64,000 bases of DNA, from positions 4,215 to 68,214 of the forward strand of contig JBEKXQ010000010.1 of assembly GCA_049511915.1 (NCBI GenBank), written 5' to 3'. Positions 1-64,000 of this stretch are shown here, one piece after another. Each line of letters starts with the position of its first letter. Positions within the stretch are counted from its first letter, which is position 1. The notes beneath the pieces were generated by a model, which did not search any database, was not told where the DNA came from, and saw only the letters and a program-made list of their open reading frames with translations. The stretch is from Candidatus Korobacteraceae bacterium (GTDB taxonomy: Bacteria; Acidobacteriota; Terriglobia; Terriglobales; Acidobacteriaceae). The translations under genes and the position numbers were made by a program.

Positions 1-15
1 TCCGGGGCGCCGGCT

Positions 16-1470
16 ATGTCCTGGAATGCAACGAGTAGCGGCGCTCCATGGTGGCGAACTCTGGCCTTTCGCCTGACAGCGGGCTATGCACTAGCTGGTT
101 TGTGTCTGGTATTCCTCGCGACGATCAGTCTTTATTTGGTGTTGCGCTCAGAGCTGGAAAAAAGCACGGATCTGTTTCTCGTCGACAAACTCCACGTGGT
201 ACGCACACTTTTGCGTGAGCGGCCCGATGACTGGGATGCGCTAAAGGAAGAAATTGAGCTGGAGTCCGCCGCCCGGCGATATCAGCAATTTTATATTCGC
301 CTCCTTGACGAGCACCACACACCACTATTGACGACGCCAGGGATGGCTGAGCAATTAAGCCTTTCGCAACTTGCCAGCGAAGTGCAGAGCCGGCCCGATC
401 GTCCTTTTTCGATGAAAGGAACGCAGGGGCGATCCTTTCGCGTCACCAGCGCGCAAGCGGAAGTTGGTTCACCTTCCACGCGAATGGACACAATTGAAAT
501 TGCCATTGACGTGTCGCAGCAAGAGGCGTTGCTGGCCCGCTATCGGCGTTGGTTCTTCGCAATTCTTCTGGGAGCATTCGTGATATTTCCCCTGATCGGA
601 TACCAGGTTGCGCGTCACGGCATTCGGCCAGTCGAAGAGATTGCAACCACGGCTCGCCACATCAGCTCAACGAATCTGCGCGAGCGTATTTTGCCGGAAG
701 GCTATCCGTTTGAACTAGCTTCCCTGGCCGATACCTTCAACAAAATGCTTGACCGGCTGGAAGAATCCTTCGAGCAGATTTCCAGGTTCTCCGCCGACAT
801 TGCGCACGACCTGCGCACGCCCGTGAATAACATACGTGGCGAAGCTGAAGTGGCCCTGGCCCGCCCTCGCACCGGCGACGAATATCGCGACGTGCTGGTG
901 TCTTGTCTGGAAGAAGCCGTGCGCCTGTCGGCCCTGATCAGTGATCTTTTGTTTTTAGCTCACGCGGAAAGCCCGCTGCCCCACTTGCATCGCGAACGCG
1001 TGAATGTCGCCGAGTTGCTCGACGGAGTGCGGGAATACTACGAGGCTTCCGCCGAGGATGGCGGCATCTCGCTGACAACGGTTGTCGCTGGCGAGCCGGT
1101 CTTCGCAGAACTGGATCGCACTCTCTTGCAAAGGGCAGTAGGCAATCTGGTGTCGAATGCCGTGGCGCACACGCAATCCGGCGGCTCGGTAGTGCTGGGG
1201 ACGGCAGTGGGAACCGGAGCTGACGGCTCCACTGTCCGCATCGAAGTTTCTGATACCGGCGAGGGCATTCCGCCGGAGGCCCTGCCCAAAGTTTTCGACC
1301 GTTTCTACCGAGTGGATGCATCGCGCTCCCAAGCGTCCGGCGGTACCGGATTGGGATTATCGATCGTTCAGAGCATCATGCTGCTCCACGGCGGCAATGT
1401 AGAGATCGCCAGCCAAGTAGGCCAGGGCACTCGCGTCACCCTTCAGATTCCGTTCTCGGCCCCAAGATGA
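16..1470 (+). CDS. Two-component sensor histidine kinase, heavy-metal (CusS/CzcS-like) type
   Basis: 484-aa ORF with N-terminal TM segments. H-box FSADIAHDLRTPVNNIRG, N-box GNLVSNAVAHT, G1 DTGEGIP, G2 GGTGLGLSIV. The layout matches the heavy-metal sensor kinase family. The partner response regulator is not in the window. Confidence 0.9.
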   Translation: MSWNATSSGAPWWRTLAFRLTAGYALAGLCLVFLATISLYLVLRSELEKSTDLFLVDKLHVVRTLLRERPDDWDALKEEIELESAARRYQQFYIRLLDEHHTPLLTTPGMAEQLSLSQLASEVQSRPDRPFSMKGTQGRSFRVTSAQAEVGSPSTRMDTIEIAIDVSQQEALLARYRRWFFAILLGAFVIFPLIGYQVARHGIRPVEEIATTARHISSTNLRERILPEGYPFELASLADTFNKMLDRLEESFEQISRFSADIAHDLRTPVNNIRGEAEVALARPRTGDEYRDVLVSCLEEAVRLSALISDLLFLAHAESPLPHLHRERVNVAELLDGVREYYEASAEDGGISLTTVVAGEPVFAELDRTLLQRAVGNLVSNAVAHTQSGGSVVLGTAVGTGADGSTVRIEVSDTGEGIPPEALPKVFDRFYRVDASRSQASGGTGLGLSIVQSIMLLHGGNVEIASQVGQGTRVTLQIPFSAPR

Positions 1471-1663
1471 CGAAAACGTAATTTTCGCGTCATGTTGGCG
1501 TCTCCTCTCCCTTTCTAAGCTGTCGTGGGCTGGTGCTTACGCTCTTGGGCCAAGCCCTCGAGGAACAAGTGAGAACCGTTGTCCAGCATTACCTTTGCCA
1601 CCGATCAACTGAAAACCTTACGCAGTGCAAACCTGAGCCAGTTCCTTTGTGGAGAAAACATTT

Positions 1664-4591
1664 ATGCAGATGAATTCGTTTCGCAACAGTTCTCGGATCC
1701 TGAGGGGCCTGATCGCTGGCCTGCTGTGGATAGGGCTGAGCGTTTCGGCGTTCGGTCAGTCCCAGTACTTCCCAACCTACACTCCCGGCCCGCTGGGAAA
1801 CGGCTGGGTTGTGGCTAATGGTCAGATCATCACCCCCGCGGGAACCCAAGTCAACCTCGCTGTCACGGAAAGCAGCGGCACCGGGGTTCGCGCCAAAGCC
1901 ATCGCACTCAACCCCAACCCGGCTTCGAATGGCCATCGCACCGCCGCTGTGCTTACCTTGGGCTCCAAGACGGTGTCCGGCGCCGTCCAGATCTTCGACG
2001 TAACTACCGGCGCCATTTTGCAGGCGTTTGTCCCGAACGGCAGTGCAAAGGGCAGCACCGCCGGCCTGGCCTATACGGCGGACGGCAGCCACCTGCTGTT
2101 CAGCCAGGACAACAGCTACGTTACCGTCGCCAGTGTCGCGGCTGACGGCACGCTGACCTACGTTTCTCAGGTCAATCTTCCGGTGAACCTTAACTTCATC
2201 ACCTGTTTCCCGAACAGCCCTCCGGGAACCACGGGCAGCGCGGAAATCCCTTGCGGCCAGACCGTCTCTTCGAACACAGCTTACCCCCTCGGCCTCGCGA
2301 TCTCGCCGGATAGCACGACCGCCTACTCCGTGCTGGACACGGACGATACGCTGACCAAGATCAACCTGACCACGAACCCCCCGACGCAGGTTGCGGAAAT
2401 TCGCGTGGGTAACGTCCCCAACAGCGTCGTGCTCTCGAGCAATGGCAGCACCGCCTACGTCTCCAATGAGGGCGGCCGGATTGCTACCGCGGACGACTTC
2501 CAGGAATATTCCAACGGTACCAATGTCGTCGGAATAAACCCGCAGGGCGGCATCGCCACAGCCACCATTTCGGTGGTGAATCTGGACACCTTTACGCTCA
2601 CCAACACCATCACGCTGACCGGTCTGCACCCGACTGGCATGGCTCTCTGGGGCCAGTACCTGTTGGCCGCAGACACCTATAGTGACGTCATCTCCGTGAT
2701 CGACACGACCAGCAACACCGAGGTGCGGAAGATCAACCTTGGGCTGCCGATCGGAGTGCTCGGCACGAACGCCGTTGGCCCGAGCTTCGGGCAGCCAGGC
2801 GCTCCTGCCTATGGCGCGGCACCAAATTCGATCGCCGTGGACTCCGTGAATAACATCGCCTACGTTGCCGATTACAACGCCAATGCGATCGCCGTCGTCG
2901 ACCTTAGCGCCGGCGCGAAGAAACCCGTCACAGGCATGATCCCGGTCGGCTATGCGCCGGCTTCGGTTGTGCTGGACGTGCCAGACGCTCTGCTGCTGGT
3001 TGCCAATGACAAGGGCATCGGCACCACCAACACGGATCTTAGCCAAAATTGCGCAACCCTCTATAGCGTATGCGGCTTCAATAGCCACCAGGACATGGGC
3101 ACTGTCAGCATCGTTCCCATTCCGGGCAGCGCAACGCTGGCGCAGGATACGGTACAGGTCTACCAGAACAATCACTGGGATTTGACGACGAATATCTCGG
3201 GGGCCTCAGGCGGTAACCCGAAAATCGCGCCGGTTGCAATCCCGGTGAAGATCGGCTCCCCCTCGTTTATCAAGCACGTGTTTGTGATCATCCGTGAAAA
3301 CCGCACCTACGATCAGATCCTGGGCGACGTAGCCGCCGGCAATGGCGACCCCTCCCTGGCGGTCTTCGGCGGCATCTACACGCCCAACGCCCACACGCTG
3401 GTCCAGCGCTTCCCGCTTCTGGACAACTTCTACGATCCGAGCCGCCAGTCGGCCGACGGCCACAACTGGATCGTTCAGGCCATGGCACCTTACTCTGACG
3501 ACATCCAGTCGCCCGACTGGGTCCGCGACTATCCCTCCAACGGCGGCGATTCCCTTGCTTACCAGACCAAGGGACATCTGTGGGACCAGGCTGTACAAGC
3601 TGGGGTCTCCTTTAAGAACTACGGCGAGTACGTCGAGTTCAACGAGTTCAGCCCGCCGGGCGGTGGGCACCAGGAGCCGAGCTGGTGCCAGTTCTATGAC
3701 GACACCGTGGCCTACGAAAGTGGCCAGGAACAGCAACTGTATTACTACAACACCGTCTCCTCGTACACCCCGCTCCCGAACCTGCTGAATAACACGGTTC
3801 AGAACTATCCGCAGTTCGACTTGGGCATCCCTGACCAGTTCCGCGTCGATATCTGGAAGCAGGACTTCGCCAACGACGTGACTCACGGCACGGTGCCGCA
3901 GTTGGAATTCATATGGATCAGTTCCGACCACACCGGCGGACCACCGAACGCCATGGCCATGCAGGCCGATAACGACCTGGCGCTTGGCCGCTATATCGAC
4001 ATCATCACCAACAGCTCGGTGTGGCCTACTTCGGCGATCTTCGTCGAGGAAGACGACGCGCAGAATGGCGTTGACCACGTCGACGGCCACCGCAGCCCGG
4101 GCTATGTCGTCAGCCCCTACGTCAACCAGAACGGCTCCACCGACCACACCTTCTACACCCAGGTCAACATGACCCGTACCATCGAGCAGATTCTCGGTAT
4201 GACGCCCATGAACCAGTTCGATCTGTGGGCTTCGCCGATGAGGACCATCTTCACCGACAACCCGCCGCAGGACAACTTCCTGCCGTGGACGCACGTGCCG
4301 GCCGAATATCCGCTGACTTCAGGCACGAACTGTACCTCTCTAGCATCCCTTGCAAAACCTGAAACAAAGGACAGCCCTAAGGTCGCCGCGATGAGGGCTG
4401 CTTGGCTCCAGAAGAAGGCGCAGCTCTTCGCTGGCGACTACACCAGGCCCGACGTTGAAGACCCGGATACCGTCCGCCATTACAACTGGTACGAGGCCAC
4501 CGGGTTTACGCGGCCCTATCCCGGTGAGAAAACCGTTCGGCCCCCGAGCGACTTCAACAACCCGGCTCCCGTTGCCGTTGATAAAGACTAA
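1664..4591 (+). CDS. Secreted YncE/YVTN-type beta-propeller fused to a phosphoesterase (phospholipase C / acid phosphatase family) domain
   Basis: ORF 1649-4591; the ATG at 1664 follows GGAGAA. Signal peptide LLWIGLSVSAFGQ. Propeller-like repeats (STAYVSNEGG, IAYVADYNANAIAVVDL). Phosphoesterase motifs FVIIRENRTYDQILGD and DHVDGHRSPGYVVSPY. Confidence 0.8.
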   Translation: MQMNSFRNSSRILRGLIAGLLWIGLSVSAFGQSQYFPTYTPGPLGNGWVVANGQIITPAGTQVNLAVTESSGTGVRAKAIALNPNPASNGHRTAAVLTLGSKTVSGAVQIFDVTTGAILQAFVPNGSAKGSTAGLAYTADGSHLLFSQDNSYVTVASVAADGTLTYVSQVNLPVNLNFITCFPNSPPGTTGSAEIPCGQTVSSNTAYPLGLAISPDSTTAYSVLDTDDTLTKINLTTNPPTQVAEIRVGNVPNSVVLSSNGSTAYVSNEGGRIATADDFQEYSNGTNVVGINPQGGIATATISVVNLDTFTLTNTITLTGLHPTGMALWGQYLLAADTYSDVISVIDTTSNTEVRKINLGLPIGVLGTNAVGPSFGQPGAPAYGAAPNSIAVDSVNNIAYVADYNANAIAVVDLSAGAKKPVTGMIPVGYAPASVVLDVPDALLLVANDKGIGTTNTDLSQNCATLYSVCGFNSHQDMGTVSIVPIPGSATLAQDTVQVYQNNHWDLTTNISGASGGNPKIAPVAIPVKIGSPSFIKHVFVIIRENRTYDQILGDVAAGNGDPSLAVFGGIYTPNAHTLVQRFPLLDNFYDPSRQSADGHNWIVQAMAPYSDDIQSPDWVRDYPSNGGDSLAYQTKGHLWDQAVQAGVSFKNYGEYVEFNEFSPPGGGHQEPSWCQFYDDTVAYESGQEQQLYYYNTVSSYTPLPNLLNNTVQNYPQFDLGIPDQFRVDIWKQDFANDVTHGTVPQLEFIWISSDHTGGPPNAMAMQADNDLALGRYIDIITNSSVWPTSAIFVEEDDAQNGVDHVDGHRSPGYVVSPYVNQNGSTDHTFYTQVNMTRTIEQILGMTPMNQFDLWASPMRTIFTDNPPQDNFLPWTHVPAEYPLTSGTNCTSLASLAKPETKDSPKVAAMRAAWLQKKAQLFAGDYTRPDVEDPDTVRHYNWYEATGFTRPYPGEKTVRPPSDFNNPAPVAVDKD

Positions 4592-4611
4592 ACCCATTTC
4601 GACTACAATGG

Positions 4612-4642
4612 CCCTCTCCCGATTACCGGGAGAGGGTTTTTT
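4612..4642 (+). terminator. Rho-independent terminator
   Basis: Perfect 10-bp stem CCCTCTCCCG/CGGGAGAGGG with loop ATTAC, followed by TTTTTT. It lies 20 nt after the stop of the phosphoesterase gene. Confidence 0.85.
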
Positions 4643-4808
4643 CATGTGTTTACCTCATCACCGGATCGACTTCGAACACTTCTCACATTGCCAAGTGGCT
4701 CAGATCACTGACAGACGTCCATGAAAATTGGAAAAATGGTATAGGGGGAAGGTTCCTCGGCGTTTTTTCCAGCCATCCCATGGCTCCCGCGTTGTGTGAA
4801 GTAAGACC

Positions 4809-5600
4809 TTGGATCTGCTTTCTCCCGAATTTCGCATCGACGGAACTCCGATGAGCAGGCTACAACCTAACGGATCATTCGCTTGCCCGCCGCCACAAGC
4901 CCGGAGCGGAAGGATGCGCCCCACGCCGATCATCACCGGCATGGCTGCCCCCGTTGGCGTTCTAGGGCTAGCGACCCTGCTGCTATGGCTGTCGGGCGGT
5001 TGGCGATGGGTGGAGGGCTGGATCTTCGGTGTCTGGTGGGTGTCCTTCATGGCCGCCCTTTATTTGTGGCTTCGCCTCAGAGATCCTGCGCTGCTGGCCG
5101 AGCGCATGCGCATGCCCGGCAGCGGTGGTGAATCGCGCTCCGATATGGCTATCCTCTTCGCGATGAAACTGTGCTTCATGGCCTCGCTGTTTCTGTCAGC
5201 GCTGGATGTGCGCTTCGCTTGGATACCGCAGCTGCCGCTGTGGAGCGAAGTATGCGGAGGCATCCTGCTCCTCGTGGGTAGTTTCTTCATGCTCCGCGCG
5301 TTCGTCGATAACACGTATGCGTCGCAACTGGTGCGTATTCAGACCGAGCGCGGCCAGCATGTCATTGACACGGGCGTCTACGGCTTTGTTCGCCACCCCA
5401 TGTATCTTGGGGGAACTCTGATGTTCTTTGGTGGCCCCCTGCTGCTCGGCTCCGTTTGTGGTCTTCTCGCAGGTCTGGCCGCGGTCGGGTTTCTCATGCT
5501 GCGCATCTTAGGCGAGGAGAAGCTGCTGGCACGCGATCTGGAAGGCTACCGGGCCTATTGCGAGAAAGTGCAGTACCGCCTTATACCGCATGTCTGGTAA
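4809..5600 (+). CDS. Isoprenylcysteine carboxyl methyltransferase (ICMT)/phospholipid methyltransferase family membrane protein
   Basis: Multi-TM ORF with the C-terminal family motif GVYGFVRHPMYLGGTLMFFG. The true start is probably an internal Met (for example MRPTPII), so the 5' end is uncertain. Confidence 0.7.
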   Translation: MDLLSPEFRIDGTPMSRLQPNGSFACPPPQARSGRMRPTPIITGMAAPVGVLGLATLLLWLSGGWRWVEGWIFGVWWVSFMAALYLWLRLRDPALLAERMRMPGSGGESRSDMAILFAMKLCFMASLFLSALDVRFAWIPQLPLWSEVCGGILLLVGSFFMLRAFVDNTYASQLVRIQTERGQHVIDTGVYGFVRHPMYLGGTLMFFGGPLLLGSVCGLLAGLAAVGFLMLRILGEEKLLARDLEGYRAYCEKVQYRLIPHVW

Positions 5601-5787
5601 GCACCCCGTCAGCTGGTTGTTGGGGCTCGCGGTGCTCCTCCCCATTGCATCCAGAGAAAGCGCCCGCTCAGGGTTCTCCGTTGCACGAAAACCCTGAACT
5701 GAATGGCCGGTTGCTTGTCCTGGCGTCTACTTCAACTGCCTTACGCTTGGGGTAAATGTCACGTCCTTAAGCTCGTGTACTGGTAGT

Positions 5788-6054
5788 ATGGTATCGGAAT
5801 CGATCAATTACTCGATAACGGTAGGTCACAGCGAATTAATGACGATTCAATACGACATTGCCGACCTCAAGGCCACTCTGGCGTTGGTGCGGGGACGGCT
5901 TGCCATGCTGGAATCGTCGGCTCCCCCCGACACACAGGATTCCGAACTCCGCAAGCGCATTCAGGAAACCAGGATCGAGGAAGGCGTGATCCTGGCTAAG
6001 TTAGCGGAGGTTACAGCAGGGCAATCGGCTTCCCGAACACCAAAATTAGGTTGA
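5788..6054 (+). CDS. Hypothetical small coiled-coil protein
   Basis: 88-aa ORF in slightly AT-richer DNA. No recognisable motif and no clear RBS. Kept only as a possibility. Confidence 0.3.
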   Translation: MVSESINYSITVGHSELMTIQYDIADLKATLALVRGRLAMLESSAPPDTQDSELRKRIQETRIEEGVILAKLAEVTAGQSASRTPKLG

Positions 6055-6126
6055 AACTGCCGCACGCCAGCGCCCAGTATCAGGGTTCTTATGCGATCAT
6101 CTCGCGAAGATCTCTCGGCGCTTGCT

Positions 6127-8628
6127 TTATTCCTGCCGCAGAACAATGTTCGGATCAACTTGCGAGGCCCGACGCGCCGGGATATACGCACCCAGTGCTG
6201 CCATGATAAGAAGGGCTACCGTCACCAGCGCTACCGGAGACAAGTTGAAACCGTGGGCATAAACTCTAACCGCTGTAGGTTTACTCGCCAACACGCTTAG
6301 CACCAGACCGAGCGCGACTCCACTGCCCGCAAGCATCATCCCTTGCCGTAGCACCATCCTGACCACGCTCGGCGGATCGCCCCCTATCGCCATACGGATT
6401 CCGATCTCGCGTTGCCGCAAACTCACCGAATACGTCATGAGCCCGTAGAGCCCGATCAGCGCTAGCGCTAGCCCGAGCAGCGCTAGCCCGCCGATCGCCT
6501 TTATAAACAATCCGAGTGTCTTGGTAGCACGCATGTCGAAGACGTCTTCGATGGAGCGCACGCTATAAATCGGCTGGCGCGAGTCCAACCGCCGCACCAG
6601 TTCACGCAGTGGTCCAGCCGCCTGGCTAGAAGGCCCTTCGGTTTCGAGCATCAGTGTCATTCCTGAGGGCGACCAGTCGCCGCCCACTCCTATCGGAGGA
6701 TTCTGCACCAGCGGCAAATACAGGTGTTCCAGAGATGGCTCAATCGGGAATATATACTTGCTTTGCTTCGCCACTCCGATGATTTTGACGAATGTTCCGT
6801 CCGTGCTATTCAGGCGCAACCGCTTTCCAACAGCGTCCTGGTTCGGATAATAGTTGTGAGCAAACCGTTCATTGACGATGGCCACGCGTTCAGAGTTCTC
6901 CCGGTCGGTGTCGTTGAAGTGGCGGCCTTCAACAATCGGCACACCGATGGTCTCGAAGTAGTCATCGCTCACGATGTTCGAAAGCACGTTGACCGCCTCG
7001 GTTCCAGCGGGCAGCTGGACACCCTCTGGAATAACCCGGATTGCCGGCGGCATGGGAACATAGGGGACTGCCTGAGCAAGAGCCGCGGATTTTACCCCGG
7101 GGAGGACTCGCGCCTGCTCCAGCAAGCGCTTGTAGAACTGCTTGGTTTGCTCTGCCGAGTTCCGCGCCAGCATTGGATTAAAGCTGGCCAAGAGAATATG
7201 GGTGCTGCGGAATCCGGCAGGGGCAGCGAGAAGAATCGACGCTCCTCGATAGGCCTGAGTTCCAGCAACCAGCAATAGTAGGGAAGCCGCCACCTGCGCG
7301 ATCACCAATGCGTTTCTTCCCACCAGTCGATGCCGCTTGCCTTCAGCAGCGGCTGTCGATTTCAAAGCTGAGACCAAATCCGGCTTGGTGCTCTGCAGCG
7401 CCGGAGCCAGTCCAAACAAAACGACGCTGGCTACGGAAACCACGAGCGTAAACAGAAGTACCTGACGATCGAGCCTCACATCCATCACCAAAGGCACGTC
7501 GGCCGGGATGCGCATTTGCGAAAACAGATGCGCGCCCGCTTGAGCCACCACGAGTCCCAGCACGCCGCCCAAGATCGCGATCACCAGGCTTTCTGTCAAC
7601 AACTGACGGATCAATCGGCTGCGCTTTGCTCCCATTGCCAACCGCACGGCGATTTCGCGCGAACGGCCTGAGGCACGGCTCAGCATCAGGTTCATCACAT
7701 TGGCGCAAGCAATCAGCAGCACCATCGCGGCCAGCGCCAACAGGAAGAGGCAAAGCATGGTGGTGATTGGAACCGAGGTCAATTGGTTCATCCGGTAGGT
7801 CGCAACCACCATCGAGCAAGTGCCGTTTGCCTTCGGATATGACTGGGCGAGTTGCTGGCTGATCAGCCGCGCTTCAGCCGCGGCTTGACGAACACCGACT
7901 CCGGGCTTCAGCCGTCCATAAACCGTCAGTAATCGGAGGTCGCGTGCTTCCAGCTCGTTCTGCATCGACCCTGCCAGTGCTGGCTGCATCGCCAGCGGGA
8001 CATATAAGTCGGCACGGATGGCATTATTCGGGCCAGTGAAGGATTCGGGAGCCACGCCAATCACCGTAAAAGGGAGACCATTAAGTAGAATGTCTTTCCC
8101 GATTACGTCAGCGTTCGAGGCAAAATCGGTTCTCCAGAGATCATGCCCCAGCACGACTACTGCATTACGCCCGCGCACTTTGTCCTCGTCATCACGAAAG
8201 CCGCGCCCCAATTCCGGGCTCACGCCCAGAACGTTGAAGAAACTCCCGTTCACCAGCGCCCCGAATTTCATCTCGGGCGGTGCTGTCTTATCGGAGGCAA
8301 AGCCGAACTGCATGTATTGGGAAGCAGACAAACCGGCGAAGGAATTGTTTCTCTTCTGCAGGTCGTCGAAGTCTGGGTACGACAGAGGAGAATAGTCGGT
8401 GAGTCCACCGCCCCCGAGGCTCTCGCCGCGTAATTGTGACTGGATAATGATGATTCCAGAAGCATCGGGCACGGGCAGCGGACGAAGCAGCATGAACGAC
8501 GCAAAGCTGAAGATTGCGGAGGTGGCTCCGATTCCCAAAGCCAGAGATACGATGGCGACGATTGCGAAGCCGGGATTGTGCTTTAGCGTGCGAAAGGCAT
8601 ATCGCAGATCCTGAAAGAGGGTGCTCAT
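6127..8628 (-). CDS. ADOP-family duplicated ABC-type permease (MacB-like periplasmic domain + FtsX, twice)
   Basis: 833 aa. The N-terminus LFQDLRYAFRTLKHNPGFAIVAIVSLALGIGATSAIFS is typical of this family. There are two periplasmic-domain/TM-bundle modules. No ATPase gene is adjacent. Confidence 0.9.
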   Translation of the reverse strand: MSTLFQDLRYAFRTLKHNPGFAIVAIVSLALGIGATSAIFSFASFMLLRPLPVPDASGIIIIQSQLRGESLGGGGLTDYSPLSYPDFDDLQKRNNSFAGLSASQYMQFGFASDKTAPPEMKFGALVNGSFFNVLGVSPELGRGFRDDEDKVRGRNAVVVLGHDLWRTDFASNADVIGKDILLNGLPFTVIGVAPESFTGPNNAIRADLYVPLAMQPALAGSMQNELEARDLRLLTVYGRLKPGVGVRQAAAEARLISQQLAQSYPKANGTCSMVVATYRMNQLTSVPITTMLCLFLLALAAMVLLIACANVMNLMLSRASGRSREIAVRLAMGAKRSRLIRQLLTESLVIAILGGVLGLVVAQAGAHLFSQMRIPADVPLVMDVRLDRQVLLFTLVVSVASVVLFGLAPALQSTKPDLVSALKSTAAAEGKRHRLVGRNALVIAQVAASLLLLVAGTQAYRGASILLAAPAGFRSTHILLASFNPMLARNSAEQTKQFYKRLLEQARVLPGVKSAALAQAVPYVPMPPAIRVIPEGVQLPAGTEAVNVLSNIVSDDYFETIGVPIVEGRHFNDTDRENSERVAIVNERFAHNYYPNQDAVGKRLRLNSTDGTFVKIIGVAKQSKYIFPIEPSLEHLYLPLVQNPPIGVGGDWSPSGMTLMLETEGPSSQAAGPLRELVRRLDSRQPIYSVRSIEDVFDMRATKTLGLFIKAIGGLALLGLALALIGLYGLMTYSVSLRQREIGIRMAIGGDPPSVVRMVLRQGMMLAGSGVALGLVLSVLASKPTAVRVYAHGFNLSPVALVTVALLIMAALGAYIPARRASQVDPNIVLRQE

Positions 8629-9128
8629 TTCTACCCCTCCAAGCTGTCAGCTGCGAACAAAGACGCTTGTCCCCAATCGTGCTGGCGGCGGAAGACCGAC
8701 TGTGGATTGCTTCATTTTCATTGCTACCATCATGAGAGTTCTAGCGCTCCCTTTCTGTGACAGGCGTCACAGCGTGGGGGAAAGGCCCACTCAGATTGAA
8801 CGCACCTTCTGTGCCAGTCGACTCACTCATCAATATGTTGAAAGTTCGAGGTTAGCGGCAGTGGATACCGTTTTGGGACCACAGACTTGTCTCATTTCGC
8901 GACAATACTGTCCGCAAGCAGAACAGTACATCCTTCACTCCTGATCGATGCCGGGTAGGAGCGAATGGACCAGAGGCTTAGTCGCCCAGCGTTAATCGTC
9001 GTCAACTAAATCCGTATCGGGAGACAAGCTCGCATATTCATGACTTGTTAATAATCAAGCTGGCGGAGGTCGACTAGCTTAGAGACGTATTCCAAGCTCA
9101 AAATATGACTTGGTTGGGAGGCATCTGG

Positions 9129-9857
9129 ATGGAGAAGCCATTTGCCGAAACCGAAAGGTCTCCGTGGACAACCCTGTACCGAGTGGGCGGCCTATGTGCG
9201 CTGACCGCCGCCGCCCTGGAAGTCGCTGCCGTCTTTCTCAGTATCATCTTCACGCGCAGGTTCGCCGGTCCTGCATCTGACGCCGTCGTGGAGTGGTTCA
9301 CGCTCCTCCATGACCATCGATTCGTGGGGCTTATCTACCTCGGTATCCTGGACCTTGTCGCCATTGCTCTCATGAGCGTGATGTTCCTCGCCTTGTGTGT
9401 GGCCCTTCGACGAAATCACGAGTCTTCCATGGCAGTTGCTGGTGCGCTCGCATTCCTGGGAATAGCCGTCTACCTCGCGACCACCACCGTTTTTCCTGTG
9501 CTTTCTCTGAGCGACCAATATGAGACGGCGACAACCGATGCTCAGCGAAGCCAGTTAGTGGCGGCAGGCCATGCAGTGCTTTCTATAGGTGGGATAGGCA
9601 CCGGTGCTTATATGGCATTTCTACTCATGGGCATTGCCGGCCTGATGATCTCGGTGGTCATGCTACGGACGAGCATCTTCAGCCGGGTTGCGGCGTACTC
9701 GGGGATCGTGGCGAACGTCGCCACGCTGGCTTACTATTTGGTATCGCTGGTTGCACCCTCCGCTGCTCTCTTCTTCCTTTGGATTTCTGGCCTGCTGTTC
9801 CTGATTTGGATGATCCTGGTCGGCTACAGACTATTGACGTACACGCCATCGTCCTAG
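9129..9857 (+). CDS. Integral membrane protein, function unknown
   Basis: ORF 9105-9857; the ATG at 9129 has GGGAGG 7 nt upstream. About six hydrophobic helices and no catalytic motif. Confidence 0.6.
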   Translation: MEKPFAETERSPWTTLYRVGGLCALTAAALEVAAVFLSIIFTRRFAGPASDAVVEWFTLLHDHRFVGLIYLGILDLVAIALMSVMFLALCVALRRNHESSMAVAGALAFLGIAVYLATTTVFPVLSLSDQYETATTDAQRSQLVAAGHAVLSIGGIGTGAYMAFLLMGIAGLMISVVMLRTSIFSRVAAYSGIVANVATLAYYLVSLVAPSAALFFLWISGLLFLIWMILVGYRLLTYTPSS

Positions 9858-9873
9858 TGAAAAGAAGGCAGCG

Positions 9874-10755
9874 ATGTTAGGTGACAGCACACCTGGTGGA
9901 GTGATGATCAACAACAGCGAACCCGGCCGGTGGGCGCTGTGGCTCAGCTTCCCGCTGGCAGTCCTGCTTGCTATCGCTTGTCTCGGAGGACTGTTTCTTC
10001 CCTCCACCTATGCAAACGAGACAAAAATGCAGGCTGCTCTGGTCGTCGGAAACGACGCGGGGAACCTGTTAGTCATCGCGCCCATCCTGGTGATCACCGC
10101 CATCCTAGTTCTTCGTGGCTCGATTGCGGCACGACTGGTGTGGATGGGAACTCTTGCCTACCTCGTCTACGATTTCCTGAACTACGCACTCGCCATTCAC
10201 TTCAACTCCATGTTTTTGGTGTACTGCGGCATTCTGGGGCTCAGTTGCTACACTTTCGCGGGAAGTCTGCTGCCGCTGCCACTTCCGGAGATTGCCCGCC
10301 GCTTCGGTCCGCGCACTCCCGTGAAAACCACAGCGATCATGCTCCTGCTAATGAGCATGGTTACCGTTTCCCACTGGCTAAGGGATATCATTCCCGCCCT
10401 GCTCGCGCGCCACGTGCCGCAAGCCGTCCGCGATTCCGGCCTCTCGACGGAAGGGGTCGCGGCGCTGGACCTGGCTTTCGGCGTGCCGGCCTTTATGATT
10501 ACCGCAATCCTGCTGCTCCGGCGCAAACCGTTGGGCTTCGCTCTCGGCCCGATTGTGCTGACCTTTCTGTCCCTCAGCAGCCTGGTGCTAGCCCCGATGG
10601 GAATAGCGATGGCCACGCGCGGCTTTGAAACGGGTCACGCTCTGTTCGCGATCGGCTCGGGGATTGCAACAGGCAGCGCCGTCTTGCTGGCGTTATCATT
10701 GCGGTCACAAAAAGCAGACTGTAGAAGTTCTCCCAAGTCACGGACAGCACAGTAG
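9874..10755 (+). CDS. Integral membrane protein, function unknown
   Basis: 293-aa ORF with about eight TM helices. A 16-nt gap after the previous gene suggests one operon. Confidence 0.6.
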   Translation: MLGDSTPGGVMINNSEPGRWALWLSFPLAVLLAIACLGGLFLPSTYANETKMQAALVVGNDAGNLLVIAPILVITAILVLRGSIAARLVWMGTLAYLVYDFLNYALAIHFNSMFLVYCGILGLSCYTFAGSLLPLPLPEIARRFGPRTPVKTTAIMLLLMSMVTVSHWLRDIIPALLARHVPQAVRDSGLSTEGVAALDLAFGVPAFMITAILLLRRKPLGFALGPIVLTFLSLSSLVLAPMGIAMATRGFETGHALFAIGSGIATGSAVLLALSLRSQKADCRSSPKSRTAQ

Positions 10756-11451
10756 CTATACTTGCTGCCACGGCGGGCTTGCGGCCGTGCGAGGTTACCC
10801 AAAGGTCTTGTCTGGGAAGTTTCAACCGATAAGTAACGAAAAACGCCCAAGGGTCTAGGGATGCCATTGGGTACATCTCGCAGCGGCCATCCACTTGAGC
10901 GAGTAGTAGCGATCTCCGAAAAGCGACCAGCTGTTGCGGCTTGCCAAACCCTGCACCACGTCGTCTTTGTGCACAACAATCGGGCCCGTGATCTGCACCT
11001 TATGGCCATTTGCCGGTGACCTGTCTGCTGCCATCGAGAATGCTGCCACTGCCGTCACGAAATAAATGCGAGCCACTGATAAGAATGCGGAACGCAACGT
11101 TCCAGGTGTTACATGCGGCCTCTTCCTCCAGACGAATATGGGTATGACAACCAGGGGAGCGGCAGGGCTTCTTGCGTGCTAAGCAATCTCTCGCCATGAA
11201 TAGAGCAAGTCATCAGCCAACCTCGAAGTATGTTGATGTGAGCACTATTGACCAGAAAACATGGAACTTGTTGTGCTGGAATAACACCGGTCTGCTTCCG
11301 ACAGTCGTCGGCAAAACTGCCAACATTTCGGCAGCGTGGGGCACTGCGCCTTTCGTGAAAGCCAAAGCATCTCAACGAATTAGCCTCGCCTCCCTTCGGC
11401 AAGGCAGTTGCATCTTGATAGAAGCAATTCCAAGAGGCGAACGGGAAGGTG

Positions 11452-12333
11452 ATGAAAAACATGCTGCGGAGATTGGGTCAATCTACGAGTTGGAGTATCG
11501 AGGCCAAGCTCATTCGTCAATCAATGGGATGGGCGGTCACGTCGGCAATTGTAGAAGTGCTTGTGTGTGCGCTGCTGATTTTAGATTCAGGCTCCGCACG
11601 GGCCCAAGTTCGCACCGCAGTCGCGACGGAGCCTAACGCTCTGCCAACCCTCGTCATTGGATTCATGGGCGGGTTTGTTCACAGCGACGATCTCCGGCAC
11701 TCGGAAGCGCAGCTCGCCCAACGTCTTCAGCGAAGCTATGGCGATCGCGTTACAGTTGAGATGTTCGAGAACCGCCAAACAGCCCAGGCTCATGAAGCCA
11801 TCGTCGATTGGCTCACCAGATTGGGCGACGCCAGAGTCACGGATGTGGGGCCACCACCCCAGATCGTTCTATTCGGTCATAGTTGGGGAGCGTCGGCCGT
11901 TGTCTATCTCTGTCGCGAATTGGAGCGCGAGGGAATCCGAGTCTCGCTTACCGTCCAGGTTGACAGCGTTAGAAAACACGGCGAGGATGACTCGCTGATC
12001 CCGGCCAATGTCGCCGAGGCGGCCAACTTCTATCAACCCAACGGCATTCTGCACGGCCAATCGATGATCAGGGCCGCAGATCCCTCACGTACTACGATCC
12101 TGGGCAATTATCGTTTTGCTTATCAACATGAACCTGCAGCGTGTCATGCATACCCGTGGTACACCCGCCTCCTGTTCAAAGGCCACACTGCGATTGAATG
12201 CGATCCACGGGTTTGGTCACGCGTTGAGACCATGATTGAAAACCGCTTGCCAATTACGCGCACGCCTGAAGCTGCGGCCTACTCTGCTCCCGTCCTCGAC
12301 ATAGAGGTCATCCCAGATTTCTTGGCGCTGTAA
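11452..12333 (+). CDS. Secreted/anchored alpha/beta-hydrolase-like protein
   Basis: Signal-anchor N-terminus and a GxSxG nucleophile elbow (LFGHSWGASAV). It lies in visibly AT-richer DNA. Confidence 0.55.
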   Translation: MKNMLRRLGQSTSWSIEAKLIRQSMGWAVTSAIVEVLVCALLILDSGSARAQVRTAVATEPNALPTLVIGFMGGFVHSDDLRHSEAQLAQRLQRSYGDRVTVEMFENRQTAQAHEAIVDWLTRLGDARVTDVGPPPQIVLFGHSWGASAVVYLCRELEREGIRVSLTVQVDSVRKHGEDDSLIPANVAEAANFYQPNGILHGQSMIRAADPSRTTILGNYRFAYQHEPAACHAYPWYTRLLFKGHTAIECDPRVWSRVETMIENRLPITRTPEAAAYSAPVLDIEVIPDFLAL

Positions 12334-12573
12334 CCCCGGGCACATCCTCGTTGGATGTATCTCCGGTTTCGATAGGTCATGGTGGAAAGGACTTGTTGCC
12401 ATGCCGAACACCTCAAGTCACTCCGGTGTGCCGCACAACAAGTCTGTTCTGGCAATGAAAAGTAGAGGAAGGAAAGTTAACGACGCGATGAGAGGACCCC
12501 ACGAAAATCCGACAGGTTTGGGCATTTCTGGAAGCGGCTTCTCCATTTATCAATGAGTTAGGCGGGATAATGA

Positions 12574-12623
12574 ACTGACTCTTAATCAGTAGGTTGAAGG
12601 TTCGATTCCTTCCGCGCTCACCA
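12574..12623 (+). pseudogene. Truncated tRNA-Lys(CTT): 3' half only (anticodon arm, variable loop, T arm, acceptor 3' strand, CCA)
   Basis: Anticodon stem ACTGA/TCAGT with loop CTCTTAA (U33, anticodon CTT). Variable loop AGGTT. T arm GAAGG-TTCGATT-CCTTC. Acceptor 3' strand CGCGCTC, then A and CCA. The expected 5' acceptor strand GAGCGCG and a canonical D arm are absent upstream. Confidence 0.6.
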
Positions 12624-12929
12624 CCTAGTGCCTTATATCCACTCTGGGCATATCTTCGTTTCACCTTGCGTGGCTGAGAGGCCCCTTGGGAATCCAGCGA
12701 ACCTCCTGCAAAGGCTTTGGTCTGTGCCCAGACAAAGATGTCATCGCTTCGCTGTCATCGGCATTCGACGGACCCATGCTCATTTCTTTCTCGTTGCTGT
12801 ATAGTATTTGCTTTATGCTCCCGCGTCGAAACTGGGGGAGCGTCGAGCATAGGAGGCGGCACCGGTTTTGACTGGCCTTGCCACAACCCCTCAGCCGAGA
12901 TTGACCATCAGAGAATTTAAGGAGAGAAC

Positions 12930-13007
12930 ATGGAATGGACTAGCCCGCAATTTGAAGAAGTTTGTTTGAACTGCGAGATTAACTGCTACGCCAACGCGGA
13001 ACTGTAA
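12930..13007 (+). CDS. PqqA-like 25-aa precursor peptide (MEWTSPQFEEVCLNCEINCYANAEL)
   Basis: ATG with AAGGAG 5 nt upstream, 26 codons to TAA. It has the PqqA signature W-x-x-P ... E-x-x-x-Y (E16/Y20) followed by A-E-[IL]. It is too short for the supplied ORF track. Confidence 0.6.
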   Translation: MEWTSPQFEEVCLNCEINCYANAEL

Positions 13008-13232
13008 ACTAAGCGATGCGCATTGAGATTCTGGCTCCGACGCGAGGGTGAACTTCCGCAGTGGAATTGCAACTGCCGAAAACTGTCGGTCCCTGCGAGC
13101 GGAGGTTTTTCTTGGAAGCCACTGACCCCCTCTGCTCGCTATCGATCGACCATCGCCTGATTGACGCCGCGCGGAGTGTTGCAGATAGCGACGCCGCACA
13201 GTCTCCTGGTCGTATAGAAGCAGCAAGCGGTG

Positions 13233-14483
13233 ATGGCTGATACGACGACATCGGCCACCCAATCCGACCAGCAGCGCCCCGGTATGTTCAATACATTTCG
13301 CGCGCTACGCCATCGCAACTTCCGGCTGCTTTGGGTCGGACTGGCCATCTCTGCGGTCGGCACCTGGATGCAGATCGTCGCCCAGAGCCTGCTTGTTCTG
13401 AGGATCACCCACGGGTCGGCATTCGCCTTGGGCACCGTCTCGCTCGCCCAGGCCTTGGCATTTTTCTTTTTTGCGCTCGTCGGCGGGAGCGTTGCCGATC
13501 GCGTCGATAAGCGCCGCCTTCTTATCTTTACTCAAAGTAGCTGCGCGGCATTGGCTATTTTGTTAGGTTTCTTTACACTCTTCGGCGTCATCCGGCTCTG
13601 GATGATTCTGATCCTTGCATTCCTGAACGGAACTCTGCTGAGCTTTGATCAGCCCGCACGCGGCGCGCTCATTCCAGTACTTGTTCCCACGGAAAGTCTG
13701 GGAAACGCCATTAGCTTGCAGGCGATGACCTTCAACGGGGCGGCGACGCTTGGACCGGCGTTGGCAGGACTTGGTGTGGCCACACTTGGTTATGCCGGCA
13801 ACTTCTTTCTAAACGGTGCCAGCTTCCTGGGAGTGCTGATTGCTCTCTACAGCATGCGCGTGCCCGGCGAACCGCCCCATCACCAATCGACCTTCCGGGC
13901 GATTCGCGACGCGCTCGGCACGGTCCGGCGGGACACCATCTTGCCATGGGTCTTATCCGGATACGCTGCGCTGCTCTTTCTGGGACCGTCGTCCGCGTTG
14001 ATCCTGCCCGTTTTCGCGGTGAAGATTCTTCACGTTGGCCCGGAACGTCTCGGCTTGCTGTTCTCTGCAGCTGGCGTCGGAACCATATTGGGCGCGTTGT
14101 TCCTGGCTTCTCTGGGCAGCAATCCACGAAGAGGCCCTATTTACCTGGCCGGGATTTTCATCTGGGTTGCGGCGCTAACGGGATTTGCCCTTAGCGCACG
14201 GTTCTGGATTTCCATGACCGCGCTACTCGTCTTTGGACTTGGTCAGACGCTCGCCGGAACGACAACTATTACGCTATTGCAAACCCGCGCACCGCAGCAG
14301 ATGAGAGGACGACTGATGAGCCTGAACACGCTGCTCATTATGGGCATTCGCCCGTTAGGTGATTTCCCGGCCGGCGCCTTGATTGCGGGAATAGGAGCTC
14401 CGGGAACGGTCTTACTGAGTGCCGGCCTAGTGGGGCTTTACGGACTAGGGCTTGCGATGCGGCCCGCGATACGTTCAACCTAG
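13233..14483 (+). CDS. MFS transporter (MFS_3/EntS-like subfamily)
   Basis: About 12 TM helices. The N-terminal FRALRHRNFRLLWVGLAISAVGTWMQ is typical of this subfamily. Confidence 0.85.
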   Translation: MADTTTSATQSDQQRPGMFNTFRALRHRNFRLLWVGLAISAVGTWMQIVAQSLLVLRITHGSAFALGTVSLAQALAFFFFALVGGSVADRVDKRRLLIFTQSSCAALAILLGFFTLFGVIRLWMILILAFLNGTLLSFDQPARGALIPVLVPTESLGNAISLQAMTFNGAATLGPALAGLGVATLGYAGNFFLNGASFLGVLIALYSMRVPGEPPHHQSTFRAIRDALGTVRRDTILPWVLSGYAALLFLGPSSALILPVFAVKILHVGPERLGLLFSAAGVGTILGALFLASLGSNPRRGPIYLAGIFIWVAALTGFALSARFWISMTALLVFGLGQTLAGTTTITLLQTRAPQQMRGRLMSLNTLLIMGIRPLGDFPAGALIAGIGAPGTVLLSAGLVGLYGLGLAMRPAIRST

Positions 14484-14704
14484 TCTGCCGCAATGTTTGC
14501 CGACCGCTCCTCGCCTCGTACCGGCAGGCTCTCGCCGCCGTCGCCGATCAGAATCGAAAGTCGAAACGACGGAAAATCGTAACTATACGGGTGTGGACCG
14601 GTCAGTGTTGTCCGAACTTACGTGCTTCGAAATCTAGAGTAAATTGCATCGGTCGACCGGCTTTTGAAAGACATGCTTCGAGGAGGCAGCCAATCTCACC
14701 TAAG

Positions 14705-15532
14705 TCACGACGCATCCATCCTTCCTAACCCAATGCCGAGCACCGCCCCAACAATTACGTCGGTGGCGTAGTGATAACCGTCATAAACCGCGCCCACGCA
14801 CATCAGCAGCACAGGAACCAACAGCCACGGCGCAAAGCGCGGCAGAAATCGATAGGCACACATCAACACAACGAAGGCCATCATGATGTGGGAACTGGGG
14901 AAGGCATTTCCGTGCACGCCGGCGTGATTCTGGACCATGCGTACTAAGTGCTGGAATAGGCCGCCTCCTGCGGCTCCGATCTGCTGCACCCCGGCGCGAT
15001 TTGCTGGGCTCTGGGTTGGGAAGAGGAGGTAGAGGATGTAACAAATCACGTATCCCACACTGAGGGAGGCAGTCAGTTTACGAAATCCTCCTATGAATGG
15101 CGGGCGCTTGCGCCAAGCCCACAGCAGACCTCCCACAATCGGGTACAAGGGATAAAATGCGAAGTAGCCGAACTCGAGAAATTCGATCAGCCAGCTGCGC
15201 GCGTGGGCGTGCATCCACTCCATCGGCGGCGTGCGGAAGAGCAGCGATTCCAACGCGACGATGTGTTCACTTTGCCAGGTCCCGCGAACGGCAAGCGAAA
15301 GGAAGGAAATCTCCTGGAAGACCGTCACAAAGAAGACCGCAGGAAGCCAGTCATGCGCAAATTCCCAGGCCTCGCCACTGACGCTCTTGGAGGCGATGAG
15401 CACGATAGCCGCCATTGAGCACAAATTCCACACCACATATTCCGGCCAGTGCAGCACACGGTCGTGGCGCACGCACACGAGAAGCGTCAATGCAAAATGC
15501 ACCGCGAGATATATGCGGTCAGGTAGGTTCAT
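14705..15532 (-). CDS. PAP2-family membrane phosphatase/phosphotransferase
   Basis: Multi-TM ORF with PAP2 C2/C3-like motifs FPSSHIMMAF and GYHYATDVIVGAVLG. Confidence 0.8.
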   Translation of the reverse strand: MNLPDRIYLAVHFALTLLVCVRHDRVLHWPEYVVWNLCSMAAIVLIASKSVSGEAWEFAHDWLPAVFFVTVFQEISFLSLAVRGTWQSEHIVALESLLFRTPPMEWMHAHARSWLIEFLEFGYFAFYPLYPIVGGLLWAWRKRPPFIGGFRKLTASLSVGYVICYILYLLFPTQSPANRAGVQQIGAAGGGLFQHLVRMVQNHAGVHGNAFPSSHIMMAFVVLMCAYRFLPRFAPWLLVPVLLMCVGAVYDGYHYATDVIVGAVLGIGLGRMDAS

Positions 15533-15792
15533 TCTTTAGCAAGCATACAGGTGTAACGTCTTCCTACATTTTGAGCTAACCATTCGGATAGCTGCGGTGC
15601 TGATGGGATAGCCCCGTCAGGTCCGAGCTCTCTGATCCGGGGGTATCCCCACAACTCGTCGCCGTCCATCCCGACGCCAAATTACATGCCTGCAAGGTAT
15701 TGCGAAGTTGAGGATCTCGCTCTGGGTTGTGACCCGGCTTTGGAACCTGAGATGCCCTTCCATTGCCAGGCCCCTGTTCTAAGGAGGAGAGT

Positions 15793-16041
15793 ATGAAGTC
15801 TCTTAGGTTTTTGACGCTCCTGATCGCTGTCGCCGCTGTTGCCGTCTGTCCGGCCCGGGTTTACGGTCAGCAAGAAGTCGATCCCGACCATTTTGATCAA
15901 CCGATCGCCCAAAGCCGCAGCTCGCATAATGTGGCTAAGGCGGCACCCACCCACCATCACCCGCAATCTGCGAATGCAAGAATTGCAAGTCGACATGCGG
16001 GCAGCAAAGCGCACCACCATTCGGGGCGGGTTGTCGGCTAA
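15793..16041 (+). CDS. Small secreted His-rich protein
   Basis: The ATG at 15793 is preceded by AAGGAGGAGAG. Signal peptide MKSLRFLTLLIAVAAVAVCPARVYG. The mature part has HHHP and HHHS clusters. Confidence 0.55.
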   Translation: MKSLRFLTLLIAVAAVAVCPARVYGQQEVDPDHFDQPIAQSRSSHNVAKAAPTHHHPQSANARIASRHAGSKAHHHSGRVVG

Positions 16042-16071
16042 TCGGTGAGCTATCGTTAGGGTTTGATTTTC

Positions 16072-16470
16072 TCAATCGAGGTCGATTGCAATGACTGCAT
16101 TGCTGTGCTTGAGCAGCCTGCCGAAAAAGTCGCCGACAGCTTTCAGCCAGTACTTGCGGCGCAGCAACTGCTGTCCACGCACAGCTTCCTCAGTACCGCA
16201 AATTCGTGCTCGCCCGTCCACCCAGGCGCCCCGCAGGTTGCCGCGCACGTCGCACGGTGCGACGCGGACCTTCGAGCTGTTGCGGATACGCTTCACTTTG
16301 CCCGCGCCAGCCTCGGAATAAACATAGAACACATCCGGCCCTGACGGTTTGCCCGATTGGGCAGCCGCTTGTGCAAACCACACCGGCGTGCGAACGCCTA
16401 TTCCGCTTTTGCGGAAGGTTTCGAGATTCAGGTATTTCGCATTGGCAAACTGAGCGACCGCATCGGGCAT
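16072..16470 (-). CDS. PPOX-class (pyridoxamine 5'-phosphate oxidase-like, F420/FMN-binding split-barrel) protein
   Basis: 132 aa. The pattern KYLNLETFRKSG..VRTPVWF ... KVKRIRNSSKVRVAPCD is typical of the PPOX-class probable F420-dependent family. Confidence 0.75.
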   Translation of the reverse strand: MPDAVAQFANAKYLNLETFRKSGIGVRTPVWFAQAAAQSGKPSGPDVFYVYSEAGAGKVKRIRNSSKVRVAPCDVRGNLRGAWVDGRARICGTEEAVRGQQLLRRKYWLKAVGDFFGRLLKHSNAVIAIDLD

Positions 16471-16747
16471 GAAGCGTGCCTCCGTCTGGAGATGAGGTTA
16501 CCGCATCAGAACCGTGTTCTGCTTTGTGCAATTCAACCGGGCACACGACCCCGGGTGGAATCGCGTACCGCTCGGCAATTCACCAGCAAGATGGTGCAGT
16601 TCACCCGTGGATTGAAGCGCTTCATCATTGCAAGGATGTTGTCGTTCTCGCTTTTGCGACGCATCAGCGATGGGGCTCGCCTTTACATTCTCTGCTCGTC
16701 TGAGTCACAATACTGCTCCGGCAGAATTCCTGCTGCCATCGAGGATT

Positions 16748-17068
16748 ATGTTGAAGTTGCGCGCGTGGCTATTTCTCTTGTTGTTCGTGCACGTTGTACT
16801 GCACCCTTGGGTGCATGCGATGGGCACAGCCAAGCCAGCGAGCGCGGCCGTGGTGGTAAGCAGCAATTTAACTCCATCGGGAAGCAGCCTCATCGGTGGC
16901 GATCAATGCGAATTGTGCCGTGTTGGTCATAACGCCACCATCACTCCCCAGCTGCCAAAGACTGCTGTACTCAATCCACGATGGGTTCGCACAACTCTTC
17001 AAGCCGTCAACTACGCCTCTCTCCAATCTGACCGGAGACTCCCTTCGCGGGCGCCTCCAAATCTCTAA
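16748..17068 (+). CDS. Small secreted CxxC protein upstream of the TonB-dependent receptor
   Basis: Internal ATG of ORF 16628-17068. Signal-like MLKLRAWLFLLLFVHVVL, a CELC motif, and a C-terminal ...SRAPPNL. The start and its coding status are uncertain. Confidence 0.45.
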   Translation: MLKLRAWLFLLLFVHVVLHPWVHAMGTAKPASAAVVVSSNLTPSGSSLIGGDQCELCRVGHNATITPQLPKTAVLNPRWVRTTLQAVNYASLQSDRRLPSRAPPNL

Positions 17069-17199
17069 TTAATTTCGCACTTGGAAAACTGCAGCGGCGC
17101 GCCTCGATAGCACGCCCTTGTCGAGTGTTATTTCCCATTGCTCTATTTGCCGTGATGCTCGCACCTCCCGGCGGAGCTAAGCGAAAAATTGGAGGACCG

Positions 17200-20031
17200 A
17201 TGTTCCGAACGTTTCCCGCGCGACTGACAACGCAACTTTCCGCAAGTCCGTACCAGCGAGGCACCATGGGCATTGCTTTTCTGGCAGTGGCTGTCATATT
17301 GTCCTCAATCCTGGTTTGCGCCGAGATTGGCGGAAACTCCTCATCGATCGCAGGAACCGTAGCCGACCCTTCGGGCGCGGTCATTCCTGGAGCCACGATT
17401 GTAATCAGCAATCCGGTCAGTCACTTTACCCGATCGACGACCACCGACGGCACCGGAAAGTTCGCTTTCGCGGCAGTTCCCCTGAACCCTTATCACCTTA
17501 CGGCGAACCTGGCTGGTTTTGCGCCCTACGCGCAGGACATCGACGTTCGCTCCTCTGTTCCTTTGAACCTGAAGATTACTCTTCAGATATCGTCAACTGC
17601 GGAAAACGTCACGGTGCAAGGCGAGGCTGGCGACCTGCTGGAGAACGAGTCCACATTTCATACCGACGTAGACCGCAGCCTGTTCGCGCGACTTCCACTG
17701 GAGAGCACCTCGTCGGAGCTTAGCTCATTGGTCACGCTGGCGACTCCGGGCGTAGCGGCGGATTCTAACGGCTTATTTCACGGGCTGGGCGATCATGCCG
17801 AGAACTCATTTTCACTCGACGGGCAGCCCATCACCGACCAACAAAGCAAGGTATTTTCCAATCAAATACCACTCGACGCCGTGCAGTCGATGCAGGTGAT
17901 CGCGGGTGCTCCGCCAGCCGAATATGGCGACAAGACCAGCCTCGTCATTGACGTGACGACCCGCAGCGGACTTGGTTCCACTACCCCGCACGGCAACATT
18001 ACGACGTCGTATGGCAGCTTTGGGTCGTCGAACATGGATGCCGATTTCTCCTACGGTGGTAAGAATTGGGGAAACTTCATCGCCGCCAACGGGCTGAATA
18101 CGGGCCGCTTCCTTGATCCACCGGAGTTTACCGTGATGCACGACAAGGGCAACGAAGAGAACGTGTTCGACCGTTTCGACTACATATTTTCGAGTGCCGA
18201 CGCTCTTCACCTTAACTTGGGCTTTACGCGCTCCTGGTTTCAAACTCCCAACTCGTTCGACCAGCAGTTTCACGACATCAACGGCACTCTGGTCTTGAAC
18301 CCTTTGACAGGAGTTCCGCTGGGTCCGACCGATCAACGCTCCCAGATCCTGACCTTCAACATCGCGCCCACCTGGACTCATACCATCAGCAACAATGCCG
18401 TTTTCAATCTCACCGGCTTCGTGCGGCGCGACGCCTACAACTACTACCCCAGCGACGATCCTTTCAACGACCTTGGCGCACCTGACCTTCAGAGACAAAC
18501 CGTCGCCCAGCAGCGGACGCTGCTTAACTCCGGCGCCATCGCCAACGTTACTTATACAAAGGGAATTAACAACATCAAGGCCGGCATATCCTATACTCAG
18601 ACATTCCTGAACGAGAATGATCAACTCGGGATTATCGACCCAACCTATAATGCACCCTGCTTGAACGGCGGCGGCGTTCCGGTCAACGGCTTTACCAATC
18701 CCACGCAGTGCGCAGCGGCCGGATACTTGCCAAACACTCCTTCGAATCCAACCGCGGCCGGCTCCGCATACTATCCCTACTTCAATCCTGTGCTGCTGTC
18801 CTATGACCTGACGCGTGGAGGTGGTCTGTACCCATTCGTCGGCCACACCGACGTTAAGGAACTCTCGATGTACGTGCAGGACACCATAACCAAGCGCAAC
18901 TGGAGTTTCAACCTTGGCATCCGTGGTGACATCTACAACGGCTTAACCACCGCAAACCAGGCAGAGCCGCGCGTGGGAATCTCCTACAACATTGCGAAGA
19001 CCAACACAGTCCTCCGCGTCTCGTATGCGCGCACGCTGGAGACTCCTTTCAATGAAAATCTGATTCTTTCCAGCCTGGGATGCAGTAACCCCGTACTCAG
19101 TCCCCTGCTAGCCTGCACATCGAGTGCATTAACACGACTAGCTCCCGGCTATCGCAATGAGTTCCATGCAGGTCTGCAACAAGCCTTCGGCAAGTACCTG
19201 GTGGTTGACGGGGAGTATATCTGGAAGTACACGCACAACGCTTACGATTTCAGCGTGCTGGGTGACACGCCGATCACCTTCCCGATCGAGTGGCACAACT
19301 CCAAGATTCCCGGATTCGCGCTGCGCGCCAGCATGCCGGTTAACCATGGCTTCACCGCCTTGGTGGTGATGTCCAGCGTCGCAGCCCGGTTCTTCACTCC
19401 GCAGGTCGGCGGAGCCGGATCCAACCCGTTAGCGCCGTTGGGAGTCTTCCGCATTGACCATGACGAGGCTTTCAACCAGACTACGCACTTGCAATATCAG
19501 ACGCCCTGGAAGCGGATAGCCCCATGGGTTGGCTTCAACTGGCGCTATGACAGCGGACTGGTAGCTGGAGACGTACCCTGTTACGGAATCGGCACAGGCA
19601 ACGATTGCCCGCAGTCGACCATGCTCAATGGGCTGCCCGCCATCGCGATGACGGATGTCCTGGGAATCCCGCTGACTGCGGATCAGGAGTTTCAAGCTGG
19701 ATTTACTTGCAATGGAGTACACGCAACGCCAACAACTCCGCTGCCTTTTATTTGTCCGTCATCGAAGTTCGGGTCCACTCTCACCCAGGTTCCGTCGCCG
19801 GGAACCGAGAACGACGATAAGAATCCACCACGCATCGCGCACCGTAATCTTTTCGATCTCGCGATCGGGGATGACAACCTTTTCAGGGGGGACAAGTATA
19901 AGTGGAGTTTACAATTCACAGCGATTAATCTCGCAAATAACTACGCTCTTTACAACTTTCTCTCAACCTTTAGCGGCACCCACTATGTCACACCGCGTGC
20001 TTTGACAGCGCAGATCGGATTCCACTTCTAG
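17200..20031 (+). CDS. TonB-dependent outer-membrane receptor with N-terminal carboxypeptidase-regulatory-like domain
   Basis: The ATG at 17200 follows GGAGGA. CarboxypepD_reg segment IAGTVADPSGAVIPGATIVISNPVSHFTRSTTTDGTGKFAF, followed by a plug and a long beta-barrel. C-terminal ...AQIGFHF with a terminal aromatic residue. Confidence 0.9.
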   Translation: MFRTFPARLTTQLSASPYQRGTMGIAFLAVAVILSSILVCAEIGGNSSSIAGTVADPSGAVIPGATIVISNPVSHFTRSTTTDGTGKFAFAAVPLNPYHLTANLAGFAPYAQDIDVRSSVPLNLKITLQISSTAENVTVQGEAGDLLENESTFHTDVDRSLFARLPLESTSSELSSLVTLATPGVAADSNGLFHGLGDHAENSFSLDGQPITDQQSKVFSNQIPLDAVQSMQVIAGAPPAEYGDKTSLVIDVTTRSGLGSTTPHGNITTSYGSFGSSNMDADFSYGGKNWGNFIAANGLNTGRFLDPPEFTVMHDKGNEENVFDRFDYIFSSADALHLNLGFTRSWFQTPNSFDQQFHDINGTLVLNPLTGVPLGPTDQRSQILTFNIAPTWTHTISNNAVFNLTGFVRRDAYNYYPSDDPFNDLGAPDLQRQTVAQQRTLLNSGAIANVTYTKGINNIKAGISYTQTFLNENDQLGIIDPTYNAPCLNGGGVPVNGFTNPTQCAAAGYLPNTPSNPTAAGSAYYPYFNPVLLSYDLTRGGGLYPFVGHTDVKELSMYVQDTITKRNWSFNLGIRGDIYNGLTTANQAEPRVGISYNIAKTNTVLRVSYARTLETPFNENLILSSLGCSNPVLSPLLACTSSALTRLAPGYRNEFHAGLQQAFGKYLVVDGEYIWKYTHNAYDFSVLGDTPITFPIEWHNSKIPGFALRASMPVNHGFTALVVMSSVAARFFTPQVGGAGSNPLAPLGVFRIDHDEAFNQTTHLQYQTPWKRIAPWVGFNWRYDSGLVAGDVPCYGIGTGNDCPQSTMLNGLPAIAMTDVLGIPLTADQEFQAGFTCNGVHATPTTPLPFICPSSKFGSTLTQVPSPGTENDDKNPPRIAHRNLFDLAIGDDNLFRGDKYKWSLQFTAINLANNYALYNFLSTFSGTHYVTPRALTAQIGFHF

Positions 20032-20178
20032 ACGGCGGTTTAGGGAAGGGATCGCGCAGTCGTGATTCCTCCCGTTGCAGTGTGGGGATTATTAAAGAGT
20101 TTATTCTAGCCGTCCGAGGGAGACACCGAGAATAAGCGTCTATCGCCAAAGGGCCTTGCTTGCTTCACGCCCTAGAGC

Positions 20179-20207
20179 TAAAAATGCCACTCAACAATGA
20201 GTGGCAT
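20179..20207 (-). terminator. Probable rho-independent terminator (minus strand)
   Basis: Perfect 10-bp stem ATGCCACTCA/TGAGTGGCAT with a 4-nt loop, followed on the minus strand by TTTT(A). It lies 45 nt after the stop of the 20252-20482 gene. Confidence 0.6.
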
Positions 20208-20251
20208 GTAGGCGAATTGGCGGTGCGATGGCCCGGACTGCACCGGTTACT

Positions 20252-20482
20252 CTACTTCGATTTCCGCTTCCGCTCTGCCCAACGCTGCTTCATCATCTCA
20301 GAGATGCGCTTACGGGCGGCAGCACTCATATGCCGACGCGGAGGTGCAGCAGCGCTACTGACGCTACCTACAGGTCTGCCCCGGCGGCGCCGTCCAGCTC
20401 CCGGTCCTTCTAGAGCCGTAATGGCCCTATCCAGACGTTCGCGCTCTCTCTTGAGATCATTAAGTATGTTCTGAATGTCCAT
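20252..20482 (-). CDS. Small basic hypothetical protein
   Basis: 76 aa. AGGAGAAG lies just upstream of the ATG. Arg/Lys-rich with a coiled N-terminus, and it has its own terminator. Confidence 0.55.
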   Translation of the reverse strand: MDIQNILNDLKRERERLDRAITALEGPGAGRRRRGRPVGSVSSAAAPPRRHMSAAARKRISEMMKQRWAERKRKSK

Positions 20483-20733
20483 GCTTCTCCTTTCAACCTG
20501 ATTTAAACTCTAACTAGTGTAGCAGTAGGATTAGAATAGCGCGGATGATTTTAGATATTGAAGAGCTTCATTCAAGATTGCCGATCTTGAAGTGGTGGCG
20601 TGTCTAGCACCTAGGTACAGCAGCGCCATCCGGCAAATGTGCGCGGCTAATGGGAAATTAGGGGCGGCAATTTCGATTGAGGCGGACTTTTCCCGATCTT
20701 GCACTATAGCTCGCTAGAAAGAGGGATACCCGA

Positions 20734-22176
20734 GTGGCAGATATCAGCTACCACATGACTCCGGAGCAGTTTCGCGAATGCGGACGCGCCATGGTCGACT
20801 GGATCACGAAGTACTATGAAGAGATCGAGACTCTGCCCGTACTATCACAGGTAAAGCCCGGCGAGATTCGGCAGAAACTGCCCGGCGCCGCGCCCCAGGA
20901 AGCTGAAGATTTCGCCACGATCTTGCGGGACGTAGATAAAGTTATCCTTCCCGGAGTGACTCACTGGCAGTCCCCCAACTTCTTTGCCTATTTTCCTGCT
21001 AACGCATCCGGGCCGGCAGTTCTGGGGGATCTGCTTTCTTCAGCTCTCGGAGTCCAGGGAATGCTCTGGGCCACCAGTCCCGCTTGTACGGAATTAGAGA
21101 CTCACGTTCTGGATTGGCTGGTACCTATGTTGGGACTTCCGGAGAAGTTCCTGTCGAGCAGTTCCGGAGGCGGCGTTATCCAGGACACCGCCTCAAGTTC
21201 TTCGCTGTGTGCGATGTTGGCGGCTCGTGAGCGCGCTACAAACTATCGCAGCAACCGCGCGGGATGCGACGGGCGACTAGTGGCCTATACGTCGAATCAA
21301 GCTCACTCTTCTATTGAGAAGGCGAGCATGGTCGCCGGCATCGGCACGGAGAACCTGCGTCTTATCGAGGTGGACGAGTGCTTCGCAATGCGTCCGGAGT
21401 TATTGGCAAGGCAGATCGCGTGGGACCGCGAAGCCGGCCTTACTCCATTCTTCGTGTCGGCAACTGTAGGAACAACTTCTTCCAACGCCCTAGACCCTCT
21501 ACCGGCTATTGGCGCCATCTGCCACGACAACCATCTTTGGTTTCATGTGGACGCAGCCATGTCGGGAACGGCTGCCCTATGTCCGGAATTTCGCTACATA
21601 CAAGATGGGCTTGAGTTCGCCGACAGCTATACTTTCAACCCGCATAAGTGGATGTTCACCAACTTTGACTGCAATTGTTTCTACGTCGCAGATCGAAGGG
21701 CGCTGATCGACACGCTAAGCATATTGCCAGAGTACTTGCGCAATCAGGCGACGGACTCAGGCGAGGTGTTCGACTATCGGGATTGGCACATTCCCCTGGG
21801 GCGGCGCTTTCGTTCGCTAAAGCTGTGGTTCGTGATTCGCTATTACGGCGTCGAAGGGCTGCAACTTCACGTTCGTCGCCACATCGCTATGGCCCAGCAA
21901 TTTCTGGAATGGGTAAAGCAGGACGAGCGCTTCGAAATAGCCGCACCGGCGCCGCTGAATCTGGTGTGCTTTCGTCATCACGCAGGCGACCAGAGGAATG
22001 AGGAGTTGATGAATCGCCTGAATAGCAGCGGTGATCTCTATCTCACTCACACGCGTCTGGACGGGCGATTCACCTTGCGCCTTTGCGTAGGCCAAACTAC
22101 CACGACACAACGTCATGTCGAGCAGGCGTGGCGCAGAATTCAACAGGAGGCAGACAACTTGGAAGGAAGGAAGTGA
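20734..22176 (+). CDS. PLP-dependent aromatic-L-amino-acid/tyrosine decarboxylase (group II decarboxylase)
   Basis: 480 aa. Motifs HWQSPNFFAYFP and HVDAA, plus the PLP-lysine motif FNPHKWMF. Confidence 0.9.
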   Translation: MADISYHMTPEQFRECGRAMVDWITKYYEEIETLPVLSQVKPGEIRQKLPGAAPQEAEDFATILRDVDKVILPGVTHWQSPNFFAYFPANASGPAVLGDLLSSALGVQGMLWATSPACTELETHVLDWLVPMLGLPEKFLSSSSGGGVIQDTASSSSLCAMLAARERATNYRSNRAGCDGRLVAYTSNQAHSSIEKASMVAGIGTENLRLIEVDECFAMRPELLARQIAWDREAGLTPFFVSATVGTTSSNALDPLPAIGAICHDNHLWFHVDAAMSGTAALCPEFRYIQDGLEFADSYTFNPHKWMFTNFDCNCFYVADRRALIDTLSILPEYLRNQATDSGEVFDYRDWHIPLGRRFRSLKLWFVIRYYGVEGLQLHVRRHIAMAQQFLEWVKQDERFEIAAPAPLNLVCFRHHAGDQRNEELMNRLNSSGDLYLTHTRLDGRFTLRLCVGQTTTTQRHVEQAWRRIQQEADNLEGRK

Positions 22177-22290
22177 TAGTTCGCCCAATCGGCTGACCAG
22201 GCAAGACTGTCCGCGTGCGGCTTTCCACGACAAGCTTGGTCCCGCCTTCCAACCTTGTCTTGAAACTTGAACCTCGCACTCGAGATGCAA

Positions 22291-22989
22291 CTACTGCTGC
22301 GCAGTTCCCTGGCTTGGTTGGGTGATGGGCGCCGGAGTCATGCCCAGGAATGAAGTTCCCATGAACCTGCCACTGGAATTGAAATTCCACGTAAACAGGG
22401 CGAAGCCCGCGTGGGCGCAGGTCTGGCAGCCGTTTCGCAGCGGATAGCCGATGATGAACTGCAAGCCGCCCTTGGAACCCGTCTGCGAATTGGGCCAGCT
22501 CTTGCCATCGCGGTCACCTGGCCACAGGTTGACCTTGGGGAATTGATTCTGCAAGCTCTGGAACTGGAAGCTTTGCTGCATGGCCTTCTGATCCAGGAGC
22601 TTCAGGTTTTCGGCATTGATAATTCGCGGCTGCCCGTTGACCAACAAAAGTCCATGGGTTGAGCGCAGAGGATATGTAACCCAGGCGATGTCGACCGGTC
22701 CAACGGCCTGGAAACCGGTCATGATGCCAACTTCTCCGGCCATTTGCTTATAGAGTTCACGGGTGAAGCTCACAGCATCGGCAGAGGCACCCGCCTTGGG
22801 CATCTGGTCGATCACGCACTGGGCGAACTTCAGCGAGGGCGATACATTGTTGCACGCCGCCCGGGCGCTGGCCAGGAAGGTACTTCCCGGTTGCCACACA
22901 CCGGATGTGCCGATGTTGACCGGCGTCGTTTGTCCGAAGCCGAATGTGGCCAGCGTGATGAGAGCAAGCAACGCGAATAATCTCCGCAT
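22291..22989 (-). CDS. Secreted protein of unknown function, paralogue A (conserved GCxxCxH motif)
   Basis: Signal peptide MRRLFALLALITLATFGFGQ. Collinear similarity to the 24421-25224 product (VWQP, GIMT.F...GPVD, YPLR, LVNG.P.I, WPGDR, GC..C.H.G.A.F.W.F). Confidence 0.7.
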   Translation of the reverse strand: MRRLFALLALITLATFGFGQTTPVNIGTSGVWQPGSTFLASARAACNNVSPSLKFAQCVIDQMPKAGASADAVSFTRELYKQMAGEVGIMTGFQAVGPVDIAWVTYPLRSTHGLLLVNGQPRIINAENLKLLDQKAMQQSFQFQSLQNQFPKVNLWPGDRDGKSWPNSQTGSKGGLQFIIGYPLRNGCQTCAHAGFALFTWNFNSSGRFMGTSFLGMTPAPITQPSQGTAQQ

Positions 22990-23205
22990 ACATCCCCCTA
23001 AGGCCTATTTGGAATCGCGAATGGAGTTTAGCAGACGCGCGGGGAACCCACGAGCCCGCCTCACGCTGTCAGCCGCCGCGAGAAATACTGCCACGTTCGC
23101 CCCGGCCAGCTCGGCCTAACCTCATCGAGTTATCGTGACCGTTGGAAGGATTCCTTCGCGGCTTCGTCCCGGTAATCCTTGCCATTTTCTTTCCTCTATG
23201 ATATG

Positions 23206-23227
23206 AATATGAATTCAGGTTCATATT
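23206..23227. promoter_or_regulatory. Candidate TetR operator: AATATGAA-N6-TTCATATT
   Basis: Perfect 8-bp inverted repeat with a 6-nt spacer, AT-rich in a GC-rich genome. It directly abuts the ATG of the membrane-protein/TetR operon. An extra ATATGAA half-site lies at 23201-23207. Confidence 0.5.
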
Positions 23228-23605
23228 ATGTATCGCCGTCTCTTCCTTATCGGTCTCGCCATCTGGATCGCCGCTACCCTCGCCTTGCGCTTCGCCGGAC
23301 AATTCATACTCCGTAGGCGCCCCTGGCCGGCAACGATCATCCTGTTCGCGGTCAGCTTTCTCCTGATGGCGTGGCTGGCACGCCGTCTCTGCCGACGATT
23401 TCAAGTGCCGCCCGAGCAGTGGCCCGAAGGCGCTATCTCGCTTGCCATGCCAACCCTGTTGCTTGATCCCTTCTCCAGCGCCTTTTTCCCGGTGGTGTTT
23501 CCCAACCTGGCTCCCGCGTTGGCTGGCGTCTTCGGTGGTTGGATGCTGGCCTGCTGTGCCGGCGCGTTGCTGGGAGGAACGTCGCGTCCGGGCTCCAATC
23601 GGTGA
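23228..23605 (+). CDS. Small four-TM membrane protein
   Basis: 125-aa hydrophobic ORF. Its stop overlaps the GTG of the TetR gene (GTGA). Confidence 0.7.
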   Translation: MYRRLFLIGLAIWIAATLALRFAGQFILRRRPWPATIILFAVSFLLMAWLARRLCRRFQVPPEQWPEGAISLAMPTLLLDPFSSAFFPVVFPNLAPALAGVFGGWMLACCAGALLGGTSRPGSNR

Positions 23606-24258
23606 CCAGCCATCGTCCTAGTCTGTTGAGGTTCGAGAAGCTGCCGCCGGAGCCGCGTCAGCAGCGCAGCCAGGAAAAGCGCAGGCGGCTGAAGGAAGTG
23701 GCGCTTCAACTCTTCCGCTCCCGTGGATACGAACGCACCTCGGTCGAGCAAATTACGAAGCGCGCCAATCTCGCCACCGGCAGTTTCTATCAGCACTATC
23801 GCTCCAAACAGCAACTGTTGCTAGCGCTCATGGACGAGTTGCTGGCGGCGATGAGCCGGCTGAGTCTTCGTCCCGATTACACCGGCGACGTCCGCGCGAG
23901 CCTGCGGGAGCTGTTGGCTCGCGGATTCTCCAACGACTTGCGTTATCTGGGCGCTTATCGCGCTTGGGAAGAAGCCGTGCTCTACGACCCGCAAATGGCC
24001 AGCAGTCAGATGGCGATCCGCGCGTGGACGACGAAGCGTGTTGCTGTACTGCTCACCTCGTTGCAACAGTGGCCCGGCGCGCGACCCGGCGTTGACGTGC
24101 CCGCACTGGCGCAGGCCATCGATACTCTCTTTTGGAGCCTGTTGGCACAGGCCGTGTTCCTGACGAGAGTGGAGTTGAACGACTGGATCGATGCAGCAAC
24201 TCACCTGATCTACCACGCGCTGTTCCTCGACCCACCAAAGCAGGATAAGGCACAGTAG
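23602..24258 (+). CDS. TetR/AcrR-family transcriptional regulator
   Basis: HTH region VALQLFRSRGYERTSVEQITKRANLATGSFYQHYRSKQQLL. The GTG at 23602 overlaps the upstream stop by 4 nt. The track ORF begins at 23539. Confidence 0.85.
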   Translation: MTSHRPSLLRFEKLPPEPRQQRSQEKRRRLKEVALQLFRSRGYERTSVEQITKRANLATGSFYQHYRSKQQLLLALMDELLAAMSRLSLRPDYTGDVRASLRELLARGFSNDLRYLGAYRAWEEAVLYDPQMASSQMAIRAWTTKRVAVLLTSLQQWPGARPGVDVPALAQAIDTLFWSLLAQAVFLTRVELNDWIDAATHLIYHALFLDPPKQDKAQ

Positions 24259-24420
24259 CTCGACCGAGAATCAATTCGTCTGGGGGTGAGACGCATACAC
24301 CGTGCCCGTTCAAGCGACCATTTGCTGGCTGAGATTCGTTGTTCTCGACCAGCACCGAGGCGCGGCGGAGCGCCCCACCGCGCCTTACGCCTGGGCCGGA
24401 ACTTTAGTTTCGCCTGCGAC

Positions 24421-25224
24421 TCATTGCTGCGGTGGTGGCGCTGGCGGCGTTGTCGGTGGTGGTGGTGCTGGCGGGGCCTGTGGCTGGCGCGTTGGCCGGG
24501 TCAGTTTCGGCGGCGGCGGCGTTGGGATATACACGGTCCGCAGGAACTTTCCGCTGGCATCGAAGTCCCATCCGAAGCGGGCCAGACCAACGTGCTGGCA
24601 GGCATGACATCCGTCGATCAAGGGATAACTCACGATAAACTCGGGGCCTCCCGCGGGCAAGGGCTGCACCCGCGGCCACGGCGCGCCTCCACTGCGGTCG
24701 CCCGGCCAAATATCGGATTGAGCAAACTTCTTTTTTACTCCCTGAAACATTGGGTCCCGTTCCAGCGCCGCCCGATCCAGCTTTTGCGGATCGTCGACGT
24801 CGAGAATCTTAGGACTGCCGTTCACCAGCATCAGGCCATAGTTGTCATTGGCGCGCAGCGGATAGAACACTTGCGCTGCATCCACCGGGCCGTACTTCTT
24901 AAAGGCAGTCATGATTCCCACCAGGCCGCCGTTCTGCTGATACAGCATGCGAGTGAAATTCAGCGCGCCGGCAGGTGCTCCCGCCGCCGCGATCTGATTC
25001 ATGAAGCATTGGTCATAACTGGCCGGCCCCGCGCCTTTTTCGCAAGCCAAATGCGCTTTGCTCAGAAAGTCCTGCGGCGGCTGCCACACCGCCGAAGCGC
25101 CTATCTTGTCGCTAGAAGGCGCCGGCATCGCAGCTTGGGCGTCAGTCGAACCAGCTTGAGGAATAGCCTCCACCAGCGCACAACTTGCCAGAATCGCGAT
25201 GAACAACAGCAATGATCTTTTCAC
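24421..25224 (-). CDS. Secreted protein of unknown function, paralogue B (GCxxCxH motif, Pro-rich tail)
   Basis: GTG start with GGAGAAGGG upstream. Signal peptide MKRSLLLFIAILASCALVEA. Paralogous to 22291-22989. C-terminal PTPPPPK...APPAPPPPTTPPAPPPQQ. Confidence 0.7.
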   Translation of the reverse strand: MKRSLLLFIAILASCALVEAIPQAGSTDAQAAMPAPSSDKIGASAVWQPPQDFLSKAHLACEKGAGPASYDQCFMNQIAAAGAPAGALNFTRMLYQQNGGLVGIMTAFKKYGPVDAAQVFYPLRANDNYGLMLVNGSPKILDVDDPQKLDRAALERDPMFQGVKKKFAQSDIWPGDRSGGAPWPRVQPLPAGGPEFIVSYPLIDGCHACQHVGLARFGWDFDASGKFLRTVYIPTPPPPKLTRPTRQPQAPPAPPPPTTPPAPPPQQ

Positions 25225-25414
25225 TTAATTCCCTTCTCCACTCTGCAAATGAACTGCGTCACCGTGTCCGGCAGCGCCCCAGTATCTCCATTCTGCGGGC
25301 GCAAGGTCAAACTGCCCATGATCGCCATGGTGGCGTGCCTGTGTGCTGTTGAACCAGCGCAAGGTGACGTGAATCACAGACGCTCGTGCCCGGCGGCGCA
25401 ACAATCGATACAGG

Positions 25415-25870
25415 ATGAGTTTCAGGCCACAAATACGAAGAGCGGGGTCGCTGCTGTTGATGATCGCGCTGCTCGCCTGGGCTGAAACGGGGCTGGCAAC
25501 GGATTCCAGTGCCGGCCACGGTCCGCAGTGCCATGCCACCATGCCGCACATGAGTCATGCAACCGCAGCCGCGATGCATGGTATGTCGGCCGGCTGCTGT
25601 CCGCGGCATGTCAGCTCAAAATCCGGATGCCCCTCGCATCCCGGCCTGATGGCTGTTCCCGCGTATCGTCCCGATTGCTGTACGGTCAGCGGCCAGCCTT
25701 CGCGCCTACACGCGTTCCTGATCGTATCAGGCGCAACCATCGAAGAGATCGGCGAGGGATTTGCAGGCCCGCTCCTTGCGCCCTCGACACGAGTCACGGG
25801 ATGGTTGCTCGCCGTATCGCCACCCTTTACGAAGTCCGTTTTTGAGACGAAAGCGGACCTGAGAATCTAG
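25415..25870 (+). CDS. Secreted His/Met/Cys-rich protein (putative metal-binding)
   Basis: Signal-like LLLMIALLAWAETG, then HGPQCHATMPHMSHATAAAMHGMSAGCCPRH...CPSH...DCC. The start codon is uncertain. Confidence 0.55.
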   Translation: MSFRPQIRRAGSLLLMIALLAWAETGLATDSSAGHGPQCHATMPHMSHATAAAMHGMSAGCCPRHVSSKSGCPSHPGLMAVPAYRPDCCTVSGQPSRLHAFLIVSGATIEEIGEGFAGPLLAPSTRVTGWLLAVSPPFTKSVFETKADLRI

Positions 25871-25972
25871 GCCTCCTCGGAAACTTATCGCGTCCGAGCG
25901 GCGGCAAGAAACTGCCCCGTACCCGCATCGCAGCGGATCGAACATCCGCATCACCAGAATTCAGAGGAAATT

Positions 25973-26344
25973 ATGAAATCGAAAGCAGTCGTAATACTAA
26001 GCACACTTGCTATGGCTCTGGCTCTGATGGCCCAGAGCGCAACCCAAACAACTCCCGCCGGCGGAGACGCCAAAACCTGTGCCTGCTGCAGTCATGACCA
26101 GGCAGACGGCAAGGCGGCATGTTGCGGTAAGGACGCGGCCTGCTGCGCCAAAGGAGCTGCGTGCTGCAAAGACGGCAGCTGCTGCCAAGGCAAGGACGGC
26201 AAAGCTTGCCCCATGATGTCGGAGGACCAGAACGGCAAGATGGCCTGCTGCGCTGGCGGCAAGTGCCCTATGATGTCGAAAGGCAAGGGCGGCAAGAGCT
26301 GCTGTGGCGGCAAGATGTGCGAGCGTCCGCAAGCCGGAGCCTAA
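25973..26344 (+). CDS. Secreted Cys-rich (18 Cys, CC doublets) metallothionein-like protein
   Basis: GAGGAA RBS. Signal peptide MKSKAVVILSTLAMALALMAQS. The mature ~100 aa has CACC, four ACC/SCC doublets and two CPMMS...CC repeats, and is Gly/Lys/Ala-rich. A terminator follows. Confidence 0.7.
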   Translation: MKSKAVVILSTLAMALALMAQSATQTTPAGGDAKTCACCSHDQADGKAACCGKDAACCAKGAACCKDGSCCQGKDGKACPMMSEDQNGKMACCAGGKCPMMSKGKGGKSCCGGKMCERPQAGA

Positions 26345-26398
26345 GCCACTGGATCGCGATTCTAACGCGCTAAGCCGGATGATGGCTTAGCAGTCCAC

Positions 26399-26427
26399 GC
26401 CCCGGCTGCGGCCGGGGCTTCTTGCTT
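26399..26427 (+). terminator. Rho-independent terminator
   Basis: Stem GCCCCGGC/GCCGGGGC with loop TGCG, followed by TTCTTGCTT. A second hairpin GCTAAGCC/GGCTTAGC lies just upstream (26369-26391). Confidence 0.65.
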
Positions 26428-26692
26428 ACCTCGACCTGATTCTCGTCCCCTGAACCGCATAGAAGCGGCAGAGCTGAATTCCCGATGAAGTTCACAAAAT
26501 TATCGCTGGCGCGGACTTCGGAAAGGTGTACAATTTGCGCACTGCGGATCGTGGGGCACGGTTCTGTTCGAATTTAGCCTACGATCTATCGTCTGCCACT
26601 CAACTCCGGGCGCGTTCGGTAGCTTGCTTGGGCGACCCCGCCCGGCACTCACGAGAACGCAGTTTCTAAGCTGTGCTCTCGCGGAGGCCATT

Positions 26693-27718
26693 ATGCAGTG
26701 TAGACGCTGGTTTGCTCTCCTTCTCGCTTCCCTTCTCATCGGTGTTGCGCATGCTCAGCTGCACATTGGAGGGAGTGCGGTCAACTCGAGTGGCAATGTG
26801 CACGTGCGAGTCATCACAGAAAACGGGCGCAATGCCGGCCCGTACTTGCAGGTTCGCTTGTTGGGAGGAGGGTCCAGCACAATGGGTACTACCTATACGA
26901 ATGACGTCGGCGAAGCCTCGTTCGACGGCGTTTCTTTGGGCAGTTACTCAATCGAAGTTAGTGGGGATGGAATTCAGACGACGACCACCCCACCCTTCAT
27001 GGTCGATGAGCGCAAGTCTTCGCAAGCGCAGTGGGTGACGGTCCGGCGGCTGGAAGACTCGGGACCAAAACCCGTGTCAGCCCACTCCAACATGGTCTCC
27101 GCCAGTGACCTTAATGTCCCCGTGAAAGCACGCAAGGAATTGGACAAGGCCAACGAAGAGATGGCCATGCAGAATTGGAAAAAGGCTCTGGAGCACTTGA
27201 ACAAATCGATTGCTCTCGCTCCACAATATGCCACCGCTTATAACAATCTAGGGGTGTTCTACGCGAAGACAAACGACATCCCCCACGAGGAGGAAGCCCT
27301 GAAGAAGGCGGTCAGCCTGGACGAGCACTTCGCTCCGGCACTGCTGAACTATGCGAAGCTGTGTATGCGGCAGAAAAACTTCCCGCAGGCGGAAGAAATG
27401 CTGCAGAAGGCCGGTACGGTGGAACCCAACAATCCCGAGACACTCATGTTGTTAGCCGATGCGGAATTCATGGATCGCCATTTCGATGCCGCCATTGCCA
27501 GCGCGCATCAGGCACACTCCTCGGGGCAGGATCATCCGTCATTCGTGCACTACATCGCGGCCCGCGCCTATCAACAGAAAAATCAGGCGCCGGAAGCGCT
27601 TGCCGAATTCCAGCTATTCTTGCAGGAAGAGCCCAAAGGACCGCGTGCCGATTACGTGCGCGGAAACGTTGCGAAGATGCAGAGCGCTAGTGCCAGACAG
27701 CCAGCCAGCCCACAGTAG
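26693..27718 (+). CDS. Secreted CarboxypepD_reg-like + TPR-repeat protein
   Basis: Signal peptide MQCRRWFALLLASLLIGVAHAQ. Ig-like segment GNVHVRVITENG...YSIEVSGDG. It is followed by several TPR units (ALEHLNKSIALAPQYATAYNNLGVFY...). Confidence 0.8.
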   Translation: MQCRRWFALLLASLLIGVAHAQLHIGGSAVNSSGNVHVRVITENGRNAGPYLQVRLLGGGSSTMGTTYTNDVGEASFDGVSLGSYSIEVSGDGIQTTTTPPFMVDERKSSQAQWVTVRRLEDSGPKPVSAHSNMVSASDLNVPVKARKELDKANEEMAMQNWKKALEHLNKSIALAPQYATAYNNLGVFYAKTNDIPHEEEALKKAVSLDEHFAPALLNYAKLCMRQKNFPQAEEMLQKAGTVEPNNPETLMLLADAEFMDRHFDAAIASAHQAHSSGQDHPSFVHYIAARAYQQKNQAPEALAEFQLFLQEEPKGPRADYVRGNVAKMQSASARQPASPQ

Positions 27719-27847
27719 ATGGAGAGGTGCCGAAAAGCACCTGTCTGCGCTCGAGTATTCCTCCTGAGCAGGGTTGGTTGAACTGTTTGCGGAACCACTC
27801 CGTTAGCATGGGGGCGATGTCCCCAAAACCCGAACCTGCTTAAAGAG

Positions 27848-28096
27848 CTAACCCTCGGCATTCTTCATCTTCAGCTGACTCTTGTTCTCTTCTAGAAACT
27901 CGCGGATCTGGTCAGCCTGATCCAGCAACCTGACCCACTGTTCGTAATAGAGCGTGACTGGGAAGCGCCCCAGTCCATAGACGCTGACACCACCTTTTTC
28001 GCTGACTTTGTACTGGAGTACACCTCGTCCCCGTCCCTGCGCCTTCTCTAATTCCGCGACTCTGGCTTTCAGTTCGTCATAACTTGGTTCCGCCAT
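27848..28096 (-). CDS. Small hypothetical protein
   Basis: 82-aa ORF with a coiled N-terminus. No recognised motif. Confidence 0.45.
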   Translation of the reverse strand: MAEPSYDELKARVAELEKAQGRGRGVLQYKVSEKGGVSVYGLGRFPVTLYYEQWVRLLDQADQIREFLEENKSQLKMKNAEG

Positions 28097-28288
28097 AATT
28101 TTCTCCTGTATAAGGTCGTGTAGGACACCATGCGCCCGAGGTCAACGGTCGCAGCAGCCATCTTACCCGAAACTTCACGACAAAGGATGTGAGCTATCGC
28201 GCAGCTATCGCCGCCGGCGGTGAACAACTGCTTAATGAGAACAGCGGGCACAACAGGGTGGCTTCCACTGAAATGCGGCGCAACTTCC

Positions 28289-29776
28289 TTACTGCTTCCC
28301 TGCCGGCGTGGCGCTGTGCTCGCTTTGCTCCGAGATTTGCCGCGCGGCATCGCGTGCCGGAGGCTGGTTTGCCGGATGAAGAGTGTCGAGGAAGGAGACC
28401 AGCGCCGCTACCTCCGCCGGATTCAGGTTCTTCCCATAAGCCGGCATGTTGCCGCCACCCTGCACGACCTGGCGCACGAGTTGGTCGTGTGTCATACGTA
28501 CCGCTACGCTATCGAGGGTCGGGCCACGCAGGCCACCCGAGCCGCCGATGGAATGGCAGTTGCGGCATTGCTTCTCCTGGAAGATCGCCGACCCTTGGCG
28601 CTCTAACGGCGAGCGTCCATCCAGATACCGCACCGGCACGGGATCGCCACTCCACGCGTCCATGATAGGGCTCCACGGCGTGTAGCTAGCGTAGTGGGTC
28701 AAGGTGCCGAGCGTCACCGCAGTCAACGCGATGGTGACGACTGCTATCGGACGCCGCTTCCAACTCTTCTCACCTTCGCCCGCGACGAACGGCAGCAGGA
28801 CAAGAAAGCCGATAATGACAACTGGGCCGACCAATAGTGCCACAGTCTCCATTTGTGGCGGCAGCAGAGCCAGGAGCGCATACAACCACTGAAAGAAGTA
28901 ATCAGGCTTGGGGACGGTCTGCACAATGGTCGGATCGGGCTGGCCGCTCGGTCCATAAGGGCCGAAGAACGCCGCGCACGCCAGCACGCTGCCGATCACG
29001 ACGGCGGCAAAAATCATGTCCTTCCACACCGCATCGGGGACGAAGGGAATGCCGTCCTTATGGACTTCCTCCTCGTACTCTTGCACGTAGGTCGAGCGGC
29101 GCACCAGACGGCCCGGCATGGGCCAGTCGTTGATGCCCAGCTTTAGCACCATCAGCAGATGCACGGACACGAACGCGATCAGCAGTCCCGGAATGACGAA
29201 CACATGAAATGCGAAGAAGCGCGACAGCGTGTCGCCAGCGATGATGGGGCCGCCCAGCAGCAGATGTACCACCCATGCGCCAATGAACGGAACGCGGCCA
29301 CAGATCGAGGCGCCAATGCCTAACCCCCAATACGCATCTTGATCGAAGCGCAGCACCTGGCCGGTGAACGCCATGCCCAGCGTCATCAGCAGCAGGAAGA
29401 CGCCCACGATCCAGGTCAGCTCGCGAGGGAACTTGTAGGCACCGAACATCGCCACCTGCACCATGTGGATGAGCACGATGGCGACCATGAAGTTCGAACC
29501 CCATCCATGCGCCGCGCGGAGAAACCATCCCAGCGTCACGCCATGATTGAGGTACTGCAGACTATTCCAGGCCTCGCCCGCGGAAGGCACATAGATCAGC
29601 GCCAGCATGATGCCAGTGAAGATCTGCAGCATGAAAACGGTGAGCGCTGCACTACCGAAGACGTAGAACCAGCTCGCGGACTTAGTGGGAACGCGATGCT
29701 CGGCTGTCTCCCGCACCATCGGCCAGATCTTCAGCCGCTGCTCGAACCAGTCGCCGATTTTCGCTAGCCTTGACAT
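28289..29776 (-). CDS. Cytochrome b (bc-complex) fused to a C-terminal monohaem cytochrome c domain
   Basis: Cytochrome b N-terminal fold (WFYVFGSAAL..., GWFLRAAHGWGSNFMVAIVLIHM), multiple TM helices, and a C-terminal CRNCHSIGG haem-c motif. Confidence 0.9.
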   Translation of the reverse strand: MSRLAKIGDWFEQRLKIWPMVRETAEHRVPTKSASWFYVFGSAALTVFMLQIFTGIMLALIYVPSAGEAWNSLQYLNHGVTLGWFLRAAHGWGSNFMVAIVLIHMVQVAMFGAYKFPRELTWIVGVFLLLMTLGMAFTGQVLRFDQDAYWGLGIGASICGRVPFIGAWVVHLLLGGPIIAGDTLSRFFAFHVFVIPGLLIAFVSVHLLMVLKLGINDWPMPGRLVRRSTYVQEYEEEVHKDGIPFVPDAVWKDMIFAAVVIGSVLACAAFFGPYGPSGQPDPTIVQTVPKPDYFFQWLYALLALLPPQMETVALLVGPVVIIGFLVLLPFVAGEGEKSWKRRPIAVVTIALTAVTLGTLTHYASYTPWSPIMDAWSGDPVPVRYLDGRSPLERQGSAIFQEKQCRNCHSIGGSGGLRGPTLDSVAVRMTHDQLVRQVVQGGGNMPAYGKNLNPAEVAALVSFLDTLHPANQPPARDAARQISEQSEHSATPAGKQ

Positions 29777-30306
29777 CCCTTGCTCCTCTGGTGAAGGCTC
29801 GCGCTGGTGGATAGCGTCGGCAGTTGTCCGGCCTCAATCATCAGGTGACCGTTCTCCACCTTGTAGGGATACTCGAACAGGCCGCGCGGCGGCGGTCCGG
29901 AAGCGCGCGAGCCATCGCGGTAATACACACCGCCGTGACACGGACACATGAACAGCCCCGATTGCGGAAACCAGCGTACTGGACAACCCAAGTGTGCGCA
30001 GTTGATGGCGAAAACCTGGAACGTCTCGCCCTGTACACGGCGGACCCAACAAGGAATGTTATCGGTCTCGCCATCCCATGTATTTGAGATAGGGTTTTTG
30101 TACTTCGCCAGCCGCGTCTGACCCTCGGGAAATTCATCCAGTTCGCCTAAACTGACCCACTTGCGATAGCGTCCGCCCTCACCGCGCATGATGGGCGCCA
30201 GCAGATAGCCAACCACAGGTGTAGCCAGAACGAGGGCAGCCAAACCGTTGAAGACCAAGCCAAGCTTGACGAAGAACTGCCGTCTTGAGACATCGCGGTC
30301 GCTCAC
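29764..30306 (-). CDS. Rieske [2Fe-2S] subunit
   Basis: CAHLGCPVRW and CPCHGGVY boxes. The GTG at 30306 overlaps the upstream stop (GTGA). A Tat-like RRQFFVKLG follows the start. Confidence 0.9.
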   Translation of the reverse strand: MSDRDVSRRQFFVKLGLVFNGLAALVLATPVVGYLLAPIMRGEGGRYRKWVSLGELDEFPEGQTRLAKYKNPISNTWDGETDNIPCWVRRVQGETFQVFAINCAHLGCPVRWFPQSGLFMCPCHGGVYYRDGSRASGPPPRGLFEYPYKVENGHLMIEAGQLPTLSTSASLHQRSKGCQG

Positions 30307-31064
30307 TGCTGCCCTCCGGGCGAAGAAATTGCTGACGCGGCAGAAGAAGGCGTCGCTGGCCCGGGAGACGCCGTCGCCGCGCTCATCGGACGCTGCGCCG
30401 CCAGCCACGCCACCACGTCGGTAATCTCCTGGTCGGTCATCGGATGTCCAGGAACATTGTTTCGCCAGTCCGGCGCGTTAAAGTCGGGCCGCCCGACAAT
30501 TACAGTGGTCCGCAGTCCCTGGTCAGTTATCAAACTGAGATAGTAGGGATCCACGATAGAACCAACTTTCGCCAAGCCTTTGCCGTCGGCGCCGTGACAC
30601 GAAGCGCAGAATGTTGTGAAGGCAGCTGCTCCCCGCTGCGAATGGCCGGGGGCTTTGGGCGCGTAAGGCGGTGCTGTCCCACTCTGTAGGATATTGGGCT
30701 GGCCCCAGCGCTGCCGCATTCCCTGAACGATGGCGTCGACCTGCTTGCTCGTCAGCATCCCTCCCTCGCTCTGCGCGAAGGCTGACATTGCCGTACCCCG
30801 CCTGCCCTTTGAGATCGTGTTCCGCAGGGTATTGTCGTCAACAATCGCCAGGTATAAGGGATCGCCGATTGGCGGCGCCGGCCCCAGCTTGCCGTCGGCG
30901 CCATGACAGCCCGCACAATTCTGTTTGTAGAGTACGACTGGATCGAGAATGTCGGTTGGGCGTTGCACGATGTCAGCGGGAGTAGGTTTTCCTGGCAAGT
31001 CACATGCGGTAACCGCCAGCAATGCAGCGAACACCAAGGCAGGAAGGGCGTAGCGAGTTGTCAT
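30303..31064 (-). CDS. Dihaem cytochrome c lipoprotein
   Basis: Lipobox LAVTAC. Two CxxCH motifs (CAGCHGADGK, CASCHGADGK). Confidence 0.85.
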   Translation of the reverse strand: MTTRYALPALVFAALLAVTACDLPGKPTPADIVQRPTDILDPVVLYKQNCAGCHGADGKLGPAPPIGDPLYLAIVDDNTLRNTISKGRRGTAMSAFAQSEGGMLTSKQVDAIVQGMRQRWGQPNILQSGTAPPYAPKAPGHSQRGAAAFTTFCASCHGADGKGLAKVGSIVDPYYLSLITDQGLRTTVIVGRPDFNAPDWRNNVPGHPMTDQEITDVVAWLAAQRPMSAATASPGPATPSSAASAISSPGGQQ

Positions 31065-31921
31065 CGCTTGTTGTCCTCGCCCTCGTGCTCTTCCATAAGG
31101 CCTGGCGCCTCAATGCCCGCTCGCAGCGCGAGAGGCAGGTTTTCCGCCGTCCAGACCTTGTTCTGCCGCGCTACCACGAGGCCCGCAACGACTCCGAAAG
31201 CGGCTTGCGAAGCGACGAACCACCACCAGTTAATACGCTGATCAAGCAGCGGATTGACGTAGCCAATGATGTGGTACAGCAAGCCGGTCCATAGCAACGG
31301 ACCGATGACGCCTCCCAGAATAATCGGGCGGCGCGGAAGCAAGGGCAGCATTGCGCCGTAAAGAAGTCCCACAAGCAGGCACATAGTGATGTGCATAGCC
31401 AGGGCAAATAGGAACCACCCCACCTGGAAATGCAGCATCTCCTCGATTGTGGGAGTTGCGGAAGGCGCGTACAAGCTCCCTGCAAGCAGGTTTATCGGAT
31501 ACCACACACTGTGGTAGAAGATCAGACCGTAAAGCGCCGCGAGCACCGCCATGGCCACGCCCCCGGCCAGTCCTCCTTTCACACCCGCCGCGATGGGATA
31601 GATCTTCAGCGGCAGCCACGCGCGCGGAATCTCCTGCGCAACCGGTATCCGCAAGACTTCGCGCGGGGGAAGCACGCGGGCCGGCTCTTCGGGCTGCACC
31701 GGAATCAACTCATGCTGTTCATGCGGTAGCACCTGGCGAAACCAACCCACGGCACCGGAGATGGTCAGAATCGCGCCAAGGACACTGACCGACACATCCG
31801 TGAGCAGACCCGCAAAAGTCAGCGCTGTCCCCAGCGCCATGGCGAATGGCCATGCCGTCGGCGCCGGCATCAGTACTGCTGGCTTTTCGGAACCGCCGCT
31901 CATCTGTGTCTCGTCACTCAT
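31061..31921 (-). CDS. Conserved multi-TM membrane protein of unknown function inside the respiratory operon
   Basis: 286 aa with about seven TM helices. ATGA overlap with the downstream cytochrome c gene. Lies 47 nt after ctaE. Confidence 0.7.
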   Translation of the reverse strand: MSDETQMSGGSEKPAVLMPAPTAWPFAMALGTALTFAGLLTDVSVSVLGAILTISGAVGWFRQVLPHEQHELIPVQPEEPARVLPPREVLRIPVAQEIPRAWLPLKIYPIAAGVKGGLAGGVAMAVLAALYGLIFYHSVWYPINLLAGSLYAPSATPTIEEMLHFQVGWFLFALAMHITMCLLVGLLYGAMLPLLPRRPIILGGVIGPLLWTGLLYHIIGYVNPLLDQRINWWWFVASQAAFGVVAGLVVARQNKVWTAENLPLALRAGIEAPGLMEEHEGEDNKR

Positions 31922-31968
31922 GAATCAGCCTTAAGATTGCAGTTACCTGAAGCGCTGCTCAATACTTC

Positions 31969-32565
31969 TCATCGCGTGATGAAATACACCACCGACAGCA
32001 CGACAACCCAAATGGCATCTACAAAATGCCAGTACATGGCAAACACGTTGATGCGCTCCGAGTGCTCCTGTTTCACGGCACCGAAAAGGGTCAACAACCA
32101 GATGATCGTCAAGCCGATAAGACCGACCGTCACGTGGAACGCATGCAATCCCACAAGCGAATAGAACGTCGTACCGAAGAGATTGGTACTGATCGTCAGA
32201 CCATCCTTATAGATCAGGCGATACCATTCGCGGCCCGTGCCAATCAGGAAGATCACGCCCAACGCGATCGTCAGGAACCAGAAGAAGCCGAAGCGCTTAA
32301 CATTACCGCGATGCAGCGCCTTCTCAGCCAAAAGAATTGTCAGGCTGCTGGAGAACAGACAGATCGACGTGAGATACGGAACGTCAAGCACCTGTGCAGG
32401 GGTGGGACCGCTGAGGCTCTTGCCCGCGTAGTACAGGTACGCCACGACGAAGATGCTGAAGATCGCCGACTCCGCGATGATCAGGCACCACATGCCGACC
32501 TTGCCGCGGAGGTTCGCGGACAGCGGCATATCGCTTTGCGGCACTGTTATCGTCGCTGCTGCCAA
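31969..32565 (-). CDS. ctaE: Cytochrome c oxidase subunit III
   Basis: 198 aa with five TM helices. C-terminal MYWHFVDAIWVVVLSVVY motif. Confidence 0.9.
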   Translation of the reverse strand: MAAATITVPQSDMPLSANLRGKVGMWCLIIAESAIFSIFVVAYLYYAGKSLSGPTPAQVLDVPYLTSICLFSSSLTILLAEKALHRGNVKRFGFFWFLTIALGVIFLIGTGREWYRLIYKDGLTISTNLFGTTFYSLVGLHAFHVTVGLIGLTIIWLLTLFGAVKQEHSERINVFAMYWHFVDAIWVVVLSVVYFITR

Positions 32566-32587
32566 AAGGTTCTCCTAATCCTTCCGT

Positions 32588-34276
32588 CTATTCATACTTC
32601 CAATCCGGATCTTCCGGATGCTTCAAGTCCCACAACGGACGCCTGCTCCTGATCACCGGAATCTCCGCGTAGTTGTAATCCGGAGGCGGCGAGGTCGTGT
32701 GCCACTCCAGCGTCCACGCATCCCAGGGATCGTTGCCGGCAATTTCGCCTTTGTAGTATGACCAGATAACGTTGGCCGCCCATATCAGCACGCCGACGGC
32801 CTGGAAGATCACTCCGATGGAGACGATCAGGTTCCAGACCTCCCAGCCGCGACTGGCCTCGTATGTGTAAATGCGGCGCGGCATGCCCAGCAGACCGGGA
32901 ACGTGCATGAAGTCGAAGGTCAGATGAAAGCCGATCACGAACAGCCAGAAATGCCACTTGCCCAAGGTTTCATTCATCATTTTTCCAACGACCTTGGGAT
33001 ACCAGTAATACGTGCCCGCGAAAACCGCCATCACGATGCCGCCCAGGATCACGTAATGGAAGTGGGCTACCACAAAGTAGGAGTTGCCCAGTTGCCAATC
33101 GAAAGGCGCCGAGGCCAGCATGATGCCGGTCAGACCCGCGATCAGGAACTGGCATAAGAAAGCGACGCAGAACAGCATAGCGACCTTGTAAATGATCTTG
33201 CCGCCCCACATCGTTCCCACCCAGTTGAAGATTTTTATCCCCGTGGGGACGGCAATCGCCGCGGTAGACGCCACAAAAAACGCGTTTGCGTACGATGTCA
33301 TACCGACGGTGAACATGTGGTGCGCCCATACGCCCAGGCTGATGAAGCCGATGGAAACCGTGGCCGCAACCATGATCGAGTAGCCAAAAATCGGCTTGCG
33401 CGAGAAAACCGGAATCACCTCGGAGACGATCGCGAACGCCGGCAGGACCAGGATGTAGACCTCGGGGTGTCCGAAGATCCAGAAGAAGTGCATCCAGATG
33501 ACGGCCGAACCACCGGCTTGGGTGTCGAAGAAATGTCCGCCGAGATAGCGGTCGATTAACAGCATGAGTTGTGCGGCGGTCAGCGGTCCAATGGCTACCA
33601 GCACCAGCGCCGCCATCACGGTGTTCATCCACACGAACAGCGGCATGCGGTTCAGCTTCATGCCGGGACAACGCAGGCACAGAATGGTCGTCATCACATT
33701 CAGCGCAGTCGCAATGCTGCCGAAGCCGCTCACCAATATGCCGACGATCCAATAGTCAGTGCTGTGTCCCACAGAAAATGCCGGCGAAGTCAGCGGCGCA
33801 TAGGCAAACCAGCCGACGTCGGGCGCGCTGCCGGCGCCATAAAGTCCAAAGCCGCCGATGAAGCTGAAGTACAGGATGATGCCGCCCAGCGCGCTCATCC
33901 AGAAGCCCCAGGCATTCAGGCGGGGAAACGCCATATCGCGCGCCCCGATCATCAGCGGAACCAGATAATTGGCGAAGCCAAACACGATGGGCATGGCGGC
34001 GAAGAAAATCATGGTCGTGCCATGCATGGTGAACAGACGGTTGAAAACCTCAGGCGAGACGAGGTGGTTGTTGGCGACCGCCAATTGGGCGCGCATGATG
34101 GAGGCTTCCACGCCGCCGATTACAAGGAACAGGATGCCGTAGCTGAAGTACATCAGCCCGAGCCGCTTGTGATCGACCGTGACCATCCAGTCGTGCAGCA
34201 CTTGCACCAGCGGGCGGGAGCTCTCCCGCTCCGGCGTAGTGACCATCGGGCGCGACATAGGTTGGGCATCGAACAT
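32588..34276 (-). CDS. ctaD: Cytochrome c oxidase subunit I
   Basis: Motifs WIFGHPEVYILVLPAF, WAHHMFTVG and VVAHFHYVI. Twelve or more TM helices. Confidence 0.95.
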   Translation of the reverse strand: MFDAQPMSRPMVTTPERESSRPLVQVLHDWMVTVDHKRLGLMYFSYGILFLVIGGVEASIMRAQLAVANNHLVSPEVFNRLFTMHGTTMIFFAAMPIVFGFANYLVPLMIGARDMAFPRLNAWGFWMSALGGIILYFSFIGGFGLYGAGSAPDVGWFAYAPLTSPAFSVGHSTDYWIVGILVSGFGSIATALNVMTTILCLRCPGMKLNRMPLFVWMNTVMAALVLVAIGPLTAAQLMLLIDRYLGGHFFDTQAGGSAVIWMHFFWIFGHPEVYILVLPAFAIVSEVIPVFSRKPIFGYSIMVAATVSIGFISLGVWAHHMFTVGMTSYANAFFVASTAAIAVPTGIKIFNWVGTMWGGKIIYKVAMLFCVAFLCQFLIAGLTGIMLASAPFDWQLGNSYFVVAHFHYVILGGIVMAVFAGTYYWYPKVVGKMMNETLGKWHFWLFVIGFHLTFDFMHVPGLLGMPRRIYTYEASRGWEVWNLIVSIGVIFQAVGVLIWAANVIWSYYKGEIAGNDPWDAWTLEWHTTSPPPDYNYAEIPVIRSRRPLWDLKHPEDPDWKYE

Positions 34277-34292
34277 CAGCTTCTCCTGGCTC

Positions 34293-35396
34293 CTAGTTCA
34301 GGCTCATGAGATACGCCACCACCGCATTCGTGTCCTGCTCATCAAGTTGCATCGCCGGCATCAGGCAGCCAGGTTTGATGGCATCCGGTTCCTTCACCCA
34401 CAGCAGCAAATTCTGTTGCGTATTCGGCGCCGCGCCAGAAGCAATCGTAGAGCGGCTCATCAAGTGGGTCAGGTCAGGTCCAAACTTGCCATTGGCAGTT
34501 GTGCCTGAGATCGTATGACAGTTCATGCAGGCGTTGGTCTCGAACACTTTACGCCCGGTGACCACCTGTTGGGACATTACTGCCGGTGTTTTCTGCTGCT
34601 GCGTCCACTTTTCGAAATCTTCCGGCGAATCGACCATCACGTTCAGCAACATCTTGGCGTGCTGCGTTCCGCAGTACTGCGCACACTGTCCCACATAATG
34701 TCCCACATCGTGGGGGTCAATCCACATCTCGTTCCTGCGATTGGGAATGAGGTCAATCTTGCCCGCCAGTTGCGGTACCCAGAAGCTATGGTCGGTATCG
34801 GCAGAAAGCAGAATGATGTGCGTCGGCGTGGGATGCGCCGCATCGCTGACGGGGACGTGAAGTTCATTGGCGGTGACAAAGCCGTAGCCGGGATACTGAA
34901 ACTCCCACCAGAATTGATGACCAATCGCAGTGACCTCAATCGCATTCGCAGGGAACTGAGCGTCCTCCACCGCGTGGATCACTCGCGCCGCCGCCAGGAA
35001 CAGCACCACAACGATCAGAATCGGGATGACAGTCCACGCCAGCTCCACCTGGTTGCTGCCGTAAATCTGCGGCGGCTCGTGATTGTCGTCAGTGGGTCGT
35101 TTCCGATACTTCACCGCCGCGTACACGATCAGACTGAAGACGACCACAAAGATTCCCAGACAAATGGCCATCACAAATAGCGAAAGATGGTAAATATCGT
35201 GCGCCGGAGTTGAAGCAGGATTGAGCAGCGACGGCGTAGACGATGGGCCAGATATAGAAGCCGACATGTTCGCGCCAAATGCCATGACCGAAACGAAGAA
35301 CAACGTCAGCCAGGCGGCGTAACGGACCATGCGCTTCGTAGGGCCTCCCGGCAACTTCGAGTTATGTCTTGCCCGATTCGTGGATTGCAAGTGCAT
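34293..35396 (-). CDS. ctaC: Cytochrome c oxidase subunit II with C-terminal cytochrome c domain (caa3 type)
   Basis: CuA site GQCAQYCGTQHAKM and haem-c motif CMNCHTISG. The start may be the internal MVRYAAW (35330). Confidence 0.9.
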   Translation of the reverse strand: MHLQSTNRARHNSKLPGGPTKRMVRYAAWLTLFFVSVMAFGANMSASISGPSSTPSLLNPASTPAHDIYHLSLFVMAICLGIFVVVFSLIVYAAVKYRKRPTDDNHEPPQIYGSNQVELAWTVIPILIVVVLFLAAARVIHAVEDAQFPANAIEVTAIGHQFWWEFQYPGYGFVTANELHVPVSDAAHPTPTHIILLSADTDHSFWVPQLAGKIDLIPNRRNEMWIDPHDVGHYVGQCAQYCGTQHAKMLLNVMVDSPEDFEKWTQQQKTPAVMSQQVVTGRKVFETNACMNCHTISGTTANGKFGPDLTHLMSRSTIASGAAPNTQQNLLLWVKEPDAIKPGCLMPAMQLDEQDTNAVVAYLMSLN

Positions 35397-35713
35397 GGAC
35401 TGGGAACGACGGCTAAACCTACGGGTTAACTGTTTTCCTCAGACTGCTGACCAGGCAAGTATCCCGGATGAGGAGGCAACCATACCTAGCACAGCAGGTT
35501 CGGACAATAACCTGTGCCCAACGCAAACTTTAGGCCAAGCCTCGAAGTGACCCCCATCAAGTCTTGTTCGAAAGCCAGAATACGACAGAAAGGATGTTTC
35601 GGTTTATACCTGCAAATGGAAGGTTTTGCAATAGGTCATTGTGATGAAGTGATTGGCTCGCCGATTTAGCTGCGCCGCTCTGCCGTTTCGGTCATCTTAC
35701 TTTCATAACGCTC

Positions 35714-37231
35714 ATGGGCTTTCCTGGTCCGCTGCAAAGAACGTTCCTTACCTGCCGCTCGCTGCTCTGGCTGGCAAGTTGCATTGTGCCTGCCGGGCAG
35801 CGTGTCGACTGGCGCGAGAGCCGGACAAATCAGGTGTGGCATTGGTGCCACTTCCTTGCGGAATCGGGTCAACTCAATCGCGACAAGAAGCTAGAACTCG
35901 CCCGCTTCTGCTGGAGCGCTTTTCCGGCCGCGTTCTGGATGCGATTCGATCACGATCAGTTTTTCCGGCGAGCGGATCGCCTGCGCCGTTCGCCCCCAGC
36001 CTGTCTGGCAGGAATCTCGTTGCTGTTGGCGGTCGTGGTATTGGCCGGCGGAATCGTCCCCGCGGTGCGGGCCTTTTTATCATCGCCCATAGCGGATCCC
36101 GATCGCGTCTGCGTCATCAGTTTGAACGGCAAGTTCCGGCGTCTTCGCTCCGAGACCCTGCTCGATCTGGCCTCCGCCTGGAAGAACAGCAAGCTTCTGG
36201 ACGCGGTCGCCTCGTATTCCTGGAGCCCGGACAAGCTGGTGGGACCGAGACGCACGGTGCCGATCCTGGCCGCCAGAGTGTCTCCGGAGTTCTTCCAGGT
36301 GCTTAACCTCAACGCGGCAATCGGGCGGACCTTCCGCCCCGGAGACAACCGAACCTGTAGCAACTGTGTCCTGCTCAGCTATGAGATCTGGCAACTGCAG
36401 TTCCACGGCGATCCAGCGATTGTCGACCAGCAGGTGACATTGGAGGGGGACGGCAACCCGCGAACCGTGATCGGGGTTCTGCCGCGTAATTTCCGTCTGC
36501 TGTCGCCGGAGATAGCCGTCTGGGTCTTGCTCGACTCGGCCTCGCCGTCGTTTAGCAACTTTGTCGAGCGCATAGGGGCTGTGGCTCGCATGAAGCCAAC
36601 AGCGACGGCGCAGGAGGTGGAGACTGATCTGGCCGATCGGACGGAGAATGCCGGTTATGTTTTTCCTGCGTCGCTCCTGATGGTCACGTCGGGACGGGCG
36701 GAGATACGGCGCTATGTCAGCACCTACCTGCTGTTCGTACTGTTGGCCATGGCTGGTGCTGTTTTGATTGTGTACGCGCGCTCCGGAGGCGACGTGGGAC
36801 GCGCTCCGCTCAGTTTGCGTGACCGTTTCCGGTGGTGGACATTCTTTATCGCGAAGGCGGCGCTGTTACTGCTGGTCAGCGGATTGTTCTCGTGGACGGC
36901 GGTTCGCTGGCTTTCGGTGTACTTTGTTGGCTCGATACACACCATGGCCAACGGCATTGCGCTGTGGCTTTTCTTGATTCTTTCCGTTGCCCCATTGTCG
37001 TGGGCGATTCACGATCAGCAGCGCCGCTGCCGCGTTTGCCTGCGCCGCCTGGGAACTCCAATTCAGATTGGAGCGCCAGGACACGTCTTGCTCGATTGGT
37101 CCGGAACGGAGCTCATGTGCCCGGAGGGACACGGTGTGCTGTACCTTCCCGACTCGGAGGCAAACTGGCTGGAGCGCGATCGCTGGGATAATCTCGACGA
37201 CTCGTGGGCAGGACTATTCCGGCAGGAATGA
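35714..37231 (+). CDS. Single-copy MacB-like periplasmic-domain/FtsX-like membrane protein with C-terminal zinc-ribbon
   Basis: ADOP-style N-terminal prefix, a periplasmic domain, three C-terminal TM helices, then CRVCLRRLG...MCPEGHG. Confidence 0.65.
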   Translation: MGFPGPLQRTFLTCRSLLWLASCIVPAGQRVDWRESRTNQVWHWCHFLAESGQLNRDKKLELARFCWSAFPAAFWMRFDHDQFFRRADRLRRSPPACLAGISLLLAVVVLAGGIVPAVRAFLSSPIADPDRVCVISLNGKFRRLRSETLLDLASAWKNSKLLDAVASYSWSPDKLVGPRRTVPILAARVSPEFFQVLNLNAAIGRTFRPGDNRTCSNCVLLSYEIWQLQFHGDPAIVDQQVTLEGDGNPRTVIGVLPRNFRLLSPEIAVWVLLDSASPSFSNFVERIGAVARMKPTATAQEVETDLADRTENAGYVFPASLLMVTSGRAEIRRYVSTYLLFVLLAMAGAVLIVYARSGGDVGRAPLSLRDRFRWWTFFIAKAALLLLVSGLFSWTAVRWLSVYFVGSIHTMANGIALWLFLILSVAPLSWAIHDQQRRCRVCLRRLGTPIQIGAPGHVLLDWSGTELMCPEGHGVLYLPDSEANWLERDRWDNLDDSWAGLFRQE

Positions 37232-37319
37232 GAAAGTTCAAGTCTTGAATTTTCCCGTCATGACCGGGTTGATGGGAATCGCACCGCCGGCAATCATTCA
37301 GAGAATCGTTGCCGCTTGA

Positions 37320-38045
37320 CTACGTTTTCAGATGGTCGTTTGTCATCTCGCGAATTCCGTTCGGGCTGCTGACCACGACCAAATGGGTCAGGCCCAGAAA
37401 CAGCCCGTGCTCCACAATTCCGGCCCGGCCCTCGAGTTCGAGCGCGAGCTTTGCGGCATCGGCGATCGGGCCGAAGTCGCAGTCGAGAATCATGTTTCCC
37501 TGATCGGTGCGATACTCCTCTCCGTTGGCGGTCTGGCGCACAGAATACTTCGCGCCCAGAGATTCCAGGAACCGTGCCGGCGAACGCCAGCCGAACGGAA
37601 GTACCTCGACCGGCAAAACGTGCAGCGTGCCGAGTCGCGGCGAGAGCTTGGTCTCATCAACGACAATGACCTCGCGCGCCGTGGCTTGCGCGACCAGTTT
37701 CTCGCGCAGCAGTGCGCCACCGCCTCCCTTGATCAGGTTGAGCTGAGGATCAACTTCGTCTGCGCCATCAATAGTGACGTCGATGTTCTTTGGTAAATCG
37801 TCCGGGAGCATGGGTATGTTGAGTTCCAGGGCGGCGTCGGATGAGGCCCGCGAAGTCGCGAAGCCCACGATGTCCTTCAATTCCCCGCTTTGCAGTAGAG
37901 CCCCAATTCGGCAAATGGCGAAAATTGCAGTTGAACCGGTGCCGAGCCCGACGGTCATCCCGGATTGGATGTAGCGGACGGCATACTCCGCCGCAGCCTT
38001 CTTCAGTAAGGCCTGCTGGTCGGATGATGCAGTGGGTGCGTTCAT
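37320..38045 (-). CDS. rpiA: Ribose-5-phosphate isomerase A
   Basis: Motifs GLGTGST, DGADEVD and KGGGGALLREK. Confidence 0.9.
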   Translation of the reverse strand: MNAPTASSDQQALLKKAAAEYAVRYIQSGMTVGLGTGSTAIFAICRIGALLQSGELKDIVGFATSRASSDAALELNIPMLPDDLPKNIDVTIDGADEVDPQLNLIKGGGGALLREKLVAQATAREVIVVDETKLSPRLGTLHVLPVEVLPFGWRSPARFLESLGAKYSVRQTANGEEYRTDQGNMILDCDFGPIADAAKLALELEGRAGIVEHGLFLGLTHLVVVSSPNGIREMTNDHLKT

Positions 38046-38052
38046 TGTGACT

Positions 38053-39744
38053 TTAGCTCTTCCGGCCCAGAGCCTTGCGATAGCGGCTGATCAGCGTGTT
38101 GGTGGAGCTGTCGTGCTTCAGTTGCGGCGCGGAATCGCTCTCCAACTCCGGGATGATGCGCTTGGCCAGGACCTTCCCCAGTTCCACGCCCCACTGGTCG
38201 AAGGAATCGATGTTCCAGACGGCGCCTTGGGTGAAAACGTTGTGCTCATACAGCGCAACCAGCGTGCCCAAGGCTCGTGGCGTGAGCTTGTCGACCAAGA
38301 TGGTATTCGTCGGACGGTTGCCTTCGCAAACACGAAAGGGTGTCTGGAAGTCGGGCGAGCCTTCGGCCTTCAGCTCTCCGGCAGTTTTACCAAACGCCAG
38401 CGCCTCGGCCTGCGCGAAGACGTTCGCCGTAAGGTAGTCGTGCTGAACCTTGAGCGGGCTCAGCGGCTGGCAAAAAGCGATAAAGTCGCATGGGATCAGC
38501 TTCGTCCCCTGATGGATCAACTGGTAGAACGAGTGCTGGCCATCAGTGCCCGGCTCGCCCCAGATGATCGGGCCGGTCTGCCACTCCACGTGATTGCCTT
38601 CCAGATCAACGTGCTTCCCGTTGCTCTCCATCTGCAACTGCTGCAAATAGGCTGGGAAGCGTTTCATGTTGTCCGCGTAGGGCATGATGCCGACGGTCTG
38701 GGCACCGAAAAAGTTGTTGTACCACACTGTCAGAAGTCCCATCAGCACGGGCAAGTTCTTCTCCAGCGGGGTGGTGCGGAAATGCTCGTCCATCGCGTGG
38801 AAACCGGCCAGCAGCTCGGCAAAACTATCCGGACCAACGGCAATCATAGTGGACAGGCCGATGGCCGAATCCATCGAATACCGCCCACCGACCCAATCCC
38901 AGAAGCCGAACATGTTGGCGGTGTCGATGCCGAATTTTGCGACGCCCTCGGCGTTCGTCGAGACCGCGACAAAATGCTTGGCGACGGCGGCCTCGCTCTT
39001 CAGCGAATCCACGATCCACTTGCGCGCAGTGGCTGCATTGGTCATGGTCTCCAGCGTGGTGAAGGTCTTTGAAGACAGGATAAAAAGCGTTTCGGTGGGG
39101 TCGAGATCGTGGGTCGCATCGGTGAAGGTCGCGCCATCGACGTTAGCGACGAAGCGGAACTTCATTGATGGATCGGTAGAATCGCGTAGCGCGTCATAGG
39201 CCATTTCCGGACCAAGATACGAGCCGCCAATGCCGATGTTGATGACGTTCTTCATCGGCTTGCCGGTGTAACCCTTCCACTCACTGGTGCGCACGCGGTT
39301 GGAGAAGGCCGCCATTTTGTCGAGCACGGCATGAACGTCGGCAACGACGTCTTTGCCATCAACTTCGATTTTGACGCCACGCGGGGCGCGTAAAGCGACG
39401 TGCAGGACCGCACGTCTCTCCGTAATGTTGATCTTTTCACCGCGAAACATGGCGTCGCGGCGCGCTTCTACACCACACTCACGGGCAAGTTGCACCAGCA
39501 GACCGATGGTCTCGTCGGTGACACGGTTCTTGGAATAGTCCAGATACAACCCTGCGCCTTCGGCGGTTAGCCGTGTCCCACGCTGTGGGTCGTCGGCGAA
39601 CAACTGCCGCAGCTGGACGTCCTTGATTTTTTCGTAGTGAGCCTGGAGCGATTTCCAGGCTGGGGTGTCGATGGGTCGCTGGGTGGTCATCCTTGGCTCC
39701 GGCATATTTCCTCCCATGAATTCCTCGTCATGCAAATCTGTCAA
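38053..39744 (-). CDS. pgi: Glucose-6-phosphate isomerase
   Basis: Full-length PGI pattern ([20 protein letters not shown]). The start may be an internal Met. Confidence 0.95.
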
Positions 39745-39823
39745 AGCCGCGAGCTCCGAGCCACGAGCAAAAACCTAACGACGACGCCGTCCCCGGAACT
39801 TGCTCGAAGCTCGCGGCTAGCAG

Positions 39824-40900
39824 CTACTTCAATGCCTTGCTCTTGGTCTCGATCGAATTCAGGAGATCTTTCCATGAATCGACAAACGACTTCGCGCCCT
39901 CCGACTGCAAGTCCGCGGCGAGTTTGGTCAGATCGATACCAGCCTTGCTAAAGGCTGATAGTGTCTGCTCGCAACTTCCACCATCGCGAGGAATCGCTTT
40001 GGTGACACTGCCGTGCTCGCCAAAGGCGAGCAAAGTCTCTTCCGGCATGGTATCGACGGTGTTGGGTGCAGCCAGTGAGCCGATGTAAAGAACGTCCGAA
40101 GCCTTGGGGTCCTTGGTCCCAGTGCTGGCGAAGAGCAGGCGTTGCGCGCGCGCGCCCAGGTTGGCGAGCCGCTGCCAGCGATCGGACTCCAGCACATCGC
40201 GATACGCCTTGTACGTTTGCCAGCCGATGGCCGGGCCTAGCTGATCGCGAAGATCGGCGGGCACCTTGTCCATCGTGGCTTTGTCCCAGCGGCTGACAAA
40301 CAGCGACGCAACCGAGCGAACATCGGGACTGAGACCCGCTTCCACGCGGCGCTCCAGTCCATGCATGTAGGCGTCGGCGGCGCCAAGATAGTGCTCGCGG
40401 CTGAAGAGTAGCGTCACGTTCACCGACACGCCGGAGAAGATTGCCTCCTCAATGGCAGTTCTACCTTCGGGCGTGCCCGGAATCTTAATGAAAAGATTCG
40501 GACGCGCCGCTTTTTGGTGCAGCGTCTTGGCCACGGCAACCGTCGTTTCGGCGTCGTAAGCCAACAGTGGAGAAACCTCGAGTGATACCCAGCCATCCAC
40601 GGTCGCTGTGCGCTGGTGGATGGCAGCGAACAGGTCGGCAGCGCGGCGAAGATCTTCAATCGCCATCTCGAAGAACGAATCTTCTGCAGACAGGCCGCTA
40701 GACATCAGCTTGGCGATCTCCCCGTCGTACGAGTCTCCGTGAGTCATCGCCTGATCGAAGATCGTCGGATTCGAGGTTAGGCCTGTAATCGACAACTCGT
40801 CGATGTAGCGCTTTAACGTGCCAGTGTCGAGCATCTGGCGGGTGATATTGTCGAGCCATAGACTCTGTCCAAGGTCATGCAGTTGTTGCGTGGCTTTCAT
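39824..40900 (-). CDS. tal: Transaldolase
   Basis: Motifs LGQSLWLDNITR, GLTSNPTIF and FIKIPGT (Schiff-base Lys region). Confidence 0.95.
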   Translation of the reverse strand: MKATQQLHDLGQSLWLDNITRQMLDTGTLKRYIDELSITGLTSNPTIFDQAMTHGDSYDGEIAKLMSSGLSAEDSFFEMAIEDLRRAADLFAAIHQRTATVDGWVSLEVSPLLAYDAETTVAVAKTLHQKAARPNLFIKIPGTPEGRTAIEEAIFSGVSVNVTLLFSREHYLGAADAYMHGLERRVEAGLSPDVRSVASLFVSRWDKATMDKVPADLRDQLGPAIGWQTYKAYRDVLESDRWQRLANLGARAQRLLFASTGTKDPKASDVLYIGSLAAPNTVDTMPEETLLAFGEHGSVTKAIPRDGGSCEQTLSAFSKAGIDLTKLAADLQSEGAKSFVDSWKDLLNSIETKSKALK

Positions 40901-40914
40901 CTTGTTACCTCTCT

Positions 40915-41661
40915 TCAGGTAGCTTCTTCGGGCGGCTTTGCAGGCACCCAGGAGCGCAATTCAATGTCCAGCAGGTCGGCGATGCGCCGGATGCTGATAT
41001 CGGCAGGCCGGTACTTAGCGATCGCTTTCTTATCGCGTGCATAGTGGCCCTGGCGCACAAACACGGTCGTAACACGATCCTTCCAAACATCTTTGATGGC
41101 CTCGAGGAGCCGAAGTTTGTCGTCGACCATTACGTAGTGCCGCGCGGGATAAAGGCTCTCCACACACTCCAGCTCCCGCTCTTTGTGGATGAAGATCAGG
41201 ACATTTCCGCCAACGGCTTTCCATAAGCCTGAGCGCTCGACCTTGCGCGGCTGGAATACGGCGTCACCGTCGGATAATATTGCCACTTTCCCCCAGCGCT
41301 TCGCGTGTTTGAGTACCTCCAGAGCGTCGGGATACAGGCGCGCCGCAAACGGATACTCGATCAGCCAGTTGGCCACGTGGAGGAAACGCGGATCCCGCAA
41401 CTTCTCCTGGCGGTAACCCTGAAGCGCGCCGAGATAGTCCGCATAGCCAAGCTTGTCTCGCAGATCTTCAAAGATAGCCAGATAGCGCTCCCGCGCCTCC
41501 TTGCCGAACTCGCGACCGATATGACGAAAGAGATCGTTTTGCAAACGATCATTGTCCAGCAGAGTGTTGTCGACATCGAAGAGAAACACCAAGTCCTTCA
41601 TTTTGCGTGGTGCAGGCTGCCGGACAGGAGTTCTCGAAATGGAAGCTTTTCTGGCGCTCAT
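40915..41661 (-). CDS. HAD-superfamily hydrolase
   Basis: Motif I FLFDVDNTLLDND. The ATG at 41661 overlaps the zwf stop (ATGA). The alternative start MKDLVF is at 41601. Confidence 0.75.
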   Translation of the reverse strand: MSARKASISRTPVRQPAPRKMKDLVFLFDVDNTLLDNDRLQNDLFRHIGREFGKEARERYLAIFEDLRDKLGYADYLGALQGYRQEKLRDPRFLHVANWLIEYPFAARLYPDALEVLKHAKRWGKVAILSDGDAVFQPRKVERSGLWKAVGGNVLIFIHKERELECVESLYPARHYVMVDDKLRLLEAIKDVWKDRVTTVFVRQGHYARDKKAIAKYRPADISIRRIADLLDIELRSWVPAKPPEEAT

Positions 41662-43067
41662 TTGGTCGCAGCTTGCGAACGATCTTCGCTGGACGATCGC
41701 TGCGGATTGATCCACGGTCCATCCTGCGCGATGAGCTGGAGGGCTTCATCCGGACCCCATGTCCCCGGCTCGTACTGATACACCGGCGTAACGTTGTCGA
41801 GGATTGGCTGCACGATGCGCCACTGGGCTTCCACCAGGTCCTGACGTGCAAAGAGCTCTCCGTTGCCCCGCATTGCATCGCCGAGAAGGCGCTGATAGGG
41901 CGGCATGTCGTCGACAGCTTGGCTCTTCAATCTCAACTCAACGTCCTGGCCCACCATGCGTTCGCCGGGAACCTTCACGCGAACGCCTAGATCGATACTG
42001 ATGTCCGGGCCGACTTGCATCCGCAAGTGCGAGGACTGCCGCGGCACGATCTCATGGAAGGTTTCTCGCGGCGGACGTTTGAACTCCACAATCGCTTCCA
42101 TGCAGGTGACCGGCATGACCTTGCCGGCGCGAATATAAATGGGGACGCCGGCCCAGCGCCAGCTATCGATATGGAGCTTGATGGCGACGAAGGTCTCGAC
42201 CGTGGAAGCTGGAGCCACGCCAGGGACTTGCTTGTAGCCTTTATATTGGCCACGGACGACATCTTCCGGCTTCAGAGGAACGACGGCCTTCAGAAGCGCA
42301 GCCTTCTGATCGCGTTCGGCGTCGTGATCTTCTCCGGTTGGCGGACCCATCGTCAGATTGCCCAGCACCTGCAGCATGTGGTTCTGCACAACGTCGCGGA
42401 TGGCGCCGGTCTCGTCGTAGAACCTGCCGCGGTCGCTCACGCCGAAGTTTTCCGCCATGGTGATCTGAATGCTGCGAACATGTTCACGGTTCCAGATGGG
42501 CTCGAAGATTGGGTTGGCGAAGCGAGTGTACAAAATATTCTGCACCGGTTCTTTGCCGAGGTAGTGGTCGATGCGATAGATATCCTCCTCGGGAAAGAAG
42601 CGGTGCAGGGTCCGATTCAGTTCCTGCGCGGAAGGCAGATTGTGTCCGAAGGGTTTTTCGACCACGATTCGCGCGTTGGTCGCACAGCCCGATTTCGCCA
42701 AGCCCTCGGCTACCGTGCCAAATAAGCTGGGTGGAACGGCAAGGTAGTGCAGCGGAGCTTTAGCCTCGCCGAGTTGCTTACGCAGTTCGGTGAAGGTTGC
42801 CCCATCCGCGTAGTCGCCATCGACGTAGTGCAAGAGGCTGAGCAATTTCTCGAAGGCCGCCTGCTCTAGGCCGCCGTGATTCTCCAGGCTGTCTTTGGCG
42901 CGTTCTCTGAGTTGGTCGAGATTCCAGCTGGCCTTGGCGACGCCGATGATGGGGATGTTGAATCCCTCGTAGCGAATCAGGTCCTGCAGGGATGGGAAAA
43001 CCTGCTTATAAGCCAGGTCTCCCGTGGCTCCGAAAAACACGAAGGCATCCGACATTCCATTTGACAT
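41658..43067 (-). CDS. zwf: Glucose-6-phosphate 1-dehydrogenase
   Basis: Motifs FGATGDLAYKQ and RIDHYLGKE. The ATG at 43067 has GGGAG upstream. The track ORF extends to 43139. Confidence 0.95.
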   Translation of the reverse strand: MSNGMSDAFVFFGATGDLAYKQVFPSLQDLIRYEGFNIPIIGVAKASWNLDQLRERAKDSLENHGGLEQAAFEKLLSLLHYVDGDYADGATFTELRKQLGEAKAPLHYLAVPPSLFGTVAEGLAKSGCATNARIVVEKPFGHNLPSAQELNRTLHRFFPEEDIYRIDHYLGKEPVQNILYTRFANPIFEPIWNREHVRSIQITMAENFGVSDRGRFYDETGAIRDVVQNHMLQVLGNLTMGPPTGEDHDAERDQKAALLKAVVPLKPEDVVRGQYKGYKQVPGVAPASTVETFVAIKLHIDSWRWAGVPIYIRAGKVMPVTCMEAIVEFKRPPRETFHEIVPRQSSHLRMQVGPDISIDLGVRVKVPGERMVGQDVELRLKSQAVDDMPPYQRLLGDAMRGNGELFARQDLVEAQWRIVQPILDNVTPVYQYEPGTWGPDEALQLIAQDGPWINPQRSSSEDRSQAATK

Positions 43068-43294
43068 TGGCGTGCTCCCGTTTGCGGCGTCTTTGCCGGA
43101 CCTCGTAGTTGCACTCGCGGCCTTGGTCCAAGACCGCATGACAACAACAGCGTTTTTGCGTTTGCCGTCCGGCTGAGGCCATTGAGCGGTAAGAATGCCT
43201 ACGCAGAACGAAGTGTCGGGAATTTTACTCCAAGTAGGTCAATAATCAAACCACCCTACGATGTTGGATATTTCTGGCGTCCGCCGACGCCCCA

Positions 43295-44161
43295 CTAAGC
43301 AACCGAAAGGTTGACCGGTTCCTGGCGATCGACACGATGGACAAAGGCAATTGCCTGGCGCTCGGCCCACCGGCCGTCATAGCCATCCGGAGCGGCCAGG
43401 AAAGCGCAATGTCCCCCCTGCATGGTTTCCTTGAAGGTGATGTGCGAATTGCCCAGGAGCTTCGCCCGGGTTTCCGGCAAAACGCGAATGAAGGGGTCGT
43501 CCTGGGCATGAAGCACCAGAGTGGGAACGGCGATGCGGTCGATGACAGTGGCCGAGGCGGCGCGCGTATAGTAATCTTGGGCGTCGCGAAACCCGGAGTA
43601 GCGGGCGGTGATCTGGTCGTCGAAGTCGCGCATGCTGCGCATGCCACGCAAGTAGCGCACATCGTAGCGATCGGGATAAAGGGCAGCCTTGCGCAACATG
43701 CGGCGACGGAGTCCCAGAAGAAACTTCCACTCGTAAACGCGATTGACGCGGGCGTGCAGCGCGTCAGAGGAAGGTGCAAGGTCCATCGCGGGAGAGACGC
43801 CAACCCCCGCTTTGACTTGCGGCGGAGCATCTGTTCCCCACTCACCGAACAGCTTCAGCACCAGATTGCCTCCCATGGAATATCCCACGAACGCCAACTT
43901 TTGCAGGCCATCTTCGTTAATCAGAGTCTGCGCTATTGCGCCGACATCGCCCGACATGCCGGAGTTGTACAAGGTGGGACCGAGATGCTCCGTGTCACCA
44001 CAGTTGCGCATGTTCATGCGGACTACGTTCATCCCCGCTGCCCAGGCCTTGCTTCCGGTACCGATCACATACTGCGATTCGCTGGAGCCTTCGAGTCCAT
44101 GCACGATGACGAGGGTCATCGCGGTTTTGCGCTCGGGCTGCCAATGGCAATGGCACAGCAC
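43295..44161 (-). CDS. YheT-like alpha/beta hydrolase (minimal ORF; homology continues upstream to about 44290)
   Basis: Motifs HGLEGSSESQY, GYSMGGN, FDDQITA, LHAQDDPF and GGHCAF. An upstream in-frame FRPRRPFVSGHAQTIAGNFLPRR matches the family N-terminus but has no canonical start (see findings). Confidence 0.8.
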   Translation of the reverse strand: MLCHCHWQPERKTAMTLVIVHGLEGSSESQYVIGTGSKAWAAGMNVVRMNMRNCGDTEHLGPTLYNSGMSGDVGAIAQTLINEDGLQKLAFVGYSMGGNLVLKLFGEWGTDAPPQVKAGVGVSPAMDLAPSSDALHARVNRVYEWKFLLGLRRRMLRKAALYPDRYDVRYLRGMRSMRDFDDQITARYSGFRDAQDYYTRAASATVIDRIAVPTLVLHAQDDPFIRVLPETRAKLLGNSHITFKETMQGGHCAFLAAPDGYDGRWAERQAIAFVHRVDRQEPVNLSVA

Positions 44162-44475
44162 CTGGACTTCCGGTTCGACCTGAAACAGCCGCTCCTGCGG
44201 CGGAGGCAGAAGATTGCGACGCGGCAGGAAGTTTCCGGCAATCGTCTGGGCATGGCCGCTGACGAACGGGCGGCGCGGCCGAAAGGGCTCGCCAAAGAAA
44301 TCGGGCTGCTGCGCCGCCTCGGTGGCGGGAAGCCGAAGCTCCGACGCCCCGCGGGCAGATTCATTGTTGAGAAGGATAGATCAAAGCTCCTGCATCTATA
44401 ATGATGTGCTAATGGTTGCCGCCGATTCGCTATAAACCAGCGAAGGGCTGCGAATCACGCGAATTGGAGTATTTG

Positions 44476-44691
44476 ATGCCTATTTTCGAATACCGCTGCG
44501 AAGCCTGTGGACACAAGTTCGAGGCCATCCTCTTCGGCCAGCAGACGCCGGAATGTCCTAGTTGTCACACCGAAAAGCTGGAGAAACAGCTTTCAACCTT
44601 CGCCGTCAGCAAGGGCGGTGCCGCGTCGCCGGAGGCGGGCTGCGGACAGACGAACTGCTGCAGGATGAACGGCGGCTGCGAGCTGAACTAA
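44476..44691 (+). CDS. FmdB-family zinc-ribbon protein
   Basis: MPIFEYRCEACGHKFE...CPSCH pattern. GGAG RBS upstream of the ATG at 44476. Confidence 0.8.
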   Translation: MPIFEYRCEACGHKFEAILFGQQTPECPSCHTEKLEKQLSTFAVSKGGAASPEAGCGQTNCCRMNGGCELN

Positions 44692-44696
44692 GGCCG

Positions 44697-45026
44697 CTAG
44701 CTGAGCAGCACGTCGGGGTTCTTACGGGCGACATATAACAGCTTGAGCGTGGCCTGGCGCGGTTGGCGGACGCCTTGCTCCCAACTCTCAACCGCATTCG
44801 AACTCACGTTCAACAGACGCGCGAATAGCGCCTGACTGGCGTTCAGGCTCTCCCGCAGGGCGCGAATGTCGGTACCCTTCATCGGCTTGGGCCGCGGCGG
44901 GATCTCGACCGAGCGCAGATCGAGCTTGATACCACTTTTTTCAGAAGCAGCTACAGCCGGGACCTTTTCTTCGACTTTACGCTTACTTTTCTTCTTATCT
45001 TTCTTGTTCTTCTTACCCATCGTCAC
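44697..45026 (-). CDS. XRE-type helix-turn-helix protein (antitoxin-like C-terminal domain, Lys-rich N-terminus)
   Basis: IRALRESLNASQALFARLLNVSSNAVESWEQGVRQP HTH. N-terminal KKNKKDKKKSKRK. Confidence 0.7.
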   Translation of the reverse strand: MTMGKKNKKDKKKSKRKVEEKVPAVAASEKSGIKLDLRSVEIPPRPKPMKGTDIRALRESLNASQALFARLLNVSSNAVESWEQGVRQPRQATLKLLYVARKNPDVLLS

Positions 45027-45102
45027 CCTCCCGAAATACCCTGATATCCCACATAGTAGGACTTGGAAAACGGGCCGTAAATAGCGCTTTAGCGCCGCGC
45101 CT

Positions 45103-45969
45103 TCAGCCCACCTTCTGCCGAACCGGCCGTGCCACAGGTCGTCCCTTTTCGCCTATCTCAAGGTATGCCCAAGGCAGTTCGTGATCGTGGGTAAAGACTA
45201 CGAGCCACCGTTCAGGGATGGCGACCTCGTAGAACCGGTGCTTGTTGGCGATGCTCTCCAGGGGATAGAGATCGAAGCCGAGGGTCCATGTGGGATCGAG
45301 GTGCTTGGTATCGCAAACAAGGTCGCTGGGATAGGCGGCAACCTTGCCGCCGCTGCGCACGATAACTGCCTGCATGTCGCGAGTGTGTCCGGGATAGACC
45401 TTCACTGAAATGCCGGGAACAATTTCCGCGTCGCCATTCAGCAGCTTCATTTGGCCGCTGTTGACCAGGGGATCGTAATTGTCGGTCATGTAACTGACGC
45501 GGTCGCGCTCATGCAGCTCATGAGCATGCTGCAGTTCGCCTTCCTGGACGTAGTAGGTGGCGCGAGGAAACGTCGCGACCGGCTTGCCGTCCTTATAGTA
45601 GGTGTTCCAGCCACAGTGGTCGAAGTGCAGATGAGTGTTGATGACGATGTCGATCTCGTCTGGCGAGATCCCGGACTGCTCGAAGCTCTTCATCAGCAGT
45701 GCCTGGTTGCGATAGATGGCCTGACTTTTCTCGTTCAGCTTGTTGCCGATGCCGGTCTCGATAAGGACGTTCTGTTTGCCAGTGCGCACCAGCAGCGAGT
45801 TGGTGCCCATCGGAATGGTGTTGCGCTCGTCAGGAGTGATGCGCTTTTCCCACATGACCTTGGGGATGACGCCAAACATGGTGCCACCGTCGATGTAATA
45901 GTTGCCATCCGAAAGGATCGTCAGCTCAAAATCGCCCAGCGTCGTTCGATGCACAGATCTTCTCCTCAA
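45103..45969 (-). CDS. MBL-fold metallo-hydrolase
   Basis: HxHxDH motif HLHFDHCG. 288 aa. Confidence 0.85.
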   Translation of the reverse strand: MRRRSVHRTTLGDFELTILSDGNYYIDGGTMFGVIPKVMWEKRITPDERNTIPMGTNSLLVRTGKQNVLIETGIGNKLNEKSQAIYRNQALLMKSFEQSGISPDEIDIVINTHLHFDHCGWNTYYKDGKPVATFPRATYYVQEGELQHAHELHERDRVSYMTDNYDPLVNSGQMKLLNGDAEIVPGISVKVYPGHTRDMQAVIVRSGGKVAAYPSDLVCDTKHLDPTWTLGFDLYPLESIANKHRFYEVAIPERWLVVFTHDHELPWAYLEIGEKGRPVARPVRQKVG

Positions 45970-46039
45970 AAGCGATGTTCTCGATCATACTGAATTGACG
46001 CCTGCGCCGGCGGTAGGCGCATGTGAGGCAGGTGCTCCG

Positions 46040-46423
46040 ATGCGGCAAATTGCTTTCGTATTGCTATTGAGTTCGGCGCTGCTGGCGCAGGATTCTTCGA
46101 GTCAAAGAGGAACCGGAGATCAAGCTCTAAATCCCGCTGCGAGTGGACCAGGGCAGCCCTCTGCGCAGCAACAGACAGCTCAGGCGGGCGACGAACTGGC
46201 GCGTATGCGAGATGATCTGAATAAGCTGGAAAGCCTGAACATGAACATGACCAGCGAGATCCTGTTTCTGCGCGATCAGAACCTGCAGATCCTGTTGCGG
46301 ACCAACTCGCAGATGTGGACGATCCTGATTCGCGATATGCGCCAACAGATCGAGCGCGAGGAACAGCGCCGAGCAGCGCCGCCGCAACCTCAGAGGCCGG
46401 CTGCGAAGCCAAGCCCGCGGTAG
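46040..46423 (+). CDS. Secreted coiled-coil protein, unknown function
   Basis: Internal ATG at 46040. Signal peptide MRQIAFVLLLSSALLAQ. Confidence 0.5.
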   Translation: MRQIAFVLLLSSALLAQDSSSQRGTGDQALNPAASGPGQPSAQQQTAQAGDELARMRDDLNKLESLNMNMTSEILFLRDQNLQILLRTNSQMWTILIRDMRQQIEREEQRRAAPPQPQRPAAKPSPR

Positions 46424-46438
46424 GCAAGTTCGGAAGCT

Positions 46439-47101
46439 CTACTGCGATCCGGCGCCGGCGGCATTCGACGGGGTGAGCGGGATCTCGAAATACATGAGGT
46501 CACTGCCACCGGCGTCCCGCACTCCGGTCAGGTAGATATGCGCGCCTTGCAGCGGCTGCTTGACGTCGGACACATCGAAAAATAGAAAGCCTGATTTGGT
46601 AGTGTGCGGCTCGACCGCCTGAGCAGCGAAGTTCGCGGCCATGATCTCTTCGTACTGCTTCTGGGCCTTCTTGTTCTTGTTACCCGACAGCGGGATGGGG
46701 CCAACGCGCGGAGGAGGGGTGGTGCTGCCGCTGATGTGAGCAACGCGGCGAAGAACATCGTCCGTCGTCAGTGAGTCCATCTTGGCACGCCCCGCCGTCA
46801 CCAACTGCGCTCGCATGTTGTTTACCGTGATGGGCTGGTCGCCGTCATTCGTGATCACCAGAAAGACCGGCAGAATTCCTTCATGGTTGTAGGGCGTGAT
46901 GAAGATGTTGTCCTTGGGCGAAGTGTTGTAGAGATCGATGGCCCCAGTGACCTTCTCGCTGGCGTGAGCGTCCTTACAGGCATAGGTGTTCGCGTTCTCG
47001 GCGCGCGGCGGAACAAAATCCTTCGCGGCCCATAGTGTCAGCGAGGAGAACGCAACCGTTATGACAAGGGCCAACAGCAGGCAAACGCGTCGAGAGAGCA
47101 T
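46439..47101 (-). CDS. Secreted/anchored protein, unknown function
   Basis: ATG at 47101 (MLSRRVCLLLALVITVAF). The longer track ORF would overlap the CBS gene. Confidence 0.55.
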   Translation of the reverse strand: MLSRRVCLLLALVITVAFSSLTLWAAKDFVPPRAENANTYACKDAHASEKVTGAIDLYNTSPKDNIFITPYNHEGILPVFLVITNDGDQPITVNNMRAQLVTAGRAKMDSLTTDDVLRRVAHISGSTTPPPRVGPIPLSGNKNKKAQKQYEEIMAANFAAQAVEPHTTKSGFLFFDVSDVKQPLQGAHIYLTGVRDAGGSDLMYFEIPLTPSNAAGAGSQ

Positions 47102-47207
47102 ACTGGGATTATCCACTTTCTGCGCTGAGCTGCTCAACCTGCAGTTGACGCCAATGGCTCCGGCAACATAACCTCGCACTCGTGCGGCGAAAGGAATTTC
47201 AACTGTC

Positions 47208-47645
47208 ATGAGTCTTCTGCAATGGTGTGACGAAGGTCCGGCGACGGTGGGCTTGGAGGCGACGGTCGAGGACGCGATACGAACCATGATCGACAAGGCC
47301 GTCGGTGCGGTCGCGGTCGTCGACGAACAAACAGTTGTGGCTGGTATGTTTACGGAACGCGATGTCCTGGCCAAGTTCGCGCTCAGCGGACGCGATCCAT
47401 ACACCACGCCGGTGCGCGAGGTGATGAGCCCCATCGTCGAGATGGCAACGGAAGAGACTACCCCCAGTGAAGCGCTGGCAGTTATGCTGGAGCGGCATTA
47501 TCGCCACATGCCCATTGTGAGCGAGGAGGGCAAGTTGCTGGGAGTTCTCTCAATCCGTAACATCCTGGAAGCGCGGGTCGACGACTTGCTGGCGCAGCTG
47601 GATGGAGTGCAGCAGGTTCGGCCGCTGGCAGCCGTTCCAGAGTAA
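47208..47645 (+). CDS. CBS-domain pair protein
   Basis: 145 aa with two CBS-like units (VGAVAVVDEQ..., HMPIVSEEGKLLGVLSIRNIL). Confidence 0.8.
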   Translation: MSLLQWCDEGPATVGLEATVEDAIRTMIDKAVGAVAVVDEQTVVAGMFTERDVLAKFALSGRDPYTTPVREVMSPIVEMATEETTPSEALAVMLERHYRHMPIVSEEGKLLGVLSIRNILEARVDDLLAQLDGVQQVRPLAAVPE

Positions 47646-47677
47646 CGAGGGGAATTCCTGGGCATGTCATAGCGAAG

Positions 47678-47740
47678 TCCCTCAGCGGCTAAAGCCGGAT
47701 TGATATTGCGGAATTTACGGACGGTCTGAAGGCCGTCCCC
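47678..47740 (+). repeat. Intergenic hairpin repeat, family D copy 1
   Basis: TCCCTCAGCGGCTAAAGCC...ACGGACGGTCTGAAGGCCGTCCCC. Near-identical architecture at 62784-62845. Confidence 0.8.
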
Positions 47741-47754
47741 TTCGCGGAAACTAC

Positions 47755-48486
47755 TCAGAGCTTCCCAGTCGCGAGCTGCTGGCTCTCCATCATCTGCGGA
47801 ATCGTCACGAACTCATATCCCTCAGGCCGATAGCGCGACACGATGCGGTCGCTGGCTTCGACGCTGCGGCTGCGGTCGACGCCGATGCGATGGTATTCCC
47901 CATCATGCAGCAGGATGACATTGCCGCCGTGGATCTGCCTCTCGGCGCGCGCGACAATTTCGCCGGCGGACTTGGCCTTCCAGTCTTGACACGTGACATT
48001 CCACATCACAGGTTGCAAGCCTAGGGCGCGAGCTGCGCGCAGCGATGCTGGACGGCGTCCGCCGAATGGCGGCCGAAAAAGCCGGACGTCGACACCCGTG
48101 GCCTCGCGGATCGCCTGCTGCGTCTGCTGAAGTTGACGCCGCACCTCGGCGGCGGAGGCGAAGATCAGGTTGGGATGATCCCACGTGTGGCTTCCGATGG
48201 CATGCCCGGCGGCGACGAGGGCGCGCGCGATCTCCGGTTTCTGCTGGACGAATCGGCCGAGCAGGAAGAATGTCGCCTTCGCCCCGTGGCGTTCCAGGAC
48301 TTCCATCATGCGCCACGTGTAGGGATCGTTGGGGCCGTCGTCGTAGGTGAGCGCCAGCAGCCGTGAGCTGGGCTGCAGGCCGGTGAACGTCCGGCCGTAC
48401 ACCTGCGACGTGGGCCACATGGTGTGGAAGCCCGCCCACGTGGCCAGTCCGGCGAGGCCTATGGCGCTGAAGAGGATCGGGAACAC
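47755..48486 (-). CDS. Polysaccharide deacetylase (NodB homology domain)
   Basis: Motifs LTYDDGPND and GSHTWDHP. Confidence 0.85.
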   Translation of the reverse strand: MFPILFSAIGLAGLATWAGFHTMWPTSQVYGRTFTGLQPSSRLLALTYDDGPNDPYTWRMMEVLERHGAKATFFLLGRFVQQKPEIARALVAAGHAIGSHTWDHPNLIFASAAEVRRQLQQTQQAIREATGVDVRLFRPPFGGRRPASLRAARALGLQPVMWNVTCQDWKAKSAGEIVARAERQIHGGNVILLHDGEYHRIGVDRSRSVEASDRIVSRYRPEGYEFVTIPQMMESQQLATGKL

Positions 48487-48510
48487 GATGTGATTGTAGC
48501 TGTTTCGAGA

Positions 48511-48568
48511 GTGGCATTTAGCATTTAGCCGTTAGCACTTGGCCAAGTGCCAAATGCTAAGTGCTAAC
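48511..48568. repeat. Composite palindromic element
   Basis: Tandem GCATTTAG x2, a 16-nt perfect palindrome GCACTTGGCCAAGTGC (48535-48550), and outer arms GTTAGCACTT/AAGTGCTAAC (48531-48540 / 48559-48568). Confidence 0.8.
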
Positions 48569-48712
48569 TGCCTCACGCATCGGTGGAAAACTTGCCCACA
48601 GTTTTACAAGCAAGTAATTGCCACGGAGGCGCGCGCAAGTTATTCTGCGAGGGACCCCGGAAGGCGCTGTCTTTGCGTCGTCTGGGCCGAGAATCGTAGT
48701 CTTTCTCCGATC

Positions 48713-49381
48713 ATGGCGAACCTCTTCGAACCACCCCGGTATATTGCAGTCGAGGGCCCAATCCGAGTCGGCAAGAGCACGCTCAGCCGAGTGATTGCCG
48801 AGACCTTGCACGCGCAGCGCATCAGCGAGCCGGAACAAAACCCGTTTCTGCGCCCGTTCTACCAGGGAGAACCCGGAGCCGCGTTCCAGGCGCAGTTTGC
48901 CTTCCTGATCGCGCGCTATGAGCAGCTTGGGGGACTAAATATCAAGGGCAATCCCAACAAGACCTACGTAGCGGATTACATCTTCGAGAAGGACAAGCTC
49001 TTCGCGTGCCTCAATCTGGGCGACGCTGAGCTGGAGGTTTACAACCGCTACTACGAGTTGTTTCGCCAGAACGTGCCCACGCCGGACCTCGTCATCTACC
49101 TGCAGGCCACTCCCGAGGTGCTGAAGAAACGGCTGAAGAAAAAAGGCGCGCCCGGCGAGAAGGCGATCAGCGACGATTATCTGGAAGAGGTGATCAAGGC
49201 GTATGAGCACTTCTTCTTTCACTACACCTCGTCGGACCTGCTGATCGTGAACACGTCGGAGATCGACTTCGTGGAGCGCAGCGAAGACTTGCAGGCGCTG
49301 CTGCGACGCGTCAGTGAGCCGATTCGCGGCACGCAATATTTCTTGCCGCTAGGCGGGGATGAGCAGTCGGCGCGGGCGTAG
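48713..49381 (+). CDS. Deoxynucleoside kinase family protein
   Basis: ATG at 48713. P-loop AVEGPIRVGKSTL and a dNK-like body. Confidence 0.85.
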   Translation: MANLFEPPRYIAVEGPIRVGKSTLSRVIAETLHAQRISEPEQNPFLRPFYQGEPGAAFQAQFAFLIARYEQLGGLNIKGNPNKTYVADYIFEKDKLFACLNLGDAELEVYNRYYELFRQNVPTPDLVIYLQATPEVLKKRLKKKGAPGEKAISDDYLEEVIKAYEHFFFHYTSSDLLIVNTSEIDFVERSEDLQALLRRVSEPIRGTQYFLPLGGDEQSARA

Positions 49382-49422
49382 GGGACAGCTACGGCTACTG
49401 AGGTCGCGGAAAAGCTCGAACA

Positions 49423-49462
49423 GCAGATCCCTCGCGGGCTGAAGCCCGCTCGTGATGACAAA
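49423..49462 (+). repeat. Intergenic hairpin repeat, family B copy 1
   Basis: GCAGATCCCTCG-hairpin(GCGGGC/GCCCGC)-TCGTGATGACAAA. Other copies at 62868-62908 and 63639-63680. Confidence 0.8.
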
Positions 49463-49522
49463 TTAGAAAAGACCGCTATCGGCGAGGCGGAAGCTGCGCC
49501 CCTTCAAAAGTGCGCACGACGG

Positions 49523-50818
49523 CTAAACCAGCGCCAAGGCTTCGCGGGCGGCGGCGATGGTGTCGTCGATGTCGCCCTGAGTGTGTGCGAGGCTGAGGAA
49601 TGCGGCTTCGAACTGCGAGGGCGGCAGCCAGACACCGGCGTCGAGCAGGGCTCCGTGGAAGCGGCCAAACTTCGCCGTGTCGCAGGTGGCGGCACTGTTC
49701 CAGTCGGTGACCTGTCGGTCGGTGAAGAAGAACGTGAACATGGAACCGACGCGATTGGTAGTCATCGCAACACCCGCATCTTTCGCAGCTTGCGTGACGC
49801 CCGCGACCAGCTTGCCCGCCATTTCATCGAGCTGTTTGTAGAACTGTTCCCTGTTGGCCTTGAGCTGGCTTAGGGTCGCAATGCCCGCTGCCATCGCCAA
49901 GGGATTGCCGCTTAGCGTCCCGGCCTGATAGACAGGGCCGACGGGAGCGATCATGTCCATGAGCTTGGCCGGCCCGCCATACGCGCCCACCGGCAAGCCG
50001 CCGCCGATGATCTTGCCCAAGGTCGTGATGTCTGGCTTGATGTTGTAAAGCTCGGAAGCCCCGCCAAAAGCCACGCGGAAACCGGTCATGACCTCGTCGA
50101 AGATGAGCAGAGTGCCTGCCTGCGAAGTGATCATTCGCAAAGCTGCCAGATACCCGGGCGTCGGAAGCACGCAGCCCATGTTGCCAACCACGGGTTCAAC
50201 GATGACGCAGGCGATCTGGTCTTTGAATTTGTCGAAGGCGGCTGCGACGGCTGGGACATCGTTGTAAGGCAGGGCAAGAGTGAACTCGACGAACTCCTGG
50301 GGCACGCCGGCCGAGCCAGGAATGCCGAGCGTTGCAACGCCTGAGCCCGCCTTCACCAGCAGCGCGTCACTGTGTCCGTGATAGCAACCTTCGAACTTCA
50401 CGATGATCTTGCGGCCGGTAGCGGCACGGGCCAGGCGAATCGCCGACATCGTCGCTTCGGTGCCAGAGCTGACGAAGCGCACTTTCTCGATGGCCGGGAA
50501 GGCTTCGATGACTAGAGCTGCGAGGTCAGCTTCGGTTGGAGTCGACGCACCAAAGCTAGTGCCGTTGCGCGCTGCCTGGGCGATGGCCTCGATCACTTCG
50601 GGATCGGAGTGGCCGAGAATGAGCGGCCCCCAGGACCCGACGTAGTCGATGTAGCGGTTGCCGTCGGCATCCCAGACGTGGGATCCCAGGCCGCGAACCA
50701 GGAACGGCGGGTCGCCGCCAACAGAGCCGAAGGCACGAACGGGCGAGTTGACGCCGCCGGGGATAAGCCGCTTGGCACGTTTTTGCAGCGCGCGGGATTT
50801 GTCAAGTGTGCGGGCCAT
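49523..50818 (-). CDS. hemL: Glutamate-1-semialdehyde 2,1-aminomutase
   Basis: ATG at 50818 (MARTLDKS...). Motifs [10 protein letters not shown] and [11 protein letters not shown]. Confidence 0.95.
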
Positions 50819-51049
50819 TGGTCGCTGTTCCCTCTTCGGCTTTTGCTCTTCGCTTGATACCGATGAACAAAGGAGTTTATCAGGGTGACAACGTTTCGGC
50901 TTACAATCCACTCTGGGCTGCGTCCAACCTCCAGCCCGGAAGGCCTTCTGCGATCTGATTTTCCGGAACTTCCCGGGAGTGTCGGCATCGAACTGGGATA
51001 GAATAGGAGTGATCCAGCGGGCGGTATCCCTCCAAACAGCGAATTACAC

Positions 51050-52279
51050 ATGTCAATGTCGAAGACCACGAAGTTTATTGTCCTTGCTCTCTCGTTCCTG
51101 ATTGCCTCGTTCGTCATAATCGGTCAACTGGGCGTTAAGGCCGACACCAACGACGACGGCTCCTATCGTCAACTGGGCGTGTACAGCGAGGTGCTGTCGC
51201 GCATCCGCGACGAGTACGTCGAGGAGCCCAACATTGCGGCCGTAACCAACGGCGCGCTGCATGGGCTGCTGGAATCGCTGGATGCCAACTCCAGCTATCT
51301 GGATCCCACGGAGTTCAAAGAGTACAAGCAGCGCAAGGAAGGCAAGGCTGCTATTGGCGCCGCGGTTTCCAAGCGCTATGGCTATGCGGCCGTGATCTCG
51401 GTGATTCCGGGCGGGCCGGCTGACAAAGCGGAGATCGAGAGCGGAGACATCATTGAGGCGATCGAAGGCAGGTCCACGCGCGACATGTCGCTGGCCGAGA
51501 TCGACGGGCGGTTGACCGGACCACCGGGATCGGTGGTCAATGTTTCCGTGGTACGGCCGCGGCGGGCAGAGCCGGTGAAGTCGGCGCTTACGTTGGCCGT
51601 GGTTACCGATCCGCCTCCCACCGACAAGATGATGGCGGATGGCGTCGGCTACATCAAGGTGGACGACTTTCCCAAAGGACGCTCGCAGGAGCTGGCCAAC
51701 AAACTGAAGGCGCTGCAGAAGGATGGCGCGAAGAAGATCATTCTCGACCTGCGCAACTCGGGCGATGGCGAAGAGGACGAAGGTATTGCGACCGCGAATC
51801 TTTTTCTGAATCACGGCACGATCACCTATCTGCAAGGCCAGAAGTATCCCAAGCAGACTTTCAACGCCGACCCGCAGAAAGCGGTCATGACCAATCTACC
51901 GCTGGTGGTGCTGGTGAATCGCGGCACAGCCGGTCCGGCGGAAGTAGTAGCGGCCGCAATCATGGAGAATGCGCGCGGCGACGTGGTCGGCGACAAGACG
52001 TTTGGCGCGGGCGCGATCCAGAAAGTGATCGATATGCCGGATGGTTCGGCGCTGATCCTGTCGGTGGCCAAGTACTATTCGCCTTCCGGCAAGGCGTTGG
52101 AGGACACGGCCATCACGCCGAATATCCTGGTTGCCGACAATAACGATGACTTCATCGCTCCCGATGAGGACGAGAACGCCGAGGACCAGGCGCAAGAAGA
52201 GAAGCAGAAAGCCAATCAGCCGGACGATCAGCTCAACAAGGCAATCGAGGTGCTGAAGACGCAGCCCACCAAGGCGTAA
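51050..52279 (+). CDS. S41 (C-terminal processing peptidase) family homologue with PDZ domain; catalytic Ser and Lys both substituted
   Basis: Signal anchor and PDZ (GDIIEAIEG). The S41 core reads VLVNRGTAGPAEVVAAAI...GDKTFGAGAIQ where the family has GSASASE and TFGKG. Confidence 0.85.
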   Translation: MSMSKTTKFIVLALSFLIASFVIIGQLGVKADTNDDGSYRQLGVYSEVLSRIRDEYVEEPNIAAVTNGALHGLLESLDANSSYLDPTEFKEYKQRKEGKAAIGAAVSKRYGYAAVISVIPGGPADKAEIESGDIIEAIEGRSTRDMSLAEIDGRLTGPPGSVVNVSVVRPRRAEPVKSALTLAVVTDPPPTDKMMADGVGYIKVDDFPKGRSQELANKLKALQKDGAKKIILDLRNSGDGEEDEGIATANLFLNHGTITYLQGQKYPKQTFNADPQKAVMTNLPLVVLVNRGTAGPAEVVAAAIMENARGDVVGDKTFGAGAIQKVIDMPDGSALILSVAKYYSPSGKALEDTAITPNILVADNNDDFIAPDEDENAEDQAQEEKQKANQPDDQLNKAIEVLKTQPTKA

Positions 52280-52389
52280 ACCTCTCACCACAGAGACACC
52301 CTTCGACTTCGCTCAGGGCAGGCTTCGGCACGGAGAATAAATAGTCTTCGTGCCGTTTTTCTTTGGAAGGCCGATCCCAGCCAGTAATA

Positions 52390-52443
52390 GGGGTCCTTCG
52401 ACTCCGCATTCGCAAACGACGCGAATGCTCCGCTCAGGATGAC
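52390..52443 (+). repeat. Intergenic hairpin repeat, family A copy 1
   Basis: GGGGTCCTTCGACTCC + stem GCATTCGC/GCGAATGC + GCTCAGGATGAC. Confidence 0.85.
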
Positions 52444-52550
52444 ACCCGGCAATGGGCTCAGGGATGACGGAAGGATGGGCACAGGATGACAAACTCCGGG
52501 AGATTGCTGTAGTCTTCGAAATCTGTCGCCATCGTGCGAGGAGGGTGAAC

Positions 52551-52919
52551 ATGAAACGAGTGATAGGACTAGGCGGGATTTTCTTCAAGGCAAAAGACCC
52601 GAAGACACAATACGAGTGGTATCGCAAGCATCTGGGGATTGAGGGGGCGGAGGGTTCGGGCGCGATCTTCCGCGACGAGGTTCCAGCCGTTAACGTCTGG
52701 TCGATCTTTCCGCAGGACACGACATACTTCGCGCCCAGCCAGTCAAGCTTCATGATCAACTTTCGAGTGGACAATCTGGGCGAACTGCTGAAGGCACTGC
52801 GCGAGGAAGGCGTGCAGGTGGACGACAAAGTCGAGGACTGTGACTACGGCAAGTTTGGCTGGATCGTGGATCCGGAGGGAAACCGGGTGGAGTTATGGGA
52901 GCCGCCGAAGACAGCCTGA
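52551..52919 (+). CDS. VOC (glyoxalase/bleomycin-resistance) family protein
   Basis: The ATG at 52551 follows GAGGAGGG. Motifs GGIFFKAKDP...GWIVDPEGNRVELWEP. Confidence 0.8.
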   Translation: MKRVIGLGGIFFKAKDPKTQYEWYRKHLGIEGAEGSGAIFRDEVPAVNVWSIFPQDTTYFAPSQSSFMINFRVDNLGELLKALREEGVQVDDKVEDCDYGKFGWIVDPEGNRVELWEPPKTA

Positions 52920-52938
52920 TTGAGAGAGCGGAATTAGG

Positions 52939-54183
52939 TCACTCCGTCCAGCGCTTGAAGACCAGGCAGCCGTTGGTGCCGCCGAAGCCGAAGGAGTTCG
53001 AGATGGCGTACTCCATGGCGACTTTGCGAGCGGTGTGGGGGACGAAGTCTAAGTCGCAGCCTTCGTCAGGATGGTCGAGATTGATGGTGGGGGGAACGAT
53101 CTGGTCGCGCAGTGCGAGCACGGTGATGGCAGCTTCCAAACCGCCCGCTCCGCCCAGCAGGTGGCCCGTCATTGACTTGGTTGAGCTAACCAGCAGCTTG
53201 TAGGCGTGACCGCCGAAGGCTCGCTTGATGGCGGTCGCTTCCAGTTCGTCGCCCAGCGGAGTGGAAGTGCCGTGAGCGTTGACGTATCCGATGTGATCCG
53301 GCGAGAGGCCGGCGTCGCGCAGGGCGTTGCGCATTACGCGATAACCCCCTTCGCCTCCGGGAGCGGGCTGCGTGATGTGGTTGGCATCGGCGCTCATGCC
53401 GTAGCCGACAACTTCAGCGATGATGTTGGCACCGCGTTTCTTGGCAAATTCCAGCTCTTCGAGAATCAAAATCCCCGCGCCTTCGCCGATGACGAAGCCG
53501 TCGCGATCTTTGTCCCAAGGCCGGCTGGCGCGATGGGGATCGTCATTGCGGGTGGAGAGCGCGCGCATGGCAGCGAATCCGCCAACGCCCATGGGCGTGA
53601 TCGCAGCCTCGCTGCCGCCGGCGATCATGACGTCGGCATCGCCGTACTTAATGACACGGGCGGCGTCACCGATGGAATGAGCGCTGGTGGTGCAGGCGGT
53701 GCAGGTGGCTTCGTTCGGGCCTTTGGCATTGTTGCGGATGCTGACTTGACCGGCGGCGAGATTAACGATGGCCGCAGGAATAAAGAAAGGGGAGATTTTG
53801 CGCGGGCCGCCGCTGATCAGGTTGTAGTGTTCGCGCTCGATGATGTCGAATCCGCCGATGCCGGAGCCGATGTTGACCCCGGTGCGTTCGGCCATATCTT
53901 CGTTTTCGACCTTGTAGTTGGCCATACGAAGGGCTTCATCGCTGGCGGCGATGGCCAGATGAATAAAGCGCGCCATTTTGCGCGCTTCTTTTTTGTCGAT
54001 GAACTGGAGCGGGTCAAAGTTTTTGACCTCGGCGGCGATCTTGCAGGCGAACGCGGAGGCATCGAAGCTGGTGATGAGCTCCACCCCGCTCTTACCAGAT
54101 AGCAGCGCCGGCCACGCTTCTTCGACAGTTTTGCCGACAGCGCAAGTGATACCGATACCCGTGACGACGACGCGACGGTTCAA
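52939..54183 (-). CDS. fabF: Beta-ketoacyl-ACP synthase II
   Basis: TTG start at 54183, one nt after the acpP stop ([10 protein letters not shown]). Active-site motifs [19 protein letters not shown] and [12 protein letters not shown]. Confidence 0.95.
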
Positions 54184-54184
54184 C

Positions 54185-54430
54185 CTACTTCGATCCTTTC
54201 GCGTGCGAAGTGATGTAGTCGGTGGCGTCCTTGACGGTGCGGATTTTTTCCGCGTCCTCGTCAGGAATTTCGATTTCGAAAGCTTCTTCGAAGGCCATGA
54301 CCAGCTCGACGGTGTCGAGAGAGTCGGCGCCGAGGTCGTCCACAAAGGAGGCGTTGGGCGTGACCTCGGCTTCGTCAACGCCTAGCTGCTCGACAATGAT
54401 TTGCTTTACACGTTCATCAACGGATGCCAT
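54185..54430 (-). CDS. acpP: Acyl carrier protein (copy 1, fabF-proximal)
   Basis: [18 protein letters not shown]...[12 protein letters not shown] (phosphopantetheine Ser). Confidence 0.95.
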
Positions 54431-54544
54431 GAGACCATTCATCTCCTCTTGACCCGCAGGGGCGGGCGAACGCGGTTTCCCGGTTAAGTGGGGCCACTAC
54501 CGCATGGTGACGAGCGCGGCAGCGGCGGCCGCAGCGGACGCCAG

Positions 54545-54790
54545 CTATGTTTTTGCCTTAGCGTGCTGGTTGATGTAGGTGACCGCGTCCTGCACGGTGC
54601 GGATTTTTTCCGCGTCCTCGTCGGGGATTTCAATTTCGAAAGCTTCTTCGAAAGCCATGACCAGCTCGACCGTATCGAGCGAGTCGGCGCCAAGGTCGTC
54701 CACAAACGAAGCATTGGGCGTTACTTCCGCTTCATCTACGCCCAACTGCTCCACGATGATCTGTTTTACCCGTTCATCTACGGAAGCCAT
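54545..54790 (-). CDS. acpP: Acyl carrier protein (copy 2, tandem paralogue)
   Basis: The first 66 aa are identical to copy 1, including DSLD. AGGAGA RBS. The C-terminal 15 aa differ. Confidence 0.95.
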
Positions 54791-55173
54791 CGATTCGTTC
54801 TCCTGTCGCGCAGCAGCGCAACGTACCGGAATGCCCAACGCACGCTTTGCGGCGGTGGGCGGGAAACCCGTAAGTCTAATTGCAGGCAAGAAGGCCTGTA
54901 AAGAATGCCTGAGAGCCCTCCCAAAAAGCAGATGCGTAGAGAGAGACTGAAGAGCGCTCAGCGATATGAGTCCCGATTCATCCTAAACGCTGGGCTTTGC
55001 AATGGTCAACGCGGGAAAGCCGCTTTTCGCTCTTCGCTGTTCGCTTTTGGCTTGGCCTTTCGCCCTTCGGCTGTTTGTGTCACGGCTTTTCCCCATCGCA
55101 GTAAGGTCCCCGTCCAAGACGAGCGAATCGAAAGGCGAAAAGCGAGGAGCGGCCATTGTGATACAACCCTGAC

Positions 55174-55623
55174 ATGCGAGCGGTGGTGCAACGCGTGACC
55201 CGGGCTTCGGTAAAGGTGGGGAATGAATTGACCGGTCGGATCGGGCAAGGGCTTCTGGTCTTGCTGGGAGTGGCGCGCGAAGACAGCGAGGCCGATGCCG
55301 ATTATCTGGCGGGAAAAATTGCGGGGCTAAGGGTTTTTGAAGATGACGGCGGGAAGATGAATCTGAGCGTGATGGATGTGGGAGGGGCAGTGCTGGCGGT
55401 ATCGCAATTCACGCTGTTTGGCGATGTTCGGCGGGGGAAACGGCCATCATTCGACGAGGCGGCGCGTCCAGAGCGGGCGCGGGAGTTGTATGAGTATTTT
55501 GTTGGACAGGTGCGGAAGGCGGGATTGCACTGCGAGACGGGGCGGTTTCAGGAGATGATGGACGTGGAGCTGGTCAATAGCGGGCCGGTGACGATCCTGG
55601 TGGATTCGAAGAAGGGGTTCTGA
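55174..55623 (+). CDS. dtd: D-aminoacyl-tRNA deacylase
   Basis: Motifs MRAVVQRV...[10 protein letters not shown]...SQFTLFGD...[18 protein letters not shown]. Confidence 0.95.
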
Positions 55624-55659
55624 GGCGTGGCGACAGAAAGGCAGGTTCATGACACAGTA

Positions 55660-55720
55660 GGGGTCCTTCGACTCCGGTTCGCGCAAAGGCGGGCGGGCGC
55701 GAACCTGCGCTCAGGATGAC
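55660..55720 (+). repeat. Intergenic hairpin repeat, family A copy 2
   Basis: GGGGTCCTTCGACTCC + stem GGTTCGCGC/GCGCGAACC + GCTCAGGATGAC. Confidence 0.85.
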
Positions 55721-55767
55721 ACACCGATTTTCACTCAGATGACGAAGCAATTCGAAGGAACAGATTT

Positions 55768-56313
55768 CTATTTCGAATCGTCGGAGCTGGGGGCGTTATA
55801 GGTTGTGGTCTTCTGCGGCTTGTTCTTGCTGACAGGAGTGGTCTCGGTCGGCGGCGTGCACTTCTGCGCCAGCACCTCTACGTCGGTGGCCTGGAAGCGA
55901 TGCGTCTCGACCGTCTTCTTGTTCTCCGGTTGCGGCGAAGCGACCGGTTCTTGTGACTGCGGCAGCGGCTGCCACTGGCCGGTCAACTTCACCTTGCTGC
56001 CGGAATCGTTCTTGAGATCGTTGGGGCCAACGACCTGCACTCCAAAGCGATGAGCCATGTTGCGGAGCGTGAACTTGCCATCCTTGTCAGGGCCCGCCAG
56101 ACAGCCAATCAGAGTAGAGCCCTTGGCGCCGGCCGGCTTGGTGATCTGATCGCCGCTGGTGGCACTGGTGTCCTGATTGGCGCTGGCAGCGTTGTCCTGC
56201 TGCTGTGCGGGCGTGGTCGGAAGCGGGCGCAGCGGAGCAATGGCCGGATCCTGCGCCAGAACTGGCAGACACAGGGCGAGCACCAAAATCGCGAAACCGA
56301 TGGACCGTCGCAT
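55768..56313 (-). CDS. Secreted low-complexity protein, unknown function
   Basis: Signal peptide MRRSIGFAILVLALCLPVLAQ. 181 aa. Confidence 0.6.
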   Translation of the reverse strand: MRRSIGFAILVLALCLPVLAQDPAIAPLRPLPTTPAQQQDNAASANQDTSATSGDQITKPAGAKGSTLIGCLAGPDKDGKFTLRNMAHRFGVQVVGPNDLKNDSGSKVKLTGQWQPLPQSQEPVASPQPENKKTVETHRFQATDVEVLAQKCTPPTETTPVSKNKPQKTTTYNAPSSDDSK

Positions 56314-56406
56314 GGGCGATAACTAAGGATATCTGATAATTTGACGCAGTGGGCGAGCCGGGAGTTGCGCCGATTGGACCACAGAGACACCGAGACACGC
56401 TTATGC

Positions 56407-56655
56407 TCAGCGCCGGTAGAGCAAGTAGTCGATGGCGAAGTGGAAGAAGGTGAGAATGCTGGCGAGTGCGGTTGCGACGCCGGTGAAGCGCTGAAGGTAG
56501 GCTTCGTGGCGATCGACGCGCTCCTCGATTTCCTGGATCTTGCCGTGGTTGCCGTTGCCGATGACCCAACGCATGTTGGCCTTGAGTTCGGCGAGGTCGG
56601 AGAGAACTTTCTGTTCGAAGTCAGTTAGCGTGACGATACTGGGACATGTACTCAT
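56407..56655 (-). CDS. Small protein with C-terminal TM helix (phage-module associated)
   Basis: 82 aa. 4-nt overlap with the upstream chimeric gene. C-terminal VATALASILTFFHFAIDYLL. Confidence 0.5.
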   Translation of the reverse strand: MSTCPSIVTLTDFEQKVLSDLAELKANMRWVIGNGNHGKIQEIEERVDRHEAYLQRFTGVATALASILTFFHFAIDYLLYRR

Positions 56656-57806
56656 AATGGGTAGTCCACGTGCAGCAAGATGGAATAACGCGAGTATTTG
56701 GCGGGCGATGATCCGTCATATTGCCGCAGATAGTAATTCTGCACGCGTTCGAGACGCGGCAGAGTGAAGGTTTGGGTGGTGAAGCGTCCGGCGAGATTGC
56801 CGCTGTCGCTGGCACCCCAGCCGCCATCAGAACGGCGCGCTTCGATGCCGCCGCCGGACGGAGGCGCGACGCCGGCGTCGAAGGTGATCTCGGTCGCGAT
56901 GACGTTGGTCACCTGGGCTGCCGTAAGAGAATCGATGTAGAGCGAAGACGAAGGCGTGCCCGTGTCGTAGATGGTGGCAAGGGGCGCGGCCAAGGTGATG
57001 GCTTCGAGTTTGAACGCGATGGGCTCATCAGCATCGGTGGCGAATTTTATGTCGTATTGCGAGCGATCGTCGGCGAGCGAGATGGCTTGCAGATCGACAT
57101 CGCGGACGATGGCGGTGAAGGCGGCTCCGCGCAACGGCGCCGACACCTGAACGGCATTGCCGGGAAGTACATCTTCGACCGGCAGCAGATCGCTGAGAAC
57201 TTTGTATTCGCCCAGCCAGGCGGGTTGCACGGTGTCGTCCGCCGCGGTTTCCACGCGGTATTCGCTATCGAATACGGGAAAAACGATCTGGCGGACATTG
57301 GCGCGCGAGGTGACCAGCGCGCCCCGGCGCAACGGCTCCGGCAGATTGTCCAGGAGCCGGTGCACGATGCGGAAGATTTCCTCGGCGGAACGCTGGTCGT
57401 GCGCGACCTGAACGCTGAGCGTGCCCTCGCGAGTGATGCGGCTGATAAAGAAGCGCGCGGCGACATAGGTAGTGACGCCAAGCTGACGCGCTTTTAGCAC
57501 GATGTTGCGATTCGTGCTACGGCGCTCCAGATCCTGCTGTGCGCGGTTGAGTATGAACTGGCGGAGATGGCCGTGCTTGTCGCGAATTTTCAGCATGGCC
57601 CACATCAGGTACTCGCGCCAGGTGGTGGCCGCAGGCGAGGTCTTGTACTTGCCGATGACATAGTTCGGCGAGGGCTTCTCGTCGAGGTGGTTGCTGCACG
57701 CCTTGAGTACATCGGCGGTCAGTTCGTCTGACAGTTCGGGCAGCCCCGACGTGTCGGGTGGGACCGCAGGTTGCGGTTTCGAATTGGTTGTGCGTTTTGT
57801 GGGCAT
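56652..57806 (-). CDS. Chimeric phage-derived ORF: terminase large-subunit N-terminal ATPase fragment fused to an unrelated C-terminal half
   Basis: T4 gp17-like Walker A context NIVLKARQLGVTTYVAARFF and the downstream ...LLDNLPEPL...SEYRVETAADD. No Walker B, catalytic Glu or nuclease domain follows. The sequence changes instead to a tail-protein-like region. Confidence 0.7.
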   Translation of the reverse strand: MPTKRTTNSKPQPAVPPDTSGLPELSDELTADVLKACSNHLDEKPSPNYVIGKYKTSPAATTWREYLMWAMLKIRDKHGHLRQFILNRAQQDLERRSTNRNIVLKARQLGVTTYVAARFFISRITREGTLSVQVAHDQRSAEEIFRIVHRLLDNLPEPLRRGALVTSRANVRQIVFPVFDSEYRVETAADDTVQPAWLGEYKVLSDLLPVEDVLPGNAVQVSAPLRGAAFTAIVRDVDLQAISLADDRSQYDIKFATDADEPIAFKLEAITLAAPLATIYDTGTPSSSLYIDSLTAAQVTNVIATEITFDAGVAPPSGGGIEARRSDGGWGASDSGNLAGRFTTQTFTLPRLERVQNYYLRQYDGSSPAKYSRYSILLHVDYPL

Positions 57807-57858
57807 GGGAGTCGGAAATCAGTGACTTGTGGCTAGTGATCAGGTGGTGAGTTACGCT

Positions 57859-57873
57859 GTCCCACATTGTGGG
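57859..57873. promoter_or_regulatory. Palindromic motif GTCCCAC-N3-GTGGG upstream of the chimeric gene
   Basis: It lies 53 nt upstream of the 57806 start. The same motif is at 62711-62725, 44 nt upstream of the giant gene. Confidence 0.45.
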
Positions 57874-57978
57874 GGTCTACGAAAGGCTCGACGCCGGTCA
57901 AAACTGGAACGGGGCAATAAGAGTCTCGCGGGAATAGAGATTCCTCGGAATAGCACCGTTAAAGAATCCTGGCCCAGC

Positions 57979-60900
57979 CTACTGGATGGTCTGGCAGTAG
58001 AAGCTGTCGCCGGTCATCTTGTCGGTGCTGGCGACGTTGAAGGTGAAGGAGAGGGTGTCGGCGCTGGCGAGGTTCTCGGTCCATGCGAGGCCGGTGTAGG
58101 GCGCGATGGTTGTGCCGCCAAATGCGGCCCAGGGGACGTTCACGGTTTCAGCAGTCAGCGATGAGAAGGTGAAGATCTCGATGGAGGCGTCGCCGCCATT
58201 GTTGCCGGTTGTGTAGGTGGTCGGATAAGTGTAGGCGGTGCTACCTAACTTCCAACCGACGGTTACGGTCGCGCTTCCCGTGGTGTGGCGGGCGCGAGCG
58301 AAGCACTTGATTCCCGTTCCTACCGAAAAAGTTCCGGCAGGCAAGCTCACACTGTAGAGCGCAGCGGTTGAGCCAGTACCGGTGATAGCCGACGTGGGGC
58401 CTTGAATTGTTCCCGAGACTACATGCATGGCCGGGACGGTGCCGCCGAGTTGCGAATACTGCACCTGGCCGCAGGTAGGCGCGACGCCGTTGGTGCTCGC
58501 GACTTCGTATTGACCGGAGGGACATGCGCCTGCGTTGGGCCAATTCGAAGCGGTCGGAATGGTTGGCTTGTTGCTCAGGTCGTTATAACTGCCGGAGGTT
58601 GCAACGGTTGCCGGCGTATTGCCGTTGATCTTGGCGACGGTGGGATTGGGATAGCTGCCGCTGAGATCGCCGCCCGCCGCGCCGTTCGCGCCGGAGCCGC
58701 AGCCGTTGCATGTAGTGACGTTCAAGGTGCCGACGGTCGCGGTGGTCGAGTTAACATCGGCGGCGTAGACCTCGGGCCAGCGGACGTTGGGATCGCCAAT
58801 CCAGCGCACGCTGGTGTCGCCCGTCGCCCAGACGGGAATGAACGTCCAGGTCGTCGTGTCATAGCCGGGATTGGTCCAGCGCCATCCCATACGCGCCTGA
58901 TACTCCGGCGTCTGCCCGAATTGCGTGCGATTGAAGGTGCCGAACTTCAGGCCGCCGTCGTAATAGTTAGCGTTGTCGCCGTTGCCGATGGCCGCGATGT
59001 CGGTGGAACTGTCGCTGCCGGCGCCGAACATCTCGGTAGGCGTGCCGTTGGGACTCGCCTGCATGAAGGTGTTGGGCTGGAATGTGAAAGCCTGGTTGCC
59101 GAAGACAATGCCATTGCTCAGGTAGAAGACAGGCTGCTTGAGCGCAGTGGCGACGTTGGCGATGACCTGGCCGCGGACGGTGTCGTTCAGGATATTGACA
59201 TAACCGTTGAGGTAAAAGTTTTCCTGCTCATACTGGATGGAGCCGGGGCCAGTGCTTTCGACGAAATTCTGCTGGGTGGTGCCGAAGGCATAACCGCCGT
59301 CAACTTTAATGGAGGCTAGAACGGTGTTGCTGGTAGTGGTGGCGAGGATGACAGGATCCTGCGCCGGGGGATTGCAGATGGTGCTTTCGGCTTCGGCCTT
59401 GAGACCGTGGATGGTTAGTGTGCCAGCCGAATCGAAATTAGCGGCGATGAGCGATGTGTGATTGCAATCGCCGCTGATGCCGTTGAGGACGGCGATGCCG
59501 GACAGGTTGGTGAAGGCAACGCCGGAACCATGCACCGCGAGATTACTGGTGATATTCATGATGTCTGACGGTGTGGCAGCGTAGCCGATGTTCTCGAAAT
59601 TGTGGTTGTAGCAGGCGGAGAGTTCGACATCGTGAACGCTGGCGACTTCGCCCATGTTCTCGACTTTGAGGCAATCGCCGGCGGTTTGATTCGCGCCGTT
59701 GCCGACGAGGCGCAGGAATCCGATCTCGCCCCAATGCCACCACTGCGGATTGGTCGCGCCGGTGCCGACGGTGGAAGTGGCGATGAGATCGGCGTTCAGA
59801 CCGTTGGCGGGCTGAAGGATGGTCCCGTGATTGGTTGAGGTGCTTGCGCCCAGCAGACGCGCGCCCGGCTGCACGATGATGCCCGCAGTCACATTGTTGT
59901 TGCCATTGTTGAAAGTGACAGTCGCGTTGATGGTGTACGTAGTAGGCGCGAGTCTGACAATGACCGAGTCGGGAATATTGAAGCCGGGTCCGATGTAGGG
60001 CGCGGTGCGATCGTCGACGACTGCGCCGAGCACGCTGCCATTGTTGTAGGCCGCGTTGATGGCGGCTTGAATGCTGGAGTAGTGGCTGACGAGGAAGTCG
60101 ACGCCGGGAATGTTCTGATAGGTCAGCGCGGTGGCGCTGACGGTGTTAGGCGTGACATTGCCGATGGGCGGAGGCGAGCTAAGCGAGACGTTGCTGCAGG
60201 TGTTCCAGGTCATGGGCGCCGAACCGCCACCCGACGATACGAGACATTGGCCGGCCGAGCCCGGAGTCGTAGGCAACGTCATTTGAAATGCGCTGAAAGT
60301 AGCAGAGGCAGCCGACAAGGTTACGTTGTTGGCCGCTGTGGTGGGCGAGAACAGCTGAAGGCCAAGATTGTTGATGCCGACGACCGCATTGCCGCCGACG
60401 CTCCACTCAAAGCCGGCTGAGGCAGGAACGCCGTAGAAGAGGCCGTCGATTGTGCCGAACGCCTCGTAGTTGGAGACGCCGGTGTCGCCCGCGGCGACAG
60501 AACCGTACTTTTCGTTCTTTACCACAATGTGGGAGCCGCTGTTGACGATGCCGTACTGATAGGGTGGAGTGCGGTTATCGTCGGCCTCAACGCCGTCGAG
60601 CAGAATGATGCGGGAACCGCTGTCAAGCTGAACAATGTGCGAGGCGGGACTGGTCGACATTCCCCCATTGCCGGAGACTATTTTGGAGGCGACCACGTCG
60701 GCAGCGCCGACGAACGAGAGACACGGCCCATACGACTGAGTGCAATTGAGGTCGTCGATCTCGACCATGTAAGAGTCTTCCACCATCATGCCGCCAAGAT
60801 CGGGTTGAGGCTGCACAGGAGAATTCCAGGCTCCGCCGAACCACTGGACATCCTTAACCGAGCTGTTCTTGACGTACTTCAAGTGGACGCCGTGATTGGG

Positions 60901-62667
60901 ATAGCTGGGGATGGATGACTCGTGGGGCTTAGCGCCGATCAGTGAGACGTTCGTAGCCCACATTGTGGGAGTACCCTCGATGAAGATGTCGTCCCAATCG
61001 CCGGGATTGTTGCCGCGATTCGACTCCGAGATGTTGGGGAAGTTGACATTGACAGAAATGACGTAGAACTCGACCGCCCCCAAACCGTAGAGATTCGCGT
61101 TGCCTACGTTGATCCACATCACGCCGCCGTCACGGGTGACACAACCCACACTCTGGCAGAACTGGGAAGGCCGCGTGGCGGCGCTGGCTCCGACTTGCTG
61201 GGTATAGAAAGCGTAAGCCCCGGGATTGTTGGAGGCAGGCAGGATCATCTTGGGCTCGAGATAGGTGTGACTGGCGACCCAGTCGCCGCCCTCGTTGGCG
61301 TCGAGGTGCATGCCGTAGAGCTTGTTCATGTACCCTGTGGGACCATCGAGAACGTTGCCGCCGGAGACGATGTGCCAGCCGTCGCCGGAATTGCCATTGG
61401 CCTGCGACATGCCGGAGATGTGGCCGTCACCACCCCAGACCACGCCATCGCCACCGCTGGTATCGGAGACGGTGTTGTACATGTCACCCTGAGCGGCAAT
61501 GGTGAGAATGTTGGCGCCGGTGAAGGCGCGAGCGTGGACACCGTGGATCTTTATGGAATAGACCGCGGGAGCGAAGATGCCAAAGGTGCCGATGCTGTTG
61601 CCGTCCAGGGCGCAGTTCAGAACCTGGGTGCCGTCGGCGGTGTGGTAGTTGCCGTTGTTGACTTCGGCATCGGCGAAGTTGGCGATGAGCGGAGCCGCGG
61701 CGCCGGACAGCAACGTGGTGGGGGAAGTCTGGAGGAATGTGGCCGCGGGACAGTCGATAACGACATTAGGCGCGCTGACATTGATGCCGGGATTACCGTT
61801 GAAGGTCCAGTTGCCGGCGCCGAAGAGCAGGACGACCGGCTTGTTGATGGAGATGGTGGCATTGCAGGTCTGTCCCGGACTGAAGCCGCGCGCGTCAACG
61901 GTTCCTCCTGCGGCGGGCAGCGAGCCGATGGCGGCATTAATCTGAGCGCAGGGATCGGATTGCGGATAGTTGGCGGGATTGGGAATGCCGTTGGTGGTCT
62001 GCACCGTGAGAGCGGTGAAGTTGCCGGTGTTGGGCGTGACATTGCCGATGGGCGGAGGTGAGGAGAAATTTCCGCTACCTCCGCCGCTGGCGTCCACATA
62101 GGCCTTGTTGGCTGCGTCGCTGGGATTCTGCGGCGTGGGAACCGACGGAGAGCTGCTGAAGGTCTTCACCCCGGCGACAGTCTGCGCGTCGGTGAGGTCC
62201 ATGTAGTGGGAGTCGGCATACTCGCGAGTGAGAAATTGCGCCGCCTGATTCGCAGGAACCAGGGTGCTGCGAATGGCGCCGATGGTAGTGGTGGTGAGAT
62301 TCGGGACCGTCCAATACTCGGAGGCGGTAGATCCGTCGTCAAGTTTGTAAGTCACTCTGTAATAGGTGCCGGCGGGCGTTGCGCCGCTGTTGGGCGCGAG
62401 ACTGGCGTTGAACAGCCCGCCTGAGCCCAGGGTGACGGTGAGATTGCCGGCCGCGACCGGCTGTCCGGCGGCCGTGGTGAAGGCCGACCAGAGAATGACG
62501 ACGTCACCTTGCGCGGAAGAGCCGTCGGCGCGATAGACGGTATCCGAAATCTGGCACAGGGTAAGGCCGGGGCTGAAGGCGAAGACGGCCCGCGGAAGCA
62601 GGACGGCGAAGGCGATCGAGATCAGGACAGAAAAAAACCGCCCTGCAAGGCGGTGAGTGTTCGGCAT
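57979..62667 (-). CDS. Giant (1562 aa) secreted tail-fibre/tailspike-like protein with two beta-helix modules
   Basis: Signal peptide FFSVLISIAFAVLLPRAVFA. Tail-fibre motifs QTVAGVKTFSS.P.VPTP...ANKAYVD and DLSGSYPNPTV...SGSYNDLSNKPTIP. The PPPIGNVTPNT motif occurs twice, each time followed by a pectate-lyase-like region. Confidence 0.85.
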   Translation of the reverse strand: MPNTHRLAGRFFSVLISIAFAVLLPRAVFAFSPGLTLCQISDTVYRADGSSAQGDVVILWSAFTTAAGQPVAAGNLTVTLGSGGLFNASLAPNSGATPAGTYYRVTYKLDDGSTASEYWTVPNLTTTTIGAIRSTLVPANQAAQFLTREYADSHYMDLTDAQTVAGVKTFSSSPSVPTPQNPSDAANKAYVDASGGGSGNFSSPPPIGNVTPNTGNFTALTVQTTNGIPNPANYPQSDPCAQINAAIGSLPAAGGTVDARGFSPGQTCNATISINKPVVLLFGAGNWTFNGNPGINVSAPNVVIDCPAATFLQTSPTTLLSGAAAPLIANFADAEVNNGNYHTADGTQVLNCALDGNSIGTFGIFAPAVYSIKIHGVHARAFTGANILTIAAQGDMYNTVSDTSGGDGVVWGGDGHISGMSQANGNSGDGWHIVSGGNVLDGPTGYMNKLYGMHLDANEGGDWVASHTYLEPKMILPASNNPGAYAFYTQQVGASAATRPSQFCQSVGCVTRDGGVMWINVGNANLYGLGAVEFYVISVNVNFPNISESNRGNNPGDWDDIFIEGTPTMWATNVSLIGAKPHESSIPSYPNHGVHLKYVKNSSVKDVQWFGGAWNSPVQPQPDLGGMMVEDSYMVEIDDLNCTQSYGPCLSFVGAADVVASKIVSGNGGMSTSPASHIVQLDSGSRIILLDGVEADDNRTPPYQYGIVNSGSHIVVKNEKYGSVAAGDTGVSNYEAFGTIDGLFYGVPASAGFEWSVGGNAVVGINNLGLQLFSPTTAANNVTLSAASATFSAFQMTLPTTPGSAGQCLVSSGGGSAPMTWNTCSNVSLSSPPPIGNVTPNTVSATALTYQNIPGVDFLVSHYSSIQAAINAAYNNGSVLGAVVDDRTAPYIGPGFNIPDSVIVRLAPTTYTINATVTFNNGNNNVTAGIIVQPGARLLGASTSTNHGTILQPANGLNADLIATSTVGTGATNPQWWHWGEIGFLRLVGNGANQTAGDCLKVENMGEVASVHDVELSACYNHNFENIGYAATPSDIMNITSNLAVHGSGVAFTNLSGIAVLNGISGDCNHTSLIAANFDSAGTLTIHGLKAEAESTICNPPAQDPVILATTTSNTVLASIKVDGGYAFGTTQQNFVESTGPGSIQYEQENFYLNGYVNILNDTVRGQVIANVATALKQPVFYLSNGIVFGNQAFTFQPNTFMQASPNGTPTEMFGAGSDSSTDIAAIGNGDNANYYDGGLKFGTFNRTQFGQTPEYQARMGWRWTNPGYDTTTWTFIPVWATGDTSVRWIGDPNVRWPEVYAADVNSTTATVGTLNVTTCNGCGSGANGAAGGDLSGSYPNPTVAKINGNTPATVATSGSYNDLSNKPTIPTASNWPNAGACPSGQYEVASTNGVAPTCGQVQYSQLGGTVPAMHVVSGTIQGPTSAITGTGSTAALYSVSLPAGTFSVGTGIKCFARARHTTGSATVTVGWKLGSTAYTYPTTYTTGNNGGDASIEIFTFSSLTAETVNVPWAAFGGTTIAPYTGLAWTENLASADTLSFTFNVASTDKMTGDSFYCQTIQ

Positions 62668-62710
62668 GGCGAATGCCTCTCTGTTGCCGGAGAAACCGGC
62701 TCGTAAGTGT

Positions 62711-62725
62711 GTCCCACTCTGTGGG
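62711..62725. promoter_or_regulatory. Palindromic motif GTCCCAC-N3-GTGGG upstream of the giant gene
   Basis: Second copy of the motif seen at 57859-57873. Confidence 0.45.
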
Positions 62726-62783
62726 TATTAAAGGTTGCGACATGGAGTGCTGGCCGTAAGTTCTGATTCAGGGCACGGCGAAA

Positions 62784-62845
62784 TCCCTCAGCGGCTAAAG
62801 CCACGCTGATTTTGCGCATGTGCGGACGGCCCGAAGGCCGTCCCC
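62784..62845 (+). repeat. Intergenic hairpin repeat, family D copy 2
   Basis: TCCCTCAGCGGCTAAAGCC...GCGGACGGCCCGAAGGCCGTCCCC. Confidence 0.8.
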
Positions 62846-62867
62846 CTCTTGCTGCGAAAGCCGGAAA

Positions 62868-62908
62868 GCAGATCCCTCGCCAGCTTGAAAGCTTACTCGT
62901 GATGACAA
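62868..62908 (+). repeat. Intergenic hairpin repeat, family B copy 2
   Basis: GCAGATCCCTCG-hairpin-CTCGTGATGACAA. A 3'-box-only unit (GCGGAC/GTCCGC + TCGGGATGAC) follows at 62918-62943. Confidence 0.8.
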
Positions 62909-62970
62909 TTTCGAAATGCGGACAAGTCCGCTCGGGATGACGGAAACGTGCACGCGATCCTTCCAGTATA

Positions 62971-63024
62971 GGGGTCCTTCGACTCCGCGTCCGCAAACAG
63001 CGCGGACGCTACGCTCAGGATGAC
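62971..63024 (+). repeat. Intergenic hairpin repeat, family A copy 3
   Basis: GGGGTCCTTCGACTCC + stem GCGTCCGC/GCGGACGC + GCTCAGGATGAC. Confidence 0.85.
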
Positions 63025-63093
63025 AGTTTATGTAATAGTGCTAATTCTCCGCCCGGGATGACAACGTAATGCTCTACGACTGTTTACGACCGC

Positions 63094-63555
63094 TTAACTG
63101 CGGGGCTGTTCGGCGGCGGAATAGGTGCGCATGAAGTCCTCGACGCTGTCGACGTAGACATCGGCAAAATCGACGACGTGGCGACGGAACTGGATAAGCT
63201 GCAGGGCGCCTTCCTGGGAAAAACCCCGAGCGCGAAGCACCGCCAGCGCCATCATGGGGGCGCGATGAACGCCGGCGGCGCAGTGAATGAAGAGGCGGGA
63301 TTCAGGATCGTCCAGGGCGGCGAGAGCGAAATCCACGCCGCGCTGGAAGAGCGCCGGCGGCTTAGGCTGAAAGTCGTCGTCGGTCGGATTCCACAGCACC
63401 TTGACGCCGTAGGGTTCGGCCAGGCGAGTGTCGTCGAACTCGATCTGCATGTCGATGATATGGGTGACGCCGGCGCGGACCACCTCGATCATTTTGTCAT
63501 CGTTCCAGATGCCGCCGCCAACTGCGATCCGGTCGGTCACCCACGTCATGTCCAT
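63094..63555 (-). CDS. Dual-specificity/Cys-based protein phosphatase
   Basis: CX5R active site HCAAGVHRA. The ATG at 63555 has AGGAG upstream. Confidence 0.8.
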   Translation of the reverse strand: MDMTWVTDRIAVGGGIWNDDKMIEVVRAGVTHIIDMQIEFDDTRLAEPYGVKVLWNPTDDDFQPKPPALFQRGVDFALAALDDPESRLFIHCAAGVHRAPMMALAVLRARGFSQEGALQLIQFRRHVVDFADVYVDSVEDFMRTYSAAEQPRS

Positions 63556-63638
63556 GCGATGGTAGCTCCTGGAATTTGACGACAGCCGCACTCCCAATCT
63601 TTCGCCAAAGGCGTGCGAAAGGTTGGCGTACGACGAAA

Positions 63639-63680
63639 GCAGATCCCTCGTCGGCCTTAAAGGCCTCCTCGGGATGACAA
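63639..63680 (+). repeat. Intergenic hairpin repeat, family B copy 3
   Basis: GCAGATCCCTCG-hairpin(GGCCT/AGGCC)-CTCGGGATGACAA. A family C unit GGCGCAGCTAAAGCTGCGCCCCTTCAAAA follows at 63699-63728 (compare 49488-49510). Confidence 0.8.
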
Positions 63681-63743
63681 ACTTAAGGGACTTGTGACGG
63701 CGCAGCTAAAGCTGCGCCCCTTCAAAACCAGCCAGAAGTCATT

Positions 63744-64000
63744 TTACAGACTCGAGAGCGCCATGTCGGGGTCGGGCTCGTCACAGGGTGGCGCGACGCC
63801 GATGCTGCGGAAGAAAGACTCGATTGGATTCGGCGGAGCTGTATCGGCGGCCGGATTCGATGCAGGCGCGGCGACTGATGCGGCGGAGGTGTTGTCGTCG
63901 TCGCTGGTGGGCAGCGAGTAGACGCCCGCGAAGTCGAACAGGGCTTTGGCGGCGTTGTAATTGCCTAGGAGCGCCAGGGCGATGATGGCGTCGTTGATCT
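63744..64000 (-). CDS. 3' end of a gene running off the window (hypothetical)
   Basis: Open minus-strand frame from the window edge to TAA at 63744-63746 (...INDAIIALALLGNYNAAKALFDF...PDMALSSL). No start in the window and no recognised motif. Confidence 0.35.
   Translation of the reverse strand, partial: INDAIIALALLGNYNAAKALFDFAGVYSLPTSDDDNTSAASVAAPASNPAADTAPPNPIESFFRSIGVAPPCDEPDPDMALSSL

Follow-up and report, generated by a model that had tools for sequence, protein, structure and literature searches.

A pqqA gene stranded by an operon deletion beside an EntS-like transporter gene in a Candidatus Korobacteraceae bacterium

The window analyzed here is a stretch of 64,000 nucleotides of DNA from a Candidatus Korobacteraceae bacterium. 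It contains a 25-codon open reading frame (ORF), which is followed by the gene of an MFS transporter. The locus comprises the following features, described with reference to two related loci, L005 (intact operon) and L207 (deleted operon).

12794..12809, + strand: upstream block TTGCTGTATAGTATTT, putative pqqA promoter; homology to the relatives with an intact operon starts here
12919..12924, + strand: Shine-Dalgarno sequence AAGGAG, 5 nt 5' of the pqqA ATG; kept in all class-1 relatives
12930..13007, + strand: pqqA, 25 codons plus TAA, encoding the peptide MEWTSPQFEEVCLNCEINCYANAEL (ORF list and sequence reading)
13016..13102, + strand: pqqB remnant, first ~29 codons with frameshifts by 1-nt indels; aligns to L005 6975-7062
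13103..13117, + strand: deletion junction, from pqqB codon ~30 to pqqE codon ~322; gap between two blastn segments, junction common to L207
13118..13232, + strand: pqqE remnant, last ~38 codons (DPVCSLSPDHHLIE... region) with a 1-nt deletion; blastn match to L005 9888-10004
13233..14483, + strand: intact MFS_3 gene for an EntS-like (DHA3-type) efflux transporter, last gene of the ancestral operon (Pfam MFS_3, MFS_1)

An earlier note on this DNA had described a 26-codon ORF preceded by AAGGAG with a 5-nt spacer, and had pointed to the motifs W3-x-x-P6 and E16-x-x-x-Y20. Reading of the sequence bore out all of these. The Glu-x-x-x-Tyr pair of PqqA is present as E16-I-N-C-Y20 within the 25 residues of MEWTSPQFEEVCLNCEINCYANAEL, a length inside the PqqA range of about 20-40 aa, and W3 and P6 correspond to the leader recognized by PqqD, to which the peptide is predicted to bind. 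In PQQ biosynthesis, PqqD binds the N-terminal W-x-x-P region of PqqA and PqqE cross-links E16 with Y20; proteolysis, PqqB, and PqqC then finish PQQ.

The same 7-kb DNA was found, at an identity of at least 99.99%, in four independent assemblies from NCBI, ENA, and JGI; therefore, an assembly artefact can be ruled out. A collection of 15 billion proteins does not contain the exact peptide, which means that the gene is unannotated. Residues 2-9 of the peptide (EWTSPQFE; 12933-12956 of the window) resemble Strep-tag II (WSHPQFEK), and PDB sequence matches of the peptide were discarded as chance matches to the Strep-tag-like sequence.

The upstream block at 12794-12809 contains a -10-like element (TATAGT, 12800-12805) and is identical or nearly identical in the window, L207, L005, and L128. 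It is a putative promoter of pqqA, which since the deletion probably also serves the MFS gene. A scan of 12300-13400 for sigma-70 consensus promoters and terminators reported none, and an Rfam search of the locus gave a partial tRNA match upstream and no riboswitch or leader.

PqqA was the only protein family matched by the peptide. It scored 20.4 bits against PF08042 (gathering cut-off, 21.1) and 19.7 bits against TIGR02107 (cut-off, 20), with an E-value of about 5e-4 in both cases, and the alignments span the entire models (positions 1-19 of 19 and 1-21 of 21). The HMMs, by which the earlier note had proposed to check the assignment, thus gave a divided answer: PqqA is the sole family found, but both scores lie 0.3-0.7 bit under the curated cut-offs. 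Because the window holds an estimated ~1000 small ORFs (extrapolated from 192 ORFs of ≥20 aa in 11 kb), an E-value of about 5e-4 alone is not significant; what identifies the gene is its orthology and synteny. Operon-linked orthologs with one or two differing residues scored 20.6-23.6 bits and passed TIGR02107; the values were 20.6 and 20.9 bits for the L131 type and 23.6 and 23.5 bits for the L005 type. Other acidobacterial PqqAs scored 26-32 bits, and the L207 peptide, which carries C12S, 18.0 and 19.0 bits. The score below the cut-offs can therefore be attributed to the lineage substitutions V11, C19, and N22.

In related Candidatus Korobacteraceae, the genes are ordered as Lactamase_B_2 (PqqB), TENA_THI-4 (PqqC), PqqD, Radical_SAM/SPASM (PqqE), and MFS, and the start of the MFS gene overlaps the stop of pqqE. 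A 25-aa pqqA ORF lies 8-9 nt 5' of pqqB, and its product is 88-96% identical to the window peptide (tblastn, intact-operon loci). The PqqA of L005 is MEWTSPQFEEVCLNCEINSYASAEL, and that of L131, L215, and L026 is MEWTSPQFEEICLNCEINCYANAEL. The intact pqq-MFS order was found in L005/L006, L007, L208-L215, L127, L128, L131, L136, and L138, among others, with MFS proteins that are 82-89% identical. PqqD and PqqE are the only maturases beside the peptide in these relatives. The conservation and the link to the MFS gene, for which the earlier note had suggested a check, were thus both found, with pqqBCDE lying between the two genes. Its main proposal, a PqqA precursor gene, is supported by this orthology and synteny with the operon-linked pqqA of relatives. 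Judged by these comparisons, the ORF at 12930-13007 is the positional ortholog of the pqqA that opens the relatives' pqqABCDE-MFS operon. The PqqA family thus gains a new member that had not been annotated, and the system is of a known kind. For relatives with an intact operon, the ENA assembly records bear neighbouring accession numbers (ERZ272499xx), which suggests that they come from the same study.

The ATG of the MFS gene is located at 13233, 225 nt past the pqqA stop codon. This distance had been given correctly, but it had been overlooked that the spacer is a deletion scar. In a blastn comparison, positions 12794-13102 of the window match L005 6748-7062 at 81% identity; this segment extends from the upstream region through pqqA to ~88 nt into pqqB. 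Positions 13118-13400 match L005 9888-10171 at 75% identity, a segment made up of the terminal ~117 nt of pqqE together with the beginning of the MFS gene. About 2825 nt of L005 (7063-9887) are missing, namely pqqC and pqqD in full and the greater part of both pqqB and pqqE. A GCC microhomology is possible at the junction (13103-13117). The pqqB remnant reads MRIEILAPTRG (11 codons) from an ATG at 13016 and then meets a stop at 13049-13051, and the pqqE remnant has 64% identity to PqqE residues 323-350 (tblastn).

The metagenomic locus L207, the MFS protein of which is 94% identical to that of the window, has this junction too, and a 1-nt deletion in the pqqB stub is common to both loci. Therefore, the deletion predates the split of the window and L207, and the differences between them arose later. 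Taken together, the alignments show that one deletion of ~2.8 kb in the common ancestor of the window and L207 stranded pqqA from the ancestral pqqABCDE-MFS operon, and that a promoter, a ribosome binding site, pqqA, a pqqB-pqqE stub fusion, and the MFS gene were left. The gene had already been described as an orphan, rightly in that no intact pqqBCDE adjoins it, but its cause, the loss of ~2.8 kb from an operon, had escaped notice.

A further deleted operon was seen in L134 (1-2605, Ga0306920_100257132), where an in-frame fusion connects pqqB plus the initial ~150 codons of pqqC with the final ~34 codons of pqqE; the MFS gene comes next. The 3' breakpoint, measured on L005, is located within 12 nt of that of the window. 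As read from its breakpoints and fusion, L134 is an independent pqq deletion in a related lineage. Together with the window, it suggests a recurrent loss of pqq genes in which selection keeps about 110 nt ahead of the MFS gene.

The window lacks the gene found before pqqA in the intact relatives, and the upstream flank has been rearranged. A 3' fragment of a tRNA-Lys(CTT) lies ~320 nt 5' of pqqA (Rfam match at 12556-12612, + strand). By eye, ~50 nt of the fragment up to the CCA end look identical to the tRNA of L207, where a full tRNA-Lys (687-762, - strand) is found at the corresponding place on the opposite strand. ARAGORN found no complete tRNA gene anywhere in the window. This looks like the remnant of an att site or like an inversion. 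On the other side of the locus, a gene for a PAP2-family phosphatase (14705-15532, - strand) lies between the MFS gene and an F420/PPOX-like gene of 132 aa. This phosphatase gene is found only in the deletion lineage (window and L207) and is absent from intact-operon relatives such as L005 and L208.

The 64-kb window contains no intact pqqB-E, radical-SAM/SPASM, or PqqD-like gene and no gene for a PQQ-dependent dehydrogenase. The earlier statement that pqqB/C/D/E, radical-SAM, and peptidase genes are all lacking is thus right for intact pqqB-E and radical-SAM genes, but fragments of pqqB and pqqE are present, as is a Peptidase_S41 with a PDZ domain (51050-52279), which is housekeeping-like and lies 38 kb from pqqA. 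The remaining genes are housekeeping genes, such as those for cytochrome bc and oxidase and for pentose-phosphate enzymes. Three ORFs, of 1562 aa (57979-62667, - strand), 384 aa (56652-57806, - strand), and 354 aa (43337-44401, + strand), have no Pfam match at E <=1e-4. In the search for a second pqq cluster of this genome, a database search with PqqC and two look-ups of genomic context (P0183 and P0198) led to other MAGs and not to GCA_052144955.1.

Because the deletion is older than the split from L207, the two loci allow a comparison of how the parts left behind have changed since then. The divergence between the window and L207 is as follows.

5' UTR and promoter: about 14-17.5% divergence, 2 indel events
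pqqA: 2 of 78 nt (2.6%), one change synonymous and one C12S, 0 indels
pqqB stub: 14% divergence, 2 indel events
pqqE stub: 17.4% divergence, 1 indel event
other intergenic DNA: 31-36% divergence, 3-4 indel events each

The differences in the stubs are distributed over the three codon positions as 2/7/3 (pqqB) and 6/7/8 (pqqE), without a third-position bias, whereas the same comparison in pairs of intact operons gives the biased counts 1/3/8 and 2/1/8. This even spread indicates that the stubs decay neutrally, and they serve as a neutral yardstick. Against 38 of 223, the 2 of 78 in pqqA give p = 7e-4 (Fisher test; two descendant lineages and 78 nt only). The conserved stretch starts and ends at the borders of the pqqA ORF. 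In pairs of intact operons with a similar MFS divergence, pqqA differs at 1-4 positions; therefore, the orphan evolves no faster than the functional copies. A constraint on RNA structure was rejected as the cause of the nucleotide conservation because folding of the pqqA region gave no unusual stability (z = +0.99). C12S in L207 was likewise rejected as a sign of decay, since S12 is also found in operon-linked PqqAs of the L186 and L154 type. The earlier note had expected a disrupted ORF with random substitutions in close relatives if the gene were spurious; in L207 the ORF is intact, with 2 of 78 nt changed. From this comparison of a small target in two lineages, the pqqA coding sequence seems to have been under purifying selection since the deletion.

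For the MFS protein, an identical sequence exists in Candidatus Korobacteraceae MAGs (Terriglobales), and close homologs number in the hundreds. In NCBIfam, the best similarities of the protein are to the H+ antiporter 2A0121 and to EntS, under their cut-offs. The comparison with L207 gives a pS of 0.29 and a dN/dS of 0.08, indicating purifying selection. EntS-like MFS genes are linked to acidobacterial pqq operons in two gene arrangements in at least 20 species. The MFS gene follows pqqE in L005, L007, L026, L042, L044, L094, L097, and L103, and it is divergent from pqqA in L018, L027, L034, L043, L051, L059, L068, L075, L078, L088, and L098. Export of PQQ across the inner membrane by an ABC transporter was treated only as a hypothesis in a 2020 paper. 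On the basis of its linkage, the EntS-like MFS could be a candidate for the inner-membrane PQQ exporter.

The peptide has three Cys residues, which had been taken as a hint of an undescribed RiPP maturation route. To survey them, contigs of one genome per species were scanned with the codon-degenerate DNA pattern W..P..EE.C..CE[IV]N.Y, in which C12 and C15 are fixed. The scan gave at least 118 acidobacterial species or loci with a PqqA that contains C12 and C15, many of them directly 5' of intact pqqBCDE. When every locus was read to its stop codon, the peptides were 24-26 aa in length, and nearly all were exactly 25 aa. Peptides of the Korobacteraceae type are located in pqqABCDE-MFS operons, and those of a second type (M.WETPQVEEICLSCEINSYSNGDF) are located in pqqABCDE operons with a divergent MFS gene upstream. 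The pqqA genes were also read in loci anchored on MFS or PqqC, independently of the pattern that fixes C12 and C15. Operon-linked peptides in these anchored loci include EEISLSCEINSY, EEISCSCEINSY, EEVSVSCEINSY and EEVSVSAEINSY (GTG start), and EEIALNCEINSY. W-x-x-P is present in every operon-linked peptide of the MFS-anchored loci, but the scans demanded this motif, so that it gives no independent evidence of conservation.

C19 occurs alongside intact operons in L022, L026, L031, L042, L097, L103, L131, L136, and L215. In homologs from intact operons, C12 is replaced by Ser or Ala, C15 by Ala, and C19 by Ser or Thr; thus, the cysteines are not essential. They are not required as cross-link donors, and a dedicated maturase other than PqqD and PqqE is found neither within the 64 kb nor beside the peptide of the relatives. 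In the Methylorubrum PqqA sequence quoted in the earlier note, a Cys is also present at position 12. The suggestion of a new RiPP route is not supported by residues that occur in at least 118 species (C12 and C15) or with intact operons (C19) and that can all be replaced. The cysteines are lineage-typical, replaceable residues of genuine PqqAs outside the cross-link and do not point to a new chemistry. Some of the pqqA genes with a GTG start (VNWTTPDFEEVSVSCEINSYAPAEI), which lie between pqqB and the MFS gene in L154, L155, L159-L161, L165, L180, and L181, encode Cys-free peptides. Such genes escape small-ORF scans limited to ATG, and the idea that clusters of the L154 type lack pqqA was dropped when a GTG-start pqqA was found.

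We consider it probable, at roughly 0.6, that the ORF, a real pqqA stranded by the ~2.8-kb deletion and held near-constant since, is still translated, and that it most likely provides the precursor of PQQ. The peptide would still be translated and useful after the deletion, and its most likely use would be as the PQQ precursor for pqqBCDE encoded elsewhere in the genome. An unlinked pqqBCDE, of the kind that the earlier note had invoked for a dispersed pqqA copy, would most plausibly be the partner; this fits the measured purifying selection, and there is no such set in the 64-kb window. The EntS-like MFS, a constant companion of these operons, would plausibly export the product. If the MFS protein exports PQQ, the retention of this constrained gene fits continued PQQ production. 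Against continued use, one of the two changes in L207 is non-synonymous and affects the otherwise common Cys12.

Alternatively, pqqA may be a non-functional relic. PQQ synthesis would then have been lost, with PQQ scavenged or dispensed with, the gene being too small to have been hit yet and the promoter being kept for the MFS gene. This reading accounts for the deletion of pqqBCDE, the pseudogenized stubs, and the rearranged upstream flank, in which the preceding gene of the relatives is gone from the window. It also agrees with L134, where an independent pqq deletion likewise spared the MFS gene and ~105 nt at the 3' end of pqqE, and with the C12S change and lower PqqA HMM scores (18.0 and 19.0 bits) of L207. 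Moreover, PQQ is a public good, and auxotrophy with scavenging is common (10.1101/2024.06.04.597491). In view of the L134 deletion and the frequency of PQQ scavenging, a simple loss of PQQ synthesis is plausible. However, about 12 substitutions are expected in 78 nt of decaying sequence and 2 were observed, with no indel against 3 in the adjoining scars (p about 7e-4). The conservation is bounded by the ORF borders, the rate of pqqA equals that in intact operons, and S12 is natural in operon-linked PqqAs (L186 and L154 type). We therefore regard a relic as unlikely, although it deserves serious attention.

Another possibility is that the ORF serves the MFS transcript as a leader or 5' element whose translation matters for ribosome loading, mRNA stability, or protection from Rho; the peptide as such would be of no consequence. 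Since the deletion, pqqA and the upstream block are the only obvious expression signals before the strongly constrained MFS gene. Furthermore, ~105-117 nt from the end of pqqE have survived the independent deletions of both the window lineage and L134, which points to MFS expression as a target of selection. However, if translation as such were all that is needed, most codons could vary, but just 2 of 78 nt differ, and the 5' UTR itself has diverged by about 14-17.5%. No terminator, attenuator, or stable structure was detected, and the 225-nt scar, which has stops in all frames, rules out translational coupling. Thus the locus shows none of the attenuator, terminator, or coupling features of a leader peptide or uORF, and we consider this role very improbable.

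Equally slight are the chances that the lineage keeps PqqA for a task beyond the adjacent pathway, as the substrate of an unlinked, non-canonical maturase or as a Cys/Glu-rich, metal-binding or secreted peptide exported by the EntS-like MFS: the peptide is under selection without adjoining pqqBCDE, has three Cys and six acidic residues, and is retained beside an efflux-type MFS, and one paper speculated on an orphan PqqA in lanthanide uptake (PMC11317620), but neither a maturase nor an RRE or radical-SAM gene is present in the 64 kb, the peptide is simply orthologous to the PqqA encoded in operons, with cysteines that are replaceable in operon-linked homologs, and none of the 93 MFS-anchored loci has a module of pqqA and MFS alone in other lineages.

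The finding is largely explained by the reading of a stranded pqqA, and two testable loose ends are left, the conservation of the orphan and the MFS protein as a PQQ exporter. If purifying selection acts on the stranded pqqA, the organism should have either an unlinked pqqBCDE set or another use for PqqA. The EntS-like MFS accompanies pqq operons in two arrangements and can therefore be tested as a candidate exporter of PQQ across the inner membrane. The locus is also a caution for the annotation of RiPP precursors: a gene of 25 codons falls under the length limits of gene callers and under the HMM cut-offs, yet it is firmly identified by synteny, and what looked like a spacer beside a small ORF is the wreck of an operon. 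The erosion of the PQQ operon in abundant soil and peat Acidobacteriota, in at least two independent events, fits PQQ as a shared good.

Compared with the PqqA of pqqABCDE operons (PF08042/TIGR02107), the window gene has the same length of 25 aa, the N-terminal W-x-x-P, the E-x-x-x-Y, the strong ribosome binding site, and the same position. It differs in that pqqB-E beside it have been deleted and that its HMM scores fall 0.3-0.7 bit short. In one Terriglobia lineage (L040, L093 [chromosome OY969776.1], and L224-L226), pqqA is inverted and divergent from pqqBCDE, which indicates that pqqA functions without being part of the operon's transcript.

Stand-alone pqqA genes (class 3, L010-L126) were found, among the matches listed, in about 80 acidobacterial species (~80-90 loci). 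They encode a 25-aa peptide, M[QE]WTAPAFEEVCLNCEINSY[AV]SAKL, which NCBI annotates as PqqA (for example, L016 2429-2506 and L111 4322-4399). No pqqBCDE is present within the stored 8-kb stretches, which reach at most ~7.9 kb to either side. The site is conserved between a GAF-domain gene and a GT4/WecA-like glycosyltransferase gene, with DUF3443 and polysaccharide-export genes as neighbours. These Candidatus Sulfotelmatobacter-like genes resemble the window gene in the 25-aa peptide type and the lack of nearby pqqBCDE. However, they occupy another, conserved genomic site at a polysaccharide locus and carry no deletion scars.

PQQ scavengers of the E. coli type, which use the TonB-dependent importer PqqU, resemble the window in the loss of PQQ biosynthesis genes. 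Unlike in the window, where no PqqU was identified, conservation of pqqA is not expected in PQQ auxotrophs.

Orphan copies of pqqA are known in methylotrophs: Methylorubrum extorquens AM1 has the orphans pqqA2 and pqqA3, Methylovorus sp. MP688 has five copies, and Methylophilaceae have 3-12 (PMC11317620, PMC4109929). The unlinked copies are expressed, and the supply of PqqA can limit the yield of PQQ (PMC11317620, PMC4109929). These genes are unlinked to pqqBCDE, as is the window gene. However, the methylotroph orphans are extras beside an intact operon, whereas the window gene is the operon's own pqqA, stranded by a deletion.

Follow-up and report, generated by a model that had tools for sequence, protein, structure and literature searches.

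Bacterial metallothioneins are held to be rare and cytoplasmic. The known examples lack a signal peptide and function in the cytoplasm (PMC7558416), and PmtA is likewise without one (PMC11237414). The copper buffers known from the periplasm fall into two kinds, His/Met sponges and bundles that are pre-folded and lined with Cys. PcoE and SilE are periplasmic, disordered in the apo form and built of repeated metal-binding motifs, and they serve as a first-line buffer; Csp1 is a Tat-exported, Cys-rich, high-capacity store for Cu(I) (PMC7558416). CopG, also periplasmic, binds a Cu4 cluster through a CxCC motif and two adjacent Met residues and matters under anaerobic conditions (PMC7558416). CutF, encoded by the cutFOG copper operon, is a small protein of no Pfam family, with a signal peptide, a Cys motif in its centre and a conserved motif at its C terminus; its gene is first in the operon, the protein is of very low abundance, and an intergenic stem-loop after the gene is needed for regulation (PMC8456105).

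The locus described here lies in a 64,000-nucleotide stretch of DNA (hereafter the window) from a Candidatus Korobacteraceae bacterium. It is a self-contained two-gene operon, confined to certain lineages, with the order CRP/FNR-type operator, gene A (25415-25870, plus strand), structured RNA spacer, gene B (25973-26344, plus strand) and terminator. The gene pair had been picked out in a preliminary description of the sequence, and both genes are real and conserved. Substitutions among the B homologues (108 clusters) number 1470, 1292 and 2827 at the three codon positions, and those among the A homologues (13 clusters) number 3847, 3283 and 5304, so that the third position is favoured in both families; Cys residues are retained while their codons alternate between TGC and TGT. 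A and B are, to judge by this conservation, coding genes and not chance open reading frames. An opposite-strand reading frame of 111 aa (25997-26332) was set aside as a mirror artefact. The database calls start late for A (136 aa) and for B (110 aa). The probable starts, at 25415 for A and 25973 for B, are supported by conserved N-termini, the Shine-Dalgarno sequence and promoter geometry and yield proteins of 151 and 123 aa, respectively.

Related loci were retrieved with a tight alignment; a broader alignment had no conserved stretch. A homologue of gene A was found directly 5' of a B-type gene in 57/57 species-level genomes recovered, and the two genes are also adjacent in the more distant metagenome loci examined (L001-L004 and L062-L070). 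A and B are thereby an obligate pair, and because they are co-located in all 57 genomes, a functional pairing of their products is supported. All source sequences are metagenome-assembled genomes of uncultured Korobacteraceae or Terriglobales, or soil contigs, and the genomes among them all derive from peat, bog or palsa and other soils. The family that holds the pair includes Candidatus Sulfotelmatobacter. A cluster-member look-up returned no names or taxonomy for the distant B-like proteins, and a search of the literature on exported bacterial metallothioneins and on Cys-rich proteins of the Korobacteraceae found no description of this A/B family. Given that A and B are small, Cys-rich and lineage-restricted, and that a third short CC-rich peptide is encoded in some loci, the pair could be read as precursors of ribosomally synthesised modified peptides or bacteriocins, with the N-termini as leader peptides. 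This reading is very improbable: no conserved radical-SAM, LanM, YcaO or transporter-protease gene lies nearby, the N-termini are ordinary Sec signals, and the module is present in single copy, is syntenic and has been passed on vertically in the 57 species.

Protein B opens with MKSKAVVILSTLAMALALMA↓QS, a typical Sec signal, and the export signal is conserved through the family in the Sec-type form MKSK-hydrophobic-A(L/M)A↓Q. No lipobox is present, which argues against a lipoprotein, and a haem CxxCH site is absent. The protein is rich in Cys, Met, Lys and Gly. Its 18 Cys residues, as counted in the preliminary description, form seven CC doublets and four single Cys, arranged as a CxCC-x-H motif, five other CC doublets in a G/K/D/A background and a CCGGKMC motif; there are thus six doublets including that of CxCC, with the seventh at SCCGGKMC. 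The earlier account listed six doublets and missed MACC. The two CPMMS repeats that it recorded are present and read CPMMS-x5-K-x-x-CC and CPMMS-x5-K-x-CC.

No match was found for protein B among Pfam, NCBIfam or PDB sequences, and none for 45 diverse B-like proteins against Pfam and NCBIfam, the bacterial metallothionein model with its zinc-finger-like Cys/His pattern included. Pfam and NCBIfam scans of A, B and the neighbouring genes returned only sub-threshold noise, for example UL42 and Anophelin, and profile searches of the PDB with alignments of A, B and the divergently transcribed neighbour P267 returned nothing. These searches revealed no relationship of the proteins, in sequence or in structure, to a metal-binding family, and B stands apart from known bacterial metallothioneins, from Csp proteins and from other curated families, as first proposed. 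Neither homology to a non-metal family nor a sign that the reading frames are untranslated was found.

The composition of B is that of a metallothionein, in line with the initial assignment. Among 153 mature B-like proteins the median is 16 Cys in 103 aa (median 15.7% Cys), together with 6 Met, 14 Lys and a single Leu, Ile or Val, and 137 of them contain no Phe, Trp or Tyr. Leu, Ile, Val, Phe, Trp and Tyr are all absent from the mature window protein, which has about one His; this chain of ∼100 aa cannot form a hydrophobic core. B resembles the metallothioneins (SmtA/BmtA, PmtA, MymT and the eukaryotic proteins) in its ∼16% Cys, its CC and CxC motifs, its Lys content and its want of aromatic residues, and like them it would be expected to fold only around metal-thiolate clusters. 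Sec export, a high Met content, roughly double the length and the obligate partner gene set it apart from the bacterial metallothioneins, whose Pfam model it fails to match.

An exported, very Cys-rich protein might instead be a disulfide-cross-linked component of the envelope or matrix, like the chlamydial cysteine-rich outer-membrane proteins or a disulfide-knotted repeat. An oxidising periplasm is suggested by P267 (24421-25224, minus strand), a secreted protein of 267 aa with invariant C61, C73 and C206-x-x-C209 that appears to carry structural disulfides. P267 has 276 homologue clusters and no Pfam match; its AF2 model (pLDDT 82) gave no significant match in a Foldseek search of the PDB (best E 0.058, TM <0.25). 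The same disulfides imply that the 18 free thiols of B would be hard to keep reduced unless they were metal-loaded. Cross-linking is distinctly unlikely, since the number of Cys ranges from 11 to 25 among B-like proteins with random parity (77 even, 76 odd), Cys in the central part give way freely to Ser, Gly or Ala or are lost through indels, the CC spacing disfavours ordinary disulfide pairing, and neither a hydrophobic core nor a match to a cystine-knot family is present. The composition and the random parity fit a disordered, metallothionein-like metal binder and not a disulfide knot.

The C36-A-C38-C39 motif (C-x-C-C), invariant or nearly so, is the sole invariant motif of the N-terminal part of B, and C-P-M-M is also conserved among the homologues. 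The rest of the protein is more fluid: members carry between one and five KCPMM units (five in tandem in P0276), the number of CC units varies, and some members contain His/Met inserts (MSHDEMMSKDGK) or His-rich tails. Repeat variation of this kind is typical of metal-sponge proteins. The preliminary description had regarded an exported CC-doublet protein as unusual. A CC-containing Cu site in an exported protein does have a precedent in CopG, with its periplasmic Cu4 site of CxCC and two Met, and exported copper stores or sponges have theirs in Csp1 and in PcoE and SilE. CopG (CutG in Rhodobacter) shares with B the export by a signal peptide, and the CxCC motif and conserved C-P-M-M of B recall its cluster ligands. 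By contrast, CopG is a folded thioredoxin-like domain with one cluster site, whereas B lacks a core and has many repeated sites; no relation between the two was found by sequence, Pfam or PDB, and the composition of B is incompatible with a globular fold. B is also exported, repeat-rich and devoid of core-forming residues in the manner of PcoE and SilE, but the donor residues of these two are His and Met without Cys, and their genes reside on resistance islands under metal-sensing two-component control. In B the donors are Cys and Met, the gene is chromosomal with a CRP/FNR-type site in front of the operon, and no sequence match to PcoE or SilE is seen. With Csp1 it shares export and Cys richness. 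Csp1, however, is folded in advance as a four-helix bundle whose core is lined with Cys, whereas B has a Sec signal without a twin-arginine motif and no helix-forming hydrophobic residues, and no Csp match for B was found in Pfam or the PDB.

Metal binding by B is thus suggested by composition and motifs, and the motifs also bear on the choice of metal. With the architecture unchanged, the metal sequestered by B might be Hg(II), Cd(II), Zn(II) or As(III) in place of copper. MerT, the C terminus of MerA and ArsD exemplify the classic use of vicinal CC pairs as ligands for Hg(II) and As(III), and there are seven such doublets in B and two invariant ones in A. Mammalian Zn/Cd metallothioneins likewise pair CC doublets with Lys. 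Hg and As are mobilised in peat, bog and similar soils, the habitats from which all of the source genomes derive. Yet C-P-M-M, MM and the HxxMM inserts are typical of Cu(I) and Ag(I) and rare at Zn, Cd, Hg or As sites, and no mer, ars, czc or znt gene was found in any neighbourhood examined; we therefore consider one of these other metals unlikely. The favoured metal is Cu(I).

Protein A is the exported partner. Its signal peptide is followed by C39-H40, C61-C62-P63, C88-C89 and, at the C terminus, SPPF...KADLRI, and the sequences of both proteins support export via Sec-type signals. Export of A by the Tat route was rejected, the RR pair not being conserved. The AF2 model, built on a shallow alignment of 13 sequences, is confident only for an N-terminal helix (residues 4-26), after which a G-x-A cleavage-type site follows. 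The His/Met motif noted at the outset is present in A as described (GHGPQCHATMPHMSHATAAAMHGMSAGCCPRH), but its reading as a Cu(I) Met/His site did not hold up: the stretch is variable across homologues, and what is conserved is a single Cys and two CC doublets. The only invariant or near-invariant elements are C39(-H40), C61-C62-P63, C88-C89 and the C-terminal K-x-D-L-R-I, of which C39, CC61-62, CC88-89 and R150 are invariant. A candidate counterpart to the C-terminal PP motif of CutF-like proteins, S-P-P-F, lies 13-16 residues from the C terminus in the window protein and many homologues and is lost in divergent members. A is poorly conserved and probably disordered on its own.

These properties recall CutF-like proteins and DUF2946. 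A is shorter than 170 aa, has a signal peptide, is poorly conserved, lacks a Pfam domain and is encoded by the first gene; in addition, Cys residues form a motif in its middle part, its C-terminal motif is conserved, its expression is predicted to be low and a structured RNA lies between its gene and the next. The differences are equally clear. A has C...CC-P...CC in place of CxxxC or CxxC and K-x-D-L-R-I in place of a Pro-rich end, and the gene that follows encodes a Cys-rich protein instead of a multicopper oxidase. The DUF2946 model (PF11162) did not match any of 24 diverse A proteins at E values up to 10, and the only Pfam match to A itself, UL42 (E 0.011), fell below its cut-off, so that no significant family was found.

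Between the two genes, a two-hairpin RNA element that is supported by covariation and absent from Rfam precedes B. Helix 1 (25898-25920, plus strand; GCGG-C-GGCA / TGCC-CCGT) is imperfect in the window but shows compensatory changes at 8/8 pairs across 61 loci. Helix 2 (25933-25949, plus strand; GCGGAT-CGAAC-ATCCGC), predicted by RNAalifold, has 97% paired cells and compensatory changes at 6/6 pairs. A covariance model of the element, R1, matched once per locus and always before the MKSK Cys-rich gene. In one clade (L056-L061), R1 places the element before B2 in the order B'-A-element-B2, and a swap of gene order was thereby ruled out. At the B position these loci encode an acidic, CC-rich peptide of 67 aa that contains neither Met nor Lys; therefore, the CPMM motif is not essential there. 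The element is followed by a near-invariant leader, TCACC-AGAATTCAGAGGAAATT (25951-25972, plus strand), which holds the Shine-Dalgarno sequence GAGGAA of B; its consensus ACC-AGAATTCTGAGGAAA-N2/3-ATGAAATCG is at least 90% conserved (alignments A6 and A9).

Directly after the A stop codon, a possible anti-Shine-Dalgarno stretch, CCTCCTCGGAA (25871-25882, plus strand), can pair with the Shine-Dalgarno region of B. The pairing is seen in the minimum free energy fold and gave 83% paired cells, compared with at most 52% in slid controls. The stretch is confined to a sub-clade and the helix shows no covariation, because its 3' side is invariant; it was rejected as a general feature. The operon ends, as initially proposed, in its own intrinsic-terminator-like hairpin (26399-26428, plus strand), in which 8 G-C pairs and a 4-nt loop (26399-26418) are followed by the T-rich tail TTCTTGCTTA. 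An Rfam scan of the region returned no family, the only match being sub-threshold (sX6, on the terminator hairpin).

Upstream of gene A, the palindrome GTGACGTGAATCAC (25364-25377) has the form GTGA-N6-TCAC of a CRP/FNR-type operator (extended form TCACAGAC; also written GTGAC-N4-GTCACAGAC) and is unlike known metal-sensor sites. The 57 genome loci without exception (57/57), and likewise L062-L068 and L070, have a GTGA-N6-TCAC site in front of the module's leading gene. The 670 kb of loci contain just 73 sites of this form, and the operon accounts for 57 of them. A second palindrome in the window, at 8757, lies 5' of a MacB-like permease gene and gives no functional clue. A −10-like hexamer, AACAAT (25400-25405, plus strand), is separated from the operon palindrome by 22 nt and from the ATG of A by 9 nt, and some 60 distinct loci have an (A/G)ACAAT or ATACT hexamer at a conserved distance of 22-23 nt. 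The 29.5 nt from palindrome centre to hexamer edge match class II geometry, with the site at −41.5. As in class II CRP/FNR-dependent promoters, the core is GTGA-N6-TCAC and the spacing equivalent to −41.5; unlike them, the site has a left half without the flanking T found in the E. coli consensus. On a class II reading, transcription would start near 25412, and the mRNA of A would consequently be nearly leaderless. The two-hairpin spacer and the strong Shine-Dalgarno sequence might then uncouple the level of B from that of A.

Activation by a CRP/FNR-type regulator at such a class II promoter would put the operon under the control of energy or redox state and not of a metal sensor of its own. 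FNR, Dnr and HcpR regulate O2, NO and redox regulons through operators of this kind, and the site also speaks for a reading of B as a sacrificial or cycling periplasmic thiol/thioether redox buffer against oxidants, NO, electrophiles or sulfide, with A as redox partner and the control reflecting redox or nitrosative conditions. The abundance of Cys and Met and the lack of a fold in B would suit that role, as would genes for MsrA and MsrB adjoining the module at L003/L004, for NorB adjoining it at L068 and for SOD near L066. These neighbours, however, are single-lineage cases, no DsbD/CcdA-type or thioredoxin-like supply of reductant is conserved nearby, and the repeated C-P-M-M and CxCC geometry resembles chelating sites rather than random thiols. 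A redox buffer is accordingly a minor contender in our estimation.

The survey of neighbourhoods bore out the pairing of A with B at 57/57 loci but did not reveal a consistent association with metal-resistance genes: no P-type ATPase, Cus/Czc, multicopper oxidase, MerR/CueR or CsoR gene was consistently found near the 57 core loci. P267 occurs in 35/57 loci and is a frequent, not an obligatory, companion of the operon, with a conserved promoter of its own (TTGACC-18-GATACT; 25310-25281, minus strand). P232 (22291-22989, minus strand), a paralogue with 43% identity, usually adjoins P267; in the window the two are parted by an insert encoding DUF5367 and TetR proteins (23228-24258). A cluster for cytochrome bc and cytochrome c oxidase, a Cu enzyme, starts 2 kb downstream in the window. 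A conserved linkage to this cluster was discounted, since it is present in only 14/57 loci and represents local synteny. Among the distant loci, some neighbours have a metal connection and speak for a role with metals: the module is flanked by two TonB-dependent receptor genes in L067, lies 1.6 kb from a CsoR-family gene in L070 and has genes for a ferritin-like protein, SOD, an iron permease and an ArsR-type HTH protein in its vicinity in L066.

Taken together, the data suggest that the A-B operon encodes a periplasmic, metallothionein-like soft-metal system, most likely for Cu(I), with A as partner; we put the probability of this reading at roughly 45%. What the sequences establish is that both genes are coding and carry export signals, that they always occur together, and that the Cys-rich composition, the operator and the covarying RNA helices are features of the family. 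Metal binding, the metal itself (Cu(I) is favoured, with no efflux gene or metal sensor consistently nearby), the role of A, the regulator family and the transcription start are inferred. In the proposed system, B would be a Sec-exported periplasmic sponge or store that encloses ions of soft metals, Cu(I) the likeliest among them, in clusters of thiolate and thioether ligands, drawing on the invariant CxCC motif, the variable CC-G-K-D run and the K-C-P-M-M-S-K units. A would be a low-abundance partner that passes metal to or from B or keeps its thiols competent, a role analogous to that of CutF, and its PVFxxKxDLRI end might act as a docking-like C terminus. Whether this amounts to the first Sec-exported bacterial metallothionein system, with a disordered Cys/Met store for Cu(I) or other chalcophile metals, a Cys partner for loading and unloading, and control by a CRP/FNR-type regulator and a two-hairpin RNA, is a more tentative proposition that we hold to be possible but doubtful.

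Function aside, the locus contributes three protein families (A, B and P267) absent from Pfam and the PDB, an RNA motif absent from Rfam, and a clean, testable promoter architecture. If B is exported as predicted, it would pose the question of how 18 thiols stay functional in an oxidising compartment, and a conserved exported metallothionein-like protein with a partner would represent a new solution for handling thiophilic metals there. Its most likely job, the handling of soft metals, copper or other, outside the cytoplasm by an exported metallothionein-like protein, is one that has not yet been documented. The hosts are abundant uncultured Acidobacteria of peatland, a habitat in which sulfide and organic thiols determine to what extent Cu, Hg and other chalcophile metals are available. 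If the proposal is true, these peat Acidobacteria would be able to keep soft metals, scarce or toxic, outside the cytoplasm through swings in redox conditions, for example to supply their haem-copper oxidases.

The open reading frame pair proposed in the preliminary description was found in full. Gene A (25415-25870, + strand) encodes a 151-aa protein with an N-terminal signal, modelled by AF2 as a helix spanning residues 4-26, and contains the stretch of Cys, His and Met residues noted earlier. Gene B (25973-26344, + strand) encodes 123 aa with the 18 Cys residues claimed for it, arranged as seven CC doublets and four single Cys; its Sec signal is canonical (MKSK, a hydrophobic segment and LMA/QS), and the suggested terminator spans 26399-26428, with a T-rich tail behind its hairpin. 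In the public annotation of this sequence, both genes begin at internal Met codons (110 aa for B and 136 aa for A) and therefore cut into both signal peptides. Gene finders also under-call A, which is present yet unannotated in related loci L001 and L002; clustering of homologues at 90% identity gave 108 clusters for B and 13 for A. Across 61 loci, substitutions collect at third codon positions (1470/1292/2827 for positions one to three of B and 3847/3283/5304 for A), and aligned, retained Cys residues switch between TGC and TGT (198/862 in B and 169/318 in A). A and B are very probably a real exported pair. A 111-aa open reading frame on the strand opposite B was rejected as a mirror artefact.

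Relatives of B were sought by a pattern scan of one GTDB genome per species, which returned 57 loci, all from metagenome-assembled genomes (peat, bog, palsa and Danish soils) and none from an isolate. All but two, which are probably mis-binned, were labelled Korobacteraceae, Acidobacteriaceae or Terriglobales. In an exhaustive search of 1.84 billion representative proteins, the B profile recovered only 73 clusters at E <= 1e-3. On these searches, the family is small and confined to a Korobacteraceae/Terriglobales-type lineage; Candidatus Sulfotelmatobacter also belongs to Candidatus Korobacteraceae. An HMM of A placed a same-strand homologue directly beside B in 57/57 loci, and A also adjoins B in every additional locus reached through distant B-like proteins (L062-L070). 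The A-B pair is obligate.

The spacer between A and B, 99-134 nt in most loci and up to 226 nt in a few, contains two hairpins followed by a near-invariant ACC-AGAATTCTGAGGAAA-N2/3-ATGAAATCG. In the window, this two-hairpin element with its near-invariant 25-nt leader (covariance model R1, alignment A10) occupies 25893-25981 on the + strand, with helix 1 at 25898-25920 and helix 2 at 25933-25949 (both +). When the spacers were aligned by sequence only, 86% of cells paired, compared with <=47% in slid controls. R1, built from 30 sequences, matched each locus exactly once in 61 of 66 sources, the 61 including 31 loci outside model building, and the match was always immediately 5' of an MKSK... 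Cys-rich gene. Its alignment showed compensatory changes at 14/14 pairs, 85% of cells paired (<=48% in slid controls) and a covariation score reached by 0/500 shuffles, figures that carry the caveat of an alignment fitted to the model. Rfam contained no similar family. In one sub-clade, the stretch just past the stop codon of A can pair with the Shine-Dalgarno sequence of B, with no covariation in support of this pairing. The element could act in processing or stability, in translational control, or as a binding site.

The covariance model also revealed a three-gene clade (L056-L061) with the order operator, B' (a CPMM-type protein), A, RNA element and B2, an acidic peptide of 67 aa that has ∼14 Cys and ends in GAGCC (MKSKLQAVFC...CCDGAGCC). 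This operon occupies 5998-7128 in L056 and is also present in L057, L058, L060 and L061. Given this order, the universal unit is A, the element and a Cys-rich exported protein. A secreted low-complexity protein rich in Ser, Gly, Thr and Asn follows the three-gene operon in L061 (7261-7833), and L056 has a similar open reading frame at 7283-7642.

Each locus has a palindrome, GTGAY-N4-RTCAC-AGAC (25364-25377 in the window), upstream of the module's first gene; of 73 GTGA-N6-TCAC sites in 670 kb of fetched loci, 57 are module operators. A -10-like hexamer, (A/G)ACAAT or ATACT, lies 22-23 nt past the palindrome (25400-25405), 29.5 nt from palindrome center to hexamer edge, and A begins with its ATG another 9-10 nt downstream. 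At class II CRP/FNR-dependent promoters, the site is centered at -41.5, and the spacing in this operon fits that type. Such geometry would place the transcription start near 25412, and the A mRNA would be almost leaderless. The architecture is unlike that of MerR, ArsR, CsoR or Fur-type metal operators. A second, better CRP-like palindrome, TGTGACAGGCGTCACA, is intergenic at 8757-8770, upstream of a MacB/FtsX-like permease gene (6127-8628, - strand), and may belong to the same regulon.

Profile searches of Pfam, NCBIfam and PDB sequences returned no match for either protein family. The mature B protein of the window lacks Leu, Ile, Val, Phe, Trp and Tyr altogether; it comprises C36-A-C-C-S-H, successive CC doublets in a Gly/Lys/Asp/Ala background, two C-P-M-M-S...CC units and S-C-C-G-G-K-M-C. 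The family invariably retains the signal peptide and K-x-C-A-C-C-(N/S)-H-D, along with one or more K-C-P-M-M-(S/A)-K units and several CC doublets, and the stretches between them grow and shrink among members. CPMM units number from one to five (five in tandem in homologue P0276), CC-G-K-D units also vary in number, and some members carry His/Met inserts, such as MSHDEMMSKDGK, or extra CC-rich or His-rich tails. Central Cys residues are freely replaced by Ser, Gly or Ala, and Cys counts are even in 77 proteins and odd in 76. A protein built in this way can have neither a hydrophobic core nor an invariant disulfide map. It is this random parity, together with the variable Cys positions, that most weakens the alternative of a disulfide-cross-linked envelope protein. 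A second alternative, that A and B are RiPP precursors, is weakened most by their ordinary Sec signals and by the failure to find maturase genes. The metallothionein-like character first suggested for B is upheld in that its composition and repeat behavior resemble those of a metallothionein or metal sponge.

The A family is weakly conserved, with five invariant Cys (C39, the pair C61-C62 before a Pro, and C88-C89), a strand-like hydrophobic segment (RPxAFLV) and an almost invariant C terminus, (SPPF)-x-K-P-V-F-D/E-x-K-T/A-D-L-R-I. AF2 yielded no fold for A from an alignment of only 13 sequences.

A survey of the 57 loci revealed no consistent metal-resistance genes near A-B, and the context elsewhere was unrelated housekeeping. 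Other neighbors were not universal; among them were the divergent upstream genes for P267 (24421-25224, -) and P232 (22291-22989, -), in 35/57 loci. These secreted paralogues, 43% identical, have no Pfam match, form a family of 276 homologue clusters and share four invariant Cys (C61, C73 and G-C206-x-x-C209). AF2 modelled P267 confidently (pLDDT 82) as an alpha+beta structure with no significant match among PDB folds, and the predicted fold may be undescribed. In the window, genes for a DUF5367 membrane protein and an overlapping TetR-family regulator (23228-24258) separate the two; this insertion occurs in 7-9 of 57 loci, and P232 and P267 are adjacent in related genomes that do not have it. 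One contig (CAWIMR010000018.1) carries two complete P232-P267-A-B copies ∼83 kb apart (L045 and L051). B looks frameshifted in both, possibly through long-read homopolymer errors.

Downstream lies a secreted CarboxypepD_reg-TPR protein (26624-27718, +; 23/57 loci) with a weak, sub-threshold match to the CcmH/CycH TPR domain, followed by a conserved 82-aa protein without a family match (27848-28096, -; 19/57 genomes). A respiratory cluster (28289-35396, -) begins 2 kb from the operon and encodes a cytochrome b/c fusion, Rieske protein, dihaem cytochrome c, a 286-aa uncharacterized protein, COX1 and a COX2 with a fused cytochrome c domain; cytochrome bc genes occur near the operon in 14/57 loci. 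Beyond is an ordinary housekeeping row (37320-43139, -) for ribose-5-phosphate isomerase, phosphoglucose isomerase, transaldolase, a HAD hydrolase and glucose-6-phosphate dehydrogenase. The most distant modules adjoin metal- or redox-related genes: Ferritin_2, Fe/Mn SOD, iron permease and ArsR-type HTH genes (L066), two TonB-dependent receptors (L067), a NorB-like NO reductase (L068) and a CsoR-family repressor 1.6 kb away (L070).

Metal binding by the A-B system is somewhat favored on these sequence features, and a periplasmic soft-metal system is the best-supported reading; to the full model, with copper as the favored metal, we assign a probability of about 0.45. Here, B would be an abundant periplasmic binder of soft metal. 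Given its CutF-like architecture, A is proposed as a scarce partner for loading, unloading or thiol maintenance. CutF proteins of copper operons, which A does not resemble in sequence, are small and exported, with a Cys motif and conserved C terminus, and CutF is a barely expressed first operon gene followed by a regulatory stem-loop (PMC8456105). B shares composition and repeat dynamics with metallothioneins and the periplasmic sponges PcoE and SilE. Known bacterial metallothioneins are cytoplasmic, as had been stated, and have no signal peptides (PMC7558416, PMC11237414). The invariant CxCC and the units of Cys plus two Met reproduce the set of ligands in periplasmic CopG, which binds a Cu4 cluster and is important under anaerobic conditions (PMC7558416). 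From coordination chemistry, the abundance of Met in B would point to Cu(I)/Ag(I) rather than to Zn, Cd or Hg; handling of a different soft metal is a rival reading. A further rival takes B to be a thiol/thioether redox or NO buffer. The neighbors of the distant modules (TonB-dependent receptors, ferritin-like/SOD/iron permease, CsoR and NorB) hint weakly at a metal system, as does the haem-copper oxidase and cytochrome bc cluster in the window. Against the metal model stand the lack of homology of A and B to any metal protein in Pfam, NCBIfam or PDB, the lack of consistent metal-resistance neighbors in the loci examined, an operator that is not of the metal-sensor type and a periplasm that appears oxidizing, because P267 has two likely disulfides; free thiols of B would be problematic there unless metal-bound. 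The searched literature held no description of either family. Functionally, the operon is most likely a new form of the periplasmic metal-buffering systems already described; current databases have neither its protein families nor its RNA motif.
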